The notes under the pieces were generated by a model. That model was not told the origin of the DNA. It saw only the letters and a list, made by a program, of their open reading frames with translations, and made no database searches. The position numbers were made by a program, and so were the translations under genes. Source: Minutocellus sp. GHC0000111 (lineage: Eukaryota). From it: DNA of 64,000 nt. This document shows, in pieces, positions 1 to 64,000 of this stretch (position 1 is the stretch's first letter; the number at the start of each line of letters is the position of its first letter). Location of the stretch: positions 6,448,001 to 6,512,000 of the forward strand of contig OZ361256.1 in NCBI GenBank assembly GCA_977018835.1. The letters run 5' to 3'.

Positions 1-814
1 TGCTGCTAGTGGCCAAGAGAGCAAGTTGGCAGATGACGATGCAGTTGATGGTGCCCGAGTCTTTACAGCTCTCTTCCATTGCTGGTGTCACAATCCCGTT
101 GCCACTTTTTCGCTTTGTCTTTTGGCCCAGGCCTACGATGTCGCCTTCGCCCTTGTCAAGAAGTTTAGCGAACTCGAGGTGACTGTTGGCTTCCTAATGC
201 AAATTGACAAGCTGGTTCAGCTCCTGGAAAGTCCAATCTTTATTCATCTTCGGCTACAACTGCTCGACGTTGAAAAGCCACAGCACCCGTATTTGCTCAA
301 ATCTTGCTATGGTCTGCTCATGCTGGTTCCACAGAGTGATGCGTTCCGATCGCTGAATGATCGCCTTGCAACAGTGTGCAACCTTAGGGGCAACCTTGGG
401 GTCAGCCAAACCATCACGTCGAACGAACCGATGGCATTGTCTACTAGTCAGTGGGCTCCTTCGACGAAGCATCTGTTGGAACGATTTAATGAGGTTACCG
501 AACTTCATCGGATCGAAATGGAAAGAGCGAGAGAAAAGGCAGAAATGGAGATTCAGCCACCCTCAGTTGATGTCTCCAACAATCATGATGGAATAGCCCC
601 ACCACTAACCCCATCGGGAGTGTCTCTGGCCCCTTCCACCCCTGGAGGCAAAAGCGTGTACATCCCCGGCGGTAGTGTTGTTGGCGTGAAGGGACTGGCA
701 CAACCTCATTTGGGCCCGCCCCCTCCACCGTCGCCAAGCAGTCGGCCTGGTTTCCTACCTCAGACTGGGCCGAAAGCAATACGTCCAAGCGGCCGAGTCA
801 CGGCGGAAATGTAG
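1..814 (+). CDS. VAC14: VAC14 (PIKfyve/Fab1 complex scaffold), C-terminal part; 5' end lies outside the window
   Basis: Vac14 Fig4-binding motif WCHNPVATFSLCLLAQAY...FLMQIDKLVQLLESPIF.HLRLQLL...YGLLMLVPQS.AF..L..RL. Confidence 0.93.
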   Translation, partial: AASGQESKLADDDAVDGARVFTALFHCWCHNPVATFSLCLLAQAYDVAFALVKKFSELEVTVGFLMQIDKLVQLLESPIFIHLRLQLLDVEKPQHPYLLKSCYGLLMLVPQSDAFRSLNDRLATVCNLRGNLGVSQTITSNEPMALSTSQWAPSTKHLLERFNEVTELHRIEMERAREKAEMEIQPPSVDVSNNHDGIAPPLTPSGVSLAPSTPGGKSVYIPGGSVVGVKGLAQPHLGPPPPPSPSSRPGFLPQTGPKAIRPSGRVTAEM

Positions 815-968
815 GCCTGGTGCATGTATGGAGTGCACTTGGGAAAGAACAAATATATTGTACGATCGTAATGATAAAATTAAATGGTATACACTATATA
901 TTTCGATCGCATTGTTTTTTTACTTAGTATTATCATTGGACAGACAGATACTACTTCACTTATTCTGA

Positions 969-1811
969 TTAAGGAGGCATCCTCAATGCTCCATCCAAAC
1001 GAATTGTTTCTCCATTGAGCATTGGATTCGTCAATATACTACCAACCAATTTTCCAAACTCATCGGGATCACCCAAACGGGAGGGGCAGGGAACACTCTG
1101 TCCCAGCTCAGCCTGCACTTTCTCCGGTAGTCCCTCGAGTAGGGGTGTTTTGAATAGTCCAGGCGCCACAGTCATGACACGTACTCCGTATTGTGCAAGA
1201 TCGCGGGCCATGGGAAGTGTCATGCCAACGACAGCACTTTTGGACGCACTATAGGCAACTTGCCCACATTGGCCATCAAACGCTGCTATCGAACTTGTAT
1301 TGACAATGCAGCCTCGGATCCCATCACCACCAGGCTCTCTTTTAGCCATTCGCTGTGCTGCAAGTCGAGCTACATTGAAGGTACCGACTGTATTTACCTG
1401 TATAGTCTTGGTGAATTCTTCCAGTGAATGAACTCTTGGCATCACATCACCTTCCTTTGGACGCGAAAGTACCTTTCTCGCAGTACCAATGCCGGCACAA
1501 CTAATGGCCGCATTTACCGGCTCGCCAAACTGTGACTCTGCCAAATCAAGAGCTGCCGATACCTGATCTTCGTTCGTCACGTCCGTCTCTGCGAAGGCAA
1601 GAACTGGCGATGACACTGTAGTGTCAGCAGCGGCGGCCACTGCCGCATCGGCACATGACGCCGCGGCGAGACGCAGGAAAGATTCATGTTGCGAGGCCAG
1701 ATCGGCGACCACAACTCGACCCCCATTACGAACGATATAAGCCGCGGTTGCTGCTCCGAGGCCTGACGCGCCACCCGAAACGATTCCCACGACGTTCTTG
1801 AGGAGGGCCAT
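969..1811 (-). CDS. HSD17B10: 3-hydroxyacyl-CoA dehydrogenase type 2 (HSD17B10-like short-chain dehydrogenase)
   Basis: VSGGASGLG Rossmann motif, GQVAYSASK catalytic YxxxK, LPMARDLA, C-terminal NPMLNGETIRLDGALRMPP. Confidence 0.92.
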   Translation of the reverse strand: MALLKNVVGIVSGGASGLGAATAAYIVRNGGRVVVADLASQHESFLRLAAASCADAAVAAAADTTVSSPVLAFAETDVTNEDQVSAALDLAESQFGEPVNAAISCAGIGTARKVLSRPKEGDVMPRVHSLEEFTKTIQVNTVGTFNVARLAAQRMAKREPGGDGIRGCIVNTSSIAAFDGQCGQVAYSASKSAVVGMTLPMARDLAQYGVRVMTVAPGLFKTPLLEGLPEKVQAELGQSVPCPSRLGDPDEFGKLVGSILTNPMLNGETIRLDGALRMPP

Positions 1812-1916
1812 TGTTCTTGTTCTCGTATCTTTTGTGTTGACGACGTGTTTGTTGTTCTTGTTCTCGTATCTTTTGTGTTGACGACGTTCTTGAGGAGGCG
1901 AGGGCCATTGTTCTTG
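1789..1916. repeat. Mosaic direct duplication across the HSD17B10 start codon
   Basis: 36-bp ttgttcttgttctcgtatcttttgtgttgacgacgt at 1811-1846 and 1852-1887; acgacgttcttgaggag..ggccattgttcttg at 1789-1819 and 1881-1916. Confidence 0.9.
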
Positions 1917-2030
1917 ACAGCTTTTGTTGATGCAGCGTTCGCGATTTTGCGTCTACGACGAGAGTATGCGAGCACGGGTTGTGCCGAATTTCGCCATTTT
2001 TCACATTGCATTTTCACGCCATTTCCAACC

Positions 2031-2645
2031 ATGTTCGCTGCCGTCGCTCGTGTACCGGCGCCGGCGCTCCTATTGCTGGCGGCTTACGCCTCTTGCCTAA
2101 TCGCAAGTGCAGATGCATTTGTTCAGCCCACGTCGATAAATTTCAATCCCTCGGTCCTTCAAGCAAAGGACTCGCCCTCCGACGCAGACGTCGACGTCCA
2201 AGAAGATTTGCCTTTTTTGGCTTTACCAGGTGCAGGTGGTTCGTCCTTTGATCCACTAACCTCTGGGAATAGACTCGCGCCAGTGGCAGAAGGCAAAGAT
2301 TTGCAGAACAGCAAGATTGTCAACGATAAATTTGAGCTGCAGTATACATGTAAGATCTGTGATTACCGCAACAGTAATCGCGTTTCACGTATTGCCTATC
2401 GCAACGGCGTGGTAATCTGCGTCTGCAAGGGTTGCATGGCTAAGCATCTGATTGCTGACAACTTGGGCTGGCACAATTACATCGGTGGCTTTGAAGGAGA
2501 GCCAGATATTGAACAGTATCTTGCGTCCCGAGGCCGAGAAGATGACGTGAAAAGAGTTTCACCAGAGGTCTTTGAACTCGAACAGTTGCTCGAGCAATCG
2601 GGCGATGCCACGGGAAGCAAGAAGGAGGAAGAGGGAATGGAATGA
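2031..2645 (+). CDS. DNL-type zinc finger Hsp70 escort protein (Zim17/HEP-like), probably plastid-targeted
   Basis: YTCKIC...AYRNGVVICVCKGC..KHLIADNLGW zf-DNL; signal peptide ending ADA-FVQP resembles the diatom ASAFAP motif. Confidence 0.88.
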   Translation: MFAAVARVPAPALLLLAAYASCLIASADAFVQPTSINFNPSVLQAKDSPSDADVDVQEDLPFLALPGAGGSSFDPLTSGNRLAPVAEGKDLQNSKIVNDKFELQYTCKICDYRNSNRVSRIAYRNGVVICVCKGCMAKHLIADNLGWHNYIGGFEGEPDIEQYLASRGREDDVKRVSPEVFELEQLLEQSGDATGSKKEEEGME

Positions 2646-2825
2646 TGCTAGGGATACCTACTAAATAGCTAGCTAGTGGTACATGCTAAAAGGAGAGAAG
2701 AGAAAGCTAAGGAAACTTGAAACATATTGTAAATAGGACACTTTTGATTTTTACCATGGTACTTATTTTTATTTAGGTCCTGCTCCTTGGACATTCAATA
2801 CTCCACACAAACATCCATTCTCTAT

Positions 2826-4527
2826 TTAAATTTCAATCTTCTCGGCCAAAGCCTCAGGATCAGCCTCCGCCATGCTAATCATTTCCTTTCCACCAGTAGC
2901 GAAATGAGCCTCGATCGCAGCGAGAACTTCGATTGATCGCTGATCCCCAATAAGATTGATGGCAGAGCCCTTGCGTCCGAAACGTCCAGTTCGACCGATG
3001 CGGTGGAGGTAGGTCTCGAAGTCCGGATCGCCATCTTTCGTGACTGGGACGTCGTAATTTACCACCAAACAGACATTGTCAACGTCGACACCACGTGCCA
3101 AAACGTTGGTGGTAATCAAGACAGTACTCTCGCCCTTTCGGAAGGATTCCATGGTCTGATCTCGCACGGCGTTGTCAACTCCACCGTGCAAGAGAGAGCA
3201 GGTGTATCCTTCCGAAGTCAGTGTATTGTGTACGGCATCGGCATCATGCTTCGTACCGACAAAGACAATCGATTGGCCAATGGTAAGGAGCGAATAAATA
3301 TCGGAAAGGAAACCGAGCTTTCCACCGTCGTACTGCTGACAGTCGACCCAGATTTGCTTGATGATATCAAGGACCTGCAAAAACAAACGCGCCAAGCAAG
3401 AGAATAGGATCAAAATATTTGTGAGAATTGTTCAAAGTAGAGCAAAATACAACCGATTGCGGCTGTCTATGCAACGAATTACTTACCAGTGCCTCTGGAC
3501 CACGCTCAATAAGAATCTTATCGGGATTGTGCACCATCTTGGTCGCGAATTGAACGACTTCATCGGGGAATGTCGCCGAGAAGAACAGACTCTGACAGGT
3601 CTTGGGCATCTGCTTCTTAATCAGGAGGGAATTGGCCCGATGGCCCGACTCGGCAACCATGTTATCGGCCTCATCTAGGACAAAGACCTTGATGTTCTTG
3701 GTATTGAACGTCTTGCGCTTCATCCAGTCAACAATCTTACCGGGAGTGCCGACGATGAGATGAGCATCTACCCTCTTGCCCCTCTCCACCATTTCACCGG
3801 CCAGCGCGAGCTGGACCTTGAGGCCGGTCATGTGAGCTGCCATGGGCGCCACGGCCTTTTGGACGATCTGAACGGCCAGCTCCCGAGTGGGGGTAACGCA
3901 CAGGGCCTGAACGGTAGCGGGGGCATCAATCACGATGCGGTACAGCATGCCCAAAACGAAGGCCGCCGTCTTTCCCGAACCGGACTGGGCCTGGCCAATG
4001 ACATTGCGCGGTGGATCGGCCAGGATACGAGGCAGGGCCTCCTCCTGAATGGCCGACGGCCGTTCGAATCCCATCTCGAAGATGGCATCGAGCAGATGCT
4101 TCGGAAGGTTGAGCTCCTGGAAGGTCTTGGCCGACGACAGATGGGAGGACTGATCGGCCTGAATGACCTTGAGTCTATCATGCATGGTTTCCTTCTGGTG
4201 ATCCAGGGCAAGCTTTTGCAACCGCTTAGTCAGTTCCTCGGCATTCTTTCGCTTGGCCTCCTTCTTGGCGGCCTCCTCGGCCTCCACCTCCTTCTTGGCC
4301 TCTTCCTCCACCGCAGCTCGGACCTCGGCTGCCTTCTTTTCCTCATCTTCCGCACTCTTGGCAGGGGCTGCATCAGCGCCATCGGCCACCGCTGGCTTTG
4401 CCTCCTCCTCTACCTTCTTTTCGTCGGCAGAGGCGGCAGGCTTCGCGGTAGCGTCAGCAGCAGGGGCAGCAGCCGCCTCTTCGGCAGCTGCCGCCGGAGT
4501 GCTCTCAGCTTTGGCTTCCTCGCTCAT
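2826..4527 (-). CDS. DBP5: DEAD-box RNA helicase Dbp5/DDX19 (mRNA export); intron 3375-3486
   Basis: AQSGSGKT, PTRELA, DEADNM, SAT, YLHRIGRTGRFGRKG; GTAAGT..TTGCAG intron joins the two ORFs in frame. Confidence 0.92.
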
Positions 4528-4834
4528 TTCGTTTCAGGCACAATATGACTCAATACGAGCCACGGGCGATATGCAGCAGATAATTGCGATACAAATGAAG
4601 ACAGTCAGGCTAGTAGATGCACGACGGGGACCGGTGGATGGCACCTCAGCACGTCTGGTAATGCGATCGATCGGTACCCAAAACCCAAAAATGGCTTGGC
4701 ACGGCGCGGCCAGGGCCTAGCTAGGCGGATGGGATGCGTCCGTACGTCGACCTAAACTACCTCGACGGCCAGACGATCGCGTCAAGCGCCAAAGCCACAA
4801 AAATCTGCAAATCCCCATGCACCCATCCTCAACA

Positions 4835-6310
4835 ATGGATGCCGAGACCGCTGATGCTCGCAAGAAGAGGAAGGAGGAAGCAAAGGCTTTGAAGCGGAAG
4901 CGGATAGAGGAATCTGGTGGGGTGCGTCCTCGTTCCAGCAAGTCCGATCATTCTGGCAAAAAGGATGGCGAAAGTGGTGGGTCAAGCTCAAAGCAGCAGC
5001 AGCAGGTCCAGCAACCCCCAAATCCGAAGCGCAAAGGCTTTGGCACATTCAACGATGATGGTGCCGGCGGGACAAGGAAGAAGAAACGAGACAACACCAA
5101 ACATCGCTTCGGTGCTGTCATGGAGCAGGTGCCATGTCCCAACAAACAGCGCAATTACACACTGAGTATGGCGGTTCCTGGCTCAGTCGTTTCCAACGCA
5201 CAGACACGTGAACTGAGGACTCAGCTCGTTGGACAGATTGCTCGGGCCGCTGCCATCTACCACGTAGATGAGATTATTGTCTTTGATGATTTACTGAGCT
5301 CCAAAATGAAGGACAATCATCACCGATACGGTAACCGGAACAGGATCCATCGCGACAACAATCACAACAAGAGATCTGCCGATGGCGAAGGCGATGAAGA
5401 CAAGGACTCTTCGAAGGATAAGGAAGGTGGAGAGGACGGTGCTCAGCAACAGCGGTACCAGCCGTCGGATCCACACACGTTCATGGCTCGAGTGTTGCAA
5501 TATATAGACTGTCCACAATATCTGCGTCGAAGTTTCTTTCCAATGCATGGTGATCTGCAGTTCGCTGGCTTGCTTCCACCTCTTGATGCTCCTCATCACG
5601 TCCGTGCCGGTGAAAAGAGCAAATATAGGGAGGGCGTCGTCCTTGACAAGAAGGGTAACGGTCCAGATGCTGGTTCGCTCGTGAATTGTGGCATCCGCTC
5701 GAGACCGGTCGAGATTGATCGTGTCCTTGCACCGGGTATTCGGTGCACAGTAGAGTTGGATACCAAGGCGTACGACAGTCCTGGCAAAATCAAGGGCGTC
5801 GTGGTCAGTCCAACTACACCCCGGGAGGACGACGGAACGTACTGGGGCTACACCACTCGCCTGGCTACCTCCATCAAGGCTGTGTTTGACGAGTGTCTCT
5901 ATGAGGGCGGCTACGATTTGAAGGTTGGCACGTCGGAAAGGGGCGACGTCACTGTGGATGATAAGAAATTTGGACTTCCTCAATTCAAGCATTTGCTGGT
6001 TGTGTTTGGTGGTGTGGCTGGTATCGAAGAGTGCATCGATGCCGACGAAAGCATGACGCTCTCTGGTAAAGATGCACGTAAGCTCTTTGATTTGTGGGTG
6101 AATACCTGCCCTTATCAGGGAAGCCGAACCATTCGAACTGAAGAGGCTGTTTTGCTCACGTTGGCTCGGTTCCGTCCTCACATTGTCAGCAGTGGAGATA
6201 GCGCAGCCAAGGCCCCCAAGGTCATCAAAGATGAAGATTTGAACTTTAGCGACGGAGACGACCTATCAGAAGAGAGCAGCGACGAAGATGGTAGCAGTGA
6301 TTCTGACTAG
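4835..6310 (+). CDS. SPOUT1: SPOUT-family RNA methyltransferase (SPOUT1/C9orf114-like)
   Basis: TLSMAVPGS...GQIARAAAIYHVDEIIVF, LQY..CPQYLR, YWGY, NTCPYQGSRTIRTEEA. Confidence 0.92.
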   Translation: MDAETADARKKRKEEAKALKRKRIEESGGVRPRSSKSDHSGKKDGESGGSSSKQQQQVQQPPNPKRKGFGTFNDDGAGGTRKKKRDNTKHRFGAVMEQVPCPNKQRNYTLSMAVPGSVVSNAQTRELRTQLVGQIARAAAIYHVDEIIVFDDLLSSKMKDNHHRYGNRNRIHRDNNHNKRSADGEGDEDKDSSKDKEGGEDGAQQQRYQPSDPHTFMARVLQYIDCPQYLRRSFFPMHGDLQFAGLLPPLDAPHHVRAGEKSKYREGVVLDKKGNGPDAGSLVNCGIRSRPVEIDRVLAPGIRCTVELDTKAYDSPGKIKGVVVSPTTPREDDGTYWGYTTRLATSIKAVFDECLYEGGYDLKVGTSERGDVTVDDKKFGLPQFKHLLVVFGGVAGIEECIDADESMTLSGKDARKLFDLWVNTCPYQGSRTIRTEEAVLLTLARFRPHIVSSGDSAAKAPKVIKDEDLNFSDGDDLSEESSDEDGSSDSD

Positions 6311-6413
6311 ATCTAGCTCGCTACTAGAACTAGCTTGCAAGTAGATCTACGCAGTATGCGAACATAAAAGTAAATGCCGGACTTTATTCAATTTTCTTAA
6401 TTTGAATGCCCTA

Positions 6414-7247
6414 CTAATCTAAAATGTGCCGAACGAACGTTGGCGGGTTGTCAATATATAAGTGATGTCCTGCATTTGGTATGATATCTGTACTCGCGAT
6501 AGCTGTGACATTTGATGATTGGATGCTCTTGACAACTTCCCTGGCACTCTCTTCGTTCCCTCTTCTCATCCAATCGTTATCACCAAACAAAACTTTTAAG
6601 GATATAGAGGAATCAAACTCATCTTTCATCTTCTGGTGCAAAGGCTCTCTCGCAAACACTGCCATGATATCGGGCGACACTACTGGCTCTAAGAGACTGT
6701 TGATTGCATATTCACCAGATGGATCAGCCACAGTGATGTAGTATAAGTAGTCTGCTAAAAGATTCATCTCCGCATCTCCCAGGTGAGGAATACGCCCACG
6801 AAGTGCTCGCTGCACATTGCGCTTGCCACGTGTACTTCCCATCATCCGTACCAGTTGCTGCGGTGTAATGTTCGAGCTCCACAATGCATCAACAACTCGC
6901 AAACCCGTCGGTAGCCGTGACGGAGGCAGAGCGTCTGACGGTTTACTGGGAAATCCAACTGGCGATGCCAGAACAAGCTTGCTGATCCTCTCGGGATAAT
7001 GAAGAGCATATCTTGCCGAGAGATAACCCCCGAGGCTATGCCCGACAAGTGTCATGTTTTGCATGTCATGATCCTCTATAAGATTGTGCAACGGTTCAAT
7101 GAAAAAGTTGACCGCCTCCGACGGAGTGAATCTGGAATTGCAAAACGATGTCGAAAATTCGCTCCATCCTCGGATTGGCGAGGCATGACAACCTGGCCTG
7201 TGACTGCCACCCATCCCCAACCAATCGAATAAGATGACACGACCCAC
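6414..7247 (-). CDS. Alpha/beta hydrolase, ABHD4/ABHD5-like; N-terminus appears missing or unresolved
   Basis: DWLGMGGS, GHSLGGY nucleophile elbow, LVLASPVG, AGHHLYIDNP (HX4D); in-frame stop just upstream and no clear HG oxyanion segment. Confidence 0.75.
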   Translation of the reverse strand: MGRVILFDWLGMGGSHRPGCHASPIRGWSEFSTSFCNSRFTPSEAVNFFIEPLHNLIEDHDMQNMTLVGHSLGGYLSARYALHYPERISKLVLASPVGFPSKPSDALPPSRLPTGLRVVDALWSSNITPQQLVRMMGSTRGKRNVQRALRGRIPHLGDAEMNLLADYLYYITVADPSGEYAINSLLEPVVSPDIMAVFAREPLHQKMKDEFDSSISLKVLFGDNDWMRRGNEESAREVVKSIQSSNVTAIASTDIIPNAGHHLYIDNPPTFVRHILD

Positions 7248-7572
7248 GAGCGAAGAGCACTGGTCATGGTTGAACTGGCCGACAAGTCAAGTCAAGGTCG
7301 CGTCGGTCGGGCATCTGCGCTGCTGCTGCTCATCATCTGCTCACACGCCCTCGACTCACACCGTTATGCCAAGGGATGCCATCACTACTGTTGGTTATGC
7401 TCACACAGTCATACCAACTAGTTGGTACATTACATGAACATAAAAGAACCCGGAAATGCTCATCTTATCTGCCAAAATCTCAAAATCTGCCTGCAAAATA
7501 ATCTCCTCATTCCTGCTCCAGCACTTCCTCGCAAACTTCAAGGTAGGAGTATGTGCACGCGAAACACCAAGC

Positions 7573-8799
7573 ATGGCCTCACAGTCTGCCTCACATCCCA
7601 GGCAATGCCCCTGCAAGATCCTGCCGCAGTGCCTCTCATCCTTCACGGCGGCCGAGTTCGGTGACTTGCACTCTCTCAGCTCCAAGCCGGATGTTGCCCA
7701 CAAGGTGGGCCTGGGTGGGCTGACCCCCCTCCACTATGCTGCGCAAAATGATAAGGCATCTGCGACGGCATACCTTCTCGGGCTCGGTGCCGATGTCGAT
7801 GGACGGCCTCGGCTGGAGGACATGTCCATCAGCGTGCTGCATGGAACAGGCGATAGTAGCAGTGGTCGCGCCACAACAAAGTCAAAGGAGGAGGCATGGT
7901 GCGGTGCTACTCCGCTGCACCGGGCAGCATTTTCGGGTGCTGTTTCAGCGATGCAAGTTCTACTTGAATGGGGAAGCAGCGGCACCAGTCGAAGGCAGTG
8001 CGATGTGCTAGCCCAGGACACTAGCTTTGGAGATAGGATGACGCCACTTCACAAGGCTGCGGCTGGTGGACGTCCTCTTGCTGTTCAGCTGTTGGTAGAG
8101 ACGCTTCGGTCTCGCACTCGTCAGGGATGGGAAGGGGGAGATCTACTGCGACGCGGTCTGACGGTCCTGGATTCGCAGGGACGTACCCCTCTGGAAGTTG
8201 CCAGAGCAATCAACCCATTGGAGGAGGCCAAGAGCGTAAAGCGTTGGGACTCTGTTGCTGGAGGTACTCCTGACTGGGATCGTTGCATTACAATTCTCGA
8301 GAGTGCCGAGCAAGAGGCTGGTCTTTGCCTGGACGAGAACGACGATATTAGTGGCGCACAAAATACGAATCTACCAGCCTTACCAGCTCATTTACTGGAT
8401 ACGACGGGCTGTTTGGATTGCGAAGCTGATGATGGGACGTGCAAGACAGCTTCTTGGGAGGCAGCATTCCGAAGTGTTTTGGCTTCTTCAATTATGCAGG
8501 CATCAGCGCCGAGAAGTAATGAGACAAAAGAAGGAAATGCGAGTGGCCGCATTGGATTAGTAACAGTAGCACAGAAAGGAGAAGATATTCAAATGACCGC
8601 TGGGACAACAGCCACCGAATCAACACAACTATCTACTTCCACCAAAGTAACGGACACACCGACGAGGGTGGGGCATACCTGCAACGATTGTAACGAATTC
8701 TCCCTCACGCTATTCCGAGGAACCGGTGGAAAGCTTGTTTGCAAGAAATGCCGAGGGCGTAGCCGCCGAAAGAATGTGATTACAGTGGTCAAAATGTAA
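7573..8799 (+). CDS. Ankyrin-repeat protein with C-terminal CxxC..CxxC
   Basis: TPLHYAA, TPLHRAA, TPLHKAA, GRTPLEVA ankyrin motifs; start codon uncertain. Confidence 0.8.
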   Translation: MASQSASHPRQCPCKILPQCLSSFTAAEFGDLHSLSSKPDVAHKVGLGGLTPLHYAAQNDKASATAYLLGLGADVDGRPRLEDMSISVLHGTGDSSSGRATTKSKEEAWCGATPLHRAAFSGAVSAMQVLLEWGSSGTSRRQCDVLAQDTSFGDRMTPLHKAAAGGRPLAVQLLVETLRSRTRQGWEGGDLLRRGLTVLDSQGRTPLEVARAINPLEEAKSVKRWDSVAGGTPDWDRCITILESAEQEAGLCLDENDDISGAQNTNLPALPAHLLDTTGCLDCEADDGTCKTASWEAAFRSVLASSIMQASAPRSNETKEGNASGRIGLVTVAQKGEDIQMTAGTTATESTQLSTSTKVTDTPTRVGHTCNDCNEFSLTLFRGTGGKLVCKKCRGRSRRKNVITVVKM

Positions 8800-9082
8800 A
8801 AAACATACATGTGGTGTGGCTGGCTCGCCATCGGTATTAGACTAGCTAGCTACGTAGTACTTGTACCTAGATCTAGTAGGCCTACAATAGTAGCTCTCCT
8901 GGGTAAGAAGCTAGAAATTAGGGACTCTCAATGACTAAATCAACTGTTCTTTCGAAGTAAACATTTTATGTATTTATCTAATAATGCAAATCATCGTCCC
9001 TTTTAAATCCGAACGCAATCAGTAATGTCGTTTCGCTGCAAGCTCCAGGGGGCGCTAGTGAATAGTAGAGTAGCGCCAACGC

Positions 9083-9949
9083 TCAGGTGGCTGCTTCTAC
9101 CGCATCTCTTAGCATGGCGAAAGCTTCTTCCAAGCCCTCCTCAGCTTCCCCACGAATAATATCACGCTGGTAGCATTGCGTGAAGAATCCGAATCCAAAA
9201 CCAAGCCTCTCTCTTTTCCTGTTGTAATCAATAACAATCTCAAAGCACAATTCGTATGCCTCAACCGCTAGGCGGGGAATCGCCTGGCTGGTGTACGATG
9301 CCTCTCGGAGCGCTTCCTTGGCTTCCCTGGCCGCCTCGTAGGCAATCTTTGAGGTTTCCTTGGCCCGCTTGATGCCACCCCGACTTTCAACACCAAAGAC
9401 GGTATCAATGGCATTGCCATCCGTCAACGACATGAAGGCAAGCTGGATGGCATCGTCGGGAATGCGAGTGTTCGCCGTGGTGCTGGTCTGCTCCCCGTCC
9501 GAGCTGTGCTGAGAACTCGCACCAGCAACCGGACTACTCCTGAAGCGGTGGCAGCATTTCCTTTGCTTTGACCTCTTTCCCCGCCGAAGCGATAGCAGCC
9601 TGCTCTTCCCTGCATTGCCCGTAAAGGCTCCTCCACTCAGCAGCACCAGATACCCGCTGGCCACATCCTTGCTAATGCTAAGAGTGGCATCAGGGTCATA
9701 CATCCGAGGAGCCGAGGTATGGATTGCACCGTAACCGGCCTTGTTATCAGGACAGAGGGGCTCCTCCAGTTGTTTCTGCTTGCCACTGGTGCCCGCATTG
9801 TCAACATCGCTGGATGCTGGCCCGGTCGCAACTCCGGCGGCCTCCAACTCATCCTCGGAACGAAAAGTACGCTCCCCAGATACCGGTGAAGTTTGCGATT
9901 GAGACATACTCAATTCGACCGAGGCCGCAGAGACGATGATTTCTGTCAT
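9083..9949 (-). CDS. Hypothetical protein
   Basis: 288-aa ORF with ATG start filling the space between neighbouring genes; no motif recognised. Confidence 0.6.
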   Translation of the reverse strand: MTEIIVSAASVELSMSQSQTSPVSGERTFRSEDELEAAGVATGPASSDVDNAGTSGKQKQLEEPLCPDNKAGYGAIHTSAPRMYDPDATLSISKDVASGYLVLLSGGAFTGNAGKSRLLSLRRGKRSKQRKCCHRFRSSPVAGASSQHSSDGEQTSTTANTRIPDDAIQLAFMSLTDGNAIDTVFGVESRGGIKRAKETSKIAYEAAREAKEALREASYTSQAIPRLAVEAYELCFEIVIDYNRKRERLGFGFGFFTQCYQRDIIRGEAEEGLEEAFAMLRDAVEAAT

Positions 9950-10398
9950 GGTAAGAGTCGAGTCCTTGTCGGCTTTGCGTTGTCTGTATCCAATTCAAAT
10001 GTAAATTTATTCAAGGCACGACGGATTCTCCTTACTTGTGCGTATTTGCTTATTGCTGGCCTATCGGGGCCAAATATTGACGAGGAGCTTCCTCTAGCGA
10101 TGGAGAGGCCACAGAAATGATCAATGGCAACAACTCCGATCTGAAATGCTGCCTGGCGCCAATATGGAGGTGCGTGAATGGGGCCAATAATAAATGATGT
10201 GATGAGGCCGAGAGCGAGCATGCATCGCATGACGCGCGACGAAATTTGAATGAAGTGCTGCAGGTGTTTTTTTGTGGGTTTGGTGTATGACACGCAGAAT
10301 AGAAACAGTACACAGGCAGGTCGGCCATCTTCACTGATCCAAACGAACCAACCAAACCAACCGGCCAACTCATCGCATCCATCGCCACAATTGCAGAC

Positions 10399-11034
10399 AT
10401 GACCGAAGGAGCCGAAGGATCTACCGTCGATGCAGGGTCTAATAATTCGGCCGACAGTTGTGCAGCTTCGTCGCAGCTGACGTCGTCACTGGCGCCGCCA
10501 CCGATGTCTCCCACCACCATCGCTCGAAAGCACGAGGAGCTCGTCGCCCACGCACGGGAGCACTACACCAATCTCGGGTACAGGGTCCATTCAGGTCTTC
10601 AATTCGGTTGCGAGTTGGTTCTTTACGCGGACCACCCGCAATTTGTCCACTCCGACTTTTGCGTCCTAGTTCTTCCAGCCGATGGACGCGTCGATTGGAG
10701 AAGAATACAGTGCCTCACGAGATCGATGCCAGATTACAAGAAGACACTGATATTGGCGGAAGTGGTGGTTACTGAAGAAGATGCCGAAGAACAAGAAGAA
10801 GAAGATAATTACGGGGACACCAGGGTCGACGGCGAAGAGGATGTACATGTATCATCGTCTCGCGCCGATGATTCAATAATTGGGCTGACAAAAGAGAAGA
10901 AGAAGAAGAAACGAAAAATAAGAGTGAACGAGCTAGCAGTGTCTACCGAGCACGCTCCCTTTCGACATAGATCTGCGAAGAAAGGGGCCGTTGACATTGG
11001 ATCTCAAAGAAAGAAGCAAAAGACCAGCGCATAA
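10399..11034 (+). CDS. tRNA-splicing endonuclease catalytic subunit (Sen2/Sen34-like)
   Basis: GYRVHSGLQFGCELVLYADHPQFVHS...R....KKTLILA tRNA_int_endo catalytic motif (Y, H, K triad). Confidence 0.85.
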   Translation: MTEGAEGSTVDAGSNNSADSCAASSQLTSSLAPPPMSPTTIARKHEELVAHAREHYTNLGYRVHSGLQFGCELVLYADHPQFVHSDFCVLVLPADGRVDWRRIQCLTRSMPDYKKTLILAEVVVTEEDAEEQEEEDNYGDTRVDGEEDVHVSSSRADDSIIGLTKEKKKKKRKIRVNELAVSTEHAPFRHRSAKKGAVDIGSQRKKQKTSA

Positions 11035-11253
11035 TTGGGTATTGTGCGGAGAGAAGAGATCTTGCAAAGGAACAAAGAAGAAGCTCATCTATATTCTTTT
11101 GAAGTTTCAGCATGAAAATAACAAGTTTAGAGGCAAATAGTCAATAGTAGCAATTCTCTGTGGATTTCGATATTTTCTTGATTTATTACTACTGCATTTA
11201 CGTAAATTTCGATCATCCCGCTCCCTTTCCATCCATATTGACGGCGCCTCTTT

Positions 11254-12375
11254 CTATTCCTTCTCGCCACCCCCTCCATCTGCATCTTCCTTGCCTGCAT
11301 CTGCATCGTCCAATGTCATTTTGTCAATGTATTCAACTCCTGCCGGAAGAGTCGGTATCGAAGGCTTCTTTCCCAAGATCTCATCAGACGAAGGCAATCC
11401 CATCCTCTCCTGCCTCTGATCGAAAAGACATTTGCGTATCATGCCCTGAGTCTGTTCCTCATACGACGAAATATGCCTTGTGGAATCGACCATGTCGGTG
11501 TCAATCTCATCATCTCCCTCAAGGACGGTCTTCCACCACGTTTTGACAACCTTTTCGAGAGTTATCAGTAATACGCCCCCCTCAAGACTCCACGTTGACT
11601 CATCCAAGCGAATCTTTTCTGACAATGTGCCTTCGAGAATGGTTGCAGGTTCTTCTCCCTCCTTGGCTGGACGTTTCATCTTGACCGATAGTGAGGATGG
11701 TTTCATGACAATATTGAGATCTTTGCCCTTGGTTCCCTCCGGGAGAGCAGTTGCAACGGTCACCTCCTCAACCGTTTGTGTCCACTGATACCGGGAGGTT
11801 GAGCCGCCATTGCCTACGGGAATTTGTTTCCCCTCCTCTGTGAGACGCACCTTGCTCATGGCCTCCTCAATCTCGTCTGAGGCCTTCTTTTTGGTGGTCG
11901 TCGACGATGCCTCTTTGGGAGCTTTGGCAGCGGATTCAACCGGCTTCGTCTCCGTCTTCGCCTTTGGCGGGTCTGCCTTGGCGGGCGAGGCAGCAGCTTG
12001 CTTCTTTGGCTGCTGCTTGGCGGCAGGAGTGGCGCCTCCGCCAACACCACCGCTGGCGCCGGTACCAGGACCAGCCCCTCCCTGCCTCGGCATCTTACGA
12101 AGGGGGAACTGCCGAAAGGCTGCCAGGAGCATCTTCTCGGCGTCTCCCTCTTTAAATCCCATCTTGATGGGGACGTTGTCACGCACATCGTCCTCGTGAT
12201 GGATTACGTAGAAATCGGTCCGACGGTGGAGGAAGGAGAAAAACATGAACATGAGCTTGCGAAGGTCGCCGCCAGACTGGTTGGCAAGGGCAAGGAGTGG
12301 CGCGTCCATCCGATCCAGATCGGCCTTGCTCATGCTGGCGGGTCCACCCCCGATTGTGGGTGCTGGGAGACTCAT
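11254..12375 (-). CDS. NUDC: NudC nuclear migration protein / Hsp90 co-chaperone (CS domain)
   Basis: FFSFLHRRTDFY N-domain, PVGNGG...YQWTQT, ESTWSLE..LEK...WW, C-terminal IRK..FDQRQ..MGLPSSDE. Confidence 0.92.
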   Translation of the reverse strand: MSLPAPTIGGGPASMSKADLDRMDAPLLALANQSGGDLRKLMFMFFSFLHRRTDFYVIHHEDDVRDNVPIKMGFKEGDAEKMLLAAFRQFPLRKMPRQGGAGPGTGASGGVGGGATPAAKQQPKKQAAASPAKADPPKAKTETKPVESAAKAPKEASSTTTKKKASDEIEEAMSKVRLTEEGKQIPVGNGGSTSRYQWTQTVEEVTVATALPEGTKGKDLNIVMKPSSLSVKMKRPAKEGEEPATILEGTLSEKIRLDESTWSLEGGVLLITLEKVVKTWWKTVLEGDDEIDTDMVDSTRHISSYEEQTQGMIRKCLFDQRQERMGLPSSDEILGKKPSIPTLPAGVEYIDKMTLDDADAGKEDADGGGGEKE

Positions 12376-12829
12376 GATGGTTGAAGTGTTGTTATTACGA
12401 TATCGATTGACTGACTTCGAGTACTGATGATGATGATATTTGATGACTGATCACAGGGGGGGGGCTCGAGGAGAAAGGGGAAGACAAGGGAACGGAAGGG
12501 ACGGCGTCATGTATTTTTCTCTCCCCGTCTTTTTTTACTGTCGGGTTAATTGTTAATAAAATTGTAAAACCTGCCAGTAAAACGACAGCCAAAAAAGGTA
12601 ATTTGTGAGACAATTTGTAATAAATATGATTCTTTTGACGAAACCTTTGTCATTTATGATGCGTCTTTTCTTCGTCAGGTTAGAAAAACTGTCCGTCGTT
12701 CGTATAAGGGTCGGTAAATTAGTATGAATTTTAAAAACTGCCAGCAAAATCACAATATTTTTCACTAAGTGTTGAGACAATTATTGAAAATTATTGCTTT
12801 TTAATTAGTTCCTTTGCAAATTCCAGTGA

Positions 12830-14401
12830 CGAAGAGGGAGATCTGATCTTTCTTTGTTCAAGGCACCTTTGCATGTGCTGTCAAGGTGCGGCAAAGTGAA
12901 TGCTTGCGCACTGCATTGCATCGCTGCGTTTGAATCGCCAATTTGCATCTTTGCGTGTCGAATGGTGTCGTGTGTTGGTGTGCGAGCGCATTTCATCCCG
13001 ACGAACGATTGGCGAAGTCTCATCGAACAGGCAGGTGCTGCAACATTTATTTGGGCACAGCAAGTTCGGGTGCTGTTGCTGTTACGTATTTCGTCAGCCA
13101 TCATTTGATTGGCATCACACGGCATCGCACGGATTTCTCTGTTGTTACTGACTGATTTGATCGTTTGTGTAAGCAGCAATGGCGTTTTCTTGTCCCGGGC
13201 GAGACATCCAAACACATGCTCTTTCGATGCCTTTCTTTGGGCAGAATCCCATAACCAGCACATGGCTCACACCGCATTGTGACACCAATGGTTTCATTCC
13301 GTCGAGTGTCATCCTTACATGATTAGTTACAGTGCCACCGTTGACTCTCTCCCCTGGAACAACATGTCTGCATGTGTGTCAAATTTTGAGAACGAAATTC
13401 TGTGTTCGTCTCCTGAGTTGGGGATGCCTTGTGATGTGTTGCCATCGTTGATGGACTCTGCTTTGCGACACATTAGAATGTTTTACATGCTTCTCACTGA
13501 GTGAATTGAAACCATGTGTGTCAAATCACTGCTTGAAAAAGATAGTGATGTTTATTAATTTAGAGTGAATTGTGTTGACTTCTGTGCAACTTCAAGGGCA
13601 CCAACAGCAAAAGGGGGGTGGGGGTGCGGGGGAGGGGGTCGCGAAGCGACGGGCTCCCCCGCTTAGCATGAAATCGATTCAAATTGTTTGAAGTCATCGC
13701 ATGAACCGAAACATGAAAAAGACGGGCTCCCCCGCTTAGCATGGTGCGTCACAGTTTTGATCAACAACAAGTTGCCTCGAGTGGTAAGGTTTTGAAGTCA
13801 TCAGTGAGAACTGGAACACCGAACCGCCTCAACCAAATCACACGATTTTTGTCTCGAAACAAATCAAAATTGAATTTGTTCACTGACAAACACAAGTTTA
13901 CAAAATTCTGTCTGGTTAGGCAACAGAACTTAACGCCTTCTTGTTCCAGCATTTCTGGATCATCAATGAAATGCATGAGCTCATGGTGTTCAAGAACATC
14001 TCTAAAAAACTGCAGAGATTGAAAGCATGTCTTGGTCGCTTGACGACTTCAAGCTCTCTCAGCTAAAATGCCGCTGTGCGTCTTGTTACAGAGACAGGTA
14101 GACTCAATGCAAAACATTGCTTCTCTGACTGGAACGTGTCTCATAAAAGACTGACTCACAAGACGGACACTCACTTACAATTGTCTCTGTCATGGCCATT
14201 TATGTTGTTCAAACACACACACCTAAGACCGGAAATTACAGTGGTCTGACTCAATTGTCCTAATTGATATCCAGCAATGACCATGTCCTGCAGATGTTGC
14301 AGACTTGCAATGTTTTCATGATGTCTGCTTTCTCTCACAAACTCAGAAACACATCACGACATTGCCACCTGCGGTTGTGTGCAAACCCATGCAAGTCAAC
14401 T
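12830..14401. mobile_element. Degenerate, TpA-depleted repeat or transposon relic abutting the copia 3' LTR (possibly Helitron-like)
   Basis: AT-rich, with no credible ORF, but TA strongly replaced by TG/CA; GC-rich hairpin at 13626-13662; 23-bp direct repeat gacgggctcccccgcttagcatg at 13648-13670 and 13721-13743. Confidence 0.5.
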
Positions 14402-14597
14402 TGCTAAGAGGTCCTAAAGCTAAGCTAGATAGATATAGCTAGTAGAGGTTAATAGGACCTACGTAGATGAAAAATGGGCCATCGGAGATGTCGTTGTCCC
14501 ATGGATCAACGGTCAGGAGAGGGCACTGAGTCAGTGGTCTGATCACCGTACGTACCGTACGTATGTATACGTACGTACGCATCCCACGGTGTCAACA
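14402..14597 (-). repeat. 3' LTR (196 bp)
   Basis: 192/196 identical to 20434-20629; TG..CA termini. Confidence 0.96.
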
Positions 14598-14646
14598 CAC
14601 CCTCGCAGATCAATGACTAGTGCCATTGAATCTACATGTAGAGTCC

Positions 14647-16770
14647 TAATTGGAATCTACATGTAAGTAGACTGGTCGCATGTCGACATGGTAGCGGGCG
14701 GGATGGTGCTTTGTAAAATAATCGGCCAAATTTTGCGCTCCTTTCCGCCAGTGCACCTGGAGTTGTCGTTCGTTGCTCTGTGCGATCTTGGACCCAGCAG
14801 AGTCTCATGTCCATAGCCTTAGACCGTCTTTGCTTGACGGTTTTATTGGCGATTCCAGATGCTGTAGAGTTGTCAACGACGATAACAGTAGGGGGCTGCG
14901 GGTGACCCATTTCTTCTAGTGCTGCCCGGATTGGTGCTGCATCTTTCATGTTGATTGAAAAACAGTCCTCCCAACTCGGCTTCAGCGGCTGGCTGAGGAC
15001 GTTACATGCTTGATGACATTGGCATTGACGAGGATGGCTCCATTCATTGGTGGCATGGGATCACTTGAGTCAGGCTGGCGGTGCGAGTCCTTAGGTCGGG
15101 AGCTTAGGTAGAAGTGCCCTCCGAGCTTGCTTCTTGATTTCGGGGCTGACAAGTGGGAGGCGTCGCTGTGCACATGTGGGATCATGTCTGACTTGACGTG
15201 TCGAATGACTGCGTCGGGATGGGTTGCAAGGTAATCTAGAAGCTTCTTGGCATCTTGTCGAGTGCGCTTGGTAGCTTTGGATTGTTCCGCTGAGATGCTG
15301 TTGAGCGCCGGTAAAATTGTTGAATCAATTGCTCGACCATGGTGCAAGGAGCTGCCCACCACCTGTTGAATTTCGTTGATGCCTTTGGCGTCGAGTGGTG
15401 GTGAGTCGTCTTCCGGTTCTGGCAGCTGGGGTCCCGGGCCACACGTCGGACGATTCCATCGATATGGCGCATGCTCGGGCCGTGAGGGGCGGTCGTGTTG
15501 GAACTTGTGGCGCATCTCCTTGACGTAGTTAGGCATAGATAGATCCACCCATTTGGCCTCGTAGTTCCACTCGAGTTGAACACCACAATAAAGTCGGCCT
15601 TCCCAATCGGTAGTGATCTTGTGCTTGGAGTTGAGGGCCTGAATGAGATGGTCTGCATGCTCTTTCCCGACACACCTTACTCCAAAATCGTCAACGGTTA
15701 GGCAAAAGGTAATTGGGCGGGTTTTGTGCCTCCAAAGGCCGGCAGTGCGCTTGCAAGGGAAATAGCCATGGGGTTTGAGATGCTTGACAAGTTGATCGTA
15801 GGCTAGGCACCCTGCCTGGGGTAATCCATGCATTCCGCCATCGATTCTGACCAATGCTCGACCATTCTTTACTTTGTCGTGGAGGTCGTAGGCTTCCATG
15901 ACTTCGTCGGGGATGAGAGCTACTGGCGCCCACATCCATTCTGGCTCTGGCATGGTGCTATTGAGATAGAAGTCACTGACATCAATTCCCATGAAACGAG
16001 CGTTGTCTGTAGAGATGACGCTGTTGAAAAGTAACTTTGCAGTCAACATTTCAGCGGTCGGGGTCGAGACTGTACCAGGGTAATGAATTTTGTCGCCTCC
16101 TGCAGTCCATCGAACTCGATTGGGATTTGGTTTATGGGAGCGATAGTCGGCGACAATGCGGAGGCATGTGGCTTTTTCCCCCCGAGGCAGTTCGGACCAG
16201 TGGACGAAAGCCATTGTGTTGGAGGGAATGCTAGCACTGTTTCCAACTCGGCCGTCCGTTAGCCGTCCAATTTCATCGATGTTTGCTTGAATGAATTGGT
16301 CCCTCATGTTCGTTTTGAGGAGGTCGCGGCATTCAAGCATTGCACCAGTGTCGGGATGGACGACGGCGTTAGCAAAGTGTTGGAGGTTTGATAAAGGCGA
16401 GAAAGCTGCCATGTTGGCCACGTGGTGGGTGCTACGACGAGATGATGGCCGTGGGGGAGGGTTCCGATGTGGAATGCACCCTCGCTGACGGCATGATCGT
16501 CGTCGAGGTGGTTTGGCGGTCGATGGTTTGGACTTGCTTGTCGATTTTGCTGGAGCTGGTAATGTTGGAGTGGTATCGATCGTTGGAGACTTGCGTTTAC
16601 GTTGCCGACGGGAGGTGGGGGCATTGGAACTTTGATTGGATGTTACGACGGTTGCATCGTCGTCATGATTATCATCATCGTCGAAGTTGGGCTCGTCTAC
16701 TGCAGCCAAAGGATTGTAGTAGTTGGAAGAAACTGACGAGCGAGGTGGCGCGTTGGATCGACGTGATCGA
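14647..16770 (-). pseudogene. Copia reverse transcriptase + RNase H, frameshifted and hypermutated
   Basis: RVRWTAGGD, D.SDFYL, GGMHGLPQAG, TVDDFGV, HSDAS, SSAAEAELGGLF, VDNSTASGIAN, SKAMDMR, NLADYFTKHH. Confidence 0.93.
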
Positions 16771-18841
16771 CAGATTTAGTGGTGGCTGCATCATATGTGG
16801 AGGATTTTGCCACCCTCGGAGGTTGCTGGGGCTGAGGTAACGGAGCGTTGGGGTTGGAGACAAGGTGACGGCCTACTTCAGTCTCGTTCATCTCTTCTAC
16901 GTCGTCGTCCTCGTATTTGGTTTTGTAGTACTTATGCTTCTTGTCAAATGCAACGACTCTACCCTTGAAATTGCGATCTCCAAACACTTTGGCGACGATG
17001 GTACCGAGGCGGAATCGTTGGGAGTCGTCATCGTTCTCCAGCACCCTCGGAGCTGCGGTTGTCTGCATCGTCTCATCAGAGGCGGAGGTGGCAGATTCTG
17101 CTGGGGTCACGCTGTTGAAAATCTCGGAGAGCTTTTCTAAAGCTTGACGATGCTCGTCTCGAAGGGGAGCAAGGGGTGCCGCTGGATGTGGATTCTGTAG
17201 AGCGTGCAGGAGTTCATGAGCTGCGACTATTGCTGCATCGGCCGACGACGTTTTGGGTACCGGAATCATTTTGGGGAGCCAGACGAGTGTGTTACCAGTG
17301 CGTTCCGCCCGAGTTTCCTCAATCCAAACCTTGTAACACCGGTAGTGTTCCATGGCTGGACCGACATAGCACCCATCAACGCCATGCGGGGACCAAGAGC
17401 CGCGTGCCGAGGGCATCTCGTGAAAGATGACCTTGCATCCGAGGGGGCCGAGAGGCGTGCGATTGAAATCAAAGCCGCCATTGAGTTGCTCGTACGCTGA
17501 TAGTCGAGGGTTGACTCGGGATGCTCTCAGGAAATTGAGGGTCATTGCCGCCTGCTCCAGCAATTTATCCCACAAGATGAGGGGAAAGTCGGGATCGGCA
17601 CCACAGAGAATCGCAATGAAATGATTCTTAAAGGTTCGAATGGCTCGTTCGGCCGCATTTCGGCGGTGCGAGTGCGTTGGGGTCAATTGAAAATCTACAT
17701 CCTTTTCTTCCATGAACTCCTTCAGCTCTCGACTCACTTCATTATCCAATCGTTGCAATTTTGGGCGAAATCCTCGCTTGGAGAGGTATTCGAAAATAGT
17801 TTGGTACGCTCGGCGCATTTCCGTTCCCAATCGGCTTTTCATTGGTTCGGCCAAGATGCTGTTGGAGTCATAGTCATAGACGACCATTATGTACTGGTGG
17901 CCAGAAATAGACGATACCAAGAAACGGCCGGGCTGATCTGAGAAGATCTGGCCCGTTATGTCATGACAATCAGCAAAGACATAGTTGGTGCGCTGTTGGT
18001 GTTGTGCCGGGTGGAGATCCTGCTCGGTTTCGTCCACCCCAGGGAGAGATTTTGGCGTAGCCATCGACCGTTTGGGCTTGGTCGACCTGATGTTCTTGCG
18101 CTGCTGGTCTAAGTGACCTTTAATCATCGGCATCGACTGTGGCATGTGCTTACGTACAAGCTTTGATGTGAGGCCTGGCCAAGATCTATAAAATCCCGCA
18201 TCGATTGCTTTGCACCAGGTAGATAGCTGAGGACTGCCAGCGCACCAATGTAAAAAGGCTACACGTTCCGGAACCGTCTCCTGGGCAATTGCGGCGTTGG
18301 CAGCATGTTGGATGACGTTGGGGCCGGGGAGCGGCGACATGGTGGGCGAGCAATTAAGATCTACCATCCACAATTTCGTTGAGGGGTCTCGTTTACCTTG
18401 CAAAATGACGGCATTGTCCTTGGCGATGACTACCGAATCCTTATCGAAAGTGGCAATGCATCCATCGTCACACAGCTGCCCAATCGATAGGAGCGATGAT
18501 GCCATATTATTGAAAACATAGGCCTTGCTAGCCGATGGGGAAACCCCAGGGAGGCGAAGCGTGGCCTCGTGGGTGTTCGTCATTGTGCTATTATCCTGAA
18601 GGGTGACGCTGATAGGAATTGCTGTCTGTTGGACGTTGAAAATAGGGCCATCGTACGACAGGCATTGGGGCTTCTGGACAAAATGTCCCGTCGTTCCAGT
18701 ATCTGCTGCGAGGACGATTGGCTCTTGAGTTGGAGGTTTGCTTTTTGACGTAAGAAAAGCTAACAAAGGCGGGGAGGAGGTGGATTCAGACATGCTGTCA
18801 TCCTCTATTTTATGCTGATTAACATCCACCGTCCCTCCCGC
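16770..18841 (-). CDS. Copia protease + integrase + Tudor-like domain (pol 5' half)
   Basis: ADTGTTGHF protease, SLLSIGQLCDDGC, integrase DQPGRF / RLDNE / HRRNAAERAIRTFKNHF, RGSWSPHG..G.YVGP..EHYRC. Confidence 0.93.
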
Positions 18842-20130
18842 TCAGTTACGACGCGAGCTACCACCGCAAGGATTGTACTTGGTGGCGTTATCAACGTGGT
18901 TGGGCCCTTTGCAAGTGCATTCAAAGCTGGGGTGGTTGGACGAATAGCCGCACGTGTGGCAATGGTGGCCTCTGGGGAGGATCGACTGCAGTTCCCGCTT
19001 CTCCTGGCGGTTGAGGTTAGAGGTTAGGACCTTGGCCTGGGAAGTGGCCGGCGCCGTTCTGCTGGCCACCGCCGCGGCAGCCTCCACTGCCACCAGCATG
19101 GTTGCGTCCCTCACGCAGAACGCGGTTCTCGGCCTTGAGTGAAGCTATTTCTTGGCGAAGTTTGGCAATGGTGTCATCCTTCTCGTTGCTCTTTTTGGCG
19201 AGGTTCGCCATCATGGCTTGGTTGGTCTTGAGGGCTTCGGTGGCATCAGCCAAAAGGAGATCGGCTCGAGAAAGAAATGGATCGTCCGAGGCCGATGAGG
19301 CCAAATTCGCGCCATGACATCCTGCCGCTTCGGTGGTGGTGTTGGCCATCTTCTTATCATGCCAATCGCGGAAGTCCGACTGCATGTTGGCCCACGTGCG
19401 TTCGGCCTCCGGTCTGTCATCCCAGTCCTCGCATGCCTTCTTTGCCAATGAGAACCTGCGCACGGAGCGGTAGAACTTGGAGACCTTTTGCTTGTTGGTG
19501 AAGGGTTCGCCGGCCGTTTCAAACGCCTTGAAGACTTTGTTGAACATGGCGATGTGGGTGTCGATGGGTCCCCCGTCGTGCTGCTTCTCGAGCTGCTTCT
19601 CTAATTCCTCCTTCTGAGTCTCGTTGAATTTCAAGTAGCGATCGGTGATGCTGTCGATGATTTGGCGGATGGTGACTGGCTGGAAACCGAGCATGTCATC
19701 TTCGAGATGATTGATGTAGACGGAGTCGATCGAGTCGAGGAGATTCTTGAGCGCCGTGTTGACTTGCTCGTGCAAGTTGCAGTGGCCCTTTTCGATGCAA
19801 TGTCCCCGGATTGCACGATCGCGTTGGTCTAGATTGGCCACGGCGGGAATGGTGGGGCTGGGGCCAGGATTTGCCGGAGGCACATGTGGTCGGCCGTTAC
19901 TTTTGGTGGTGTGTTCGGCATCGCTGACGACGAGGCCCAAATGGCCAAGGTTGTGCTCGGTCATTGCACCCTGCTGGAATGCTGGCCGCCTCTTGTTGAA
20001 GTTCCTTGAGCGCTTTGGCAACACGCTCGCGTTGGGGAGGTTGTCCTGGGTCACTCACACGTGTGATTAACTTGGTGGGGAGAATCGGCGCTGCGCCGAG
20101 AGGTTGGCCAAAAACTGCGTCGGGATTCAT
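18842..20130 (-). pseudogene. Copia gag with two frameshifts (~19970 and 19014-19027)
   Basis: KELQQEAASIP..GHLGLVVSDAE, W......RTWAN....F, TTEAAG(C)HGAN, C-terminal knuckle HCHTCG....H.S..C..K...H...AT..N..GGS. Confidence 0.85.
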
Positions 20131-20433
20131 GCTGGTGTTTCAGTCAGCGAAGACAGGCAGCACGGCGGTGTTGCTGCGAGACGTGTGATCGACAGAGAGA
20201 AGGTTCGATCCAGAGAAGTGTGATCGATTGGATGGGTCGATCTGGTCAGGACTTTCGGGGAAGGGATTGGATCGTCGTTCCAATATTGTCGAAAGAAACG
20301 GTCGTTTTGGCCAATTGAAGATGTGTCCGGTTTTTCGTGCGTGACGAGTGAGAACCCAACCAAGACAAACCGGTGAGGTAGGTGCGAACCGAAATGGGGC
20401 GAGCACGGGTGGAAAAGATGTGTCACGTAGGTC

Positions 20434-20629
20434 TGCTAAGAGGTCCTAAAGCTAAGCTAGATAGATATAGCAAGTAGAGGTTAACAGGACCTACGTAGAT
20501 GAAAAATGGGCCATCGGAGATGTCGTTGTCCCATGGATCAACGGTCAGGAGAGGGCACTGAGTCAGTGGTCTGATCACCGTACGTACCGTACGTATGTAT
20601 ACGTACGTACGTATCCCACGGTATCAACA
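20434..20629 (-). repeat. 5' LTR (196 bp)
   Basis: Direct repeat of 14402-14597. Confidence 0.96.
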
Positions 20630-20933
20630 CTTGCCACTCGGAGTCTGTTATGTTTGACAGAGGAGGAATCCAGCGTGGAGAAGTAGTTGTACCGAATCGA
20701 GCCAATCGAAACGAATCGAAATATCAAATAATGCTCTGTCTGTGTGTGGCGGAGAGAACGTGTTTTATGATCGTATTGTTTTACAAGAGCCGAATGGGCA
20801 GTAATCAGCTGCTTTGGCTTTTGCTCGCCGCTGAGTTCTGGCATCATCTGGCATCCGGCCGCGCGGCTTCTGGTTTGGGTTGGGTCGAGCAAGTCCCGCC
20901 CCGATCCCACCTCTAGTGCTGGCTCCTCATTTC

Positions 20934-21991
20934 ATGCCACGGCCGAAGGACGGGAAAATGGCGACCTCTCCAACCAAAGCCACTGCCGCTAACTCTAACA
21001 CCGCGGTATCCGAGGAGGACAACCCTTACCTTCGAATGCGGGCAGAAAAGATTGCGAGAAATCAAGCCAAACTAGCATCTTTGGGACTGCTTCGACCAAC
21101 TCCCTCTGCCACCTCATCGTCTCCGTCATCCGCGCGCCGCCCAGTGAAGAGCAAGAAGCGCCAAGCCCCTCCCAAGAAACCATCGGTGCCAGTCCGCCGA
21201 TCGGCAAGGCATGCCGGTGTTGAGGTGAATTACAAGGAATGGAGCGGAGATACAGTCAGAGCCGCCGCCATCGCCGCTTCAGCTCCCAAGAGGGCAAAGA
21301 CGGTAACAAACAATGCCTCCTCTGCCACCGCAGACCAAGTGGTTATCGACGAGGGTGCATTGCTGGCAGCGAAACAGAGCGCTGCTAGTACCACAACGAA
21401 ACCAAGCACAAAGAATACAATCATCCACGCGGGAGCCACGGTGCGCAAATATTGGGACAGGAACTCGAGTACACTGGCAAGGTGACGGTTATTGATGCCG
21501 CCGTGGAAGCATCGGCAGAGGCCAATGGCATGTCCCACACTCCAGGCGGAACTCTGTCTTTCAACAAGTTTTCTGGGATACTGGAATGGGAGAACGATGC
21601 CATGTTTCTGTTCGTGAATATAAATGCGCCAAATGCGGACGTTGTGAATGAATTCCTCGACGGCGGAAGGAAAATGACTTGGTTTGGTGGATCGCGGATG
21701 CACGACGGTACGACGTCGATTCAAAATCTCATTCGGATTGGACGAAAGGCGAGGGATGGCAAACTGACGGATGATAACGGGATTATACTGTGGGTGCGAA
21801 TGCATGACCCGAATATCAAAGGATTTACGCCCTACGCTTGTCTGGGCCGAGTGGCATACGAGAAGCATGCGCCCGGTACTAGGCCACTGGAGTTTGTGGT
21901 GAAATTACTGGACTATGAGGAGCTAATGAAGCAGGCCGGAAAGAGCAAGGGGAAAGAACCAACCTTCTTTCAAAGAGTCATTGAGATCTAG
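20934..21991 (+). CDS. Protein with N-terminal Y..R..KIARN..L.SLGL helix and C-terminal DUF3427-like (PUA/SRA-like) domain; 1-bp frameshift near 21450
   Basis: ORFs 20880-21485 and 21452-21991 join as KY-LGQELE if one T is restored; pattern LFVNI..NEFL..MTWFGG..IILWVR..YACLGRV..P.EF...L. Confidence 0.6.
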
Positions 21992-22019
21992 CTAGTAGAT
22001 TTAATGGCTTCTGCAGAGG

Positions 22020-22847
22020 CTATACAATCTCGACGAACTTATCACCAACCTTTTCTACAATGCTTCTGTTGAGGATTGTAAAGTAGCTATTGAAAGAGTC
22101 CTTACCGAACTCCCACGCAGCAAGTGCCCGGTCCGCGTCTCTCGCTTCAATAGCTGCCCGAATTTGTTGGGTCGCGAAGTATCCTTCATTGACGTAGAAG
22201 CGCGATACAAGCATCTCCCTCGATGGGCCAGAGTAATTGGGAGATGTCAGCATTGCTGTCGCAAACAGAACCATTTTGAGCAATGAATCGACAATGGGGG
22301 AGGGCAATCGATCCTTGCCGGATCCAGGATCGACCAGCACCGCCGCTTCCGCCCATGCGGGCGATTCTGGTCCGGATTTGGCCGCCCGTTGCAGGACCTT
22401 CCCCAGCTTTTCGTATTCTTGCCGGCCCAGTTCGATGTTGAAGGCATACTTCGAATACGCCGGCTGGCGTTGCTTCAGAGACACATACGTGCAGGAGTTG
22501 CCCGTCGCCTCATTCTTCGTACAGGTTCCCCATACATTCCAGGTCGGGTCATCAGCCGGCAATTGCGCCAGATCCAGCTTCCTCGGCGGTATCTTGTTGG
22601 TCATGTACCAGTAATCTTCGGCAACCAACGCCTCCTTGTTCTTCTTGCGATCTCGTCTCTCGAAGGCATAGGAGGCATCATTGTGGCTATCATCATCTGT
22701 AGGCCTGAGCGAGACAATCGCACCCGTGGCAGATCCAATGATGGTCGACAAGGCCTGTCTACGTGTGCGGCCGGTGGTCACGTCTCCCAGAGAGAGGGAC
22801 GAGACCAATGTGGCCGCAGAGGCCAATATCACGACGTGCCGTATCAT
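22020..22847 (-). CDS. Hypothetical plastid/thylakoid-lumen-type protein
   Basis: Signal peptide followed by a twin-arginine RRQAL and a hydrophobic stretch; helical C-terminus. Confidence 0.6.
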   Translation of the reverse strand: MIRHVVILASAATLVSSLSLGDVTTGRTRRQALSTIIGSATGAIVSLRPTDDDSHNDASYAFERRDRKKNKEALVAEDYWYMTNKIPPRKLDLAQLPADDPTWNVWGTCTKNEATGNSCTYVSLKQRQPAYSKYAFNIELGRQEYEKLGKVLQRAAKSGPESPAWAEAAVLVDPGSGKDRLPSPIVDSLLKMVLFATAMLTSPNYSGPSREMLVSRFYVNEGYFATQQIRAAIEARDADRALAAWEFGKDSFNSYFTILNRSIVEKVGDKFVEIV

Positions 22848-23094
22848 TGGGTTGGCGCTAGCGCTTCAAGATCTGGCCGAAAAGATTGCTCTTCAATCTG
22901 AAAATGATCCGTCCGTCGCCCGGTAAAAAGCGGGAACAGCACGAGATGCAGAAATCGTGACGTTTCTTTACCCTCAAAAGTAGGCTACCTTTCTCATCAT
23001 GCCATGCGTGTCCGTCCATCCACTGAATTGAGCAAACTCCGGCAAATTGGTTGCAAATGCGGTAGGCGTTTATTCCAGCGGAGCCAACGCGACC

Positions 23095-26000
23095 ATGGAC
23101 GACCAGGAGGCACCGCCAGCGGTGCACGGTGGCGGAGATGGCACGCCGTCGTCTGCTGCTGCGGCACCGTTTCCGCCGGCGGAGAAGGCCCTCGTCGATA
23201 CGCACCAGGAGGTCGGCGCCACCTCACCAAGCACAGCTACAGAGAAGAAGAAGAATGTCCCCGCCACCAGCACCACTGCTCCCTTTGCAGCGACTAATGC
23301 GACTGCTACTATTGACCCGTCGGATTCCGACCCAGAGAACGTCGGCATGCCCATCGAGGGCGACGAGTTGGCCTTCGATGCGTCTGGATTCTCGGGAGGT
23401 GAGTGGGCATCTTTGCTTGTAGGGATCCCTACTTGCAGACTTGCAGGCGCAGTCTCAGTGTGTTTGGCCTAGCTAGCTCTGACTCGGTCTCGACTCGACT
23501 CGATCTCACCTCATTTCTTCCACTTACCCATTCACTCATTCCCACCGCAGACCAAGAAAAGCACAATCCCACCTCCTCTTCGTCGGTACCGCCGCCGCCG
23601 TCCCCTCCCCAGTCGGCTCTGAGCATAATGAGGAGGGAGCACATGATGGAAGAAGGGGAGGGGGAGGAATTCCACCTGTCCGAAAGTGTGGTCTCCGGCA
23701 CGACCGTCAGCGGACCCGACGAGGCCGACAGCGCCACGGCCCCTCACCCTCCCGCCGGCGGGGACGGTGGAGTCGGCGCGGCCTCGCCCGGGAGGCGCCA
23801 GCGGCAGAAGGAGCGCATCAGCGGCCAAGGCTCACCACCACCGCCGCCACCTCCAGGGGGACCGTCATCATCGTCATCGTCCCAACATCATCCGGCGGGA
23901 GCACCGAGCAGCAATCGTGCCCCGCTGATCCATTCCTCGTCGGCCGCTTCGGTCGTTACGACCAACTCGGCCGTGCTCGGTGCGTTGGGTGTGTTGGACC
24001 GCTCTAGCTCTCGTCACAAGCTACACAGCAAGGGCGGTGCCGGTGGGGCTGCCGCCGGTGCCGGAAGCGGCAGCGGAGGAGGTGGTGGGCCTGGCATTGA
24101 TCACTCGCATTCCGGCGGCGGTGGTGGGAGTGCAACGCCCGGCGAAAGGGGCGGGGCCGGGGGCAGCGGCAAGGCCCGGAGGTCCTCCCGGCAGGTTTTG
24201 GATCGGCCCCGGTCGTCGTCCTGGGCCAGCTTTGACGACTACGGTGGCTACAGCTCCGGCGAGAAGAGCAATTCCGGCGGTAATGTCGTGGCCAGAAAGA
24301 AGAAGGAGAAGAAGCAGGCCAAGGAACGGGAGCGGAAGGCCCAGGTCGTGGAGAGCTTCCACCAGCATTACGGGGCCAGCCACCCCAGCGGGACCGGTGC
24401 AAGCCGCCCGCCGTCGGCTCCTCTTCCGCGTGGTGGGGCGGCAGGTACGAATGCTGGACTTTCCCATGCCAGCACCGGCAACCGACCTCCCTCGGCACCT
24501 CCTGCGCGCCAGCAGTACCATCAGCACCATCAGCATCATCAACAGCAGCAGCAGCAGCAGCAGGCTCTGTACCGGCAAGGTGGTGCTGCTACGCTTGGGT
24601 TCGACCCAACGGATGATGCTGCCGGGAGACCGACACCTCCTCCGCCTCCGCTGTCCCCAACTCAAGGCCACGCAAGCGCTCCAGGTCCAGGTCAAGGATA
24701 TCCATTCCAGTCTCAAGGTCAACCTCAGCCTCTGCAGGGTTACCCCCAGCAGGGCCAATATTTTCATCCCGCCCTGCACCAACAGCAGCAGGCACTTGCA
24801 GGTAATCCTCCCGCCGGCATTCCTCCGACCCACCAGCATCTTCCCCAAGGCTACGCCATGCCACCTTATGGATATTACCCTCAAATGGCACCGTATTATC
24901 CGAACGAAACGCCAAGTCCGCCACCAGTTCCGTCGCAAAATCCTAGCCCGGCACCTGCTTCGTCGCATAATCCTAGCCCTGCACCAGCGTCGTCGCACAA
25001 TCCCTCCCCGAATCCTTCGGCCTACTCATCCGGTGGACCGCCAAGAAACCGCAGGAGATCGGAGGAGGGTAGGAGACGCTCCGAAGAAAGTCGTCGATTC
25101 AACGGCTCAAAGCGGGGCAGTCTGGAATACAGCGAAGATTGCGTCAGCAGCAGTGACGAGGATGATGAAGGCGACGAACGTAAGGTGCCCTCCAGACGAG
25201 CAAGGGCACCAGGCCGGACGAAGCAGACATCATCATCTTCCAACACAAAAAGAAGCGGCCGTCGCCATAGCAGTGGCATTGCCGCAGCTTCTAATGTTGG
25301 TCGTCTTTCCCAAGGCCATCCGATGATGCAGCAACAGCAAAGTGGCTTTCCTCCTCAAGGCTATCCCGCTCCTATCATGGGCTTTCCTCAACAATACCAG
25401 CAAAGGCCTCATGGTGAGCACATGGTGATGCCAGGTATTTTCTTTGATTCTCAGCAGCTGCAGCAACACCAGCAGCAACAGATCCTTGCGCAACATTACC
25501 TGCAGTATCAGCAGCGAAGAGCATCGTCCGCAATCTCTCAAGAGTCTGAATCTGCTCACGTGCAACAACCGTCATATGGGTATCAGAGCTATACTCCAAC
25601 GCCTCCACTGCAGAGCGAGGAGAAAGAGGAAGAAAAGCCGATTGGCGAGCAGGCGACTGCAGCGGCTCACTACAGGAACGAGGAGTATTTCGCTTCGAAT
25701 GGACACGTCCAAAGTTCTGAGGCGGCAGTGGGATTTGCTGGAGCGAAAAAGCGGACTTCTTCAGTTTCCTTCTCAACGATTGAAATACGAAGCTATGAGA
25801 GGGTCCTTGGAGACAACCTATCCTGCTCCCACGGCCCTGCTGTGTCCATTGGATGGCAATATGAGCCTGATCCCATCACAGTGCAGCTTGATGAATACGA
25901 GTACTACCGATCAGATGACCGGCTTGACGGCACAGCCCTCGTTCTCAGTCGCTCAGAGCGAGAAGATCTACTCAGAGAGCTTGGATGTTCGCGCTCTGCC

Positions 26001-26549
26001 ATTGCCGATGCCGTGAGGACGAACGTCAAGATCAAGAATAATCGAAGGCAGACTGTCCACAATCTTCCCGTGGCAAGGTTCGAGGAGGTCGCCGAGAGTG
26101 CCCGACGAAAGTTGAAGCGCATCGTTTTGAGAAAAGGAAAGAAAGACGAAGAGTCTTCTGTCAGATATTCGAGGGCACCTATGGTTCTTCACTCAGATGA
26201 CGCACAAGTCCGCCGAAAGAGCGCTCTTCGTGGATCGAACAATGCTGCAAAAGCCACCAATAGCGGCGCCTCGGCGGTCACAGGCCCCTCTCGGAGCGCT
26301 GTGCCATCACATGTGGTAGCATACGCCGCTGTTCCACCCCCTCGGAATTTCTCGCCTGCCCCCGTTTCTTATACCAGTAGCTACGGATCCCAAGAGAGAA
26401 AGAAGAAGCCAGTTGTTGTATCCGAGGACAACTCTTTGGAACTCGGTGAAGATGAGGCTCCGTCCATGTCGGCTGATAAATCATCCACCGGACTCAGTAT
26501 CGGTACAGGTAGCATGGCCTACGATCCCCAATATGGTCAGTTTCGATGA
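23095..26549 (+). CDS. Large low-complexity (Q/P/S/G-rich) protein with a diatom-type C-terminal domain; intron 23399-23550
   Basis: GTGAGT..CCGCAG intron joins in frame; motif SVSFSTIEIRSYERVLGDN.SCS.GPAVSIGW..DEYE..R is typical of an expanded diatom family. Confidence 0.8.
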
Positions 26550-26852
26550 TTCCCCCTTCCTCTTCTGAGTAACACACATGACCCTCACTGTGGTCAGTTT
26601 AACAGGTGCCTAGTACGATCGTAGCTTTTAGAGTTTGGACGGGAACTAGGTGCCGGCACGCACACTGTTCACTTTTGTATTTTTTGCCATTTTCTTTGAA
26701 TTATTACCCAGCTTCTTACATGTGCCTTATGGAGAAGAAGTTGACGAACACTGTGACAATATTAGAACATAAATCGGGAAAAAAAACTCATCTTTAATGG
26801 AAATATATATGTCACATGACATAGTCTCGCTAGTAGTCTAGGCATCCTATGC

Positions 26853-28406
26853 TCAAGCACTAATCCCACTAGCGTGCAATTGTTCCCTCAATCGCTTGAT
26901 CTCTACATCTTTCTCGGAAACTTTTCTTTCCAGACGTTCTACGCTGATCTGCAGGTCCTTCACTAAGTTCAACAAGATGTCTCTGTCTGGACTAATGGGC
27001 AAGTTCTTCTTCATTAGATACTCGAGAATGTCTCCGCAGGACGGCCGAGATTCGACCTTATGATTGACCATGGACCGAGCCAATTCCAATGCAGTTGAAT
27101 CTAGACCCAAGTCCTCTGAAATCTCACCACTCTCTCTTATTTTGGTCAAAACCTTTATCCGCTCCATACCAGTGATGAATCCTGCAAATAACTCAATCAA
27201 GACGATACCGAGGCTGTATACGTCACACTCTCTGTCATATCTTCCTGTTGCAACCTCTGGTGCAGAGTAGAGGAGGGTCCCTACATCTGAACTCGCACTC
27301 ATAGCGTCGTGACTTGCTGTAATATCCCCTGCTTCGCTGTTACAATATGCCACGGAGCCCGCCAATGCTACACTTGCCAAACCCAAGTCCCCAATCGTCG
27401 CCAAATCATCATCCACAAAAATGTTGCTGCACTTTATGTCGCGGTGTGAGAATCCTGCTTTGTGGATTGAATTCAGGCCCTTTACGCATTGACCGAAGAG
27501 TTCCCAGCGCCTCCGTGTAGTAGCTTCAGCATCAGTATTTCCTCTGCTCATACTGGTAGCCATTTTGTGAATTTCATCGTTCAAATCATTGCCTGCATAT
27601 CCCATCAAAATATATAGACACTCGGGCATCATGCGTCGCTTCTCTCGAATGACAATGGCCTCGGTATCAATGTGTTCGGGAATGCTATTCTTATAACAAT
27701 CGACACAGAGATTAAGCGGCTGAAGGACAGATTCCAGAAGCCCCCAGTATTCGAATGACACCTCCCAGTCAACATATGTTTTATGGCACAGATTACACAT
27801 ACACTGCTGCTCAAGCTGCTGCTCATTATCTTCTTGAGATATGCTACATGCAGCATCGGTACTGGGTCTGTCAGCCCTGGCCGATGAATTCAGATAGTAT
27901 TCAGTATAAGAATCAGTTGTTTCAGCATAGCTCGATTCACCCCTCTGTAGATCTACTGTGCTCGAATCATCCTCAGCCTCGATTGTACCCCTCTCTACCC
28001 ACGCTCCGTAATATCGGACCACATGGTCGCTCTTGAGGCTGCTTAGAGCATCAACTTCCCGAAGCACTCGTTTGCACGCCTCGGTGCCAAATTGCTCGAT
28101 ACTGCCGAGCACCACGCATTTCAACGCATAGAGTCGAGAATCGACCACGTTTCGAACTAGGTGCGTGGTCCCAAAGGCACCCCTGCCCAGTGTTCGAATG
28201 TGTTGATATTCCGTCCGATGACGCAGGGTGGATGCATCGGCCACCGACGACCTGCCCCACTCCAAACTTTCGTGCTGAGAGAGCTCTATTGGGATCGCCC
28301 CGGCTGTTGATGAGGCACCCCCCAACGAGGATGCTTTGCTGCTTTCTCTGGACGGAGCCGCACTATCATTTGCGGCGGCGACATTGACATTGGGATCGCT
28401 GGGCAT
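26853..28406 (-). CDS. eIF2-alpha kinase family protein kinase (PEK/GCN2/HRI-like)
   Basis: LGRGAFG, YALK, LREV..LS.L...HVVRYY.AWVE plus long insert, LYILM, HRDIKCSNIF, IGDLGLA, VGT.LY.APE. Confidence 0.88.
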   Translation of the reverse strand: MPSDPNVNVAAANDSAAPSRESSKASSLGGASSTAGAIPIELSQHESLEWGRSSVADASTLRHRTEYQHIRTLGRGAFGTTHLVRNVVDSRLYALKCVVLGSIEQFGTEACKRVLREVDALSSLKSDHVVRYYGAWVERGTIEAEDDSSTVDLQRGESSYAETTDSYTEYYLNSSARADRPSTDAACSISQEDNEQQLEQQCMCNLCHKTYVDWEVSFEYWGLLESVLQPLNLCVDCYKNSIPEHIDTEAIVIREKRRMMPECLYILMGYAGNDLNDEIHKMATSMSRGNTDAEATTRRRWELFGQCVKGLNSIHKAGFSHRDIKCSNIFVDDDLATIGDLGLASVALAGSVAYCNSEAGDITASHDAMSASSDVGTLLYSAPEVATGRYDRECDVYSLGIVLIELFAGFITGMERIKVLTKIRESGEISEDLGLDSTALELARSMVNHKVESRPSCGDILEYLMKKNLPISPDRDILLNLVKDLQISVERLERKVSEKDVEIKRLREQLHASGISA

Positions 28407-28803
28407 TGCATGGAATCTATGGGCTACGCTGGAAACAGAATAAAACTCACTGCCTTGTGCTAAGAATAAAAATCACGCTACTAGCTAGACTATCTAGCTA
28501 GCTACGTAGTAGAGGCCGGGGAGTACGAGTGGCGTGATGGGCTTTCATCGAAAGCTTGGCGTGGGTTGGGTGCGACGCGACGCCAGACAGACTGGAATTC
28601 ATTCGCTCGGGAAGATCCAGCGATCCAGCGCGTCGCGTCACCCTGCCCTGCACTGCTACGACTCGTACGTGTACTGCAACATGGCTCATTAATCGCTTGA
28701 AGTATCGTTGTATTACTCCACGCGGGCGCGCTGAGACTTGTTTTGCCTCTTGATATTCTGCTTCGTCGCCTACTGAGTATCTCTACATCTGTCTAAAAGA
28801 AGA

Positions 28804-31800
28804 ATGGATAATCCTGGCGATGAAGCTCCAGCCGCTTCTGCTGATCCCTCGGCGAACGAACCGATAGCGATGCAGGTCGAGAACCCATCTTCCCCCGACG
28901 TTACTGCCGGAAATGGCAAGGAGGGCAACGAGGCCGATGTGTCTCCGGCAAAACCAACCTCAATGGATATCGACAGTCTTAGCACCGGGCAAACAGCTGG
29001 AAGGGTGAGCAACGCCAACGCATTCATCACGGCATCGTCCAACACATCTGCATCTGCCTCTGCATCAGCGGCTTCGGCAGCCCCAACTATTAGAACCAAT
29101 AGCAGCAGTACTCCCAGCGGCACCATTATTTATACGCACGCGTGCTTCCTCTGCTGTCGCAAGTTCACATCGTTGGAACAACTGCTAAAGCACCAAGCCA
29201 AATCCAAGCTCCACAAGACCAATCTCGAACGGGAGAAGGCTCTCAAGAAGGAGAAGGAGGAATCTGAATCGGAAAAGAAATCGGACGCGGGCCAAGATGC
29301 ACAGGCCGAGAAGGGCGAAGATTCTAGCGATGGTAGCAACCGCGATGATGATGAGGACGACGATAGTGATGTCGACAGCGAAAGCGGCGATGGTAATTCT
29401 AGTACCGCCCGATCATCCAAGCCCAAGCACAAGTCGTCAAAGAGGTCGTCGTCCAAACCCAGACGACCCAGCGTACGAAGCCGCACGGAGGGACCTGTCC
29501 AGGTATGGCGCTGCTCGTCGTGCAACGACGCCTATTTTGACACGTACGAGGAGGCCTTTGAGCACGAGGCTCGGTGCGCCAGGTGGGCTCGTCGCGAATC
29601 CTCCATGGCCGATTCCTCGTCGGAAGGTGATATGGATGACGACGACGAGGTAGATAATGAGCGGACCAAGGAACTTCGTGCCGTTGCAAGGGCCAAGGCG
29701 AAGGAAAGAGAGGCCCTGGAACAGAAAAAGTGGAAGGAGGAGGACGCCCGGCTCAAGGCCAAGGGTTTCGAGCAGGGTGGAAAGGGTGTGCCATTCAATC
29801 TTACTGCCGAGGACAAGAAGATCCTTTCGGACTACAACGGTTTCCTGTTTGAGAATATTGAAATGTTTGTTGTTGATAAAGAGTTCAACGATCAGCTTGC
29901 TGCCTCGTAAGTGAAAGTGATCGAATGCGCTATGCTTTTTCCTCGCCACGGCACATATCGGCAGGGTCTCACGCTCTCCTTGCTATTTATTTACCCACTC
30001 TCTTACTACTTTTACCTCCCAATATAACATTATGTGTTACACGGCAACGCCAGAGGCACCGGAAGCGGAAAACATCGAGCACAAGGAAGGGTAGGTTTGC
30101 GGTGTGTCCATTGCAAATATCGGCCGTATGGCGAGCGGGCAGCCTCTTCCTGTGTCTTCCCCGGCAGGCTGTCCATCTTCAGTACCCACCTTCATCAGAT
30201 AGTGTCAACTCATTTCCCGCACTGCCAGAGTCTTCCCGATGATTTTCACGAGCAAGTGAAGACGCATAAAGACAAATTGCCGATGCAGAGCTACTTGCAT
30301 GGATTTCTGGGCATCAACGCCTTTATGGAAAAGCATGGGACCGATAGATGGAATCTGGAAGAATCCACCACAACTCACGGACTTCAATTTGCTGGTACAG
30401 AGCTGGTTCTATCCGATTCTGACTCTGACAATGAGATTGCCGACGATGCAAAGAATCGAAAGGAAGCCAAATCTACTTCCGATATCTCGAGCAGCGCTAC
30501 ATCCGATGACAAAGATATCTCTACTCCTCCCACCAAGAAGCGCTCTATTAGTGGCGGTGATACGAGCTCCGAAAAGCCGAAGAAAAAGCGAGGTCGACCT
30601 AGACTTAGTGACATGGAAAAGCAACGACGAGAAGAAGAGAGGAAGGCAGGGAGGAGGGAAAGAAAGGGAAAGAAGAGGAAGAAGAAGAAGCGGAAAAAGA
30701 AGACACCAGAAGACCTCCTCCTCGAATCGATTGAAGACCAAGTTCCTTTTGGACTCAGCAAGTCCGATCCCAGGGACGCGTTTTCACCACTTCACAAGCT
30801 TCTTCGCGAAGCTACCGAGGTCTTCGTCATCCGAACCAGATATGAGGCCATCGATCTTACACCCTTTGGTGATTCCTTTTTGAAAGTAGGCTCATGTGGC
30901 CTCCGGTGCAAATTTTGTCAGGATAATTGTGTCTTTCCCGCGCATGTAGAAGACATATACAACAAGGTCCGTCGAGGTATTCAAGATCACATTAGTTCCG
31001 GCGAATGCGATGCCATGACTCCATCTCTGAAGAGGCGTTACTTTGCAGTAGAGAACGAGGCAAGATCTCCGAACATTAGCACACTTTACAGGAACCAAGC
31101 AAAGGAGGTTGGTTTGTACGATATTGGTGAGCGTGAAGGCCTCGGTTTGCGCGGTGTATCAACTGCACTAATCAACGCCAATATTGAGGGCAGCGACAGT
31201 AGTAGCAGCAGTAGCAACAATGCAAATAGTGACAGTGATGGAGAGGAGATGTCTGTTTCATCATCCTCATCAAGTGCCGAGGATGGAAGTGACAACGAGA
31301 CCGCTAAGAACGAGGTTGGCATCAATAGCACCGTCACCACCACCACCACCACCAGTGCCAGTACCAGTACCAGTACCAACAAGAAGCCAAATTCAGCTCG
31401 CAATGCCGCCGATGTCTGCAACCATCCTGGATGCAACAAATACAAGCAAGCCCGCTGCGAAGGATTTTGTATCCGGCACTACAGGGAATCGCGGGCTCTA
31501 TTTGACTCAGACCTATCATCAAGTGATGAGAAGGGCCCTAGACTATGCTCTGTTAGTGGATGTACCAAAGCCTCACGATCTGATGGCAATGGCATGTGCA
31601 GACGCCACCACACCGAATCCCTCAAGCGGAGGAACAGCAAACGAGACAAATCTCCTACCGGCGCTACTGATAGGCCAAAGGAAGCGAAAGGAGGGCGCAT
31701 TTGTTCCGTCCCAGGTTGTACCAAACTATTTCAGTACAGATGCAACGGCATGTGTTATCGCCACCATTCTGCGTCAAAAAAAGAGTCCAGCGAGGCAGGT

Positions 31801-32346
31801 CTTGAGTCTAGTAATAATTCTTCCGACGATTCATCATCGAGCTCATCTGAATCGGAAATCGAACATCCATTGGTTAGTGACCTACTGTTGCGCGACGAAC
31901 GATTGTCCATGTCGCCGTATAGACTGAAACTTCTTTCCAGCCTCCAACTGTGCTATCTTTCGCCCAAAGATGCAGCGAAGAACCACAAACGGAAGGATCT
32001 TCCTCTCGGCATGCCTGGGGTTAGATGCAAGTACTGCCACACTCAAAAAGTCTTTGGAATTGGCGACACGCTTTGGTTCAATGTAAGCAAGGGCAAGCAA
32101 AAGAGCCACCTTGATGAATGCCCTGGTATACACTACAAGCAAAAGATGCACCTGGATAGGCTCGAACGCGAGGAGGACGAGTCGGACCGATCGATCTTCT
32201 CTGCTGCAGTTCCCAAATCGCTCCGAGCGAATATTTACAAGAGAATGGTCGAGAGAGCCACGTCGGAAAAATATCTCAGCAAAAAGGCCGGGAAGAAGCT
32301 GCTCAAGACGGCCAAGGAGCGAGACAGTAGCAGCCGCAAGAGATAA
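28804..32346 (+). CDS. Multi-zinc-finger nuclear protein (C2H2, repeated GxxGLRCxxC domains, WRKY19-like C..PGC.K....G.C.RH repeats); intron 29907-30053
   Basis: CFLCCRKF....LLKH...S.LH; GRVGLRCVHC, GSCGLRCKFC, GMPGVRCKYC; GTAAGT..CCAG intron joins in frame. Confidence 0.8.
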
Positions 32347-32442
32347 TAATCATGCGATGTCAGTACGAGTTCGTATCGTGATATCTATTAGTACTAATGT
32401 TAATAGCTTAAGTTAACATCCCTTTCAATAATCCAGACCTAT

Positions 32443-32754
32443 CTACTTCCCGGGCGTATATTCTTTTTTGGAAGGCTGCATCATGCCCCATCCAATGATG
32501 AGGTCCGGACGAAAGTACTCCGGCGGCGGCAGTCGAGTCTTGTCGTCGCTAGCATCCTCCTCGAGACTTGCCATCTCCTGCAGGCGGCGGCGTTGTCGCT
32601 GGTAGTCTTGAAGAGGCGCAGCTACTGCAATCGATGTTTGGCTACCAGGCAAAAACAGCTCCTTCCGAATGTGCCTAGGATTGCCACGGAGATGTCCGTT
32701 ACAGGCAGTCAAGGATGTAGAGATTATAGCAATGGCGAGAGAGGGTAGTTTCAT
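32443..32754 (-). CDS. Small secreted hypothetical protein
   Basis: Signal peptide followed by HLRG and RRRLQ, a pro-peptide style typical of diatom secreted proteins. Confidence 0.55.
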   Translation of the reverse strand: MKLPSLAIAIISTSLTACNGHLRGNPRHIRKELFLPGSQTSIAVAAPLQDYQRQRRRLQEMASLEEDASDDKTRLPPPEYFRPDLIIGWGMMQPSKKEYTPGK

Positions 32755-32926
32755 GTCTAGCTAGAGGATACAGTTGCTCACGTAGTAAGAAATGTGTACG
32801 TCGTAGAGTATCTATCTAAAGGACTGTTCGGCACTACAGCCAGCCAGCCGACCCATCAAGTTTGGCATCAAGATGACTCATTTTGCATTTGGGAAAAATG
32901 TTCATCACTGATTAATTACTGTAGAT

Positions 32927-34087
32927 CTACCACTCTGCCACCTTCATATTGCTAAAGAATTCACCCGATGGACAATTTTCCATTGTCGCAGGAAGAACTG
33001 CATTAAGAGCTCCTTCCTCGGGTGGCCTTGGGCCTTTGTGACTGGTCATATCTGTATCACAGTAGCCAGGGCAGCAACAATTTACCTTGATTCCATTCAC
33101 CGCTTCTTCCCGTGCCATTATCTTTGTAGCGGCAATCAGAGCTAGCTTGCTCAAGCCGTAATTCGAATTGCCCCAACCCTTCTCGGAATGTCTTCCTGCC
33201 ATAACATCCGCCTCAAACTCATCAACCAATTCCTTGATCCTGTTCATGGTCAACGCCCGAGATGTGATTTCACTCCGTAATTCAGCCGATCGGATCTGCG
33301 ATAAATGTCCAGACATGCTAGCTACGTTGACAATCCTGGCGTCAGTTCCCTTCCTCAATAGTGGAAGGAGCGTTTCCGTCAGATCGACCGTGCCTCGAAA
33401 GTTGATATCAACCGTTGGCTTGCATTGCTGAGCAAATGGCGTGGGATCTGCACCCTTGAAAGCAAAGCCGGCATTATTCACCAGGCAGTCGAGCTTGCCG
33501 TACTGATCCTCCACGGCTTGGCGGAATTGCTCGTGACTTGCCTCATCCCCTACAGTGAGAGGTAGGTACTTGATCTCGGTTGTTGGTGCAATCTTTCCTT
33601 TGCCCCGTGCCAGGATATCCGAGACGGCTTGCTGTCCTCGGGTGGAATCTCTACACCCAAGTAAAACCGAACTAAAGAGTCCCGACGTTGCCAAATGAAG
33701 TGCTGGGAGATAGCAAGACAGCAAAGAATTGGGAAGTACGATCGTGGCGTCAAAAAAAGATTTTGGCTCTCTGATGACAATCTTACGAATTTCTGAAGCA
33801 CCGGGCGGGAAATAGTAATATCCTCTTATTACGTCTCACTCACCTATGAAGAATCCCACCCCCTTGTTTGCTCCTGACACGGCGGCCACTCTACCAGTGG
33901 ACGCAGCAAACGCAACGCAGCCGTACTCGTAGTTGGCGACATCATCGTCGGAATCGGATGTGATGGCGGATGGCGCGGCGGTCTCTTGCTTCGCAGGATT
34001 CGGCGAAATCTCGACTTCGGCGAAGTTAAGTTTGACAATGGCCGGCAGGCTCGCACGAAGCTCCATCACAGGCCGCTCATTTTCCAT
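32927..34087 (-). CDS. Carbonyl reductase (CBR1-like SDR); intron 33703-33843
   Basis: VSGANKGVGF, LVNNAG, YGLSK, NCCCPGYCDTDMTSHKG; the intron restores FI-ALHLA; start codon uncertain. Confidence 0.88.
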
Positions 34088-34150
34088 CGAGGACGAATAC
34101 CTCCGTACTTACTGCCTGAGCAGAGTGGTATCCCGATCCCTCCCTTCAGC

Positions 34151-36488
34151 ATGTCCTCGCAGCAGATCCTGCACATTGCAGGCTGGTCGACCTGTAAGTA
34201 TGCTCGTGTGGTTTGGGTTGATTGGCGGCGGCTTACTAGTATAGACACATGATGAACAGGGGCGGTCGGTCTTGCCGCGCCCGCATCATTGGAATTTCGG
34301 AAGGATGAGTCACACACACATTGGTTTCCTTCCTGCATCGGAGGTTCGTCAGGCTCCACATGGAGGCGATGGGCGCCCTTCCCACTACGTTCTGCAGCGC
34401 TATTTGAGCGGTCTGTGGCGTCCACATTTGATTCAAAGCACATCTTATGCTGACTCGCTCTTTCCAATAATTGCTCACTTCAAATTCATTGCGCTTTGCA
34501 TGTTCACGACCCCGGCCATCCTCCTTCCGACCCTAATAGGCGGTTTTTACCGCAGGGCCTCGTCCGTCCTGGCCTCCCTCTCCATCCTGTTCCCCACCAA
34601 GATCAAGGTGGTCGACCACTCCTTCCCCTCCCGCGCCGAGTACCGCCAGTGGCTCATCGAGGGTGGCTTCCGAGACAAGCTGTCCGATGCCCGCGCTCAC
34701 GGGCACTCGTCGTCTCCCTTCACGTGGATCTCCGACACGGCCGGCGAGCCCGACCCGGCTGCCATCAAGGAGTTCATCGGCGGCCACGACGACACCCTGG
34801 CCTGGTGCCGCCAGTACTGCGCCCCTCCCGACGCGTCGGCCTCCGGGGCCGCCCCGACCAGCGTCGCCACCATGGCCGACGACGGACACAGGGGCGACCA
34901 TGGCTACGACTACGACCTCGTCGTGATCGGCGGCGGATCCGGTGGACTCGCCGCCTCCAAGGAGGCATCGGCCCTGGGCGCCAAGGCTGCCGTTTTGGAC
35001 TTTGTCAAGCCCAGCCCTGCCGGAACCAAGTGGGGTCTTGGTGGTAAGTCAGTCCATGTTGCTCTGCCTGTATTTGCGTTGGAAAATTCAAACATCATGC
35101 ATCACGTCGTGCTCACTCAACCATTATCTATATGTTGCAACAAAACTGCAGGTACTTGCGTGAACGTTGGATGCATCCCTAAGAAGCTCATGCACAATGC
35201 CGCTATCATCAATGAGGCCATTCATGCCGATGCTGCGGCCTTTGGCATTGGACCCGCCCCCACCGGAGTCGAGTCGGCTCCGACCGGTATTGAGACCAAG
35301 CATGGCTGGGAGACCATGCGTGAGAATGTTCAAAACCACATCAAATCTCTCAACTTCAAGTATCGTGTCAACCTTCGCGAGAAGGGCGTCACGTACCTGA
35401 ACAAGCTGGGCAAGTTCAAGGACGCTCACACTCTCGAGGTTACCGACAAGAAGGGCCGTGTTTCGGAGATTACCGCCTCCCGCTTCATCATTGCCGTCGG
35501 TGGACGTCCCACCCCCCTGGAATGCGAGGGTGGTGAGCTTGCCATCTCCTCGGACGATATCTTTGCCCTGGAGAACAGCCCCGGCAAGACTCTGTGCGTC
35601 GGTGCCTCGTACATTTCGTTGGAGTGCGCTGGTTTCCTCGCTGGCATTGGTCACGACGTTACCGATGCCGTCCGATCCATCCTTCTCCGTGGTTTTGATC
35701 GTGAGGTTGCCGATAAGATCGGTTCCTACATGGAGGATCATGGCATCAAGTTCCGGAAGGAGGTTGTCCCAAAGAAGTTGGAGAAGGTCGAGGGCGACAA
35801 GATCAAGGTTACATTTTCCAATGATGAGACGGACATCTATGACACTGTCCTCGTGGCCATCGGTCGTCAGGCTGATACCCAGAAGCTTGGCTTGGAGAAC
35901 ATTGGCGTTGAGACCAACTCGCGCAACTTCAAGATCCCGACCAAGTTCGAGCAGACCTCGGTGCCCAATGTATATGCCATCGGTGATGTGATGGAGGGCT
36001 GCCCCGAGCTCACTCCCGTTGCCATCCAGGCCGGTATTCAGCTTTCTCGGCGTCTCTTTGGCGGCTCGAAGGAGGCCATGGATTACAAGAATATCTGCAC
36101 GACTGTCTTTACCCCTATTGAATATGGATGCTGCGGATACTCGGAGGATGAAGCCATCGAGAAGTTCGGCGCTGACAATGTCGAGGTGTACCACAAGTCG
36201 TTCATGCCACTCGAGTGGTCTTTGTCGGATTCGCGATCCGTCCACCAGGCCTTCACAAAGGTGATCGTCGACAAGAGTGACAATGAGCGAGTGCTTGGAA
36301 TTCACTTCGTTGGACCCAACGCTGGTGAGGTCATGCAGGGTTACGGGACTGCTATGAAGAAGGGCATCACCTTCAAGGACCTTGCAGAAACTGTTGGCAT
36401 CCATCCTACTTCGGCCGAGGAGATTGTCACTCTTACCGTTACCAAGAGCAGTGGTGAGGACGCCGCTGCTGGTGGATGCTGAGGTTAA
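34151..36488 (+). CDS. TXNRD: Selenoprotein thioredoxin reductase with N-terminal glutaredoxin-like domain (TGR-like); introns 34194-34539 and 35044-35151; Sec UGA at 36480-36482
   Basis: GGGSGG, GGTCVNVGCIPKK, IHPT.AEE; the end reads GGT GGA TGC TGA GGT TAA = G-G-C-U-G-stop; spliced N-terminus WST-CGFY and FIGGHDD. Confidence 0.92.
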
Positions 36489-36677
36489 GCCCTTCGAGGT
36501 ACCCGAGTGTGTATGTATATTGGCATACATGCGCCGCTCGGGCCTTGAAGGGCTCCGTTCGAAGAAATTCGACGGTTTTTGGGATGTACGTGCTGAACGC
36601 CACATCATTGCAACATGATTACTTTGTGGTGCAGGCACGTTACAGGAAATGAGCGACTGTGTTTTGAGGATACTTTG

Positions 36678-36758
36678 GTTGCTGCATGAATGAAGGTCCA
36701 CTTTCTATCATCTGACGAAAGCCAGAGACTGGAAATGGACTTGACAATTGTTGCGCTG
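36678..36758 (+). promoter_or_regulatory. Candidate SECIS element in the TrxR 3' UTR
   Basis: ATGAA at 36690 and TGAC at 36742 bracket the stem GGTCCA(C)TTTC/GAAATGGACT, with apical mini-stem TCTG/CAGA. Confidence 0.7.
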
Positions 36759-36867
36759 CCTTGGATACGTCGTCTAAAAATACCATATTTTTAATTTAAA
36801 AAATTTTCTACGATGAATTGCACGTCTACTATCCTATTAGAAATGAACTGACAATGACATACTGTCA

Positions 36868-38132
36868 TTAGAATGAAGGTGTGGGTGGCAGTACTGGGCT
36901 GCCCGATGGAATGCCAGATGATCTCAGGCTGGGGTGAGATTCTGGAACCGCTGATGTCTCCTCAGCATTCGGACTCACCCGCGTGACCTTCTCGTCTGCA
37001 CTCTTCTTCGTCTTCTCCGTTTTCTCCTTCTCGGCGCCAATCTTGATTTCTTCCTGGACCTGTGTCGTCTTCTGAACCAACTTATCCTCGGATTGCTTCT
37101 GAGTATTTCCAGCAGTACCTGCTGCCCTTACTGGGCTTTGGGAGGGCGAGGCAGATGGTCGTAGACTGGGCTGCATTGACGGCGACAACGACGGCAAGTC
37201 ACTCGGAGCAACTGACGGTTGCTCAGTGTGGACCTGCCATCTGCAAAAATCTTGGTTATAAACAACGTCGGTAGTCTGATCGGCATTGTAATTAATCTTC
37301 CAAAGCGCATCGTCATCGTTTGGGTCCTTTGTATTTCCCTTCTTGAGCTTCAGGACGCTAACTGGGTAGGACGTATATGTATCAATGTCTTGATTGTTGA
37401 CCATTTTCATCAGCGTGCGTTTGCTTTCAGTGCCATCCCAAAGACTCGCTTCGGCTCCGTCACATATGAGTGTCGCCATGTAGTCATTCCTCTTTTCGTT
37501 GTAAACGATGAGCCAAGGACGCTCTTCTGAGTATGCCGTTGGGTCGTCATTTCCACGAATTTCTCCAATACACAGATGTGTGGCCCCGACGAAATCGGAG
37601 AACACAGCATTCACCCGAGGATCCCACATGGTAACGACGCCTGTGGTCGACCCATTGTCTAATTCCACCTCATCTATACCAAACCTCCAAAATCCAAATT
37701 TCCCACCCTCTTCTCCTTCTTTAATATTTTCTGCATTATCTCGACACAGTGCTTCACCGACCATCAAGCAGGAAAATTCTCCGTTAAGACCCACTCGCAG
37801 CTTTGTCTCGCCGATGCACTTGGCCTGGGGTGGTGAAAAAGGATGAGAAAAGTTGATGGTAAGAAATTTGGTGCGACACTACTTTCACACAGAACAAGAC
37901 GAACAACAACCGCAACAACCCCAACGCCACTCACGTTAGGCTCAGGGAGCGGCGGTATCCAGTAGGAATAGCGCATGGCAGGTTGCCATCCTCCATGCAT
38001 ACTGTCAGTTTCGATCGAAGACGTCCCGGTACCGGCGCTGGACGCGAACGCATCGGAAATCTCCAACCCATCTGCCACGACGGCAACCGTAGAAAGAAGA
38101 ATGAGGCTCAGATTTTGCCAGCTGCTATTCAT
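36868..38132 (-). CDS. Secreted protein with PS-rich (PSxxPS) C-terminal stalk; intron about 37828-37935
   Basis: Signal peptide in ORF 37764-38141, GTGAGT donor, PSVAPSDLPSLSPSMQPS repeats. Confidence 0.65.
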
Positions 38133-38478
38133 GTTCCTCATATTTTAAGACGTCTCTAGTCAAAGAAAGACGACCCGGTGATGTAATGTCCGCTACAGTA
38201 GGGTTCTATCGAATGGTGGGAGTTCTGCAATGAATTCAAAAGAGAAGTCCAGTCACTCGTGGCTCATACCTCCTCATGGCGCATCTCCTATTTTGGCGGC
38301 GCAGGTCTGATTTTGGCGGCCAAGGCCTGGCCAAAGGTTTTTCCCCTCTAAATGAAGTGTCTGGGAAACCCCCATCTATCTACGTACGTACAATGTCGTA
38401 CGTACACGACGGCTCATGTTTCACATTTGACATCTCGTTCGCTTCATCTCATGCAACTGGTCCTGGAGAGGAAGCGAG

Positions 38479-39590
38479 ATGAAGAGGCAATACAACAGTA
38501 GTTGTCGCATATTTCGGCGCGCATCATGCCTTTCGTGCGTATTGGTCATCCTTGAGCGTCACTTGGTAGCCTCATTCCAGAAGCCGCCGCGCATGAGGCG
38601 CCAAACAACAATGGCGCTATCCCTATCACCTTCCGCCACCACCTCAACACCTTTACCAGTTACTGAAGAGGCCAACCAGACAAAAGTCAACTATCGAATA
38701 CGAAGGGGTCGTCCAGATGAACTAGACTTGTGTTCACAGCTCGTTTCCACAAGTTTTGCCAAGGAAAATTTTGCTATCGAAAGTAATGAATCGCCGTCGC
38801 CGTTGCAAGTGGCAACTAGGGAATGGGATCTGTTTTTAACTCGATGGAGTGTATACGCGGGGATGGACAGCGACTTGTACTTTCGAACTATTATTCTGGA
38901 CTGGAAGAAAGTAGAGCCGACGAGAAGGAGGCGTCATTCAACGCTAAAGCAAGCACAGCTGCTCAGCCGTTATTTGTTGCCGAGACCCTCTCCCCAAATG
39001 ATGAAGACGAAAACTCATCAAATATTATTGGAGTTGTCGAGCTAGCATACGGCGAATGCCCGATTCCTTTTTTCAAGCACGGGGATAGCAGTGGCTCGAG
39101 CAAGAGGGTAGCGCCCTTTATTTGCAATCTTGCAGTTTTGCCTGAATATCGGGGTCTGGGAATCGGCAAAGCTCTCCTAAATAGAACAATAGAGGCTGCA
39201 ATAGAAGGTGAGGGGTCATTCATGGGAGATTTACGGGAAGCATCTGAGATTTGGCTCCGAACGGACTTCAACAATACGGCCGCTTTGCGAATGTACAATA
39301 AGTATGGATTCGTATGTGAAGGTGTAGATCCAGATATTCGTCAGAAGCGACAAGTTTACATGCGAAAAAGAATCACTACGGCTTCTCCTTTGCACGGAAG
39401 GGATTTGCTCTGTATAAACAAGAATAAACAGAGCGATGGCGGCAAGCTAAAGTGGTCGGTGTCGTATGACCTGGATTGCAGACACGGAGAGAAAATAGAG
39501 GGCGAACTCAGCTTCGTTGAAGAGAACTTTGGTACTCTTGCACCCTTTGTGGCAGCGTTGGGAACGGTTGTCGGAATAATTTTGTTCTAG
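38479..39590 (+). CDS. GNAT N-acetyltransferase, possibly plastid-targeted; 1-bp frameshift near 38865
   Basis: IGVVEL, FICNLAVLPEYRGLGIGKALL, N.AALRMY.KYGF; two overlapping ORFs. Confidence 0.8.
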
Positions 39591-39727
39591 CTACGCAGCT
39601 TGATAGACACTGATTATTATTCTAAGTTAGCAATTCAAGCAATAATGGAAAAGTAATAATGAGGTTTGAAAGCATACATAGTATACCAACCTCAACACAA
39701 GCAAATCGCCGAACGTGTTCGGCGTGC

Positions 39728-41484
39728 TCATGCAGGGTGTACATGCGAACGACTTCCCGAGCTTCGTCCGCTGCGTCCGAGCGATCTGTTGAGGCCATCA
39801 GAGTGGTTGGTCATCTTTTCGGACGCAGACTTCATCAGAGTCCCAACACGTTTCTTTGCCGACCTCGACCTTGTGGAGGACCTCCTTGCTTTTGTTATAG
39901 ACTTGCTCGGCGAGCTTGGGCCACTGCCATTCTCAGATGCCTCCTCTAAACACTTATCTAGCTCGCCTTCAATGTAGGCAAATGATGGCCGGAGGAAAAG
40001 GTCTTGCTGCCAGCATTTGTTAATAAGATCTTGAAGTACTTGTGGCCAATAAGAGTGGATACCAAAGCTGCATATTTCCGGCCGCCCTCCTCCTTCCACA
40101 ACAAATTCTCGATGGTTCGTCTCTACAGAAAGAGTTCAAGAGATAGAGTCAAAGAGTTGATCTGAGGGGAGAGGAAAAGATTATGCATACTTGCAAACGT
40201 AGCCACTCACCCGTAAAGCCATCAAACGGCTTCTCTAGAGCAGATAGCTCCCACAGAAGGATGCCAAATGAATAAGCATCAACACTTAGATTGTACGGTC
40301 GAACTCCAGCAACCTCAGGAGCCATATATCGACGACTTCCTGTGTTGCCTGTAAGCTGATATGTACCATCAGCTAACCGGCGATGTGGTTTGAGCTCCTT
40401 GGCCAGGCCGAAGTCAAACAATTTTAGATTCCCCTCTTTAGTAAAGCCAATATTTTCCGGTTTCTATACGCACACGTGCAAGACCATGGTGGTGATGGGT
40501 AGAATAAAAATCGGGTGAGTAACATGATAATCCAAGAGAATACTGCAGAAAAAGGAAGGGTAAAAGGAGTGGAATAGACTCACCAAATCACGAAAGGCAA
40601 CGTTGTGATCGTGTAGATATCTTACGGCATCGGCCAAACTCCGTGCTATCTGGAGTCGCTCAAGGAGAGCTCCCCGGCGAATCCTTCCACGGGGATCATG
40701 AGTGGCGCGGAACATGAATCCTGAATACTTGGCCTGGAATTTCTTTCCAATCGACGAGCTTGTGATCAAGGGTGTCATACAAACGGTCAAGGACAAGGAA
40801 GAATCCATGATCTTTGCCATTTGCAAAATTATCTTCCACCGGACCCTCGGTGACTCCAAGGAGGTGGATGATGTTGGGATGCGTTAGGGCTGAAAGTAAG
40901 CTGGCCTCGATGACCAGGTCTGCGGCACCCCTGACAAATTTCTTTCGATCGACCATCACGGAGCGGCGAAGATATTTGACAACCACATATTTATGTCCCT
41001 GATCATCGCATTCGCTATCTTCTTCTGAGATCTCGGGTTGGCTGGCATTATCAGTGGACGGATCACCCACAATGTCTTCGTCGCTGCTTCCTCCACCTTC
41101 ACTGGAATCAAGTGCCGGGGTGTCACGAAGCAAGCGAGCCTCGTGTACTTCTGAGAATCCGCCACGTCCAAGTAGCCGCCCGATCAACACATCGGATGGG
41201 TAGAACTCGTTGGTTTCAATGGCCGCATGTGCCTCGTCACCCACCCCAACGAATCGCTGCCGAATGATTTGAGAATCATGCGCCATCTTCTCCAGCGCTC
41301 GTCGCGCTGCTCGTCCCGCATTTGAGGCGTAATTCGGACACACCCGTCCGTATGCCTCACACGCCCAGTGCTCGAGGCAGACATTGGAGCTGTGCTGACG
41401 GACAGTTCCTGGTCTGGGTGGGGTCATGATTTGTGGAGGAGGTGCCGGTGGAGATGTGAAAGGTATGGGAATCGGTTCTTCCAT
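39728..41484 (-). CDS. TKL-type Ser/Thr protein kinase with several introns and a frameshift near 40745
   Basis: LGRGGFSEV, VVKYL, HPNII.L.G, FRDL|KPENIGF, FDFGLAKEL, TGSRRYMAPEV, CW....RPSF. Confidence 0.88.
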
Positions 41485-41906
41485 TGTACTTATGGATGTG
41501 GCGGTTCGATCGATGGACGAGAAAGATCTCTGTGATGATTCGATTTCTATGATTCAGCGTGATGTTTTTCTTTTGCGTGTCTTCGACTTTGCGGTGAGTA
41601 AGCAGATCAAGGGAATATCTTGTGTTATAAAATGGTGTGGTTACGTTCTAATGTCATTGAGTTGTTGTCATGGCGTTCTGATCACAGCGAACAAGCGCCA
41701 AGCGGCGGTGGCCAAATGTTGTTCTTTGGCCCTGTCTGCCATCGCCAAGGGCAGATGGCTTCTCGTTCGAGGGTGTCAAACTCAACTCATGTAACCTGAC
41801 GCTCAACATTGCCTTGCCTTGCCTTAACGTTATTACCAATCTCCCGTGAAAGAGATGCATTTGTGCTTGGGTTATGAGTCCACGAGCAAATTCTACGTAG
41901 TTACGT

Positions 41907-42411
41907 CAGTCCGTGCCTGGTTTGAGACCTCATGCCGGTAGTTTTGCCCGTGATAAGGATAATTGACCTCATAGTTTTGCCCGTGATAAGGATAATTAGA
42001 CCTCGGCTTTGGCAGCATCCTTATTTTTCTTGCATGACAGGCCCTCAGAAGAGGCTACAACCTCCAAGACTTTGGTGGGGAGGACGCCTCCTATCTTTTG
42101 CAGGAGGATTATGAGAAGCTTCTAATGGTGACGACGAGGTTTCTCTTGAGGTTGGGCTAAAGTCTTGATGCCTCGTGAAGCTTGGATAGACGCTTGGCGG
42201 GCGTTTTGGAGAGGTTTGTACGTTGCTAAAGCTTTGTTATTCCTCTCCTTACACGTTATTTCGCTACAGCTGTACCTAAGGTGCATCATGATGTTGCCAC
42301 GTCATTGCTAAAATAAGGACATCCTCAGGTGAGAACTCAGATTTCGCCTCCTGATAAGGATTTTGAGACCTCAGGTCTCAAAGCAATATCCTTATAGGCG
42401 TGCACAGACTG
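41907..42411. mobile_element. Candidate MITE / non-autonomous Tc1-mariner-like element
   Basis: Termini CAGTCCGTGC / GCACAGACTG (9/10 inverted) with TA on the right; subterminal tttgagacct inverted motif; 26-bp internal direct repeat; repeated GATAAGGA/TCCTTAT. Confidence 0.6.
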
Positions 42412-42894
42412 TACCTAGCAAGTAGTACATGCAGTTTAGAGGATTTAGAAGTGGACCTGAACGGCGCTATGAGTAATTATTTGCGGCTGGCTCTGCTTGT
42501 CCTACTTTCTTCGCTTCTCATCTTCTGATTATGTCGATCCTATAAACGTCTACGTAGAAAATTGTTGTGCATGTACATGTAGCAACATTTGGGTGGTCTA
42601 CTCACTCTCATCACTTACTACGTAGTAGTTGAGCTGCAGCGTCAAAACCCCAACGAATACTGATGCCGATAAATGTAATATACTTCCTCATGTCATCCCT
42701 TCTCACTCTGAGGACGGCCTATCATCACCGGCAGTGGCTTGAACTGAACGTGATTTGAATGCAAAAGGTACTCTCAGCGAGGAGGAATCTCGCTGGTTCA
42801 ATGTCTACGGTAGAGCGTTGCAATAAGATAACACAAATGAAAGATGTTCATTCGTTTTTTATCAAGTTACTGTACAAGATTTCTCCCTACTCTC

Positions 42895-44847
42895 CTACTT
42901 CCACAATTTACCAGATTCAATGTTGCCCTTAATAGTCATTTCATCATTTCCTTTCTTCCTCTTACCACCTTTTCGTCGTCGAGCAGCAGCGCCGCCTCTA
43001 AATTCATAGTTCTCATCGTCGTCGCCACCGTCATTGAGCTCATTTTTGGCAACGGTATATTCCAATTTGCTGCCCATAATGCCTCTGGCAATGGGAAGCT
43101 GCCAACCGTAGGCAAAGACAGTGGACGTGCCTTTTCTTCCTGCACGAGCTGTTCGGCCTACGCGCCTCACATATTCTGCAGGATCCTTTGGGAAATCAAA
43201 GAGTACGACGTGATCGACTGGTGCTGCATCAAAGTCAACACCTCTGGCGGCTCGATCGGTACAAACCAGGATTTGCTCAACGCCATCGTTGTCAGCCTGC
43301 CTTCCACTTCTGCCACCACGGCGACTACCGCCTCTCCTTTCATCCCTTTTCCCATTGCGACCGTGAGCAAACAGTTGTAAGTTACGATTTCTGGCTTCGG
43401 GGGTCATAGCATTGTGATACGAATGAACCTCTCGAAGCCTGCCTCTACGATCTTTTCGGTTCAGCAAATTTTCCACCTTTCGGCAAGTTTCAACCGTGTT
43501 ACAAAATACCAGAGTCCTCTGACATCTGTTCTGATTCAATGCCTTGAGCAGCTGCTGAGCTTTCATGTCGAAACACATGTCAAGATCACGATTTGATGAA
43601 GAAGGCACCGACACATCAACAAGATGTTCCTTGACCGTCGATGCGACCCGATGAAGGCCCGGACCAGAGATCTTTTGTGCACCCGGGAATTCTCGATTGT
43701 CAGTCTCGACAACATCATCGGGCAAAGTTGCCGTAACAAATACAAACTGCGTCTTATCGACAGGCGCCGCAGCTCCAACGGTGCGAAGCTGTGGGCCAAA
43801 GGTTTCATCAATCAGGAGAATATCGACCTCATCCAACACAATCGCCTGCAAGTTGGTCAAGTCCAATCCAGAATTCTTGGTTCGAAGGATTGTTGCCACA
43901 CGTCCAGGCGTCGATACCAGCACATCGACGCGTTGATTCTGCAGTGTTCGAATCTGTTCGCGAATGCTGGTGGAGTACTTTCCCGTGGCAGTCGTAACAA
44001 ATGTTCGAAAGGGAACAGACTGCGACAATTTGCCGCACACTTCTCGAACTTGGTCGGCAAGCTCTGCCGTGGGGGTCAAAATGAGGATCTTCGGTGAACC
44101 ATTCATATGAGGCCTGCCCTTCTCGGCCTCATTGGACGCCTTCATCCGTTGGATAAGCGGTAAGAGGTATGCCAGTGTCTTTCCGGATCCTGTTTGGTCA
44201 GCAACAATGGCCGCCTTTCCCTGAAGCAGCACGGGCCAAGCCAGGGCTTGAATTCGCGATGGCTGCGTAATGCCAGCACCTTCGCATAGCCTCTGGAAGG
44301 TTTCATTGTCGCCACCATCGTCCGATGCCTGCATGGCAAAGGATGGGTCTGCCAGCGACTTGCGACTGAAGAATGTTGATTTTGGGTCAGACTGAGGAGA
44401 TACAACATCACGATTCCCACCAAAGGTCGAGGAGGGCTCATCGTCATATGCATAGTAATAACCTTCTTCGCTGCCGTCATCCTCTTCGTCATCGTAATCG
44501 TCATCATAATAACTCTCCTCCCAGCCATCGTCGTCATCGTCGTAGTCACCAAAGGGATCGTCATTATTCAAATCTGTATAATCGCATCTATTGTGGTTGT
44601 TGTTTCGGCCATTGGCGTTGTACTGTCCCTGCTGATTGCGCCCTCCACCCCCACCACGACCAGTCCGTCTCGCAGACAGCAAAAGATGGCTGCCGGCATT
44701 ATTGCTTGTGGAAGTACATGTAGACACATCTTGGGAAAGTGCAAATGGCTGGAAGCCATTAGTCGAAAGGGGTAGGGAAAGAAGTAAAATACAACAAATG
44801 GCGGCACCAAGCAGCTCTGGCCGCCTTGTTATTCTTCTTGCCACCAT
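42895..44847 (-). CDS. DEAD-box RNA helicase, RH50-like, probably plastid-targeted
   Basis: [49 protein letters not shown]; signal peptide ending TNG-FQP. Confidence 0.88.
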
Positions 44848-45102
44848 CTTGGTTCGGAACCATGCAGCGGCTTGCGGAATGGGCGGTTGTGGGCGCGACC
44901 GTCCTGTGCAGAAAAGTGCCGAACGAAGGACAGGACATCGACTGATCGCGTTCCGCCGCGATGCGAGCCAACGGTGCCGATGCCATTCCCATCATCAAAA
45001 GTGGAAGCAAAATGGAATCCACGCCCCACAAGACCACGTAGCGTGTACAAAGCACATGATATGCACTCGGTAGTTTCGGAGGGGAACCTATCTTTGTTGT
45101 CA

Positions 45103-47328
45103 ATGAACGGTGGTGCAGCGGCCGGGGGCGCCATGGCGCCTGCATTCCCTGCCGCTGCCGCTCCCGCCAACGCCGAACACAAGCACTGCCGGCACTGCTC
45201 GAGTCCCTCCCTCGTCGTGGATTGGGCCCAGGGCGATCGGATCTGCACGGCCTGCGGCGTCGTCGACGAGGAGCACATCCGCGACGATGGGCCGGAGTGG
45301 CGGGACTACGCCAACGAGGACGACAACGGCGCCATGTACTCGGCGGCCGCCCGAACGGGACTGGTGCCGACCGACGAGACGAAATATTTGGGCGGGTTGC
45401 AGCCCACCATGCTGTCGCGGAATCCGTACGGTGGGTCGTACGGACCGGGCCGGGCCGTCAACGGTGAAACGGCCATGGCAGAATCCCGAATCCGAAGGAA
45501 GCTGCTGTCGACTAACCGCAAATTAGATAAGATGATGGAGGACAAGCATCGGGAGCAGATGGAGGAGGCACGATTGGCACGCAGAGTAATGGCCCGGCGT
45601 AGGAGGGAGGCTTCGCAGGCTCGAAGAATGGCGGCAGTAGCTGCAGAAGCAGCTGGGTTGGAGGGTGATATCGCCGATGTTGCATCTTCCTCCTCAGCGG
45701 CCAATCCAGCAGGCAATCCAGACACTATTGTTTCGTCAATGTCAGAACAACTCTCATATACTATTGATGATGATCTGTCGGCCATTGGTCGGGAGCATCT
45801 CGAGCTGGCTCAGAAAGAGGAAGATGCGGCACGGATCGACAGCGCGGCAGTTCTTGCCGATAAGTGGTCTTTGGATAGAGCCATTCTCTTGCATGGAACT
45901 CATGATGAGCAACGACCCGAGGATACATCCTTCCATCATCCCGCCATGGGTCAGTATCAACATCGCGACATTGAGGAAGAGCGGAAACAGCTCAACAAGA
46001 AGCTCAATGCGGATCAGAGAGCTGCGTCGGTCGATCTATACCGAGCGTCACGAATACTCCTCTTTGCGGTGAGGGAATTGGAACTACCCGATAGGGCCGT
46101 TAATGAGGCCACCACCATGTTGGTCAAGTATGCGGCCGCCAAGGATGGCTTCAAGGGTGTACGAGGTATATCGAGTCGGGCCACCCCTACTGGTACAAAC
46201 GGTGCCAGCAAAGATGACGTGGGATCAACTTCCTCGAAGAAGCGATTGGCCAAACAGAGAGACAGAAATAAGGTTCGCCAGATGACTGCGCTATCTTCGG
46301 CATTTATATATTTGTCGGCCAAAAAGCTGGGTCATGGCCGATCTTTGAAGGATGTTTGTGCCAGCTTTCGACCGGAGCATGATCGTTATGGTACCAATAA
46401 CGACGGGAAATCAAAACAATTATCTGCAAGCGACGAAAGCGTAATCAAGCCAAAGCACTGCTCTCGCGCAATGACGGAGATCAAGATTTTGTTTCCAGAA
46501 TATGTCAGGTCGGTGGCCGCCTGTCCAGCGACAAACGCGCCTGCTAATACTATCAATGCCAATAGTGTGGCGAATGGCAGCGCCCCAACATCACATTCTT
46601 TCGAGGCAACGGCATCTTTGACAACAGTATTTGGGCATAGGAGTGAGTCCGAAATCAATAATTTGGTCGAGCAGGCATGTCGCAAGTTGAACTTGCCGAA
46701 AGCAGCTCAAGTTGCGATTAGCAGGTTATCGATTCACTGTTTCAAGGAACAAGTCCAAATGGGAAGCAGTAGTTCGACGAAGCCAGCTACTCTATGTGCT
46801 GCTATGACACATTTGGCATGTCTCGCTGGATCTAGTATGCAGAATTTGGCTACACAGGCCCTCGCTCCGTCAGAGGAGCCGCAGCTGAAACGAAAGCACG
46901 TCCGTGCACGTGAGGTTGTGCGACCGGCAAAGAAGCAAAAGTTGAAAACATCTGGTGCTGACGCAACAAAAGATGATAGTTCCAAAACAGCATCCATCAA
47001 GAAAGAAAAGAAACCAGAAAAGCCAACCAAATTTGACCTAATGTCTCATGATGCCATTGAAATGGACGATGAAGTTTTGACCAAGGCAGAACAGGAGACA
47101 ATCAAGGTTTGGGACACATGGTATAGTCAGAAGAGCTGGGGGCGCGACATCAGCGTAATTGCCGATTCTTATTCTGCTTCGCAACCTACCGTGGCGGATT
47201 ATTACAAGAAACACGTCCACTATAGACGCAAACACCTGCTGGAGCTTCTCCAAGCCGATAGCATATCGGACTCGGCGGAGACGACGCTCTTGCTCAAAAG
47301 AATTGCGGCGGCCGCCCATTTGATATAG
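45103..47328 (+). CDS. TFIIB-like protein (zinc ribbon + divergent cyclin folds with long insertions)
   Basis: CRHC....LVVDWAQGDRICTACGVV.EEHI.D.GPEWRDY; later A..YLSAKK.G..RSLKDVC. Confidence 0.8.
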   Translation: MNGGAAAGGAMAPAFPAAAAPANAEHKHCRHCSSPSLVVDWAQGDRICTACGVVDEEHIRDDGPEWRDYANEDDNGAMYSAAARTGLVPTDETKYLGGLQPTMLSRNPYGGSYGPGRAVNGETAMAESRIRRKLLSTNRKLDKMMEDKHREQMEEARLARRVMARRRREASQARRMAAVAAEAAGLEGDIADVASSSSAANPAGNPDTIVSSMSEQLSYTIDDDLSAIGREHLELAQKEEDAARIDSAAVLADKWSLDRAILLHGTHDEQRPEDTSFHHPAMGQYQHRDIEEERKQLNKKLNADQRAASVDLYRASRILLFAVRELELPDRAVNEATTMLVKYAAAKDGFKGVRGISSRATPTGTNGASKDDVGSTSSKKRLAKQRDRNKVRQMTALSSAFIYLSAKKLGHGRSLKDVCASFRPEHDRYGTNNDGKSKQLSASDESVIKPKHCSRAMTEIKILFPEYVRSVAACPATNAPANTINANSVANGSAPTSHSFEATASLTTVFGHRSESEINNLVEQACRKLNLPKAAQVAISRLSIHCFKEQVQMGSSSSTKPATLCAAMTHLACLAGSSMQNLATQALAPSEEPQLKRKHVRAREVVRPAKKQKLKTSGADATKDDSSKTASIKKEKKPEKPTKFDLMSHDAIEMDDEVLTKAEQETIKVWDTWYSQKSWGRDISVIADSYSASQPTVADYYKKHVHYRRKHLLELLQADSISDSAETTLLLKRIAAAAHLI

Positions 47329-47400
47329 GTTTAATCATATGTAAATAGATGTAGTATTGAAGCCCAACTAACCTTTAACATGTGGCTAAAGTTTTGCGAT

Positions 47401-50400
47401 TTAAATACAATTTGCTGCAGATTCACAAAGTTGCTGAATCTCGACAGAGTTGCAAAGGCCCCTCACATGAATGATCTTGTTCATGTCTCGTGCAGCAACA
47501 GCTTCTTCTAATGCCTTCTTCCACATCTTTGCCTCGCAAAATAGGTCATACCGATCATCGGCTGGAACTCTTTCAATGTACCGAGTAATCTCGCCCAATG
47601 GTTGATTTCCAGCAATGGCTGCCATAGCAAAGGGTTTCAGCCCGATAGGATTCTTTTGGCGCGAGTCAGCTAGGTTCCGAAGGTTCGCCCACTGTCCGCT
47701 TTGACTAAAGGCTCGTACCTTGATGTGCCACAGCCGCTTTTCGGGAACTTTGTACCTCTTTGCAAGACGTTCAGCGTCGGCAAAAAGCTTGTGAGCTTCT
47801 CGTGGCTTGGTACCGGCATATCGAATCACGGACGAAATGGTGTTGGTGATGGAAGAACTCTCCGGTGCAACGTCATACGAATTATAGTTGTTCCTCAATC
47901 GCTCCTGTTCCGACAACAAATCGGCGTATTCATCCGCCGACGCCTTTTGGAACACACTCTCTTTGCCAAGGCCGTATACACGAGATGCTTCCTTTACCAT
48001 GGCGATGCGCTCACGAGAGCTTGCAGTATCAAGGGCAAGCCTTGCCATTGCCGTTCCACCACTGACGAACTTCTCCTTGCGCAGATATAAATTCATAATG
48101 TATTTCACATCTTGATTACTCGCGAGATACAGCATGTACATGTTGACAGCTTCAGCGGGGAACTTGGAAACCAAATTTTGATTGAAAGTAGCCATGGCTT
48201 GTTTCGGGTCATTCGTTGAGTTCTTGCAATGTTTTTGATATTCCACCAAGCATAAAAATAAGAGGTCGGTATCCTTGGCAGCAACTGCGACCGATGCGGC
48301 ATCTGCAAATAAGCCGATAGACAAGAGAGCCGGGACCTTATCAGCGGTACTGCTTTCTTGCATAAGAAGTAATTTGGCGACGGCGGTGCGTCCTGCCCGA
48401 TTCGCCGCAAGGGCAACACTGGCGTACGCTCCGCGATTGTGCGCCGGAGGAACAGTACCTCCCTTGGCGCCACCCATATCCGATGGGACTTCGTTCAGGA
48501 TTTGGATGGCAGCTTCCGCAGTTTCATGATCTGTTCGGCCCTTGCTACCTTCTGAGTTGACAAAGGCCGCCGCTCGTGATGCCCGTGCAAAGGCTTGCAC
48601 CGACTCATCCAGCTGCAGGTACGCACAAATCGAGGTAGCCAAGGCCGGCCGCTTCATTGTAATAAGACGAGCGATGATACCCGTCGGAGTAATGGAATCA
48701 TATTGTGAAGACGTAAGTACCAAACCAACCTTGGAATCTCGCAGCGCATTCATGACTCGTATCTTCCTCGCAGACGCGACAAAGGTAGAGGCTTCTGTCG
48801 TTGGCCGAATGCCAGATTCGGCCGAAGAACCGGCAAGAGGACCACCTAGAATGGCGTCACCATCTTTGTAAGAAAAATGCATTCCATAAGAAGCCGCTCG
48901 GAGCAGTCTCTTCTGTGTTTTGACATCAAACTCTCTTGTTGCTGCCTCTGTGCAGGTAATGATGGCCTCGCCTAGCATCCCAGTCTTGGTGATTGCTCGA
49001 GCAGCTTCGTCAGACGAGGGAGAACCCTTTTCAAAGTCATCAGATGCATCCAAAAGCATAGCGCTAGGTTCAATCGATCCGATGCGGAACAATTCCGCAG
49101 TCGCCGGCGGTACGCGCTGCAACATTTCCATCCTATTGTTGGTAACGACGCGACAGCAATCAATCTCAGGGATAATGTACAAGTTTTCCTCACCCTCATA
49201 GGGGAATCTCAGCCAATCACCGTATGGACCGACCATCAACACACCAAGATTTTTCCAATGCAAAACGACACTGTCCTCCCCGCACCATTGCATGTCCTTG
49301 GGAGGTGCCGACGATCCCTCTGAGGTATCAAAGTCCAGCACCTTCGTCTCGAACGTTGTGGAAATGACAGTGAGAAGGGAATTCTGAGTAAAGCACGCCA
49401 AGAAGCGTCCGTTCGGAGCAAAGGACATGCCTAAAATGGGAGATTGCATCCTGGCCCGGCAATCCACATCAGAAATATCGCCTGTGGTGCTGTCCACAAT
49501 CAAGACGGAGTTGTCCGAAGTGGAAAGGAATAGTTCTGGATGGCCCGTCGCCGTGTGCTTTCCGGGCAGTACAGCAAGAGCGCAATACGAATAGTAATTC
49601 TTCTGCGCATGAGCTGCCGTCGGGAGTGGCGTGACGATGGCCCAATGCGGAGGCAATACCCCCGCCCGGGCCGAACCGAACATATCGCCCATCTCAACAC
49701 TGTCAACACTTCCTGCGGCCGTTACGGTAATGTCCGGTGGACCAGTGCCACCGGCAGCTCCACTCCCGGCTCCACTGGCGTGGCCCTCGGGGTTGATCCT
49801 CCTCGAAGCGATGTGAGCCCCGTCGGCGTAGGCAGCATCGTCGTGCTCATCTAGTAGTTCCACAATGGCAGTCGACATGGCGCTAGACAGAACGGCGACG
49901 CCGTCACCGTACACCGTTGCTTCCATCAGCTCGACCGACCCAGGACCACGCTTACTGCCATACTCTTCAGGTATGATGTGAAACGGAGGAAGGATGGCCG
50001 TGCCGGCAACGTCATACGTCAGGCAAAGCGAATCCCGCATAATGACCACCAGGATGCACCGATCGGTAAAGCCAATGGTCAGGACGTCGGACGAGGTGTA
50101 GATGCGCTTGTGTGGGTTGTGCGCCAGGGATCGCGGTGGGAAATCAAACTGGGCCAAAGGCCGGCCGGAACTGGTCATGATGCGCAGCTCCGACGTGGAC
50201 AGTGCCGAGGTGGTACCGCACGTGATGGCGGCGATCGGACCACCGTTGGGACAGCCAGCCACCTTGGTCGTTGTGGATTTGGACAGCAGCTGCCGGAGAT
50301 CGGCTTCGTCCAGCCCAGTCCGACGTTGAGATTGCAGATAGGAAAGCGGTATCGATGTCAGACCATTGTTGGCCAGAGGATCATCGCCCGATGTGTCGTA

Positions 50401-50859
50401 CGTGTCTCCTCGGTCCCGGCTTCTATCACCACTGCCGCCGCTGCCCTTGATGGGACGCTTGTTCCACTGAATATTCTTGTACATGGTCACCCGCCGGTAG
50501 GGCAAGTCGCCCAGATACTGCCACGACGCCTCGATCGGTGCATCGGGATTGGGGGCCGAGCTGTCCCTCGTGGACGAACTGCCCCCCGAAGAGGACGAAG
50601 CATCGTCATCGTACGAGTACTCGTCGTCGTCGCTGTCCGTTTCGTCAGCACCTCCATAATCATCGGCCGAACTGGCACCTCCGTCGGTTACCATACCCGA
50701 CGCAAATGCCGGTGGATTATTGGCAGCTGCTGGAGCAATGGAATCGTTATCAAACGGATTCGTCGAGGCAAGCCCCGCGGCACCAGCACCGGCAGGGACC
50801 ACCGGTCGGTCGTCGTCGTATCCGTCGTCGAATGGGTTCGTTCCAGTACCAGCGGCCAT
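47401..50859 (-). CDS. VPS16: Vacuolar protein sorting 16 (HOPS/CORVET subunit)
   Basis: CPNGGPIA, APNGRFLA, MQWCGEDSV, EIDCCRV, QKRLLRAASYG, KVPEKRLWHIKVRA..W..L, PIG..PF. Confidence 0.92.
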   Translation of the reverse strand: MAAGTGTNPFDDGYDDDRPVVPAGAGAAGLASTNPFDNDSIAPAAANNPPAFASGMVTDGGASSADDYGGADETDSDDDEYSYDDDASSSSGGSSSTRDSSAPNPDAPIEASWQYLGDLPYRRVTMYKNIQWNKRPIKGSGGSGDRSRDRGDTYDTSGDDPLANNGLTSIPLSYLQSQRRTGLDEADLRQLLSKSTTTKVAGCPNGGPIAAITCGTTSALSTSELRIMTSSGRPLAQFDFPPRSLAHNPHKRIYTSSDVLTIGFTDRCILVVIMRDSLCLTYDVAGTAILPPFHIIPEEYGSKRGPGSVELMEATVYGDGVAVLSSAMSTAIVELLDEHDDAAYADGAHIASRRINPEGHASGAGSGAAGGTGPPDITVTAAGSVDSVEMGDMFGSARAGVLPPHWAIVTPLPTAAHAQKNYYSYCALAVLPGKHTATGHPELFLSTSDNSVLIVDSTTGDISDVDCRARMQSPILGMSFAPNGRFLACFTQNSLLTVISTTFETKVLDFDTSEGSSAPPKDMQWCGEDSVVLHWKNLGVLMVGPYGDWLRFPYEGEENLYIIPEIDCCRVVTNNRMEMLQRVPPATAELFRIGSIEPSAMLLDASDDFEKGSPSSDEAARAITKTGMLGEAIITCTEAATREFDVKTQKRLLRAASYGMHFSYKDGDAILGGPLAGSSAESGIRPTTEASTFVASARKIRVMNALRDSKVGLVLTSSQYDSITPTGIIARLITMKRPALATSICAYLQLDESVQAFARASRAAAFVNSEGSKGRTDHETAEAAIQILNEVPSDMGGAKGGTVPPAHNRGAYASVALAANRAGRTAVAKLLLMQESSTADKVPALLSIGLFADAASVAVAAKDTDLLFLCLVEYQKHCKNSTNDPKQAMATFNQNLVSKFPAEAVNMYMLYLASNQDVKYIMNLYLRKEKFVSGGTAMARLALDTASSRERIAMVKEASRVYGLGKESVFQKASADEYADLLSEQERLRNNYNSYDVAPESSSITNTISSVIRYAGTKPREAHKLFADAERLAKRYKVPEKRLWHIKVRAFSQSGQWANLRNLADSRQKNPIGLKPFAMAAIAGNQPLGEITRYIERVPADDRYDLFCEAKMWKKALEEAVAARDMNKIIHVRGLCNSVEIQQLCESAANCI

Positions 50860-51454
50860 TATACGGTGACTTGTTTGTTCGAGATAGACCAAAACCAGTG
50901 GGAAATTCAATTATAGCGCGGTTACAGGAGAAGAGAATTCTAGAATAGAGTGGTGCTTTAATGGAGGAATAAGCATTGGATACTGGCATGTGTATCCTAG
51001 CCACGCAAGCGAATGACCAGCCAACCGGCCAACACAAGATGTGCCGTTGCGTTTCAGGGGGAAGTTCAGACTGGTACCCCGATCCTATACTGATTAAGGG
51101 GATAAGGGGCTAAGGGGCAATCGAATACTACGTAGTAAACGGGAGATCCCCTGGAAGAAATCATAACCCTAATTCTTTTAGGGCTTCAAGAAATTTGAAT
51201 TGAACGGTTCGGCTGTCGCCATCGCTGAAGCAACGGGCACAACAAACGTGGGGTTAGTGCGTGGTGCGCGTATCTCACTATGTCAGTTTGTGAAGCCGTT
51301 TTGATCATCTCGTTTATCTTGTCTCTTCCAAATAAATAATTGAGTACAGTCGGTAAGCAGGTCGCTCAGCGTTGGGAGCTCGTTGCCTCTATTGACATAT
51401 TATTTCCGGTTGAAAGTAGCATATTCAGACATTGATCTTTCCCTACTTTCCAGC

Positions 51455-54001
51455 ATGCCTCAACCCCGTCGTCGAGCTTTGGCAGCTGCCTCGGGGGGAA
51501 GCTCCCGCCGACGTCCATCACCACCGTCTTTGTCGATGTCGTCGTCACACGAGTATACCACATCGCTCACGTCAAATTCTCCGCGTGGAAGTAGCGACAA
51601 GGGGCCGTCGTCGAGCACAAGCAGTAGCGATGGCAACAGCAGCAGCAGTGGCGATAATGAGAACCCACGCCGTAGCAAAAGTGTTCGAATCGCTTCAGAA
51701 GCTGTCATTATCACAGCAGCCGACAAGATATTATCACCAACGACAGCAGCAGCCGCAGGAGGAGGGCCGGTATCTGCCCTGCCACCCAGCGTATCCGAGA
51801 GCGATCTGTCGTCCGAGGATGGAGATGATCATCAAGATTCGATCGAGACATCGACCACCCCCACGGTCCACATTGCTACGCATCAACGCAGGGGGCGGAT
51901 CCAGTACACGACCGACACACACATGACATCGTCCAACAATGGTAGTAGCGACGAATCGTCACACTTCAACGAAAACGACGACGACGACGACCAATCCATG
52001 ACGTCCAACGCGACGGACCCACTGGTGACCACTCCCATCATCCGGCGGAGGAGGCGGATTGGCCGTCCCTTCACGGCAAGCTCTCCCATGGGTTGGAACG
52101 AGGAGTATCTAGCCTCACCGGTGTCGCCTACCAAGAAGTCCAAGACGGAGCCAATTCGAAGCAGCGCCAACATCAACAAGCAAGAAGAAGAAGATGATAT
52201 CGATACTAGTACGGAGGATGATGAGTTCCCTTTGATCGACCAAAAATGTACCAGTGAAGACGATACCATCGCCATGCCATCGTTGGGTGTGGATACACAA
52301 TCGAAAGCACCAGATATGCCGCTGTCGCCTCCACAAGAGCTTCGACGCCGGCGCCGTCGCCGTGGGAGGAAGATTGCAGGTGCCAGCACTACATGTAGCA
52401 GAAGAACAACTATGGCAGACGCCGAATATGAGAATAATGGCAGCGAAACAAAGAAGAACGACCACCAATTCATGTCCTTCTCGGCCTTCCGGATCAACTA
52501 CCTCATCGTTCACATTGCCATCATGCTGGCCGACGGACTTCAGGGGACCCACCTGTACGTCCTGTATGAAGGATACGGCTACTCCGTCGCATCGTTGTAC
52601 TGTCTGGGCTTTTTGACGGGTGCCGTCACGTCGCCCTTTATTGGTCCGTTCGTGGACAAGATTGGAAGGAAGAAGGCGGCCATGCTGTACTGCTCGCTGG
52701 AGATGTTCATCAATTGGTTGGAGCAGTTTCCGTACTTTTACGGTCTGATTGTGAGCCGTGTGATTGGCGGCATCACGACCAATCTGTTGTTTTCTGTCTT
52801 TGAGAGCTGGTTGGTCACCGAGCATCGCCGCCGGGGCTACGCCGAGGAGAAGCTGGAGACGATATTGCGCGACTCGGTGATTTTGAGCAACCTGGCGGCG
52901 ATTGCATCTGGCTTTTTGGCGGAGTTCTTGGCTGTGAAGTTTGGTCCTGTGGGGCCGTTTGAGGGCGCCGTGACGTGCACGGCGATCGCTCTGGTGCTGG
53001 TATCGACCATGTGGCGAGAGAACTACGGCAGCGATGTGCCGGGCGTGCAGAGCGTCCGTGGGTACATGTCGAGTGCGTTCGAGACGATAGTGACGGATAC
53101 GAACATCTCTCGCATTGGTTTGATTCAGGGTCTAACGGAAGGGTCGTTGCAGACGTTTGTGTTTCTGTGGTCTCCAGCGTTGGCTCGGTTTGCTGCCAAT
53201 GCTCCGTCGAATGTCCTTGGTCTGGATGGCAATGGTGAGCCGGCGTATGGTGTGATCTTTGGTGCATTCATGGCGTGTGGCGTCGCCGGTGGTCTGTCGG
53301 AGCCGTATGTGCGTCAAGTGGCAACCTACTTGGTCCGTGATCATGATCGGCGAGCTGGATTGCGTCGTCGTGATACCATCATTATTGATGGCGAAGGCGA
53401 GGTGAAGCCGGCCGCTGTGGAGTTTCTGGCGACGGGAGTGTATTTGGCTTGCGCAGGGTTGTTGATGGTGCCGTACTTGGTGCCAGCAGATGGCGAATAC
53501 TCGTTCAGTATATCTTTGTTGTCGTTTTTGGTGTATGAGTTCATGGTGGGTCTGTACATGCCCTGTGAAGGTGTGATTCGATCGATCTACATGCCAACGT
53601 CGTCTGTTTGCTCCGTGATGACGATGCTTCGAGTGATTGTGAACATCGCCGTGGCGTTGGGCGTAATCTCGACGAACTACGTGCCATTCACGACGGCATT
53701 TGCGGCAGTGTCGACGTTGATGATGATATCGGCGGGCATTCAGCTGTCGATGGTGGACAACAAGGAGTGGAGGAACTTTGTGAGGCGAATGAGTTCAATA
53801 CATGAACACACCTTCAATTCTTTTCATAGCTCCCATGTGATTGGCGATGGCGACATTCAAGCTACATTGAAAGAATTGAAGCAATTGATTCCAGCAGGGA
53901 AGGACAGTGACGATGTGGCCTCTTCAGCTCCACCAGGGACGAGAATGTCGCCCAACACCTCAATCAATTCAGATTTTGATGCCACACCGGTACCACCTTA
54001 A
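51455..54001 (+). CDS. MFSD5: MFSD5/MOT2-family MFS transporter (putative molybdate-anion transporter), copy A
   Basis: YLIVH...MLADGLQGTHLYVLY..YG, GGITTNLLFSVFESWLV.EH, EGS...FVFLWSP; long disordered N-terminus. Confidence 0.88.
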   Translation: MPQPRRRALAAASGGSSRRRPSPPSLSMSSSHEYTTSLTSNSPRGSSDKGPSSSTSSSDGNSSSSGDNENPRRSKSVRIASEAVIITAADKILSPTTAAAAGGGPVSALPPSVSESDLSSEDGDDHQDSIETSTTPTVHIATHQRRGRIQYTTDTHMTSSNNGSSDESSHFNENDDDDDQSMTSNATDPLVTTPIIRRRRRIGRPFTASSPMGWNEEYLASPVSPTKKSKTEPIRSSANINKQEEEDDIDTSTEDDEFPLIDQKCTSEDDTIAMPSLGVDTQSKAPDMPLSPPQELRRRRRRRGRKIAGASTTCSRRTTMADAEYENNGSETKKNDHQFMSFSAFRINYLIVHIAIMLADGLQGTHLYVLYEGYGYSVASLYCLGFLTGAVTSPFIGPFVDKIGRKKAAMLYCSLEMFINWLEQFPYFYGLIVSRVIGGITTNLLFSVFESWLVTEHRRRGYAEEKLETILRDSVILSNLAAIASGFLAEFLAVKFGPVGPFEGAVTCTAIALVLVSTMWRENYGSDVPGVQSVRGYMSSAFETIVTDTNISRIGLIQGLTEGSLQTFVFLWSPALARFAANAPSNVLGLDGNGEPAYGVIFGAFMACGVAGGLSEPYVRQVATYLVRDHDRRAGLRRRDTIIIDGEGEVKPAAVEFLATGVYLACAGLLMVPYLVPADGEYSFSISLLSFLVYEFMVGLYMPCEGVIRSIYMPTSSVCSVMTMLRVIVNIAVALGVISTNYVPFTTAFAAVSTLMMISAGIQLSMVDNKEWRNFVRRMSSIHEHTFNSFHSSHVIGDGDIQATLKELKQLIPAGKDSDDVASSAPPGTRMSPNTSINSDFDATPVPP

Positions 54002-54273
54002 TTTGTGCTTCAGACGAGGAGCAATTCAATCTTTGTTCTTAGATTTACATGTATGGATTTAGATTGCTATACATATTATTAAGTAGCTAGCTAGAGGTGT
54101 CAATAGACGATTGCTACATGTAGATCTAGATCTATCGGTACCCCATCGACATTGCTCTCTCTCTCGGGCGTCTCGGGCCCATCGCTCTCGCTCATTCAAA
54201 CGTCAGGACCAATCTCCCCGATGATGGGAGGCAAAACGACACAAAACGGTAGTGACATCCGTGTGAGAGCAAG

Positions 54274-56798
54274 ATGGTATCCGCCGCCGTTGCCGCCGCC
54301 CCAACGGCGGTATCATCCCATCCTACCGGCAAAATGAAGCCCTCCGATATGGAAAAATGGAAGAGGGCCTTCGCCAGGGCGAGCTCGTACAAGACCCGAC
54401 CGTCAACTGTAGCGGCAACCGAGTTCTTTGATCAGGCCAACACTTCCGCCGAAAATAATAGTAACGTTGCATCCTCGGAGAGATGGAGGACGCTCCCCGA
54501 CCGTCTGGTTGAGCTGAGCAATCGGCTCTGTGATGGATCCGATCACGTCCAATCGGAGAGGGATCGTCTGGCTTTTACGGCGGCGGTGTTTGCCGCGGCA
54601 CCACCGGATTTTCTCGAATCCTTCCGGGACATGTTTGCTGCGGCTCTGACCGTGCGTCAGGCCCGATGGAACCATGATTCGCAGGACGAAGACGAAGAAG
54701 ATGCCAACGAAATGGAAAGTCTCAGCCCGCCCTTCAATGAGTCAGATGTGTATGAGGCCCTCCGAACTCTGGGCTGGATCCAAACCAAGCTGGCCAAGCC
54801 GATGGGTGAGGCCTTACATGATACTATCCTGTCGGCCGTTCGGGACATGGTGGGTGGTGAGTTCGAGGATGGGACCATGCTGGAGCAGGTGGCCCAAACC
54901 TGGAAGGATACCGTCATCGTGCCGTGGGTTCGCGATGTGGTCGGGTCGGACGCCTACAAGACTGACGCCTGGGAGTCCAAGCTTGACTTTGCCGTGGCCG
55001 AATGCTTCGCTACCATCCGTATTGGAGAGATATTTGACATCGTTGCTACATTTCCGGATTCCCTGCCGGCCGTCCATGAATTGCGCGATGCGTTGGACCG
55101 AACCCGTATGCACACCAAGCTAGCTACCGAGCTTAGGGCAAGTCTGAGCCGAAGATTGATCCATCCCGGTGCCAATACGTCGCAAATTATCTCGGTCTAC
55201 TGCAATGTCATCAAGCTGCTCCGAGAGATAGATCCCTCCGATGGACTTTTGGATGTGGTAGCGGAGCCGGTTCGATCCTACCTCCGGGGGAGAAATGATA
55301 CCGTCCGGTGCATCGTCACCAGCCTGACCGATGAAAAGGCCGGCGGCGATCTGTACGAAGAACTTCGTAGGCAAGATGCTCGACCCCTTGAACAAGCCCA
55401 GCTGGATTCCGACGATGAGGGCGATGCTCCTGACTATGACTGGTCACCGCCTCCATCCCTCTTCAAACAACGGGGTACCATGGGATATGTATCTCAATCA
55501 GGCGGCACTGGTGACATATTGTCGATGCTCGTTGGTATTTACGGCAGCAAGGAGCTGTTTGTCAACGAATATCGCGTCATGCTGGCCGACAAGCTACTGG
55601 CCAATCTCGATTTCGACACCGACAAGGAAGTTCANNNNNNNNNNNNNNNNNNNNNNNNNNNNNNNNNNNNNNNNNNNNNNNNNNNNNNNNNNNNNNNNNN
55701 NNNNNNNNNNNNNNNNNNNNNNNNNNNNNNNNNNNNNNNNNNNNNNNNNNNNNNNNNNNNNNNNNNNNNNNNNNNNNNNNNNNNNNNNNNNNNNNNNNNN
55801 NNNNNNNNNNNNNNNNNNNNNNNNNNNNNNNNNNGGAAGTTCACAATCTTGAGCTTCTCAAACTGCGCTTCGGCGAGCTAAGTATGAGGCAGTGCGAGAT
55901 CATGATCAAGGATATCGATGACTCCAAGCGCATCAATAGTAATATCCGCGAAACTATAGTGGAGAAGAAGAAGAGGCGCAAGGAGGACCAACAAAAGAAG
56001 AAGCGCAAAAAAACACAGCAACCACCGGAACCAGCCGAGGTGGACGAGCCCGTGGTGGACTGTGCCATTGTGTCGCATATCTTCTGGCCGGCCTTGCAGA
56101 AGGAACAATTCAAGAATCATCCCCGCATCGAATCGCAGCTGGATGAATTCAGTTTGGAGTATGCAGCCTTCAAGAACCCCAGACGGCTCATTTGGCACCA
56201 GATTCTGGGCACCGTCCAAATCGAGCTAGAAGTTGTCGATGAAGATGGAGGCAGCAGTCATATGCAAGAATTCACATGCTCCACTCTGCATGCAACGCTT
56301 ATATCTCACTTTGAGGACAAGCAACAGTGGACACTTGAAGATTTAGCGAGTGAAACTGGCTTGTCAGAGGATGTTGTGCGGAAGAAGATGGGCTACTGGA
56401 TCAATAATCGTGTGGTGCAGTTGGTCAAGGGCAAGTCAGGCGGTGCAACTGTAACCAGGTACGAGCTCACCTCGGTAGACGAACTTGCCGATACCGAGCA
56501 TGACTCGGCTGCTGATTCCGACTACTACGAAGATGACGGAGAAGACCAAGCCTTATCAGCACGAGCTCAGCAGGCCGAGGAGATGCAGGTCTACGAGAGT
56601 TACATTTTTGGAATGTTGACCAATCTTGGCCAGCTACCGCTGGATCGGATTCACAACAACCTCAAGATGTTTGCTAGCGGTTCGGACCACAAATATGACA
56701 AGACAGCCCGGCAACTGAGCAGTTTTCTACAGAAGCTATGCAAGGAGGAAAAGCTCGAGTGTGCAGCTGATGGCATGTATCGGGTTTTGAAGAAGTAA
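54274..56798 (+). CDS. ANAPC2: Anaphase-promoting complex subunit 2 (cullin-like), interrupted by an assembly gap
   Basis: RLIHPGANTSQII, YLRGRNDTVRCIV, DILSMLVGIYGSKELFVNEYR.MLADKLL, ELLKLRFGE, CEIMIKDI.DSKRIN, YIFGMLTN. Confidence 0.93.
55635..55834. other. 200-N scaffold gap; true size probably zero
   Basis: ggaagttca is present on both sides; merging gives DKEVHNLELLKLRFGE in frame. Confidence 0.9.
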
Positions 56799-57175
56799 TT
56801 GGGTACCGGTAGACATACATGCCTCTAAAATTATAGAGAAGTTTATCACGCCTCAAAATCAGCATACTTTCCGACTGATGATGATATGATCCGATCCGCT
56901 TGGCATCTCTGACTACTCTCTGACATCTACCAATTGGTATCTGGCATCATCATCTGGCGCGGAAACGATAAAACGTCGGTGGTATGGTTTTTGGTTTCCG
57001 TCGCGTCATTATGACAATCAATGGGTTATGAGGCAACCACGGAGCAGCAATCTTCATCTGCGCATTTTTCGAGCTCTGTGGCGCAAGGCGACCATTGCAG
57101 CAACCATTGCGTTGCGTACACATTGCGTTGCGTACACACGTACTCTACTCTAGAGTACGACCAAGCAGCCAAATC

Positions 57176-58318
57176 ATGTTCGACATGTTCGGTGGTGGAT
57201 CGCCCGACCAATGCCAGGAGGGCAATTGGGAAGGTCACAAGTATGGCGCTCTGTTTCGTGCAGTCGCAGAGGGCGATGAATACACCCTCCGTTCTCTGTT
57301 CCGTGAGCCCCGATACAAAAACAGGGGTGACATCGTTGATGGTGACAAGTGCGGTTTGCTCGTGACGTTGGCGTGCAAGCCCCGTGTTGTGCGCGATAAG
57401 GAGCATGCCAAGGAAATTATCCGCATCATTCTCGACAATGGAGGAGACATCGATCAACGAAATTCCGTTCAGGAGACCGCCCTTGGATTCGCCGCTCATT
57501 ACAATCACATGAAGATCATTGCTGCTCTGGTGGAGTGTGGGGCCAAGGTAAACGTGAAGGACTGGAAGGGTACTACGCCCGTGGCGGCCTGTAAAAAGGG
57601 TTCAATAATGGGTAATGAGGACGAGGATGAGCAGAGGCGTTGCTTGGCCTACCTGGAGGAGCACGCGGCCAAGGAATTGAAGGAGACCGGTGCTCTCGCC
57701 AAGGCGAATCAGGGACGTCAGAGGGGAAACAACTTTTACATGAAGGGCAAATACGAGCAGGCGATTGCAGCCTACAAGCAGTCACTCAGCGATTATGAAG
57801 ATCATCGAACGTATGGCAACTTGGCTGCAGCTGAGCTCAAACTGGCCAATCGCAAACTTTTTGGTGAGGAGCGGCTATCCGGCTATCGCAACTTGTTCAT
57901 GAGTGCAGCCAATAGTGCTGGAAAGGCAACTCAGCTTCAGAAGGACTACCCCAAGCATTGGTATAGAAAGGCCAAGGCATACGCGGGGTATCGAGATATG
58001 CCCAGGGCCAAGATGTTTTTGAAGGAGGGGTTGGAAGCCTGCAAGAATGTGGATGATTCCGAGGAGCTGAAGCCATTGCAAGAAATGTATAACGAACTTG
58101 CTGATTTGGGAGTTTCCGATTCCTTCCGCAATCGCATGAGCGAAAGCTTTGAAGAGCTGTATGCTAAGTTGCAGATGGGTTGGAAGGATGAGATACGATG
58201 CCCGTACTGCCATCTCATCGTGTTGCACGAACCGCTCCCGGACTCGTGCCCTTTCTGCTGTTGCGACCCAAGGAATGAAGTCGATCAGGAAAGAATGGAT
58301 GAAATAATCCGCTTCTAG
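57176..58318 (+). CDS. Ankyrin + TPR repeat protein with C-terminal CxxC..CPxC
   Basis: ETALGFAA..LVECGAKVN.KD..G.TP; RGNNFY..GKYEQAI..Y, YGNLAAA, K.WYRKA. Confidence 0.82.
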   Translation: MFDMFGGGSPDQCQEGNWEGHKYGALFRAVAEGDEYTLRSLFREPRYKNRGDIVDGDKCGLLVTLACKPRVVRDKEHAKEIIRIILDNGGDIDQRNSVQETALGFAAHYNHMKIIAALVECGAKVNVKDWKGTTPVAACKKGSIMGNEDEDEQRRCLAYLEEHAAKELKETGALAKANQGRQRGNNFYMKGKYEQAIAAYKQSLSDYEDHRTYGNLAAAELKLANRKLFGEERLSGYRNLFMSAANSAGKATQLQKDYPKHWYRKAKAYAGYRDMPRAKMFLKEGLEACKNVDDSEELKPLQEMYNELADLGVSDSFRNRMSESFEELYAKLQMGWKDEIRCPYCHLIVLHEPLPDSCPFCCCDPRNEVDQERMDEIIRF

Positions 58319-58781
58319 ATCTAATTCACATTCGAACATAAACATCACCTGTAGTCAATGCTTTGAATACCGCAACTTAATAACTTACAAGTGCGAGCAT
58401 TCAATACATGTAGATCTACCGGTACATCAAGTTCTGTGTGGTAGATCTAGACTAGCTACACTCCTCTACTGCAGTTGGCTTCAAGAGAAGCGTACATGTA
58501 CATGTACAGCATGTACTAGTAGACTCTACATGTAGACGGTACTTGTGCAAGCCGCTCAGTGGTCGGTCCCACGCGTGGTCCACTGTCGGGGTTGCCGCAT
58601 GACGCGCAAACCACGTCGCGGAAATGAGCCCGAATGAACGGTACGAGTGTCATTTTTCACCGTTCGCCATGGGACAAAGGCCATCCCTTTGGACTGTTTT
58701 CACTGTATTATTCATCAGCTACTACCACAAACCGCTTGCGAATGCCACCGAAATCAGAGGACGAAGAAAGAGAAGCAAACA

Positions 58782-59600
58782 ATGCTGCCGGTGTCCGGTG
58801 GAAGGGCGAGAATCGCGGACATGAACAGTGATTTGGCTGTGATCATCACGCATCCATGGGGTCCATTGGGGGGGAACATGCACAATAATGTTGTGATATC
58901 GGCGGCCATGTTCTTCCAAGCCCTGGGAGTAACGACATTGAGGATGGACTTTGCTACTAGCCAAATCTCACGTGGATACAAGGAAGTGGATCAAGTCGTC
59001 GAGGCCGCCAATTTCGTCTTATCCGGTCAACACAAGAATGACAATGGACCTGGTTCGCATTCGGAGAACGACGATGGGGGACGCTCCTCCGAGGCATCGA
59101 ATCAAATACGAAATCCAACGTCCGTACTACTGGTGGGTTACAGCTATGGGTCTCTCATTGTCGGATCAGCCTCAGCCGGCATCCCGGCATGCATTGGCTC
59201 GGTATCAGTAGCTCCACCTGTGGACTTCAAGAACTGGCTTCTCCTCTTCAATGCTGGACATCACGTTCGTCAGGCCCAGAAACGAAAGACTCTTCCGCGC
59301 CTTTTTGTGATTGGAACGGAAGATAATTTCAGCTCGCAAGAAAGCTTCCGACGTTTTGTTGATGGGTTCCCCGATGATTCCACGTCTGCAGCTCTTATCA
59401 AACATTCCGATCATTTCTTCAATGGCAGTGAGAAGGACCTCATGAACGTTGTGGGACAATGGCTTCTTACAACGTATGAAGAAGTGCTTGGTGGAGACTT
59501 GAAGAGGCTCGGCACGGAAGTTCTGTCCAAGTATGCGGATGAAAGCTCCTGTGTATCAACTGAAAGAGAAGAAGAATCCTCTTATAGATGCTTCACATGA
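58782..59600 (+). CDS. Alpha/beta hydrolase superfamily protein
   Basis: HPWGPLGGNMHNNVV, GYSYGS, G.EDNF, DHFF; start codon uncertain. Confidence 0.85.
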   Translation: MLPVSGGRARIADMNSDLAVIITHPWGPLGGNMHNNVVISAAMFFQALGVTTLRMDFATSQISRGYKEVDQVVEAANFVLSGQHKNDNGPGSHSENDDGGRSSEASNQIRNPTSVLLVGYSYGSLIVGSASAGIPACIGSVSVAPPVDFKNWLLLFNAGHHVRQAQKRKTLPRLFVIGTEDNFSSQESFRRFVDGFPDDSTSAALIKHSDHFFNGSEKDLMNVVGQWLLTTYEEVLGGDLKRLGTEVLSKYADESSCVSTEREEESSYRCFT

Positions 59601-59702
59601 TCTTGGAATCTCGATTTTGAGGTGGCTAATATTTAAGTTAAGTTGTGTGTTAGGCTGTATTCTCTATCAACTGAGCCTATTACTGCTTAGTTGCTATCGT
59701 AC

Positions 59703-62069
59703 TCAGGAGAGATGTGTCTCTTGATACTGGCTGGGGCAATCTGGGACCAAATTATCGGCAGCAACATCGTCATGCTTCTTGTCCTTTGGCGATTCTGGGA
59801 TGCTGTCGAGAGGGAAGTGGTACTTTTTCATATCCTCCGACGAGAGGGACTTGCGGCTGCTTATGCGCCTCACAAAGTTCCTCCACTCCTTGTTGTCCAC
59901 CATCGACAGCTGAATGCCCGCCGATATCATCATCAACGTCGACACTGCCGCAAATGCCGTCGTGAATGGCACGTAGTTCGTCGAGATTACGCCCAACGCC
60001 ACGGCGATGTTCACAATCACTCGAAGCATCGTCATCACGGAGCAAACAGACGACGTTGGCATGTAGATCGATCGAATCACACCTTCACAGGGCATGTACA
60101 GACCCACCATGAACTCATACACCAAAAACGACAACAAAGATATACTGAACGAGTATTCGCCATCTGCTGGCACCAAGTACGGCACCATCAACAACCCTGC
60201 GCAAGCCAAATACACTCCCGTCGCCAGAAACTCCACAGCGGCCGGCTTCACCTCGCCTTCGCCATCAATAATGATGGTATCACGACGACGCAATCCAGCT
60301 CGCCGATCATGATCACGGACCAAGTAGGTTGCCACTTGACGCACATACGGCTCCGACAGACCACCGGCGACGCCACACGCCATGAATGCACCAAAGATCA
60401 CACCATACGCCGGCTCACCATTGCCATCCAGACCAAGGACATTCGACGGAGCATTGGCAGCAAACCGAGCCAACGCTGGAGACCACAGAAACACAAACGT
60501 CTGCAACGACCCTTCCGTTAGACCCTGAATCAAACCAATGCGAGAGATGTTCGTATCCGTCACTATCGTCTCGAACGCACTCGACATGTACCCACGGACG
60601 CTCTGCACGCCCGGCACATCGCTGCCGTAGTTCTCTCGCCACATGGTCGATACCAGCACCAGAGCGATCGCCGTGCACGTCACGGCGCCCTCAAACGGCC
60701 CCACAGGACCAAACTTCACAGCCAAGAACTCCGCCAAAAAGCCAGATGCAATCGCCGCCAGGTTGCTCAAAATCACCGAGTCGCGCAATATCGTCTCCAG
60801 CTTCTCCTCGGCGTAGCCCCGGCGGCGATGCTCGGTGACCAACCAGCTCTCAAAGACAGAAAACAACAGATTGGTCGTGATGCCGCCAATCACACGGCTC
60901 ACAATCAGACCGTAAAAGTACGGAAACTGCTCCAACCAATTGATGAACATCTCCAGCGAGCAGTACAGCATGGCCGCCTTCTTCCTTCCAATCTTGTCCA
61001 CGAACGGACCAATAAAGGGCGACGTGACGGCACCCGTCAAAAAGCCCAGACAGTACAACGATGCGACGGAGTAGCCGTATCCCTCATACAGGACGTACAG
61101 GTGGGTCCCCTGAAGTCCGTCGGCCAGCATGATGGCAATGTGAACGATGAGGTAGTTGATCCGGAAGGTCGAGAAGGACATGAATTGGTGGTTTCCCTTC
61201 GTCATACCGCTTGTCTTTGTTGTTGTTTCTGACACGTTTGCGTTATCGGTCACGTAGTCATTTGAATAGTCTCCACCCTGTGAGTATGGAAGAAAATGTT
61301 TGCCCTTATCATCTTCTGCTGTCTTGCCAAGGCGGCGACGGCGCAGAGCATTTTCCGGCGATAATGTTGGTATCGCGAGTTGATCTGCCGATGAAGAGGA
61401 ATCAATGTCGGGCATATAAATATTGGACGTGCTCTCCGAAGTTTTCCGCACAGGGGTGCTCAGATAGGTTTCGTTCCAACCCAAAGGTGAGCGGGCCGAG
61501 AAGGGACGGCCGATGCGCCTTCGGCGGCGGATGAGGGGCCCTACCTCGTCGGCACGGTACCCCGAGGGCGATTTCGACCCATCCGGCTGAACCACCGATG
61601 TGTAGGACATCTTGCCCTTTCGGTTGGGTGGCAACGGAGGTCCCTGCTGCAGCTGTTCTTGAGGAGTTTCGCTGCCCTCTGAAGCTTGCGCGGGCAACTC
61701 GTGCAGTTCTTGTTTCTTTTCTTGTGTTGGAAATTTTTCGCATTGGTCTTGGCTGGGCTTGGGCGTTGAAATTTCATCGGCATCTGTTAGGGCGGAACCC
61801 GCAGGCAAAATAAATGTCGCCGTTTTCTTCTTCTCAATCTTATCAGCAACGCACTTCTTGATAATCAAATCTTCTGCAGCGGAAGGCGTAGGAGTAGTTC
61901 TTTCTTCGAAGCTCTTGCTCAAGTTGAGAGACAGGGTGTAATCTCGTGGAGGCTCACCTCGGCCGCCAGTTGTGCTGGGGCTGCCATTGCCATTGCCGTT
62001 GCCGATGCCGCTGGTCGGCGGGGAGTCCTCCCGGGGCCGAGATCGGAACGCACGCCTTCGAGGAGGCAT
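59703..62069 (-). CDS. MFSD5: MFSD5/MOT2-family MFS transporter, copy B
   Basis: Same core as copy A with different N- and C-termini. Confidence 0.88.
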   Translation of the reverse strand: MPPRRRAFRSRPREDSPPTSGIGNGNGNGSPSTTGGRGEPPRDYTLSLNLSKSFEERTTPTPSAAEDLIIKKCVADKIEKKKTATFILPAGSALTDADEISTPKPSQDQCEKFPTQEKKQELHELPAQASEGSETPQEQLQQGPPLPPNRKGKMSYTSVVQPDGSKSPSGYRADEVGPLIRRRRRIGRPFSARSPLGWNETYLSTPVRKTSESTSNIYMPDIDSSSSADQLAIPTLSPENALRRRRLGKTAEDDKGKHFLPYSQGGDYSNDYVTDNANVSETTTKTSGMTKGNHQFMSFSTFRINYLIVHIAIMLADGLQGTHLYVLYEGYGYSVASLYCLGFLTGAVTSPFIGPFVDKIGRKKAAMLYCSLEMFINWLEQFPYFYGLIVSRVIGGITTNLLFSVFESWLVTEHRRRGYAEEKLETILRDSVILSNLAAIASGFLAEFLAVKFGPVGPFEGAVTCTAIALVLVSTMWRENYGSDVPGVQSVRGYMSSAFETIVTDTNISRIGLIQGLTEGSLQTFVFLWSPALARFAANAPSNVLGLDGNGEPAYGVIFGAFMACGVAGGLSEPYVRQVATYLVRDHDRRAGLRRRDTIIIDGEGEVKPAAVEFLATGVYLACAGLLMVPYLVPADGEYSFSISLLSFLVYEFMVGLYMPCEGVIRSIYMPTSSVCSVMTMLRVIVNIAVALGVISTNYVPFTTAFAAVSTLMMISAGIQLSMVDNKEWRNFVRRISSRKSLSSEDMKKYHFPLDSIPESPKDKKHDDVAADNLVPDCPSQYQETHLS

Positions 62070-62659
62070 TGTTGCAACTTGCTACGTAGCAGGAAGCAGG
62101 CAAATAGGTCGTCGTTGGTCCCTTGCTCACAATTGCCAAATCGGCATATGCTCTACCTAGGTACTCGAAAGGTCCGCGATGTGTTTCGACGGTTTGTGCC
62201 CTACGTCATCCGCATTGAAGGGCAAAGGTCAGGGGTCTCCCACATATTGCACGACGCCGCACTGGCTGCTGACATGATGAGAGAGCGAGATACCAGTTAA
62301 AGTCCTATCTAGATCTAGCTCTAAGAAGTCGATCCCTAGGAACCATATGCTACCGTTCTATTTTGTTTTGTCTATCTTTGTGGGATTCCTACGTAGCTAC
62401 ATGTAGGATTTTGTTCTTTGCTGCAATCCAAGAAGGCAAAATCAAAACCAGCAGCCAAAAAAAGGCAAAAAGGGAAGGGGGGGGACAGGCGGCGAGACAA
62501 AGGCCGAGGCCCTTATCTTTGTTGAATAATCGGGAGTGGATTCATTTGTTATGTTGCTGTAAGCCACCTTGAACAGAATGGAAACTTCAAAATACATAAA
62601 CATTGTATTTTGATTTGATTTGGTCGTGTGGAGTGGCGGGAATGAGGGTCGTGCACGAG

Positions 62660-63073
62660 CCCAGAACTTATCCAAGGCCGAATGGGGGATGTCGACAAAC
62701 TTGGAAGCAGTTCTCGATCTCATTCTCGGCCAAGTGTCCCCAGGACGATTTGCCTTCGACGCTCTTCATATTCTCGGACATGCATTTTGACTATGCCTGC
62801 TGCAATGCCAAGACGGACACGCTGTACAAGATCATGCGACGGAAGTACCTCAAGCACAACTACCAGATGCCGAACGTCGTATTCTGGAATCTGCGGGCTT
62901 CCTGCGGAGCGCAGTGCCCGGTGACGATGGACGAGGCTGGGACGGCACTTGTTTCGGGCTTTTCCGCGGAGCTCCTCAAGCTATTTTTAGATGGCGACGA
63001 ACTTGTCCCCATGACTGTGATGCGCAAGGCAATCGAACCGTACTCAGCCGAGGTGGAGGAGTCAGAGATTTGA
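62660..63073 (+). pseudogene. C-terminal fragment of a DUF2828-type (vWA-like) gene
   Basis: AEWGMSTNLEAVLDLIL in one frame, then LFIFSDMHFD..Y.MP.VVFWNLR..PVT....GTALVSGFS..LLKLFL in another; no N-terminal domain upstream. Confidence 0.72.
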
Positions 63074-63185
63074 TACTGGAGAGGGACGGGCGGTAAATAT
63101 GTAATGAGATATCAATATGAAATATATTGAATGTAAATAATATTCAAGGGATCGTTATCTTCTTACCTTTCCCAACATTTGACTT

Positions 63186-63971
63186 CTATTCACTTTCGTC
63201 GTCGCTTTCCTCCTCTTCACTACTGCTGCTCTCACTCAAATTCATGGTGGCCGGTACCTCTCTCCTCCGACTGGTGGCTGATGCTGCGGCAGCCGCCACG
63301 GCCTTCTGCCTCGCCTCTCGTTCACTTTGCGCCTGTCGCTGCCGTTCCTTTCGGGCAGCCTCCTCCTCCGTCTGCGGTACCTTGCCCTCCTCTCCGACCA
63401 TGTCCTCACGTTCGTGCATAACGTCCAACTCCCGACGCTTCGGGTCGACGACAGCTGTACCGGCTTCCTCATCAGCGTCCTCCATCTTCGCGTCGCCGTC
63501 TTGGTCCGCCGCCTCTTCAGCGGCAGCCCTTCGTTCTTTTTCCGTCTCCTCGCTCCTCTTCTTTTGTTTCCTCTTCTTGTTCTCCTGCTCCTCCCGAGCG
63601 GCCTTGCGCTTCCTCTCCCGATCCTCTTGGGCCTGCTGCAGCTGCAGCGCCGCTAGCTGACTGCCCCGGAGCTGGTGCGGGAGGGGATTGGGCGTGACGA
63701 AGCCGTAGATGGGAACATTGGGATTCCACCCACTCGGTGCGCTGGTCCGATCGGCGTACGTCCGGGCCACGGCCAGGACCGTATTGACCTCCTCCATGGA
63801 CTGAGGTGTCGGGAGGAGCAGGGGGTCGGTCGAGTTGGGAAGGTACCGAGAGGTCTTGTCGAGGGTCTGTGTGAGTCGGCGCTCGGCCTCGCTGAGGCGG
63901 GCCACTGCCGAGAGCATATTGCCGTTATTGCTATTGCCGCTGCTGGCACTTTTTGTTGGCCTGCGGGGCAT
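63186..63971 (-). CDS. MED4: Mediator subunit Med4-like protein
   Basis: A..YA.RTSAP.GW.P......TP.P....LR...L motif and acidic tail. Confidence 0.65.
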   Translation of the reverse strand: MPRRPTKSASSGNSNNGNMLSAVARLSEAERRLTQTLDKTSRYLPNSTDPLLLPTPQSMEEVNTVLAVARTYADRTSAPSGWNPNVPIYGFVTPNPLPHQLRGSQLAALQLQQAQEDRERKRKAAREEQENKKRKQKKRSEETEKERRAAAEEAADQDGDAKMEDADEEAGTAVVDPKRRELDVMHEREDMVGEEGKVPQTEEEAARKERQRQAQSEREARQKAVAAAAASATSRRREVPATMNLSESSSSEEEESDDESE

Positions 63972-64000
63972 GGTGGTAATGCAGTATGGTGGTTACTGCG

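Follow-up and report, generated by a model that had tools for sequence, protein, structure and literature searches.

A Ty1/copia retrotransposon family of the diatom Minutocellus sp. GHC0000111 is hypermutated: TpA steps of either DNA strand have changed A>G, by which TA becomes TG or CA and ancestral Tyr codons become His or Cys codons. We regard this mutation process itself as very nearly certain; neither an artefact nor the consensus state of the family nor decay in the direction of fungal RIP explains the pattern. From the sequence pattern, the cause is, on balance, probably a candidate TadA/ADAT-type adenine deaminase of the host, which would act on chromosomal transposon DNA after insertion. 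The window, i.e. the whole 64,000-nucleotide stretch analysed (assembly GCA_977018835.1, contig OZ361256.1, positions 6,448,001 to 6,512,000), holds one copy of the family.

A copia element depleted of RTAY

The element lies on the minus strand between a pair of LTRs (Table 1). The signature had been assigned to 12830..20629, of which 14402-20629 is indeed the copia element but 12830-14401 lies outside it. The pol order is copia-like, with relatives named as integrases matching 17000-18841 and RVT_2 matching downstream (E 1e-5, short of the curated cut-off); from their motifs, we take two further parts to be protease and RNase H. Among named sequences, integrase-domain proteins of Phaeodactylum tricornutum come closest (47-50%), and the family, a young one, counts 162 or more protein records. 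Its members often carry small indels; in the window copy, two of them break the gag reading frame, one near 19955 (a 4-nt insertion) and one near 19013 (a 7-nt duplication). The 4-nt duplications (Table 1) are not centred on TA, and an endonuclease-V-type origin was therefore considered and dropped.

Table 1 Features of the element and its surroundings (positions in the window)
Feature	Position	Strand	Remarks
Start of repeated block	12447..12749	.	RTAY retained, 4 to 2
Non-copia block, no family match	12750..14401	.	TA-poor, 3 RTAY to 99 R(TG/CA)Y
3' LTR (TG...CA), 196 bp	14402..14597	-	RTAY kept 9/11
RNase H end	14650..14946	-	severed by two 4-nt duplications (14951, 14987)
pol: linker, reverse transcriptase, RNase H start	14991..16769	-	RVT_2 match
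Three-allele example site	15442..15443	.	copies: His 10, Tyr 5, Cys 3
pol, protease-integrase part	16775..18829	-	C-terminal Tudor-like domain (PF21743)
gag	19017..20100	-	RTAY observed/expected 0.07
5' LTR (TG...CA)	20434..20629	-	RTAY kept 11/11

All 13 motifs in which the original prediction saw His or Cys in place of Tyr are present on the minus strand between 14748 and 19922, with CAY or TGY codons as claimed; in DMRLCW the Cys is a TGY codon as expected, but the Leu, for which P0395 has Phe, is by its codons a non-TA change. The Val-to-Ala and Leu-to-Pro changes that had also been noticed recur at RT column 182 (3 of 12 copies) and column 408 (3 of 5 copies), respectively. In the RT/RNaseH region, 17 columns hold Tyr in 80% or more of 117 outgroup proteins; eight of these are His or Cys in the window, one more is Trp, common to the whole family, and at control columns conserved as D, F, G, H, M, N or S, the window differs at 0 of 51. 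With 233 outgroup rows, His or Cys occupies nine of 23 conserved Tyr positions, and the conserved Tyr of the protease-integrase part are kept in 5/5 cases. In the window copy this part is partially mutated (RTAY observed/expected 0.42) and in some sister copies, e.g. P0385 and P0427, heavily so; in gag, the seven copies compared show mixtures of Tyr, His, and Cys.

The predicted loss of TpA from the element is only mild when plain TpA observed/expected is considered but strong for RTAY: the ratio of RTAY to R(TG/CA)Y is 19:203 inside vs 687:1669 in host DNA of the 64-kb window (p 8e-13). The LTRs are largely spared, most TA sites being kept in both; the two differ at four places, of which three are TA vs TG/CA transitions and one is a transversion at a TA. 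Because no target-site duplication was found around the pair (flanks CAACT and CTTGC), the LTRs may come from more than one insertion.

A>G at TpA dominates the family spectrum

The family spectrum was derived from 61 records (60 proteins and the window), which are gene calls within 90% clusters, so that several may derive from one insertion. Because it was read from proteins, silent changes are invisible; cells of the alignment close to a frameshift, gap or end were removed, and gag record P0393, 99.7% identical to the window's own gag record, was left out. The expected excess of TA>TG/CA among copies is borne out: of the 762 single-base changes inferred (a total that excludes 22 changes beyond single-step reach), 501 (66%) are A>G at TpA. 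Per opportunity, A>G occurs at 0.14 for TpA, 0.0043 for ApA, 0.0057 for CpA, and 0.0017 for GpA, i.e. the TpA rate is 25-80 times that of the other ApN steps, and ApA, 33 times below TpA, is not raised and is no higher than CpA. Transversions at TpA are in threefold excess (13/395 sites vs 27/2467 elsewhere, p 0.002) and number 13 vs 501 transitions.

On the edited strand, the rate falls from RTAY (325/1123, 0.29) through YTAY (128/1031, 0.12) and RTAR (47/1120, 0.04) to YTAR (1/293, 0.003), and every step of this ranking is significant with sites as units. Because Tyr codons after a pyrimidine are skewed in their products (68 Cys vs 12 His) and those after a purine are nearly even (117 Cys vs 135 His), the flanking bases must be read from a single strand. 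G at +2 gave no gain (0.23 vs 0.26-0.37). Four of the 61 records lack any TA change, and several other copies are only lightly hit.

TA is the ancestral state and the direction of change is opposite to that of RIP, as had been proposed. His and Cys are not interconvertible in one step, and in keeping with a Tyr ancestor rather than a family consensus of His or Cys, 28 of the 31 columns with both residues also hold Tyr copies. When polarity was taken from the outgroup only, His or Cys was found in 148/389 family cells at conserved Tyr vs 29/3024 outgroup cells, and 63/5506 family cells were changed at other conserved residues. Reverse changes amount to 23/345 cells, at least 21 of them from a single column in which the family, against His in the outgroup, has come close to fixing Tyr (21/26 copies). 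Some columns show a His or Cys majority.

Copies are hit on both strands and independently

Both DNA strands are mutated, as anticipated, at rates per opportunity of 291/1903 on the coding and 210/1664 on the template strand, and the two products coexist within single copies (TG and CA, 19 and 12 in P0427, 13 and 11 in the window); per-copy strand bias is borderline (p 0.065). Neighbouring changes lie on the same strand in 128/276 cases vs 141 expected, so that there are no strand runs, and changes do not cluster along copies (p 0.3-0.6) or form tracts. The copies were hit independently, the same ancestral Tyr changing to His or to Cys separately: the four-gamete share is 0.68 of 939 pairs vs 0.63 after shuffling, and identical-allele sharing is 0.587 vs 0.579 in 91 pairs. 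Mean r-squared between derived alleles is 0.103 vs 0.070 shuffled, an excess that we read as the difference in load between copies, possibly with some shared descent. Load is uneven between copies (statistic 161 vs 54 shuffled), and no link was found between TA load and other divergence (rho -0.09, n 30). Because both strands are equally hit at RTAY and the copies are mutated independently, we conclude that the process acts on chromosomal DNA rather than by transcript editing, in line with the original prediction.

Short-read contigs carry the alternative alleles

Short-read contigs, as distinct from raw reads, from four studies contain mixed alleles at these sites, which speaks against assembly error. 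At the three-allele site, both alternative letters occur (1224 and 977 of depth 1286); at 15830, the window's own letter makes up ~60% of the depth in runs X1 and X5; and at 15155, it is absent from the X5 contigs. These figures draw on 40 of 240 variant places and 12 of 100 indels in a first comparison and on six places in a second, in which contigs are short within the repeat. Of 18 listed transition places in the element, 11 are TA/TG/CA vs 20% expected (p 1.6e-4), a conservative figure given that 15621 was counted as non-TA though it is TA/TG. A 21-base pattern gave two chance matches with unlike flanks in JGI metagenomes, and the viral contigs searched gave no match.

Host DNA and the upstream block

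The one host gene compared keeps its Tyr codons as predicted: 12/12 conserved Tyr are retained, six of them in an RTAY setting, in an alignment from which P0146 and P0148 (97-99% identical) were left out. Restriction to transposons holds within the 64 kb for the RTAY ratios and this one host gene, but a GC-rich host stretch (22881-24380) is equally RTAY-poor, with 2 RTAY to 44 R(TG/CA)Y.

The left part of the block upstream of the element is repeated, and its left edge is spared. Its 13100-14400 part is RTAY-depleted, stands at near single-copy depth, and has at least one diverged relative. Pfam searches with 12 frames of the block gave nothing under E 0.01, comparison with the representatives gave two matches, one of them the block itself, and the Atlas gave only scores of 0.79 and 0.81.

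Candidate mechanism and alternatives

In the mechanism we favour, a candidate deaminase would repeatedly convert adenine to hypoxanthine in TpA of integrated copies; hypoxanthine would pair with C at replication, fixing G, and the excision of a minority of hypoxanthines could give the transversion excess at TpA. The TG or CA product would destroy the target, such that Tyr could become His or Cys but never proceed to Arg, and no stop codons could arise. Targeting might follow silenced chromatin, to which LTRs and domain edges would be less exposed, and single hits would accumulate across many cell divisions. A role in defence, as well as the responsible enzyme, is what we infer from the pattern; if a defence, it would be leaky, given the size that the family retains and the low load of several copies. 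Stramenopile deaminase-SAM-Tudor proteins (Iyer et al. 2011, PMC3239186) and diatom DNMT4 are no more than leads to the responsible factors.

Known TadA editors require single-stranded DNA, a need that sits uneasily with the absence of strand runs. Engineered TadA editors and natural TadA/ADAT2-ADAT3 resemble the process described here in making A>G changes on DNA at pyrimidine-flanked sites, the editors preferring YAY > YAR or YAC (PMC12528748). Unlike it, these editors are engineered and Cas9-guided and act on CpA as well, a step hardly raised in the family, whereas the diatom pattern is confined to TpA and favours a purine at the second base upstream, a strong effect that lacks a citable TadA counterpart. 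A review table gives 5'ACG as the TadA/ADAT2 motif, yet G at +2 gives no gain in the family. A precedent with the same proposed chemistry comes from Bigelowiella natans, as described in the accessible part of a preprint (Mettrop et al., bioRxiv 10.64898/2026.01.13.699255).

Alternatively, a writer (a methyltransferase or other enzyme) might mark the adenine of RTAY-like sites in silenced DNA, the marked base then deaminating or miscoding to G. In its favour, the preferred RTAY target is palindromic, isolated hits that form no strand runs would fit a mark that decays later, and diatoms encode RID-related DNMT4 proteins of undefined function, some with chromodomains (PMC9998398, accessible part). 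Still, we consider this route unlikely: a symmetric writer of a palindrome predicts otherwise than a context read on one strand (YTAY above RTAR), and DNMT4 proteins are cytosine methyltransferases that, in the part of that study accessible, were not found in the other species surveyed, so that they would not cover B. natans.

Somewhat more doubtful is the resynthesis of patches in silenced transposon DNA by an error-prone polymerase misinserting opposite T. The WA motif is where polymerase eta acts as an A-T mutator (PMC11507097, accessible part), and the frequent indels of the family are such as patch repair might leave. However, WA comprises both TA and AA, and deamination is supported as the better fit than error-prone synthesis because ApA is not raised; nor are there same-strand runs or tracts, and TpA transversions are few against transitions.

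Editing during the retrotransposition cycle, on element RNA or single-stranded cDNA in the manner of ADAR or APOBEC3, we hold to be improbable. It would suit a retroelement target, a strongly uneven load unrelated to other divergence, as from single bursts at birth, and the sparing of LTRs, although this last argument is weakened because the LTR pair may not share one insertion. On the other hand, TG and CA are near equal within the same copy, edits are neither one-stranded nor clustered, the LTRs differ from each other at TA sites, the adjoining non-copia block shows the same RTAY loss, and the B. natans process was, according to the accessible preprint text, observed directly on chromosomal DNA. 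Finally, the absence of any special mutator (a His/Cys state of the family's own, RIP-direction decay, GC-biased conversion, or assembly error) might account for the His- or Cys-majority columns, the near-fixed His>Tyr difference, and the letter missing at 15155, but deserves almost no credence given the Tyr copies at 28/31 columns, the rarity of reverse changes outside one column, a hundredfold context range at TpA that GC-biased conversion would not pick out, and the mixed alleles in contigs of four studies.

Relation to known systems

Fungal RIP is premeiotic, homology-triggered, and RID-dependent. Like RIP, the process in the diatom makes dinucleotide-specific transitions that build up in each repeat copy separately, hit both strands, and leave genes intact; unlike the C>T changes of ascomycete RIP, which create TpA and stops, its A>G changes destroy TpA and cannot create stops.

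No earlier description in diatoms was found in the literature searched, which included few subscription papers, but the same signature has been published for B. natans, in a preprint whose accessible text mentions no diatom or stramenopile. According to that text, NCLDV and virophage DNA integrated in the genome is hypermutated at TpA, with new mutations arising some 1000-fold above background and in some lines only; its authors propose an ADAT2-like deaminase and suggest transposons as further targets (10.64898/2026.01.13.699255). In both systems, A>G and T>C changes at TpA hit either strand of chromosomal DNA and are confined to foreign or mobile sequence (in the diatom, within the 64 kb compared), and both are uneven, between lines in B. 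natans and between copies in the diatom family. They differ in host (a rhizarian vs a diatom), in target and measurement (de novo changes in a virophage region and in a giant-virus insert present as a single copy vs standing variation in a high-copy LTR family), and in that the flanking-base ranking is absent from the accessible B. natans main text. The accessible parts of Maumus et al. 2009 (PMC2806351) describe diatom CoDi Ty1/copia elements with the same TG...CA LTRs, gag before pol, and copia order, without mention of TpA, hypermutation or dinucleotides; likewise, that of PMC9998398 does not mention TpA, 10.1101/2025.10.24.684338 does not mention a diatom TpA process, and PMC10722557 holds nothing relevant. 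In three Phaeodactylum and three Fragilaria relatives, the conserved integrase Tyr are kept 5/5 each, which is a weak test.

Natural targeted chromosomal A-to-G editing has so far rested on one preprint and one alga. The diatom family adds a second, distant lineage in which many copies serve as natural replicates, yielding a sequence fingerprint of the enzyme and showing the hits on either strand to be isolated and dispersed; culturable diatoms offer a direct assay. If a deaminase is responsible, it would be a native adenine editor working in a double-strand context, relevant to genome defence and to base-editing tools. We tentatively suggest, as a possibility that falls short of probable, that a DNA adenine base editor of the TadA/ADAT type occurs naturally in diatoms, steered to silenced mobile DNA and acting on RTAY of double-stranded chromosomes one hit at a time, which might be common to Rhizaria and represent an old SAR-wide defence, a mirror of fungal RIP. 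The TpA process distorts diatom transposon dating, GC content, and repeat gene calls; because it removes stop codons, dead elements resemble open, His/Cys-rich genes.

Conserved tyrosines of the element have become histidine or cysteine

All 13 sequence motifs on which the original prediction drew were found in the window, and its proposal that Tyr codons of the Ty1/copia element had become His (CAY) or Cys (TGY) was borne out: 8 of 17 conserved Tyr in RT/RNaseH are His or Cys, and among control residues (conserved D, F, G, H, M, N, and S) 0/51 columns are changed. Host genes, said to keep their Tyr, did so at 12/12 conserved positions in one host gene. The plain TpA content of the element is just mildly low; the loss is concentrated in RTAY (R, purine; Y, pyrimidine; read on the edited-A strand), whose observed/expected ratio is lowest in gag (0.07) and RT (0.08), followed by the upstream block (0.18) and integrase (0.42), and reaches 0.86 in host DNA. 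RTAY is as scarce as in the element in a GC-rich, low-complexity host stretch (22.9–24.4 kb). An ankyrin-repeat frame with few Tyr could reflect composition or mild hypermutation. Because the few differences between inverted MFS_5 transporter duplicates include no TA changes and their RTAY is normal, this recent host-gene duplicate was not hit.

Changes among copies run from TpA and follow a sequence context

We aligned the window with 60 sister proteins (49 of 162 integrase-cluster records plus 12 RT records, the members listed, minus one self record), from 32 contigs distinguishable by size, and 233 outgroup proteins over 1277 columns. Records are gene calls within 90% clusters, so one insertion may account for several; 33/886 record pairs are near-identical, mostly in TA-poor overlaps of 100 residues. 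Both His and Cys occur in 31 columns, and because they lie two steps apart and Tyr is also present in 28 of these, Tyr is the hub and ancestral state, rather than the family consensus carrying His/Cys natively. Arg occurs in a single column, itself an Arg column. Polarized by the outgroup only, 148/389 conserved-Tyr cells are now His/Cys in the family vs 29/3024 in the outgroup; the reverse direction accounts for 23/345 cells, and a single column in which Tyr is the family state contributes almost all of them. The expected excess of TA to TG/CA was also found, with 501/762 codon-mapped changes being A>G at TpA in a spectrum that derives from proteins and has silent changes outside its view. 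Per opportunity, the A>G rate was 0.14 at TpA, 0.0043 at ApA, 0.0057 at CpA, and 0.0017 at GpA; CpG decay reached 0.009 and most kinds of transversion 0.0006. Transversions at TpA were threefold those at other A sites. Seven gag records hold like mixtures.

The rate depended on flanking bases (RTAY 0.29, YTAY 0.12, RTAR 0.04, YTAR 0.003), and with sites as units all context steps hold (p 5e-8, 4e-7, and 0.006), bases beyond this core adding little. Tyr codons after a purine were changed in 252/415 cells (Cys 117, His 135) and those after a pyrimidine in 80/455 (Cys 68, His 12). This dependence of the Cys/His split on the preceding base shows that context recognition involves a single strand, and the preference explains the prominence of Tyr among changed residues.

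Hits are scattered over copies and are present in short-read contigs

Derived alleles were not distributed in a tree-like manner (four-gamete share 0.68 vs 0.63 shuffled; allele sharing 0.587 vs 0.579). Their r-squared was raised (0.103 vs 0.070 shuffled), which we put down to load differences between copies: load per record ranged from 0 to 0.40, varied beyond chance, and did not correlate with other divergence among records. Single copies contain both products (TG and CA), and no same-strand runs or tracts of hits were found along copies. Three of the four differences between the LTRs are TA transitions; given that there is no target-site duplication at the element flanks, the pair may come from separate insertions. 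The LTRs were largely spared, with RTAY hit at 2/22 sites vs 14/23 internal sites (p 4e-4); the LTR end may be protein-bound or lie beyond the silenced domain. The picture is one of scattered single events that accumulate on resident DNA, with the locus determining how fast, and DNA-level, both-strand, transposon-focused TpA hypermutation, as originally predicted, is supported.

An artefact as the origin of the changes was ruled out by short-read contigs of four studies, in which alleles are mixed and most differences are transitions (149/174 places in run X1). X1 is possibly the sample from which the window itself came; X5, X6, and X10 come from other studies. This evidence consists of assembled contigs rather than raw reads, with 40 of 240 places listed. 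At 15830, the His letter of the window accounts for ~60% of the depth in both X1 and X5; at 15442–15443, X5 has both alternative letters, in agreement with the mixture among proteins (His 10, Tyr 5, Cys 3).

A host deaminase is the best candidate mechanism

We lean toward a host deaminase of the TadA/ADAT type, a candidate class of enzyme that would attack adenines within silenced mobile DNA on the chromosome. TadA-based editors also hit CpA and require single-stranded DNA, both of which count against this reading. In its favour, such editors prefer YAY over YAR (PMC12528748). A review gives ACG as the natural motif (PMC10661471), which again counts against a deaminase of this type; G at +2 brought no gain in mutation rate among family sites. 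That adenine is marked first and then decays seems unlikely. Polymerase eta-like synthesis is somewhat less likely again, as ApA is not raised. Editing within the retro cycle we regard as improbable, chemistry outside these mechanisms takes up a slim remainder, and the absence of any special process is scarcely credible. Because conserved residues are damaged and host genes are without hits, the hypermutation has a putative role in defence.

Relation to known systems

The process works as the mirror image of fungal RIP, yet is distinct from it. The accessible text of a preprint by Mettrop et al. (bioRxiv 10.64898/2026.01.13.699255) reports, for viral inserts in Bigelowiella natans, 231 mutations of this kind, with A>G and T>C all at TpA, proposes an ADAT2-like enzyme, suggests transposons as targets, and does not mention diatoms. 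The original prediction was not aware of a description in diatoms; none was found in the literature searched, which included three diatom papers and had most subscription journals outside its scope. The same kind of process is already in this preprint. What is new here is the diatom host and the retrotransposon family, and the locus contributes many copies side by side, from which direction, context rank, independence, and the lack of strand runs can be read. Because 4/233 unrelated outgroup elements have at least two such changes, their sequences suggest that the process may be active in other organisms too; these copia elements (P0029, P0344, P0330, and P0292, from other assemblies, about 45–48% identity) carry 2–4 His/Cys at conserved Tyr, P0029 at 4/18.

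Host DNA and anatomy of the element

The window is eukaryotic DNA with many genes per kb, and because the named best relatives of its thioredoxin reductase are all diatom (Odontella and Helicotheca, 75–77%), the host is a diatom; runs with the stretch include some labelled sponge metagenome and marine metagenome. The element has gag followed by pol, with integrase ahead of reverse transcriptase, and among named proteins those nearest to it come from Phaeodactylum (integrase-domain proteins, 47–50%). Near-identical proteins form four clusters (113, 14, 30, and 5 members), and summed contig depth in X5, which is not a copy number, is ~2,300–4,300 vs ~10 in the flanks. The Tudor domain of the integrase is, judging from its profile match, a possible chromatin-reading targeting module. 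Because contigs diverge at both edges of the 12447–20629 block and the element is without a target-site duplication, the whole block may stand in place of former host sequence or be a product of recombination.

Features of the element and the surrounding host DNA (window positions)
Feature	Position	Strand	Description
LTR element	14402-20629	minus	196-bp LTRs, 98% alike
Separate block	12447-14401		distinct from LTR element
Block edges	12446; 20630		contigs of other haplotypes/strains run on into sequence absent from window
LTR end	14545-14597; 20577-20629		crowded GTAC/TACG-type palindromes (best target context), nearly intact
Integrase C-terminal end	16870-17005	minus	PTM/DIR17-like Tudor domain (PF21743, E 5e-11)
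4-nt insertions	14951; 14987; 19955; 20194; 20356; 20376		window copy vs sisters
7-nt insertion	19013		window copy vs sisters
3-nt insertion	18797		window copy vs sisters
Presence/absence variation	13289-14004		716 nt, inside TA-poor block; skipped by contigs of X1 and X6
Presence/absence variation	22229-23053		825 nt, host DNA; skipped by contigs of X1 and X5
Ankyrin-repeat frame	7444-8799		2 Tyr, 10 His, 16 Cys in 452 codons; RTAY low at 7.0-8.2 kb
Long host frame	from 23403		37 Tyr retained in 1049 codons
MFS_5 transporter gene	51344-54001; 59703-62081		inverted duplicate; 1333 nt at 99.7%
Odd dinucleotide values	55001-56500		probably unresolved letters or low complexity

The number of insertions in the window copy is high given its ~96% identity to sisters; five of the six 4-nt insertions are perfect tandem duplications, and TA is not at their centre. 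Frameshifts are also present in many sister copies.

What the first reader, a model, noticed from the sequence alone, without database searches (positions are those of the whole stretch)
14402..20629. All four differences between the two LTRs lie in TpA dinucleotides
The 196-bp LTRs differ at 14440 T / 20472 A (cTAg vs cAAg), 14453 T / 20485 C (aTAg vs aCAg), 14580 C / 20612 T (gCAt vs gTAt) and 14591 G / 20623 A (gTGt vs gTAt). Three are TpA<->CpA/TpG, both LTRs are affected, and none of the many CpG sites has decayed. LTRs are identical at insertion, so this internal control indicates post-insertion mutation at TpA. Caveats: the direction is inferred, n=4, and the LTR is TpA-rich. The LTRs keep most of their TpA sites, so they are hit far less than gag/RT.
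Basis: seen in the sequence. Interest (0 to 1): 0.8.

Follow-up and report, generated by a model that had tools for sequence, protein, structure and literature searches.

The report
TA-erasing mutation in diatom retrotransposon
A broken retrotransposon in a diatom genome has had many TA steps rewritten to TG or CA on both strands, mainly where a purine precedes and a pyrimidine follows, likely by a host adenine-editing defence like one measured in an unrelated alga; its two end repeats are a weaker internal control than they look.

Summary
The four LTR differences are as stated; all four at TpA has p about 0.003, or about 0.03 after allowing for choice of dinucleotide. The pair is a flawed control. 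There is no target-site duplication, and public contigs suggest the flanks come from two insertion sites. 14453/20485 is a variant shared by other copies, 14440/20472 is a transversion, and 14580/14591 could not be polarised directly. The underlying claim still holds on stronger data. In pol, TpA transitions explain 11 of 14 changes at conserved columns (11/52 opportunities vs 3/481 other transitions, CpG 0/63). 9 of 23 conserved tyrosines became His or Cys, versus about 1% in controls, on both strands. Loss is concentrated in RTAY: 3.3/kb vs 11.9 in host genes, lower than all 80 related loci. The host is a diatom near Extubocellulus. The same spectrum is published for integrated viruses in Bigelowiella natans; my searches found no diatom paper. 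This scan has noted it, RTAY rule included, in many other diatom windows. Likely mechanism: chromosomal adenine deamination of silenced repeats; enzyme unknown.

The parts
14402..14597 (-). 3' LTR of a copia-type element (196 bp); carries CA at 14580-81 and TG at 14590-91 where the other LTR has TA, both in RTAY context
20434..20629 (-). 5' LTR (196 bp); carries A at 20472 (all four runs laid have T) and C at 20485 (variant also present in other copies)
14598..14606 (-). purine-rich tract directly before the 3' LTR (PPT position; label inferred from position)
20420..20433 (-). primer-binding-site position after the 5' LTR (tRNA not identified); window G at 20422 where contigs of X5, X9 and X14 have A: a directly polarised TA>TG hit in RTAY context
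   Evidence: (loose ends)
18842..20130 (-). gag-like ORF1 (inferred from position, no Pfam hit), broken by a 4-nt insertion at 19955 and a 7-nt tandem duplication at 19013; TpA O/E 0.28
14613..18829 (-). pol (integrase before RT/RNase H, Tudor-like insert), 82-89% identical to intact P0001; frameshifts near 16773, 14987, 14951 and about 14770; 20 of 53 mapped tyrosines are His or Cys
12530..14401 (.). unidentified TpA-poor repeat-like relic abutting the left LTR (TpA O/E 0.29 and CpA/TpG O/E 1.56 over 12800-14401); its uninterrupted form continues in other contigs with sequence absent from the window

Best explanation
This copia-type retrotransposon and the repeat-like DNA beside it, in a diatom, have lost TA steps to TG or CA on both strands, chiefly in purine-TA-pyrimidine (RTAY) contexts, while nearby host genes and CpG sites are untouched, likely because a host enzyme deaminates adenine in silenced chromosomal repeat DNA. 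Shown: direction, TpA and RTAY specificity, both strands, restriction to the repeat block, loss of conserved pol residues. Inferred: A is converted to hypoxanthine and copied as G; the enzyme is a TadA/ADAT-type deaminase; targeting follows silenced chromatin; the process acts as defence. A minor TA>AA/TT class could come from abasic repair intermediates (hint only). The LTR pair probably joins two sibling insertions. The two left-LTR differences fit the RTAY process; the two right-LTR differences are a shared family allele and a transversion.
For: Conserved pol columns (at least 80% of 30 homologs): TpA transitions 11/52, other transitions 3/481, CpG 0/63, transversions 0/1234; Fisher p = 8e-10. 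Conserved Tyr to His/Cys: 9 of 23, versus 25 of 2234 in 90 control proteins and 18 of 1465 in 80 control loci. Both strands: 9 Tyr>Cys, 11 Tyr>His; A>G by 5' base TA 14/71, AA 2/86, GA 1/124, CA 0/102. Relative L001: TA to CA/TG 37 times towards the window, 15 the other way (p = 0.003); CpG symmetric, 41 vs 52. Contigs of four runs: 19 of 27 listed transitions are TpA<>TpG/CpA, in both directions between copies. RTAY 3.3/kb in the element, 11.9 in host DNA, minimum 4.1 among 80 loci; other TA classes unchanged. Tyr codons after a purine are hit 16/25, after a pyrimidine 4/25 (p = 0.001). Same spectrum measured de novo in B. natans (10.64898/2026.01.13.699255). Engineered TadA8e gives A>G/T>C off-targets at TA in genomic DNA (PMC13225742).
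Against: No enzyme was identified and no genome was available. Thymine oxidation would give the same end products. The RTAY preference is not seen in the L001 site-by-site comparison (RTAY 12/36, YTAR 8/14 changed). It is weak in the read-derived events (7 RTAY, 13 mixed, 0 YTAR of 20). The LTR keeps 9 RTAY sites per 196 bp. Some interior hits are shared by a large part of contig depth (14753, 15621, 15830), so part may be inherited from already-hit parents. Silencing and timing were not measured.
Confidence: 0.6

Rival explanations
1. Ordinary C>T decay or RIP: the ancestor had CA/TG and the TA alleles are derived.
For: RIP-type CpA>TpA gives the same pairs of states. 14580 and 14591 were not polarised directly.
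Against: Conserved residues are Tyr (TAY) in homologs and His/Cys in the window; no His/Cys>Tyr change; 18 of 18 Trp intact. Reads have A where the window has G at 15155, 17547, 18964 and 20422.
Confidence: 0.02
2. Same chromosomal, repeat-restricted process but different chemistry: thymine oxidation (5-hydroxymethyl/formyl-uracil mispairing) or deamination of a methylated adenine at TpA. These pathways are recalled, not from a call.
For: TA>CA and TA>TG are equally explained by a lesion on T or on A. The preference for a palindromic class (RTAY) could suit an enzyme that reads double-stranded DNA.
Against: No direct evidence for such marks here. The only published proposal is adenine deamination.
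Confidence: 0.2
3. Error-prone DNA synthesis (polymerase-eta-like A>G at WA) during repair in heterochromatin; the WA motif is recalled.
For: Both non-TpA A>G changes at highly conserved columns are in ApA context. The copy also carries several small tandem duplications typical of break repair.
Against: ApA 2/86 versus TpA 14/71; no transversions in 1234 opportunities.
Confidence: 0.08
4. A-to-I editing of the element's RNA, or reverse-transcriptase error, before integration.
For: ADAR-type enzymes favour a 5' U (stated in 10.64898/2026.01.13.699255).
Against: Hits are equal on both strands (9 vs 11). The neighbouring unidentified repeat is hit too.
Confidence: 0.04
5. For the LTR pair alone: the four differences are pre-existing differences between two family members joined by recombination or mis-assembly, not mutations after one insertion.
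For: No TSD. Flanks trace to different empty sites. C at 14453/20485 is shared by other copies; X9 contigs branch at 14580. TSD-less recombinants with >99% identical LTRs are described in P. tricornutum (PMC2806351).
Against: Both LTRs share T at 14497, where 98.6-100% of contig depth in four runs has G, so they are very close siblings. Three of four differences are still TpA transitions. This rival weakens the control but does not remove the process.
Confidence: 0.4

Closest known systems
TpA-restricted hypermutation of integrated NCLDV and virophage DNA in Bigelowiella natans (Mettrop et al., bioRxiv 10.64898/2026.01.13.699255; parts 1-4 of 5 read)
   Same: TpA>TpG/CpA on both strands, confined to foreign DNA, incomplete, enzyme unknown; the authors also saw TpA-poor sequences with transposase and RT domains.
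   Different: Stramenopile (diatom) rather than rhizarian; target is a multi-copy LTR retrotransposon rather than a single-copy viral insert; RTAY preference is not reported in the text read (supplements not seen); here inferred from standing sequence, there measured de novo.
Repeat-induced point mutation (RIP) of ascomycetes (abstract listings only)
   Same: Dinucleotide-specific transitions on both strands that destroy transposon genes.
   Different: Opposite direction (removes TpA rather than creating it); a 1.3-kb host inverted duplication in the window shows no TpA change.
CoDi Ty1/copia elements and TSD-less recombinants of Phaeodactylum tricornutum (PMC2806351; passages read)
   Same: Copia layout, TG...CA LTRs, near-identical LTRs without TSD, flanked by a truncated repeat.
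   Different: In the passages returned there is no mention of point-mutation bias; clade assignment was not tested by a tree.
TadA8e adenine base editor off-target signature (PMC13225742; passages read)
   Same: A>G/T>C changes in genomic DNA with preference for TA.
   Different: Engineered enzyme; nothing here shows that a natural homolog is responsible.

Membership tests
Ty1/copia (CoDi-like) LTR retrotransposon | Direct terminal repeats ending TG...CA | tested here: met
Ty1/copia (CoDi-like) LTR retrotransposon | RVT_2-type RT downstream of integrase in pol | tested here: met
   RVT_2 E 1e-5 but below the curated cut-off (25.8 vs 31.6 bits); nearly all listed homologs carry PF07727 or no domain call; integrase label rests on recalled motifs
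Ty1/copia (CoDi-like) LTR retrotransposon | Target-site duplication (single intact insertion) | tested here: not met
   aact/cttg, caact/cttgc, tcaact/cttgcc
Ty1/copia (CoDi-like) LTR retrotransposon | tRNA primer-binding site | not tested
   sequence at the expected place printed; no tRNA matched
B. natans-type TpA hypermutation | A:T>G:C transitions restricted to TpA, both strands | tested here: met
B. natans-type TpA hypermutation | Confined to foreign/integrated DNA, host genes spared | tested here: met
   within this 64-kb window only: TpA O/E 0.60-0.63 and RTAY 11.9/kb in host parts
B. natans-type TpA hypermutation | Target is integrated viral DNA | tested here: not met
   target is an LTR retrotransposon and an unidentified repeat
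B. natans-type TpA hypermutation | About 1000-fold raised de novo rate, varying between lines | not testable with these tools
   needs mutation-accumulation lines
B. natans-type TpA hypermutation | ADAT2/3 deaminase candidate in the genome | not testable with these tools
   no genome held
RIP | C>T transitions creating TpA | tested here: not met
   direction is the reverse
RIP | Triggered by any duplicated sequence | tested here: inconclusive
   host inverted duplication 52442-53793/59860-61211 has 2 core differences, neither at TpA, with 34 TA sites in an arm; it may be young or gene-converted
ADAR/RT-stage editing of retroelements | Changes on one strand of the element only | tested here: not met
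   9 sense vs 11 antisense

The most novel reading that the evidence does not exclude
Diatoms carry a natural DNA adenine editor that mutates silenced transposons at RTAY sites in the chromosome, a reverse-RIP genome defence shared across SAR with chlorarachniophytes; this copy catches it half-finished, with LTRs spared and pol destroyed.
Probability: 0.4. Interest if true: 0.9.

Novelty: new variant of a known kind. Interest (0 to 1): 0.66.

Why it matters
It extends a mutation process known in print from one 2026 preprint (viral inserts in a rhizarian) to retrotransposons of a diatom, a group with genetic tools, so the enzyme could be hunted. The RTAY context gives a fingerprint for that hunt and a possible natural DNA adenine deaminase. 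It would also distort LTR-based dating and GC content of diatom repeats. A partly hit copy with an intact 86%-identical relative is a good test substrate.

Tried and rejected
No whole genome was held, so the genome-wide LTR-pair spectrum could not be run. Members of the P0001-P0003 clusters could not be listed. An LTR motif found nothing in viral or prokaryote contigs, and P0001 found no viral-collection loci. The metagenome scan gave only one DNA-alignable relative, L001 at 77%, and no LTR. Laying contigs on the left LTR did not list 14580 or 14591, probably because they lie near contig ends; X9 contigs branch at 14580, but the major allele cannot be read. No contig among X1, X5 and X9 showed the left junction (flat depth up to 14394; contigs cannot prove absence). 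The left-flank repeat stayed unidentified. Bulk TpA O/E barely separates pol from host DNA (0.49-0.57 vs 0.60-0.63); only the RTAY class does. A two-base flank rule (RR-TA-YY fastest) was not reproduced: 0.23, 0.32 and 0.28 of host for the three RTAY subclasses. Density of 4-mer tandem repeats does not differ from L001 (4.97 vs 4.9 per kb).

Full report
Observation. The repeats at 14402-14597 and 20434-20629 are 196 bp, begin TG and end CA. They differ at exactly the four stated sites. 46 of 196 positions are in a TpA in either copy. All four falling there has p = 0.003, or about 0.03 after allowing ten dinucleotide classes. The within-LTR contrast with CpG (3/46 vs 0/24) is not significant.

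What the element is. It lies on the minus strand: a gag-like ORF (inferred from position), then pol with a weak RVT_2 hit. Pol is 82-89% identical to the intact protein P0001. Named homologs of pol include Thalassiosira and Cyclotella proteins. A host gene's closest named homolog is from Extubocellulus spinifer, a cymatosiroid diatom, at 82%. So this is a copia-type element in a diatom. No genome was held.

Is the LTR pair a clean control? Probably not. There is no 4-6 bp TSD. Contigs of X1, X6 and X9 continue the left flank past 14402 with a sequence absent from the window. Contigs of X1 and X10 reach the right flank from an upstream sequence that is also absent. X5 holds the right junction with no differences over 20603-21500. 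This matches the TSD-less recombinants between family members described in P. tricornutum (PMC2806351, passages); a mis-join cannot be excluded. Both LTRs share T at 14497, where 98.6-100% of depth in four runs has G, so they are close siblings.

Polarity of the four sites. At 20472 all four runs have T, so the window's A is derived. At 14453 T is the majority in X1, X5, X9 and X14, but C occurs at 18% in X1, 6% in X5, 64% in X10 and in the one listed contig of X6, so it is a shared variant. These depth shares are rough. 14580 and 14591 were not listed; X9 contigs branch at 14580. A fifth site, 20422 beside the 5' LTR, is G in the window and A in loose ends from X5, X9 and X14.

The process shows clearly in pol. 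I mapped 1312 residues to P0001 and kept columns where P0001, P0003 and (where it aligns) P0002 agree. At the 274 such columns conserved in at least 80% of 30 homologs, 11 of 14 changes are TpA transitions. That is 11/52 opportunities, against 3/481 for other transitions, 0/63 for CpG and 0/1234 for transversions (p = 8e-10). With no conservation filter it is 21/122 against 20/1443. Where several one-step paths existed, the TpA path was preferred. Of 23 mapped conserved tyrosines, 9 are His or Cys, against 25/2234 in 90 other proteins and 18/1465 in 80 loci (maximum 2 in any one). All 18 Trp are intact and there is no His/Cys>Tyr change, which excludes RIP-like direction. Strands are balanced, 9 to 11. 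A>G by 5' base is TA 14/71, AA 2/86, GA 1/124, CA 0/102. L001 shows TA loss towards the window (37 vs 15) with CpG symmetric.

Contig evidence. The table showed 40 of 211 rows. I dropped five adjacent ones (13733-13737). Of the remaining 35, 27 are transitions and 19 of these are TpA<>TpG/CpA: 10 derived in the window, 9 derived in other copies. All four listed A/T transversions also involve a TpA (12559, 13171, 16968, 20472). This is a weak hint of a by-product class.

Context. TA loss is concentrated in RTAY: 3.3 per kb in the interior, 1.1 in RT/RNase H, 11.9 in host DNA and 10.2 in 80 pooled loci, none of which is as low. Other TA classes are unchanged. Tyr codons after a purine are hit 16/25, after a pyrimidine 4/25. 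Against this, the L001 site comparison shows no RTAY preference (12/36 vs YTAR 8/14), and read-derived events show little (7 RTAY, 13 mixed, 0 YTAR). The two left-LTR differences are RTAY; the two right-LTR differences are not. The LTRs keep 9 and 11 of 11 RTAY sites, so they are relatively spared. Selection on promoter function, gene conversion or open chromatin could explain this (inference). The unidentified repeat at 12530-14401 is hit too. A host inverted duplication has two core differences, neither at TpA.

Mechanism. Shown: directional, two-stranded, TpA/RTAY-specific loss limited to the repeat block. Inferred: lesion in chromosomal DNA, most likely adenine deamination by a TadA/ADAT-type enzyme on silenced DNA (about 0.6). 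Engineered TadA8e leaves the same TA-biased signature (PMC13225742, passages). Rivals are thymine oxidation or methyl-adenine chemistry (0.2), error-prone synthesis (0.08), RNA/RT-stage editing (0.04) and RIP-like decay (0.02). Whether the LTR differences predate this arrangement is a separate question (0.4).

Comparison and novelty. Mettrop et al. (10.64898/2026.01.13.699255; parts 1-4 of 5 read) measured TpA>TpG/CpA hypermutation of viral inserts in B. natans and proposed ADAT2. The text has no mention of diatoms or LTRs. Its supplements are closed and may bear on flank context. Searches returned no diatom report. Term searches in two recent preprints found no TpA or hypermutation mention. 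The library lacks most subscription papers. Earlier notes of this scan report the same process (162 findings) and the RTAY rule (27 findings) in other diatom genomes; these are unchecked leads. I derived RTAY before reading. Unlike some of those notes, CpG is not lost here. Verdict: the process is real and a new variant of a barely known kind; the LTR pair is its weakest evidence. Interest 0.66.

Noticed in passing
window 14951, 14987, 20356, 20376 (4 nt), 19013 (7 nt); also 19955, 20194 (4 nt, imperfect): The window copy has many small insertions relative to other copies: 6 of the 12 indel rows shown (63 in all) are 4-nt, four of them perfect tandem duplications. This resembles staggered-break fill-in such as Top2/NHEJ duplications in yeast (10.1101/2020.05.03.075358, abstract only). 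No link to TpA sites was shown.
   Followed up: partly
window 12530-14401: Unidentified repeat-like relic with the lowest TpA in the window; other copies skip 13288-14005 and continue past 14402 with other sequence. No family found.
   Followed up: partly
window 52442-53793 and 59860-61211: Inverted duplication of an MFS_5 transporter core, 2 differences in about 1.3 kb, with unrelated N- and C-terminal parts; possible gene conversion.
   Followed up: partly
window 16870-17010: Tudor-like domain (PF21743) inside pol between integrase and RT, also in P0001-P0003; could be a chromatin-targeting module.
   Followed up: no
window 14497/20529: Both LTRs share a T where nearly all contig depth in four runs has G: a private sub-lineage marker.
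   Followed up: partly
window 55635-55834: 200-base run of N inside the APC2 gene region.
   Followed up: no
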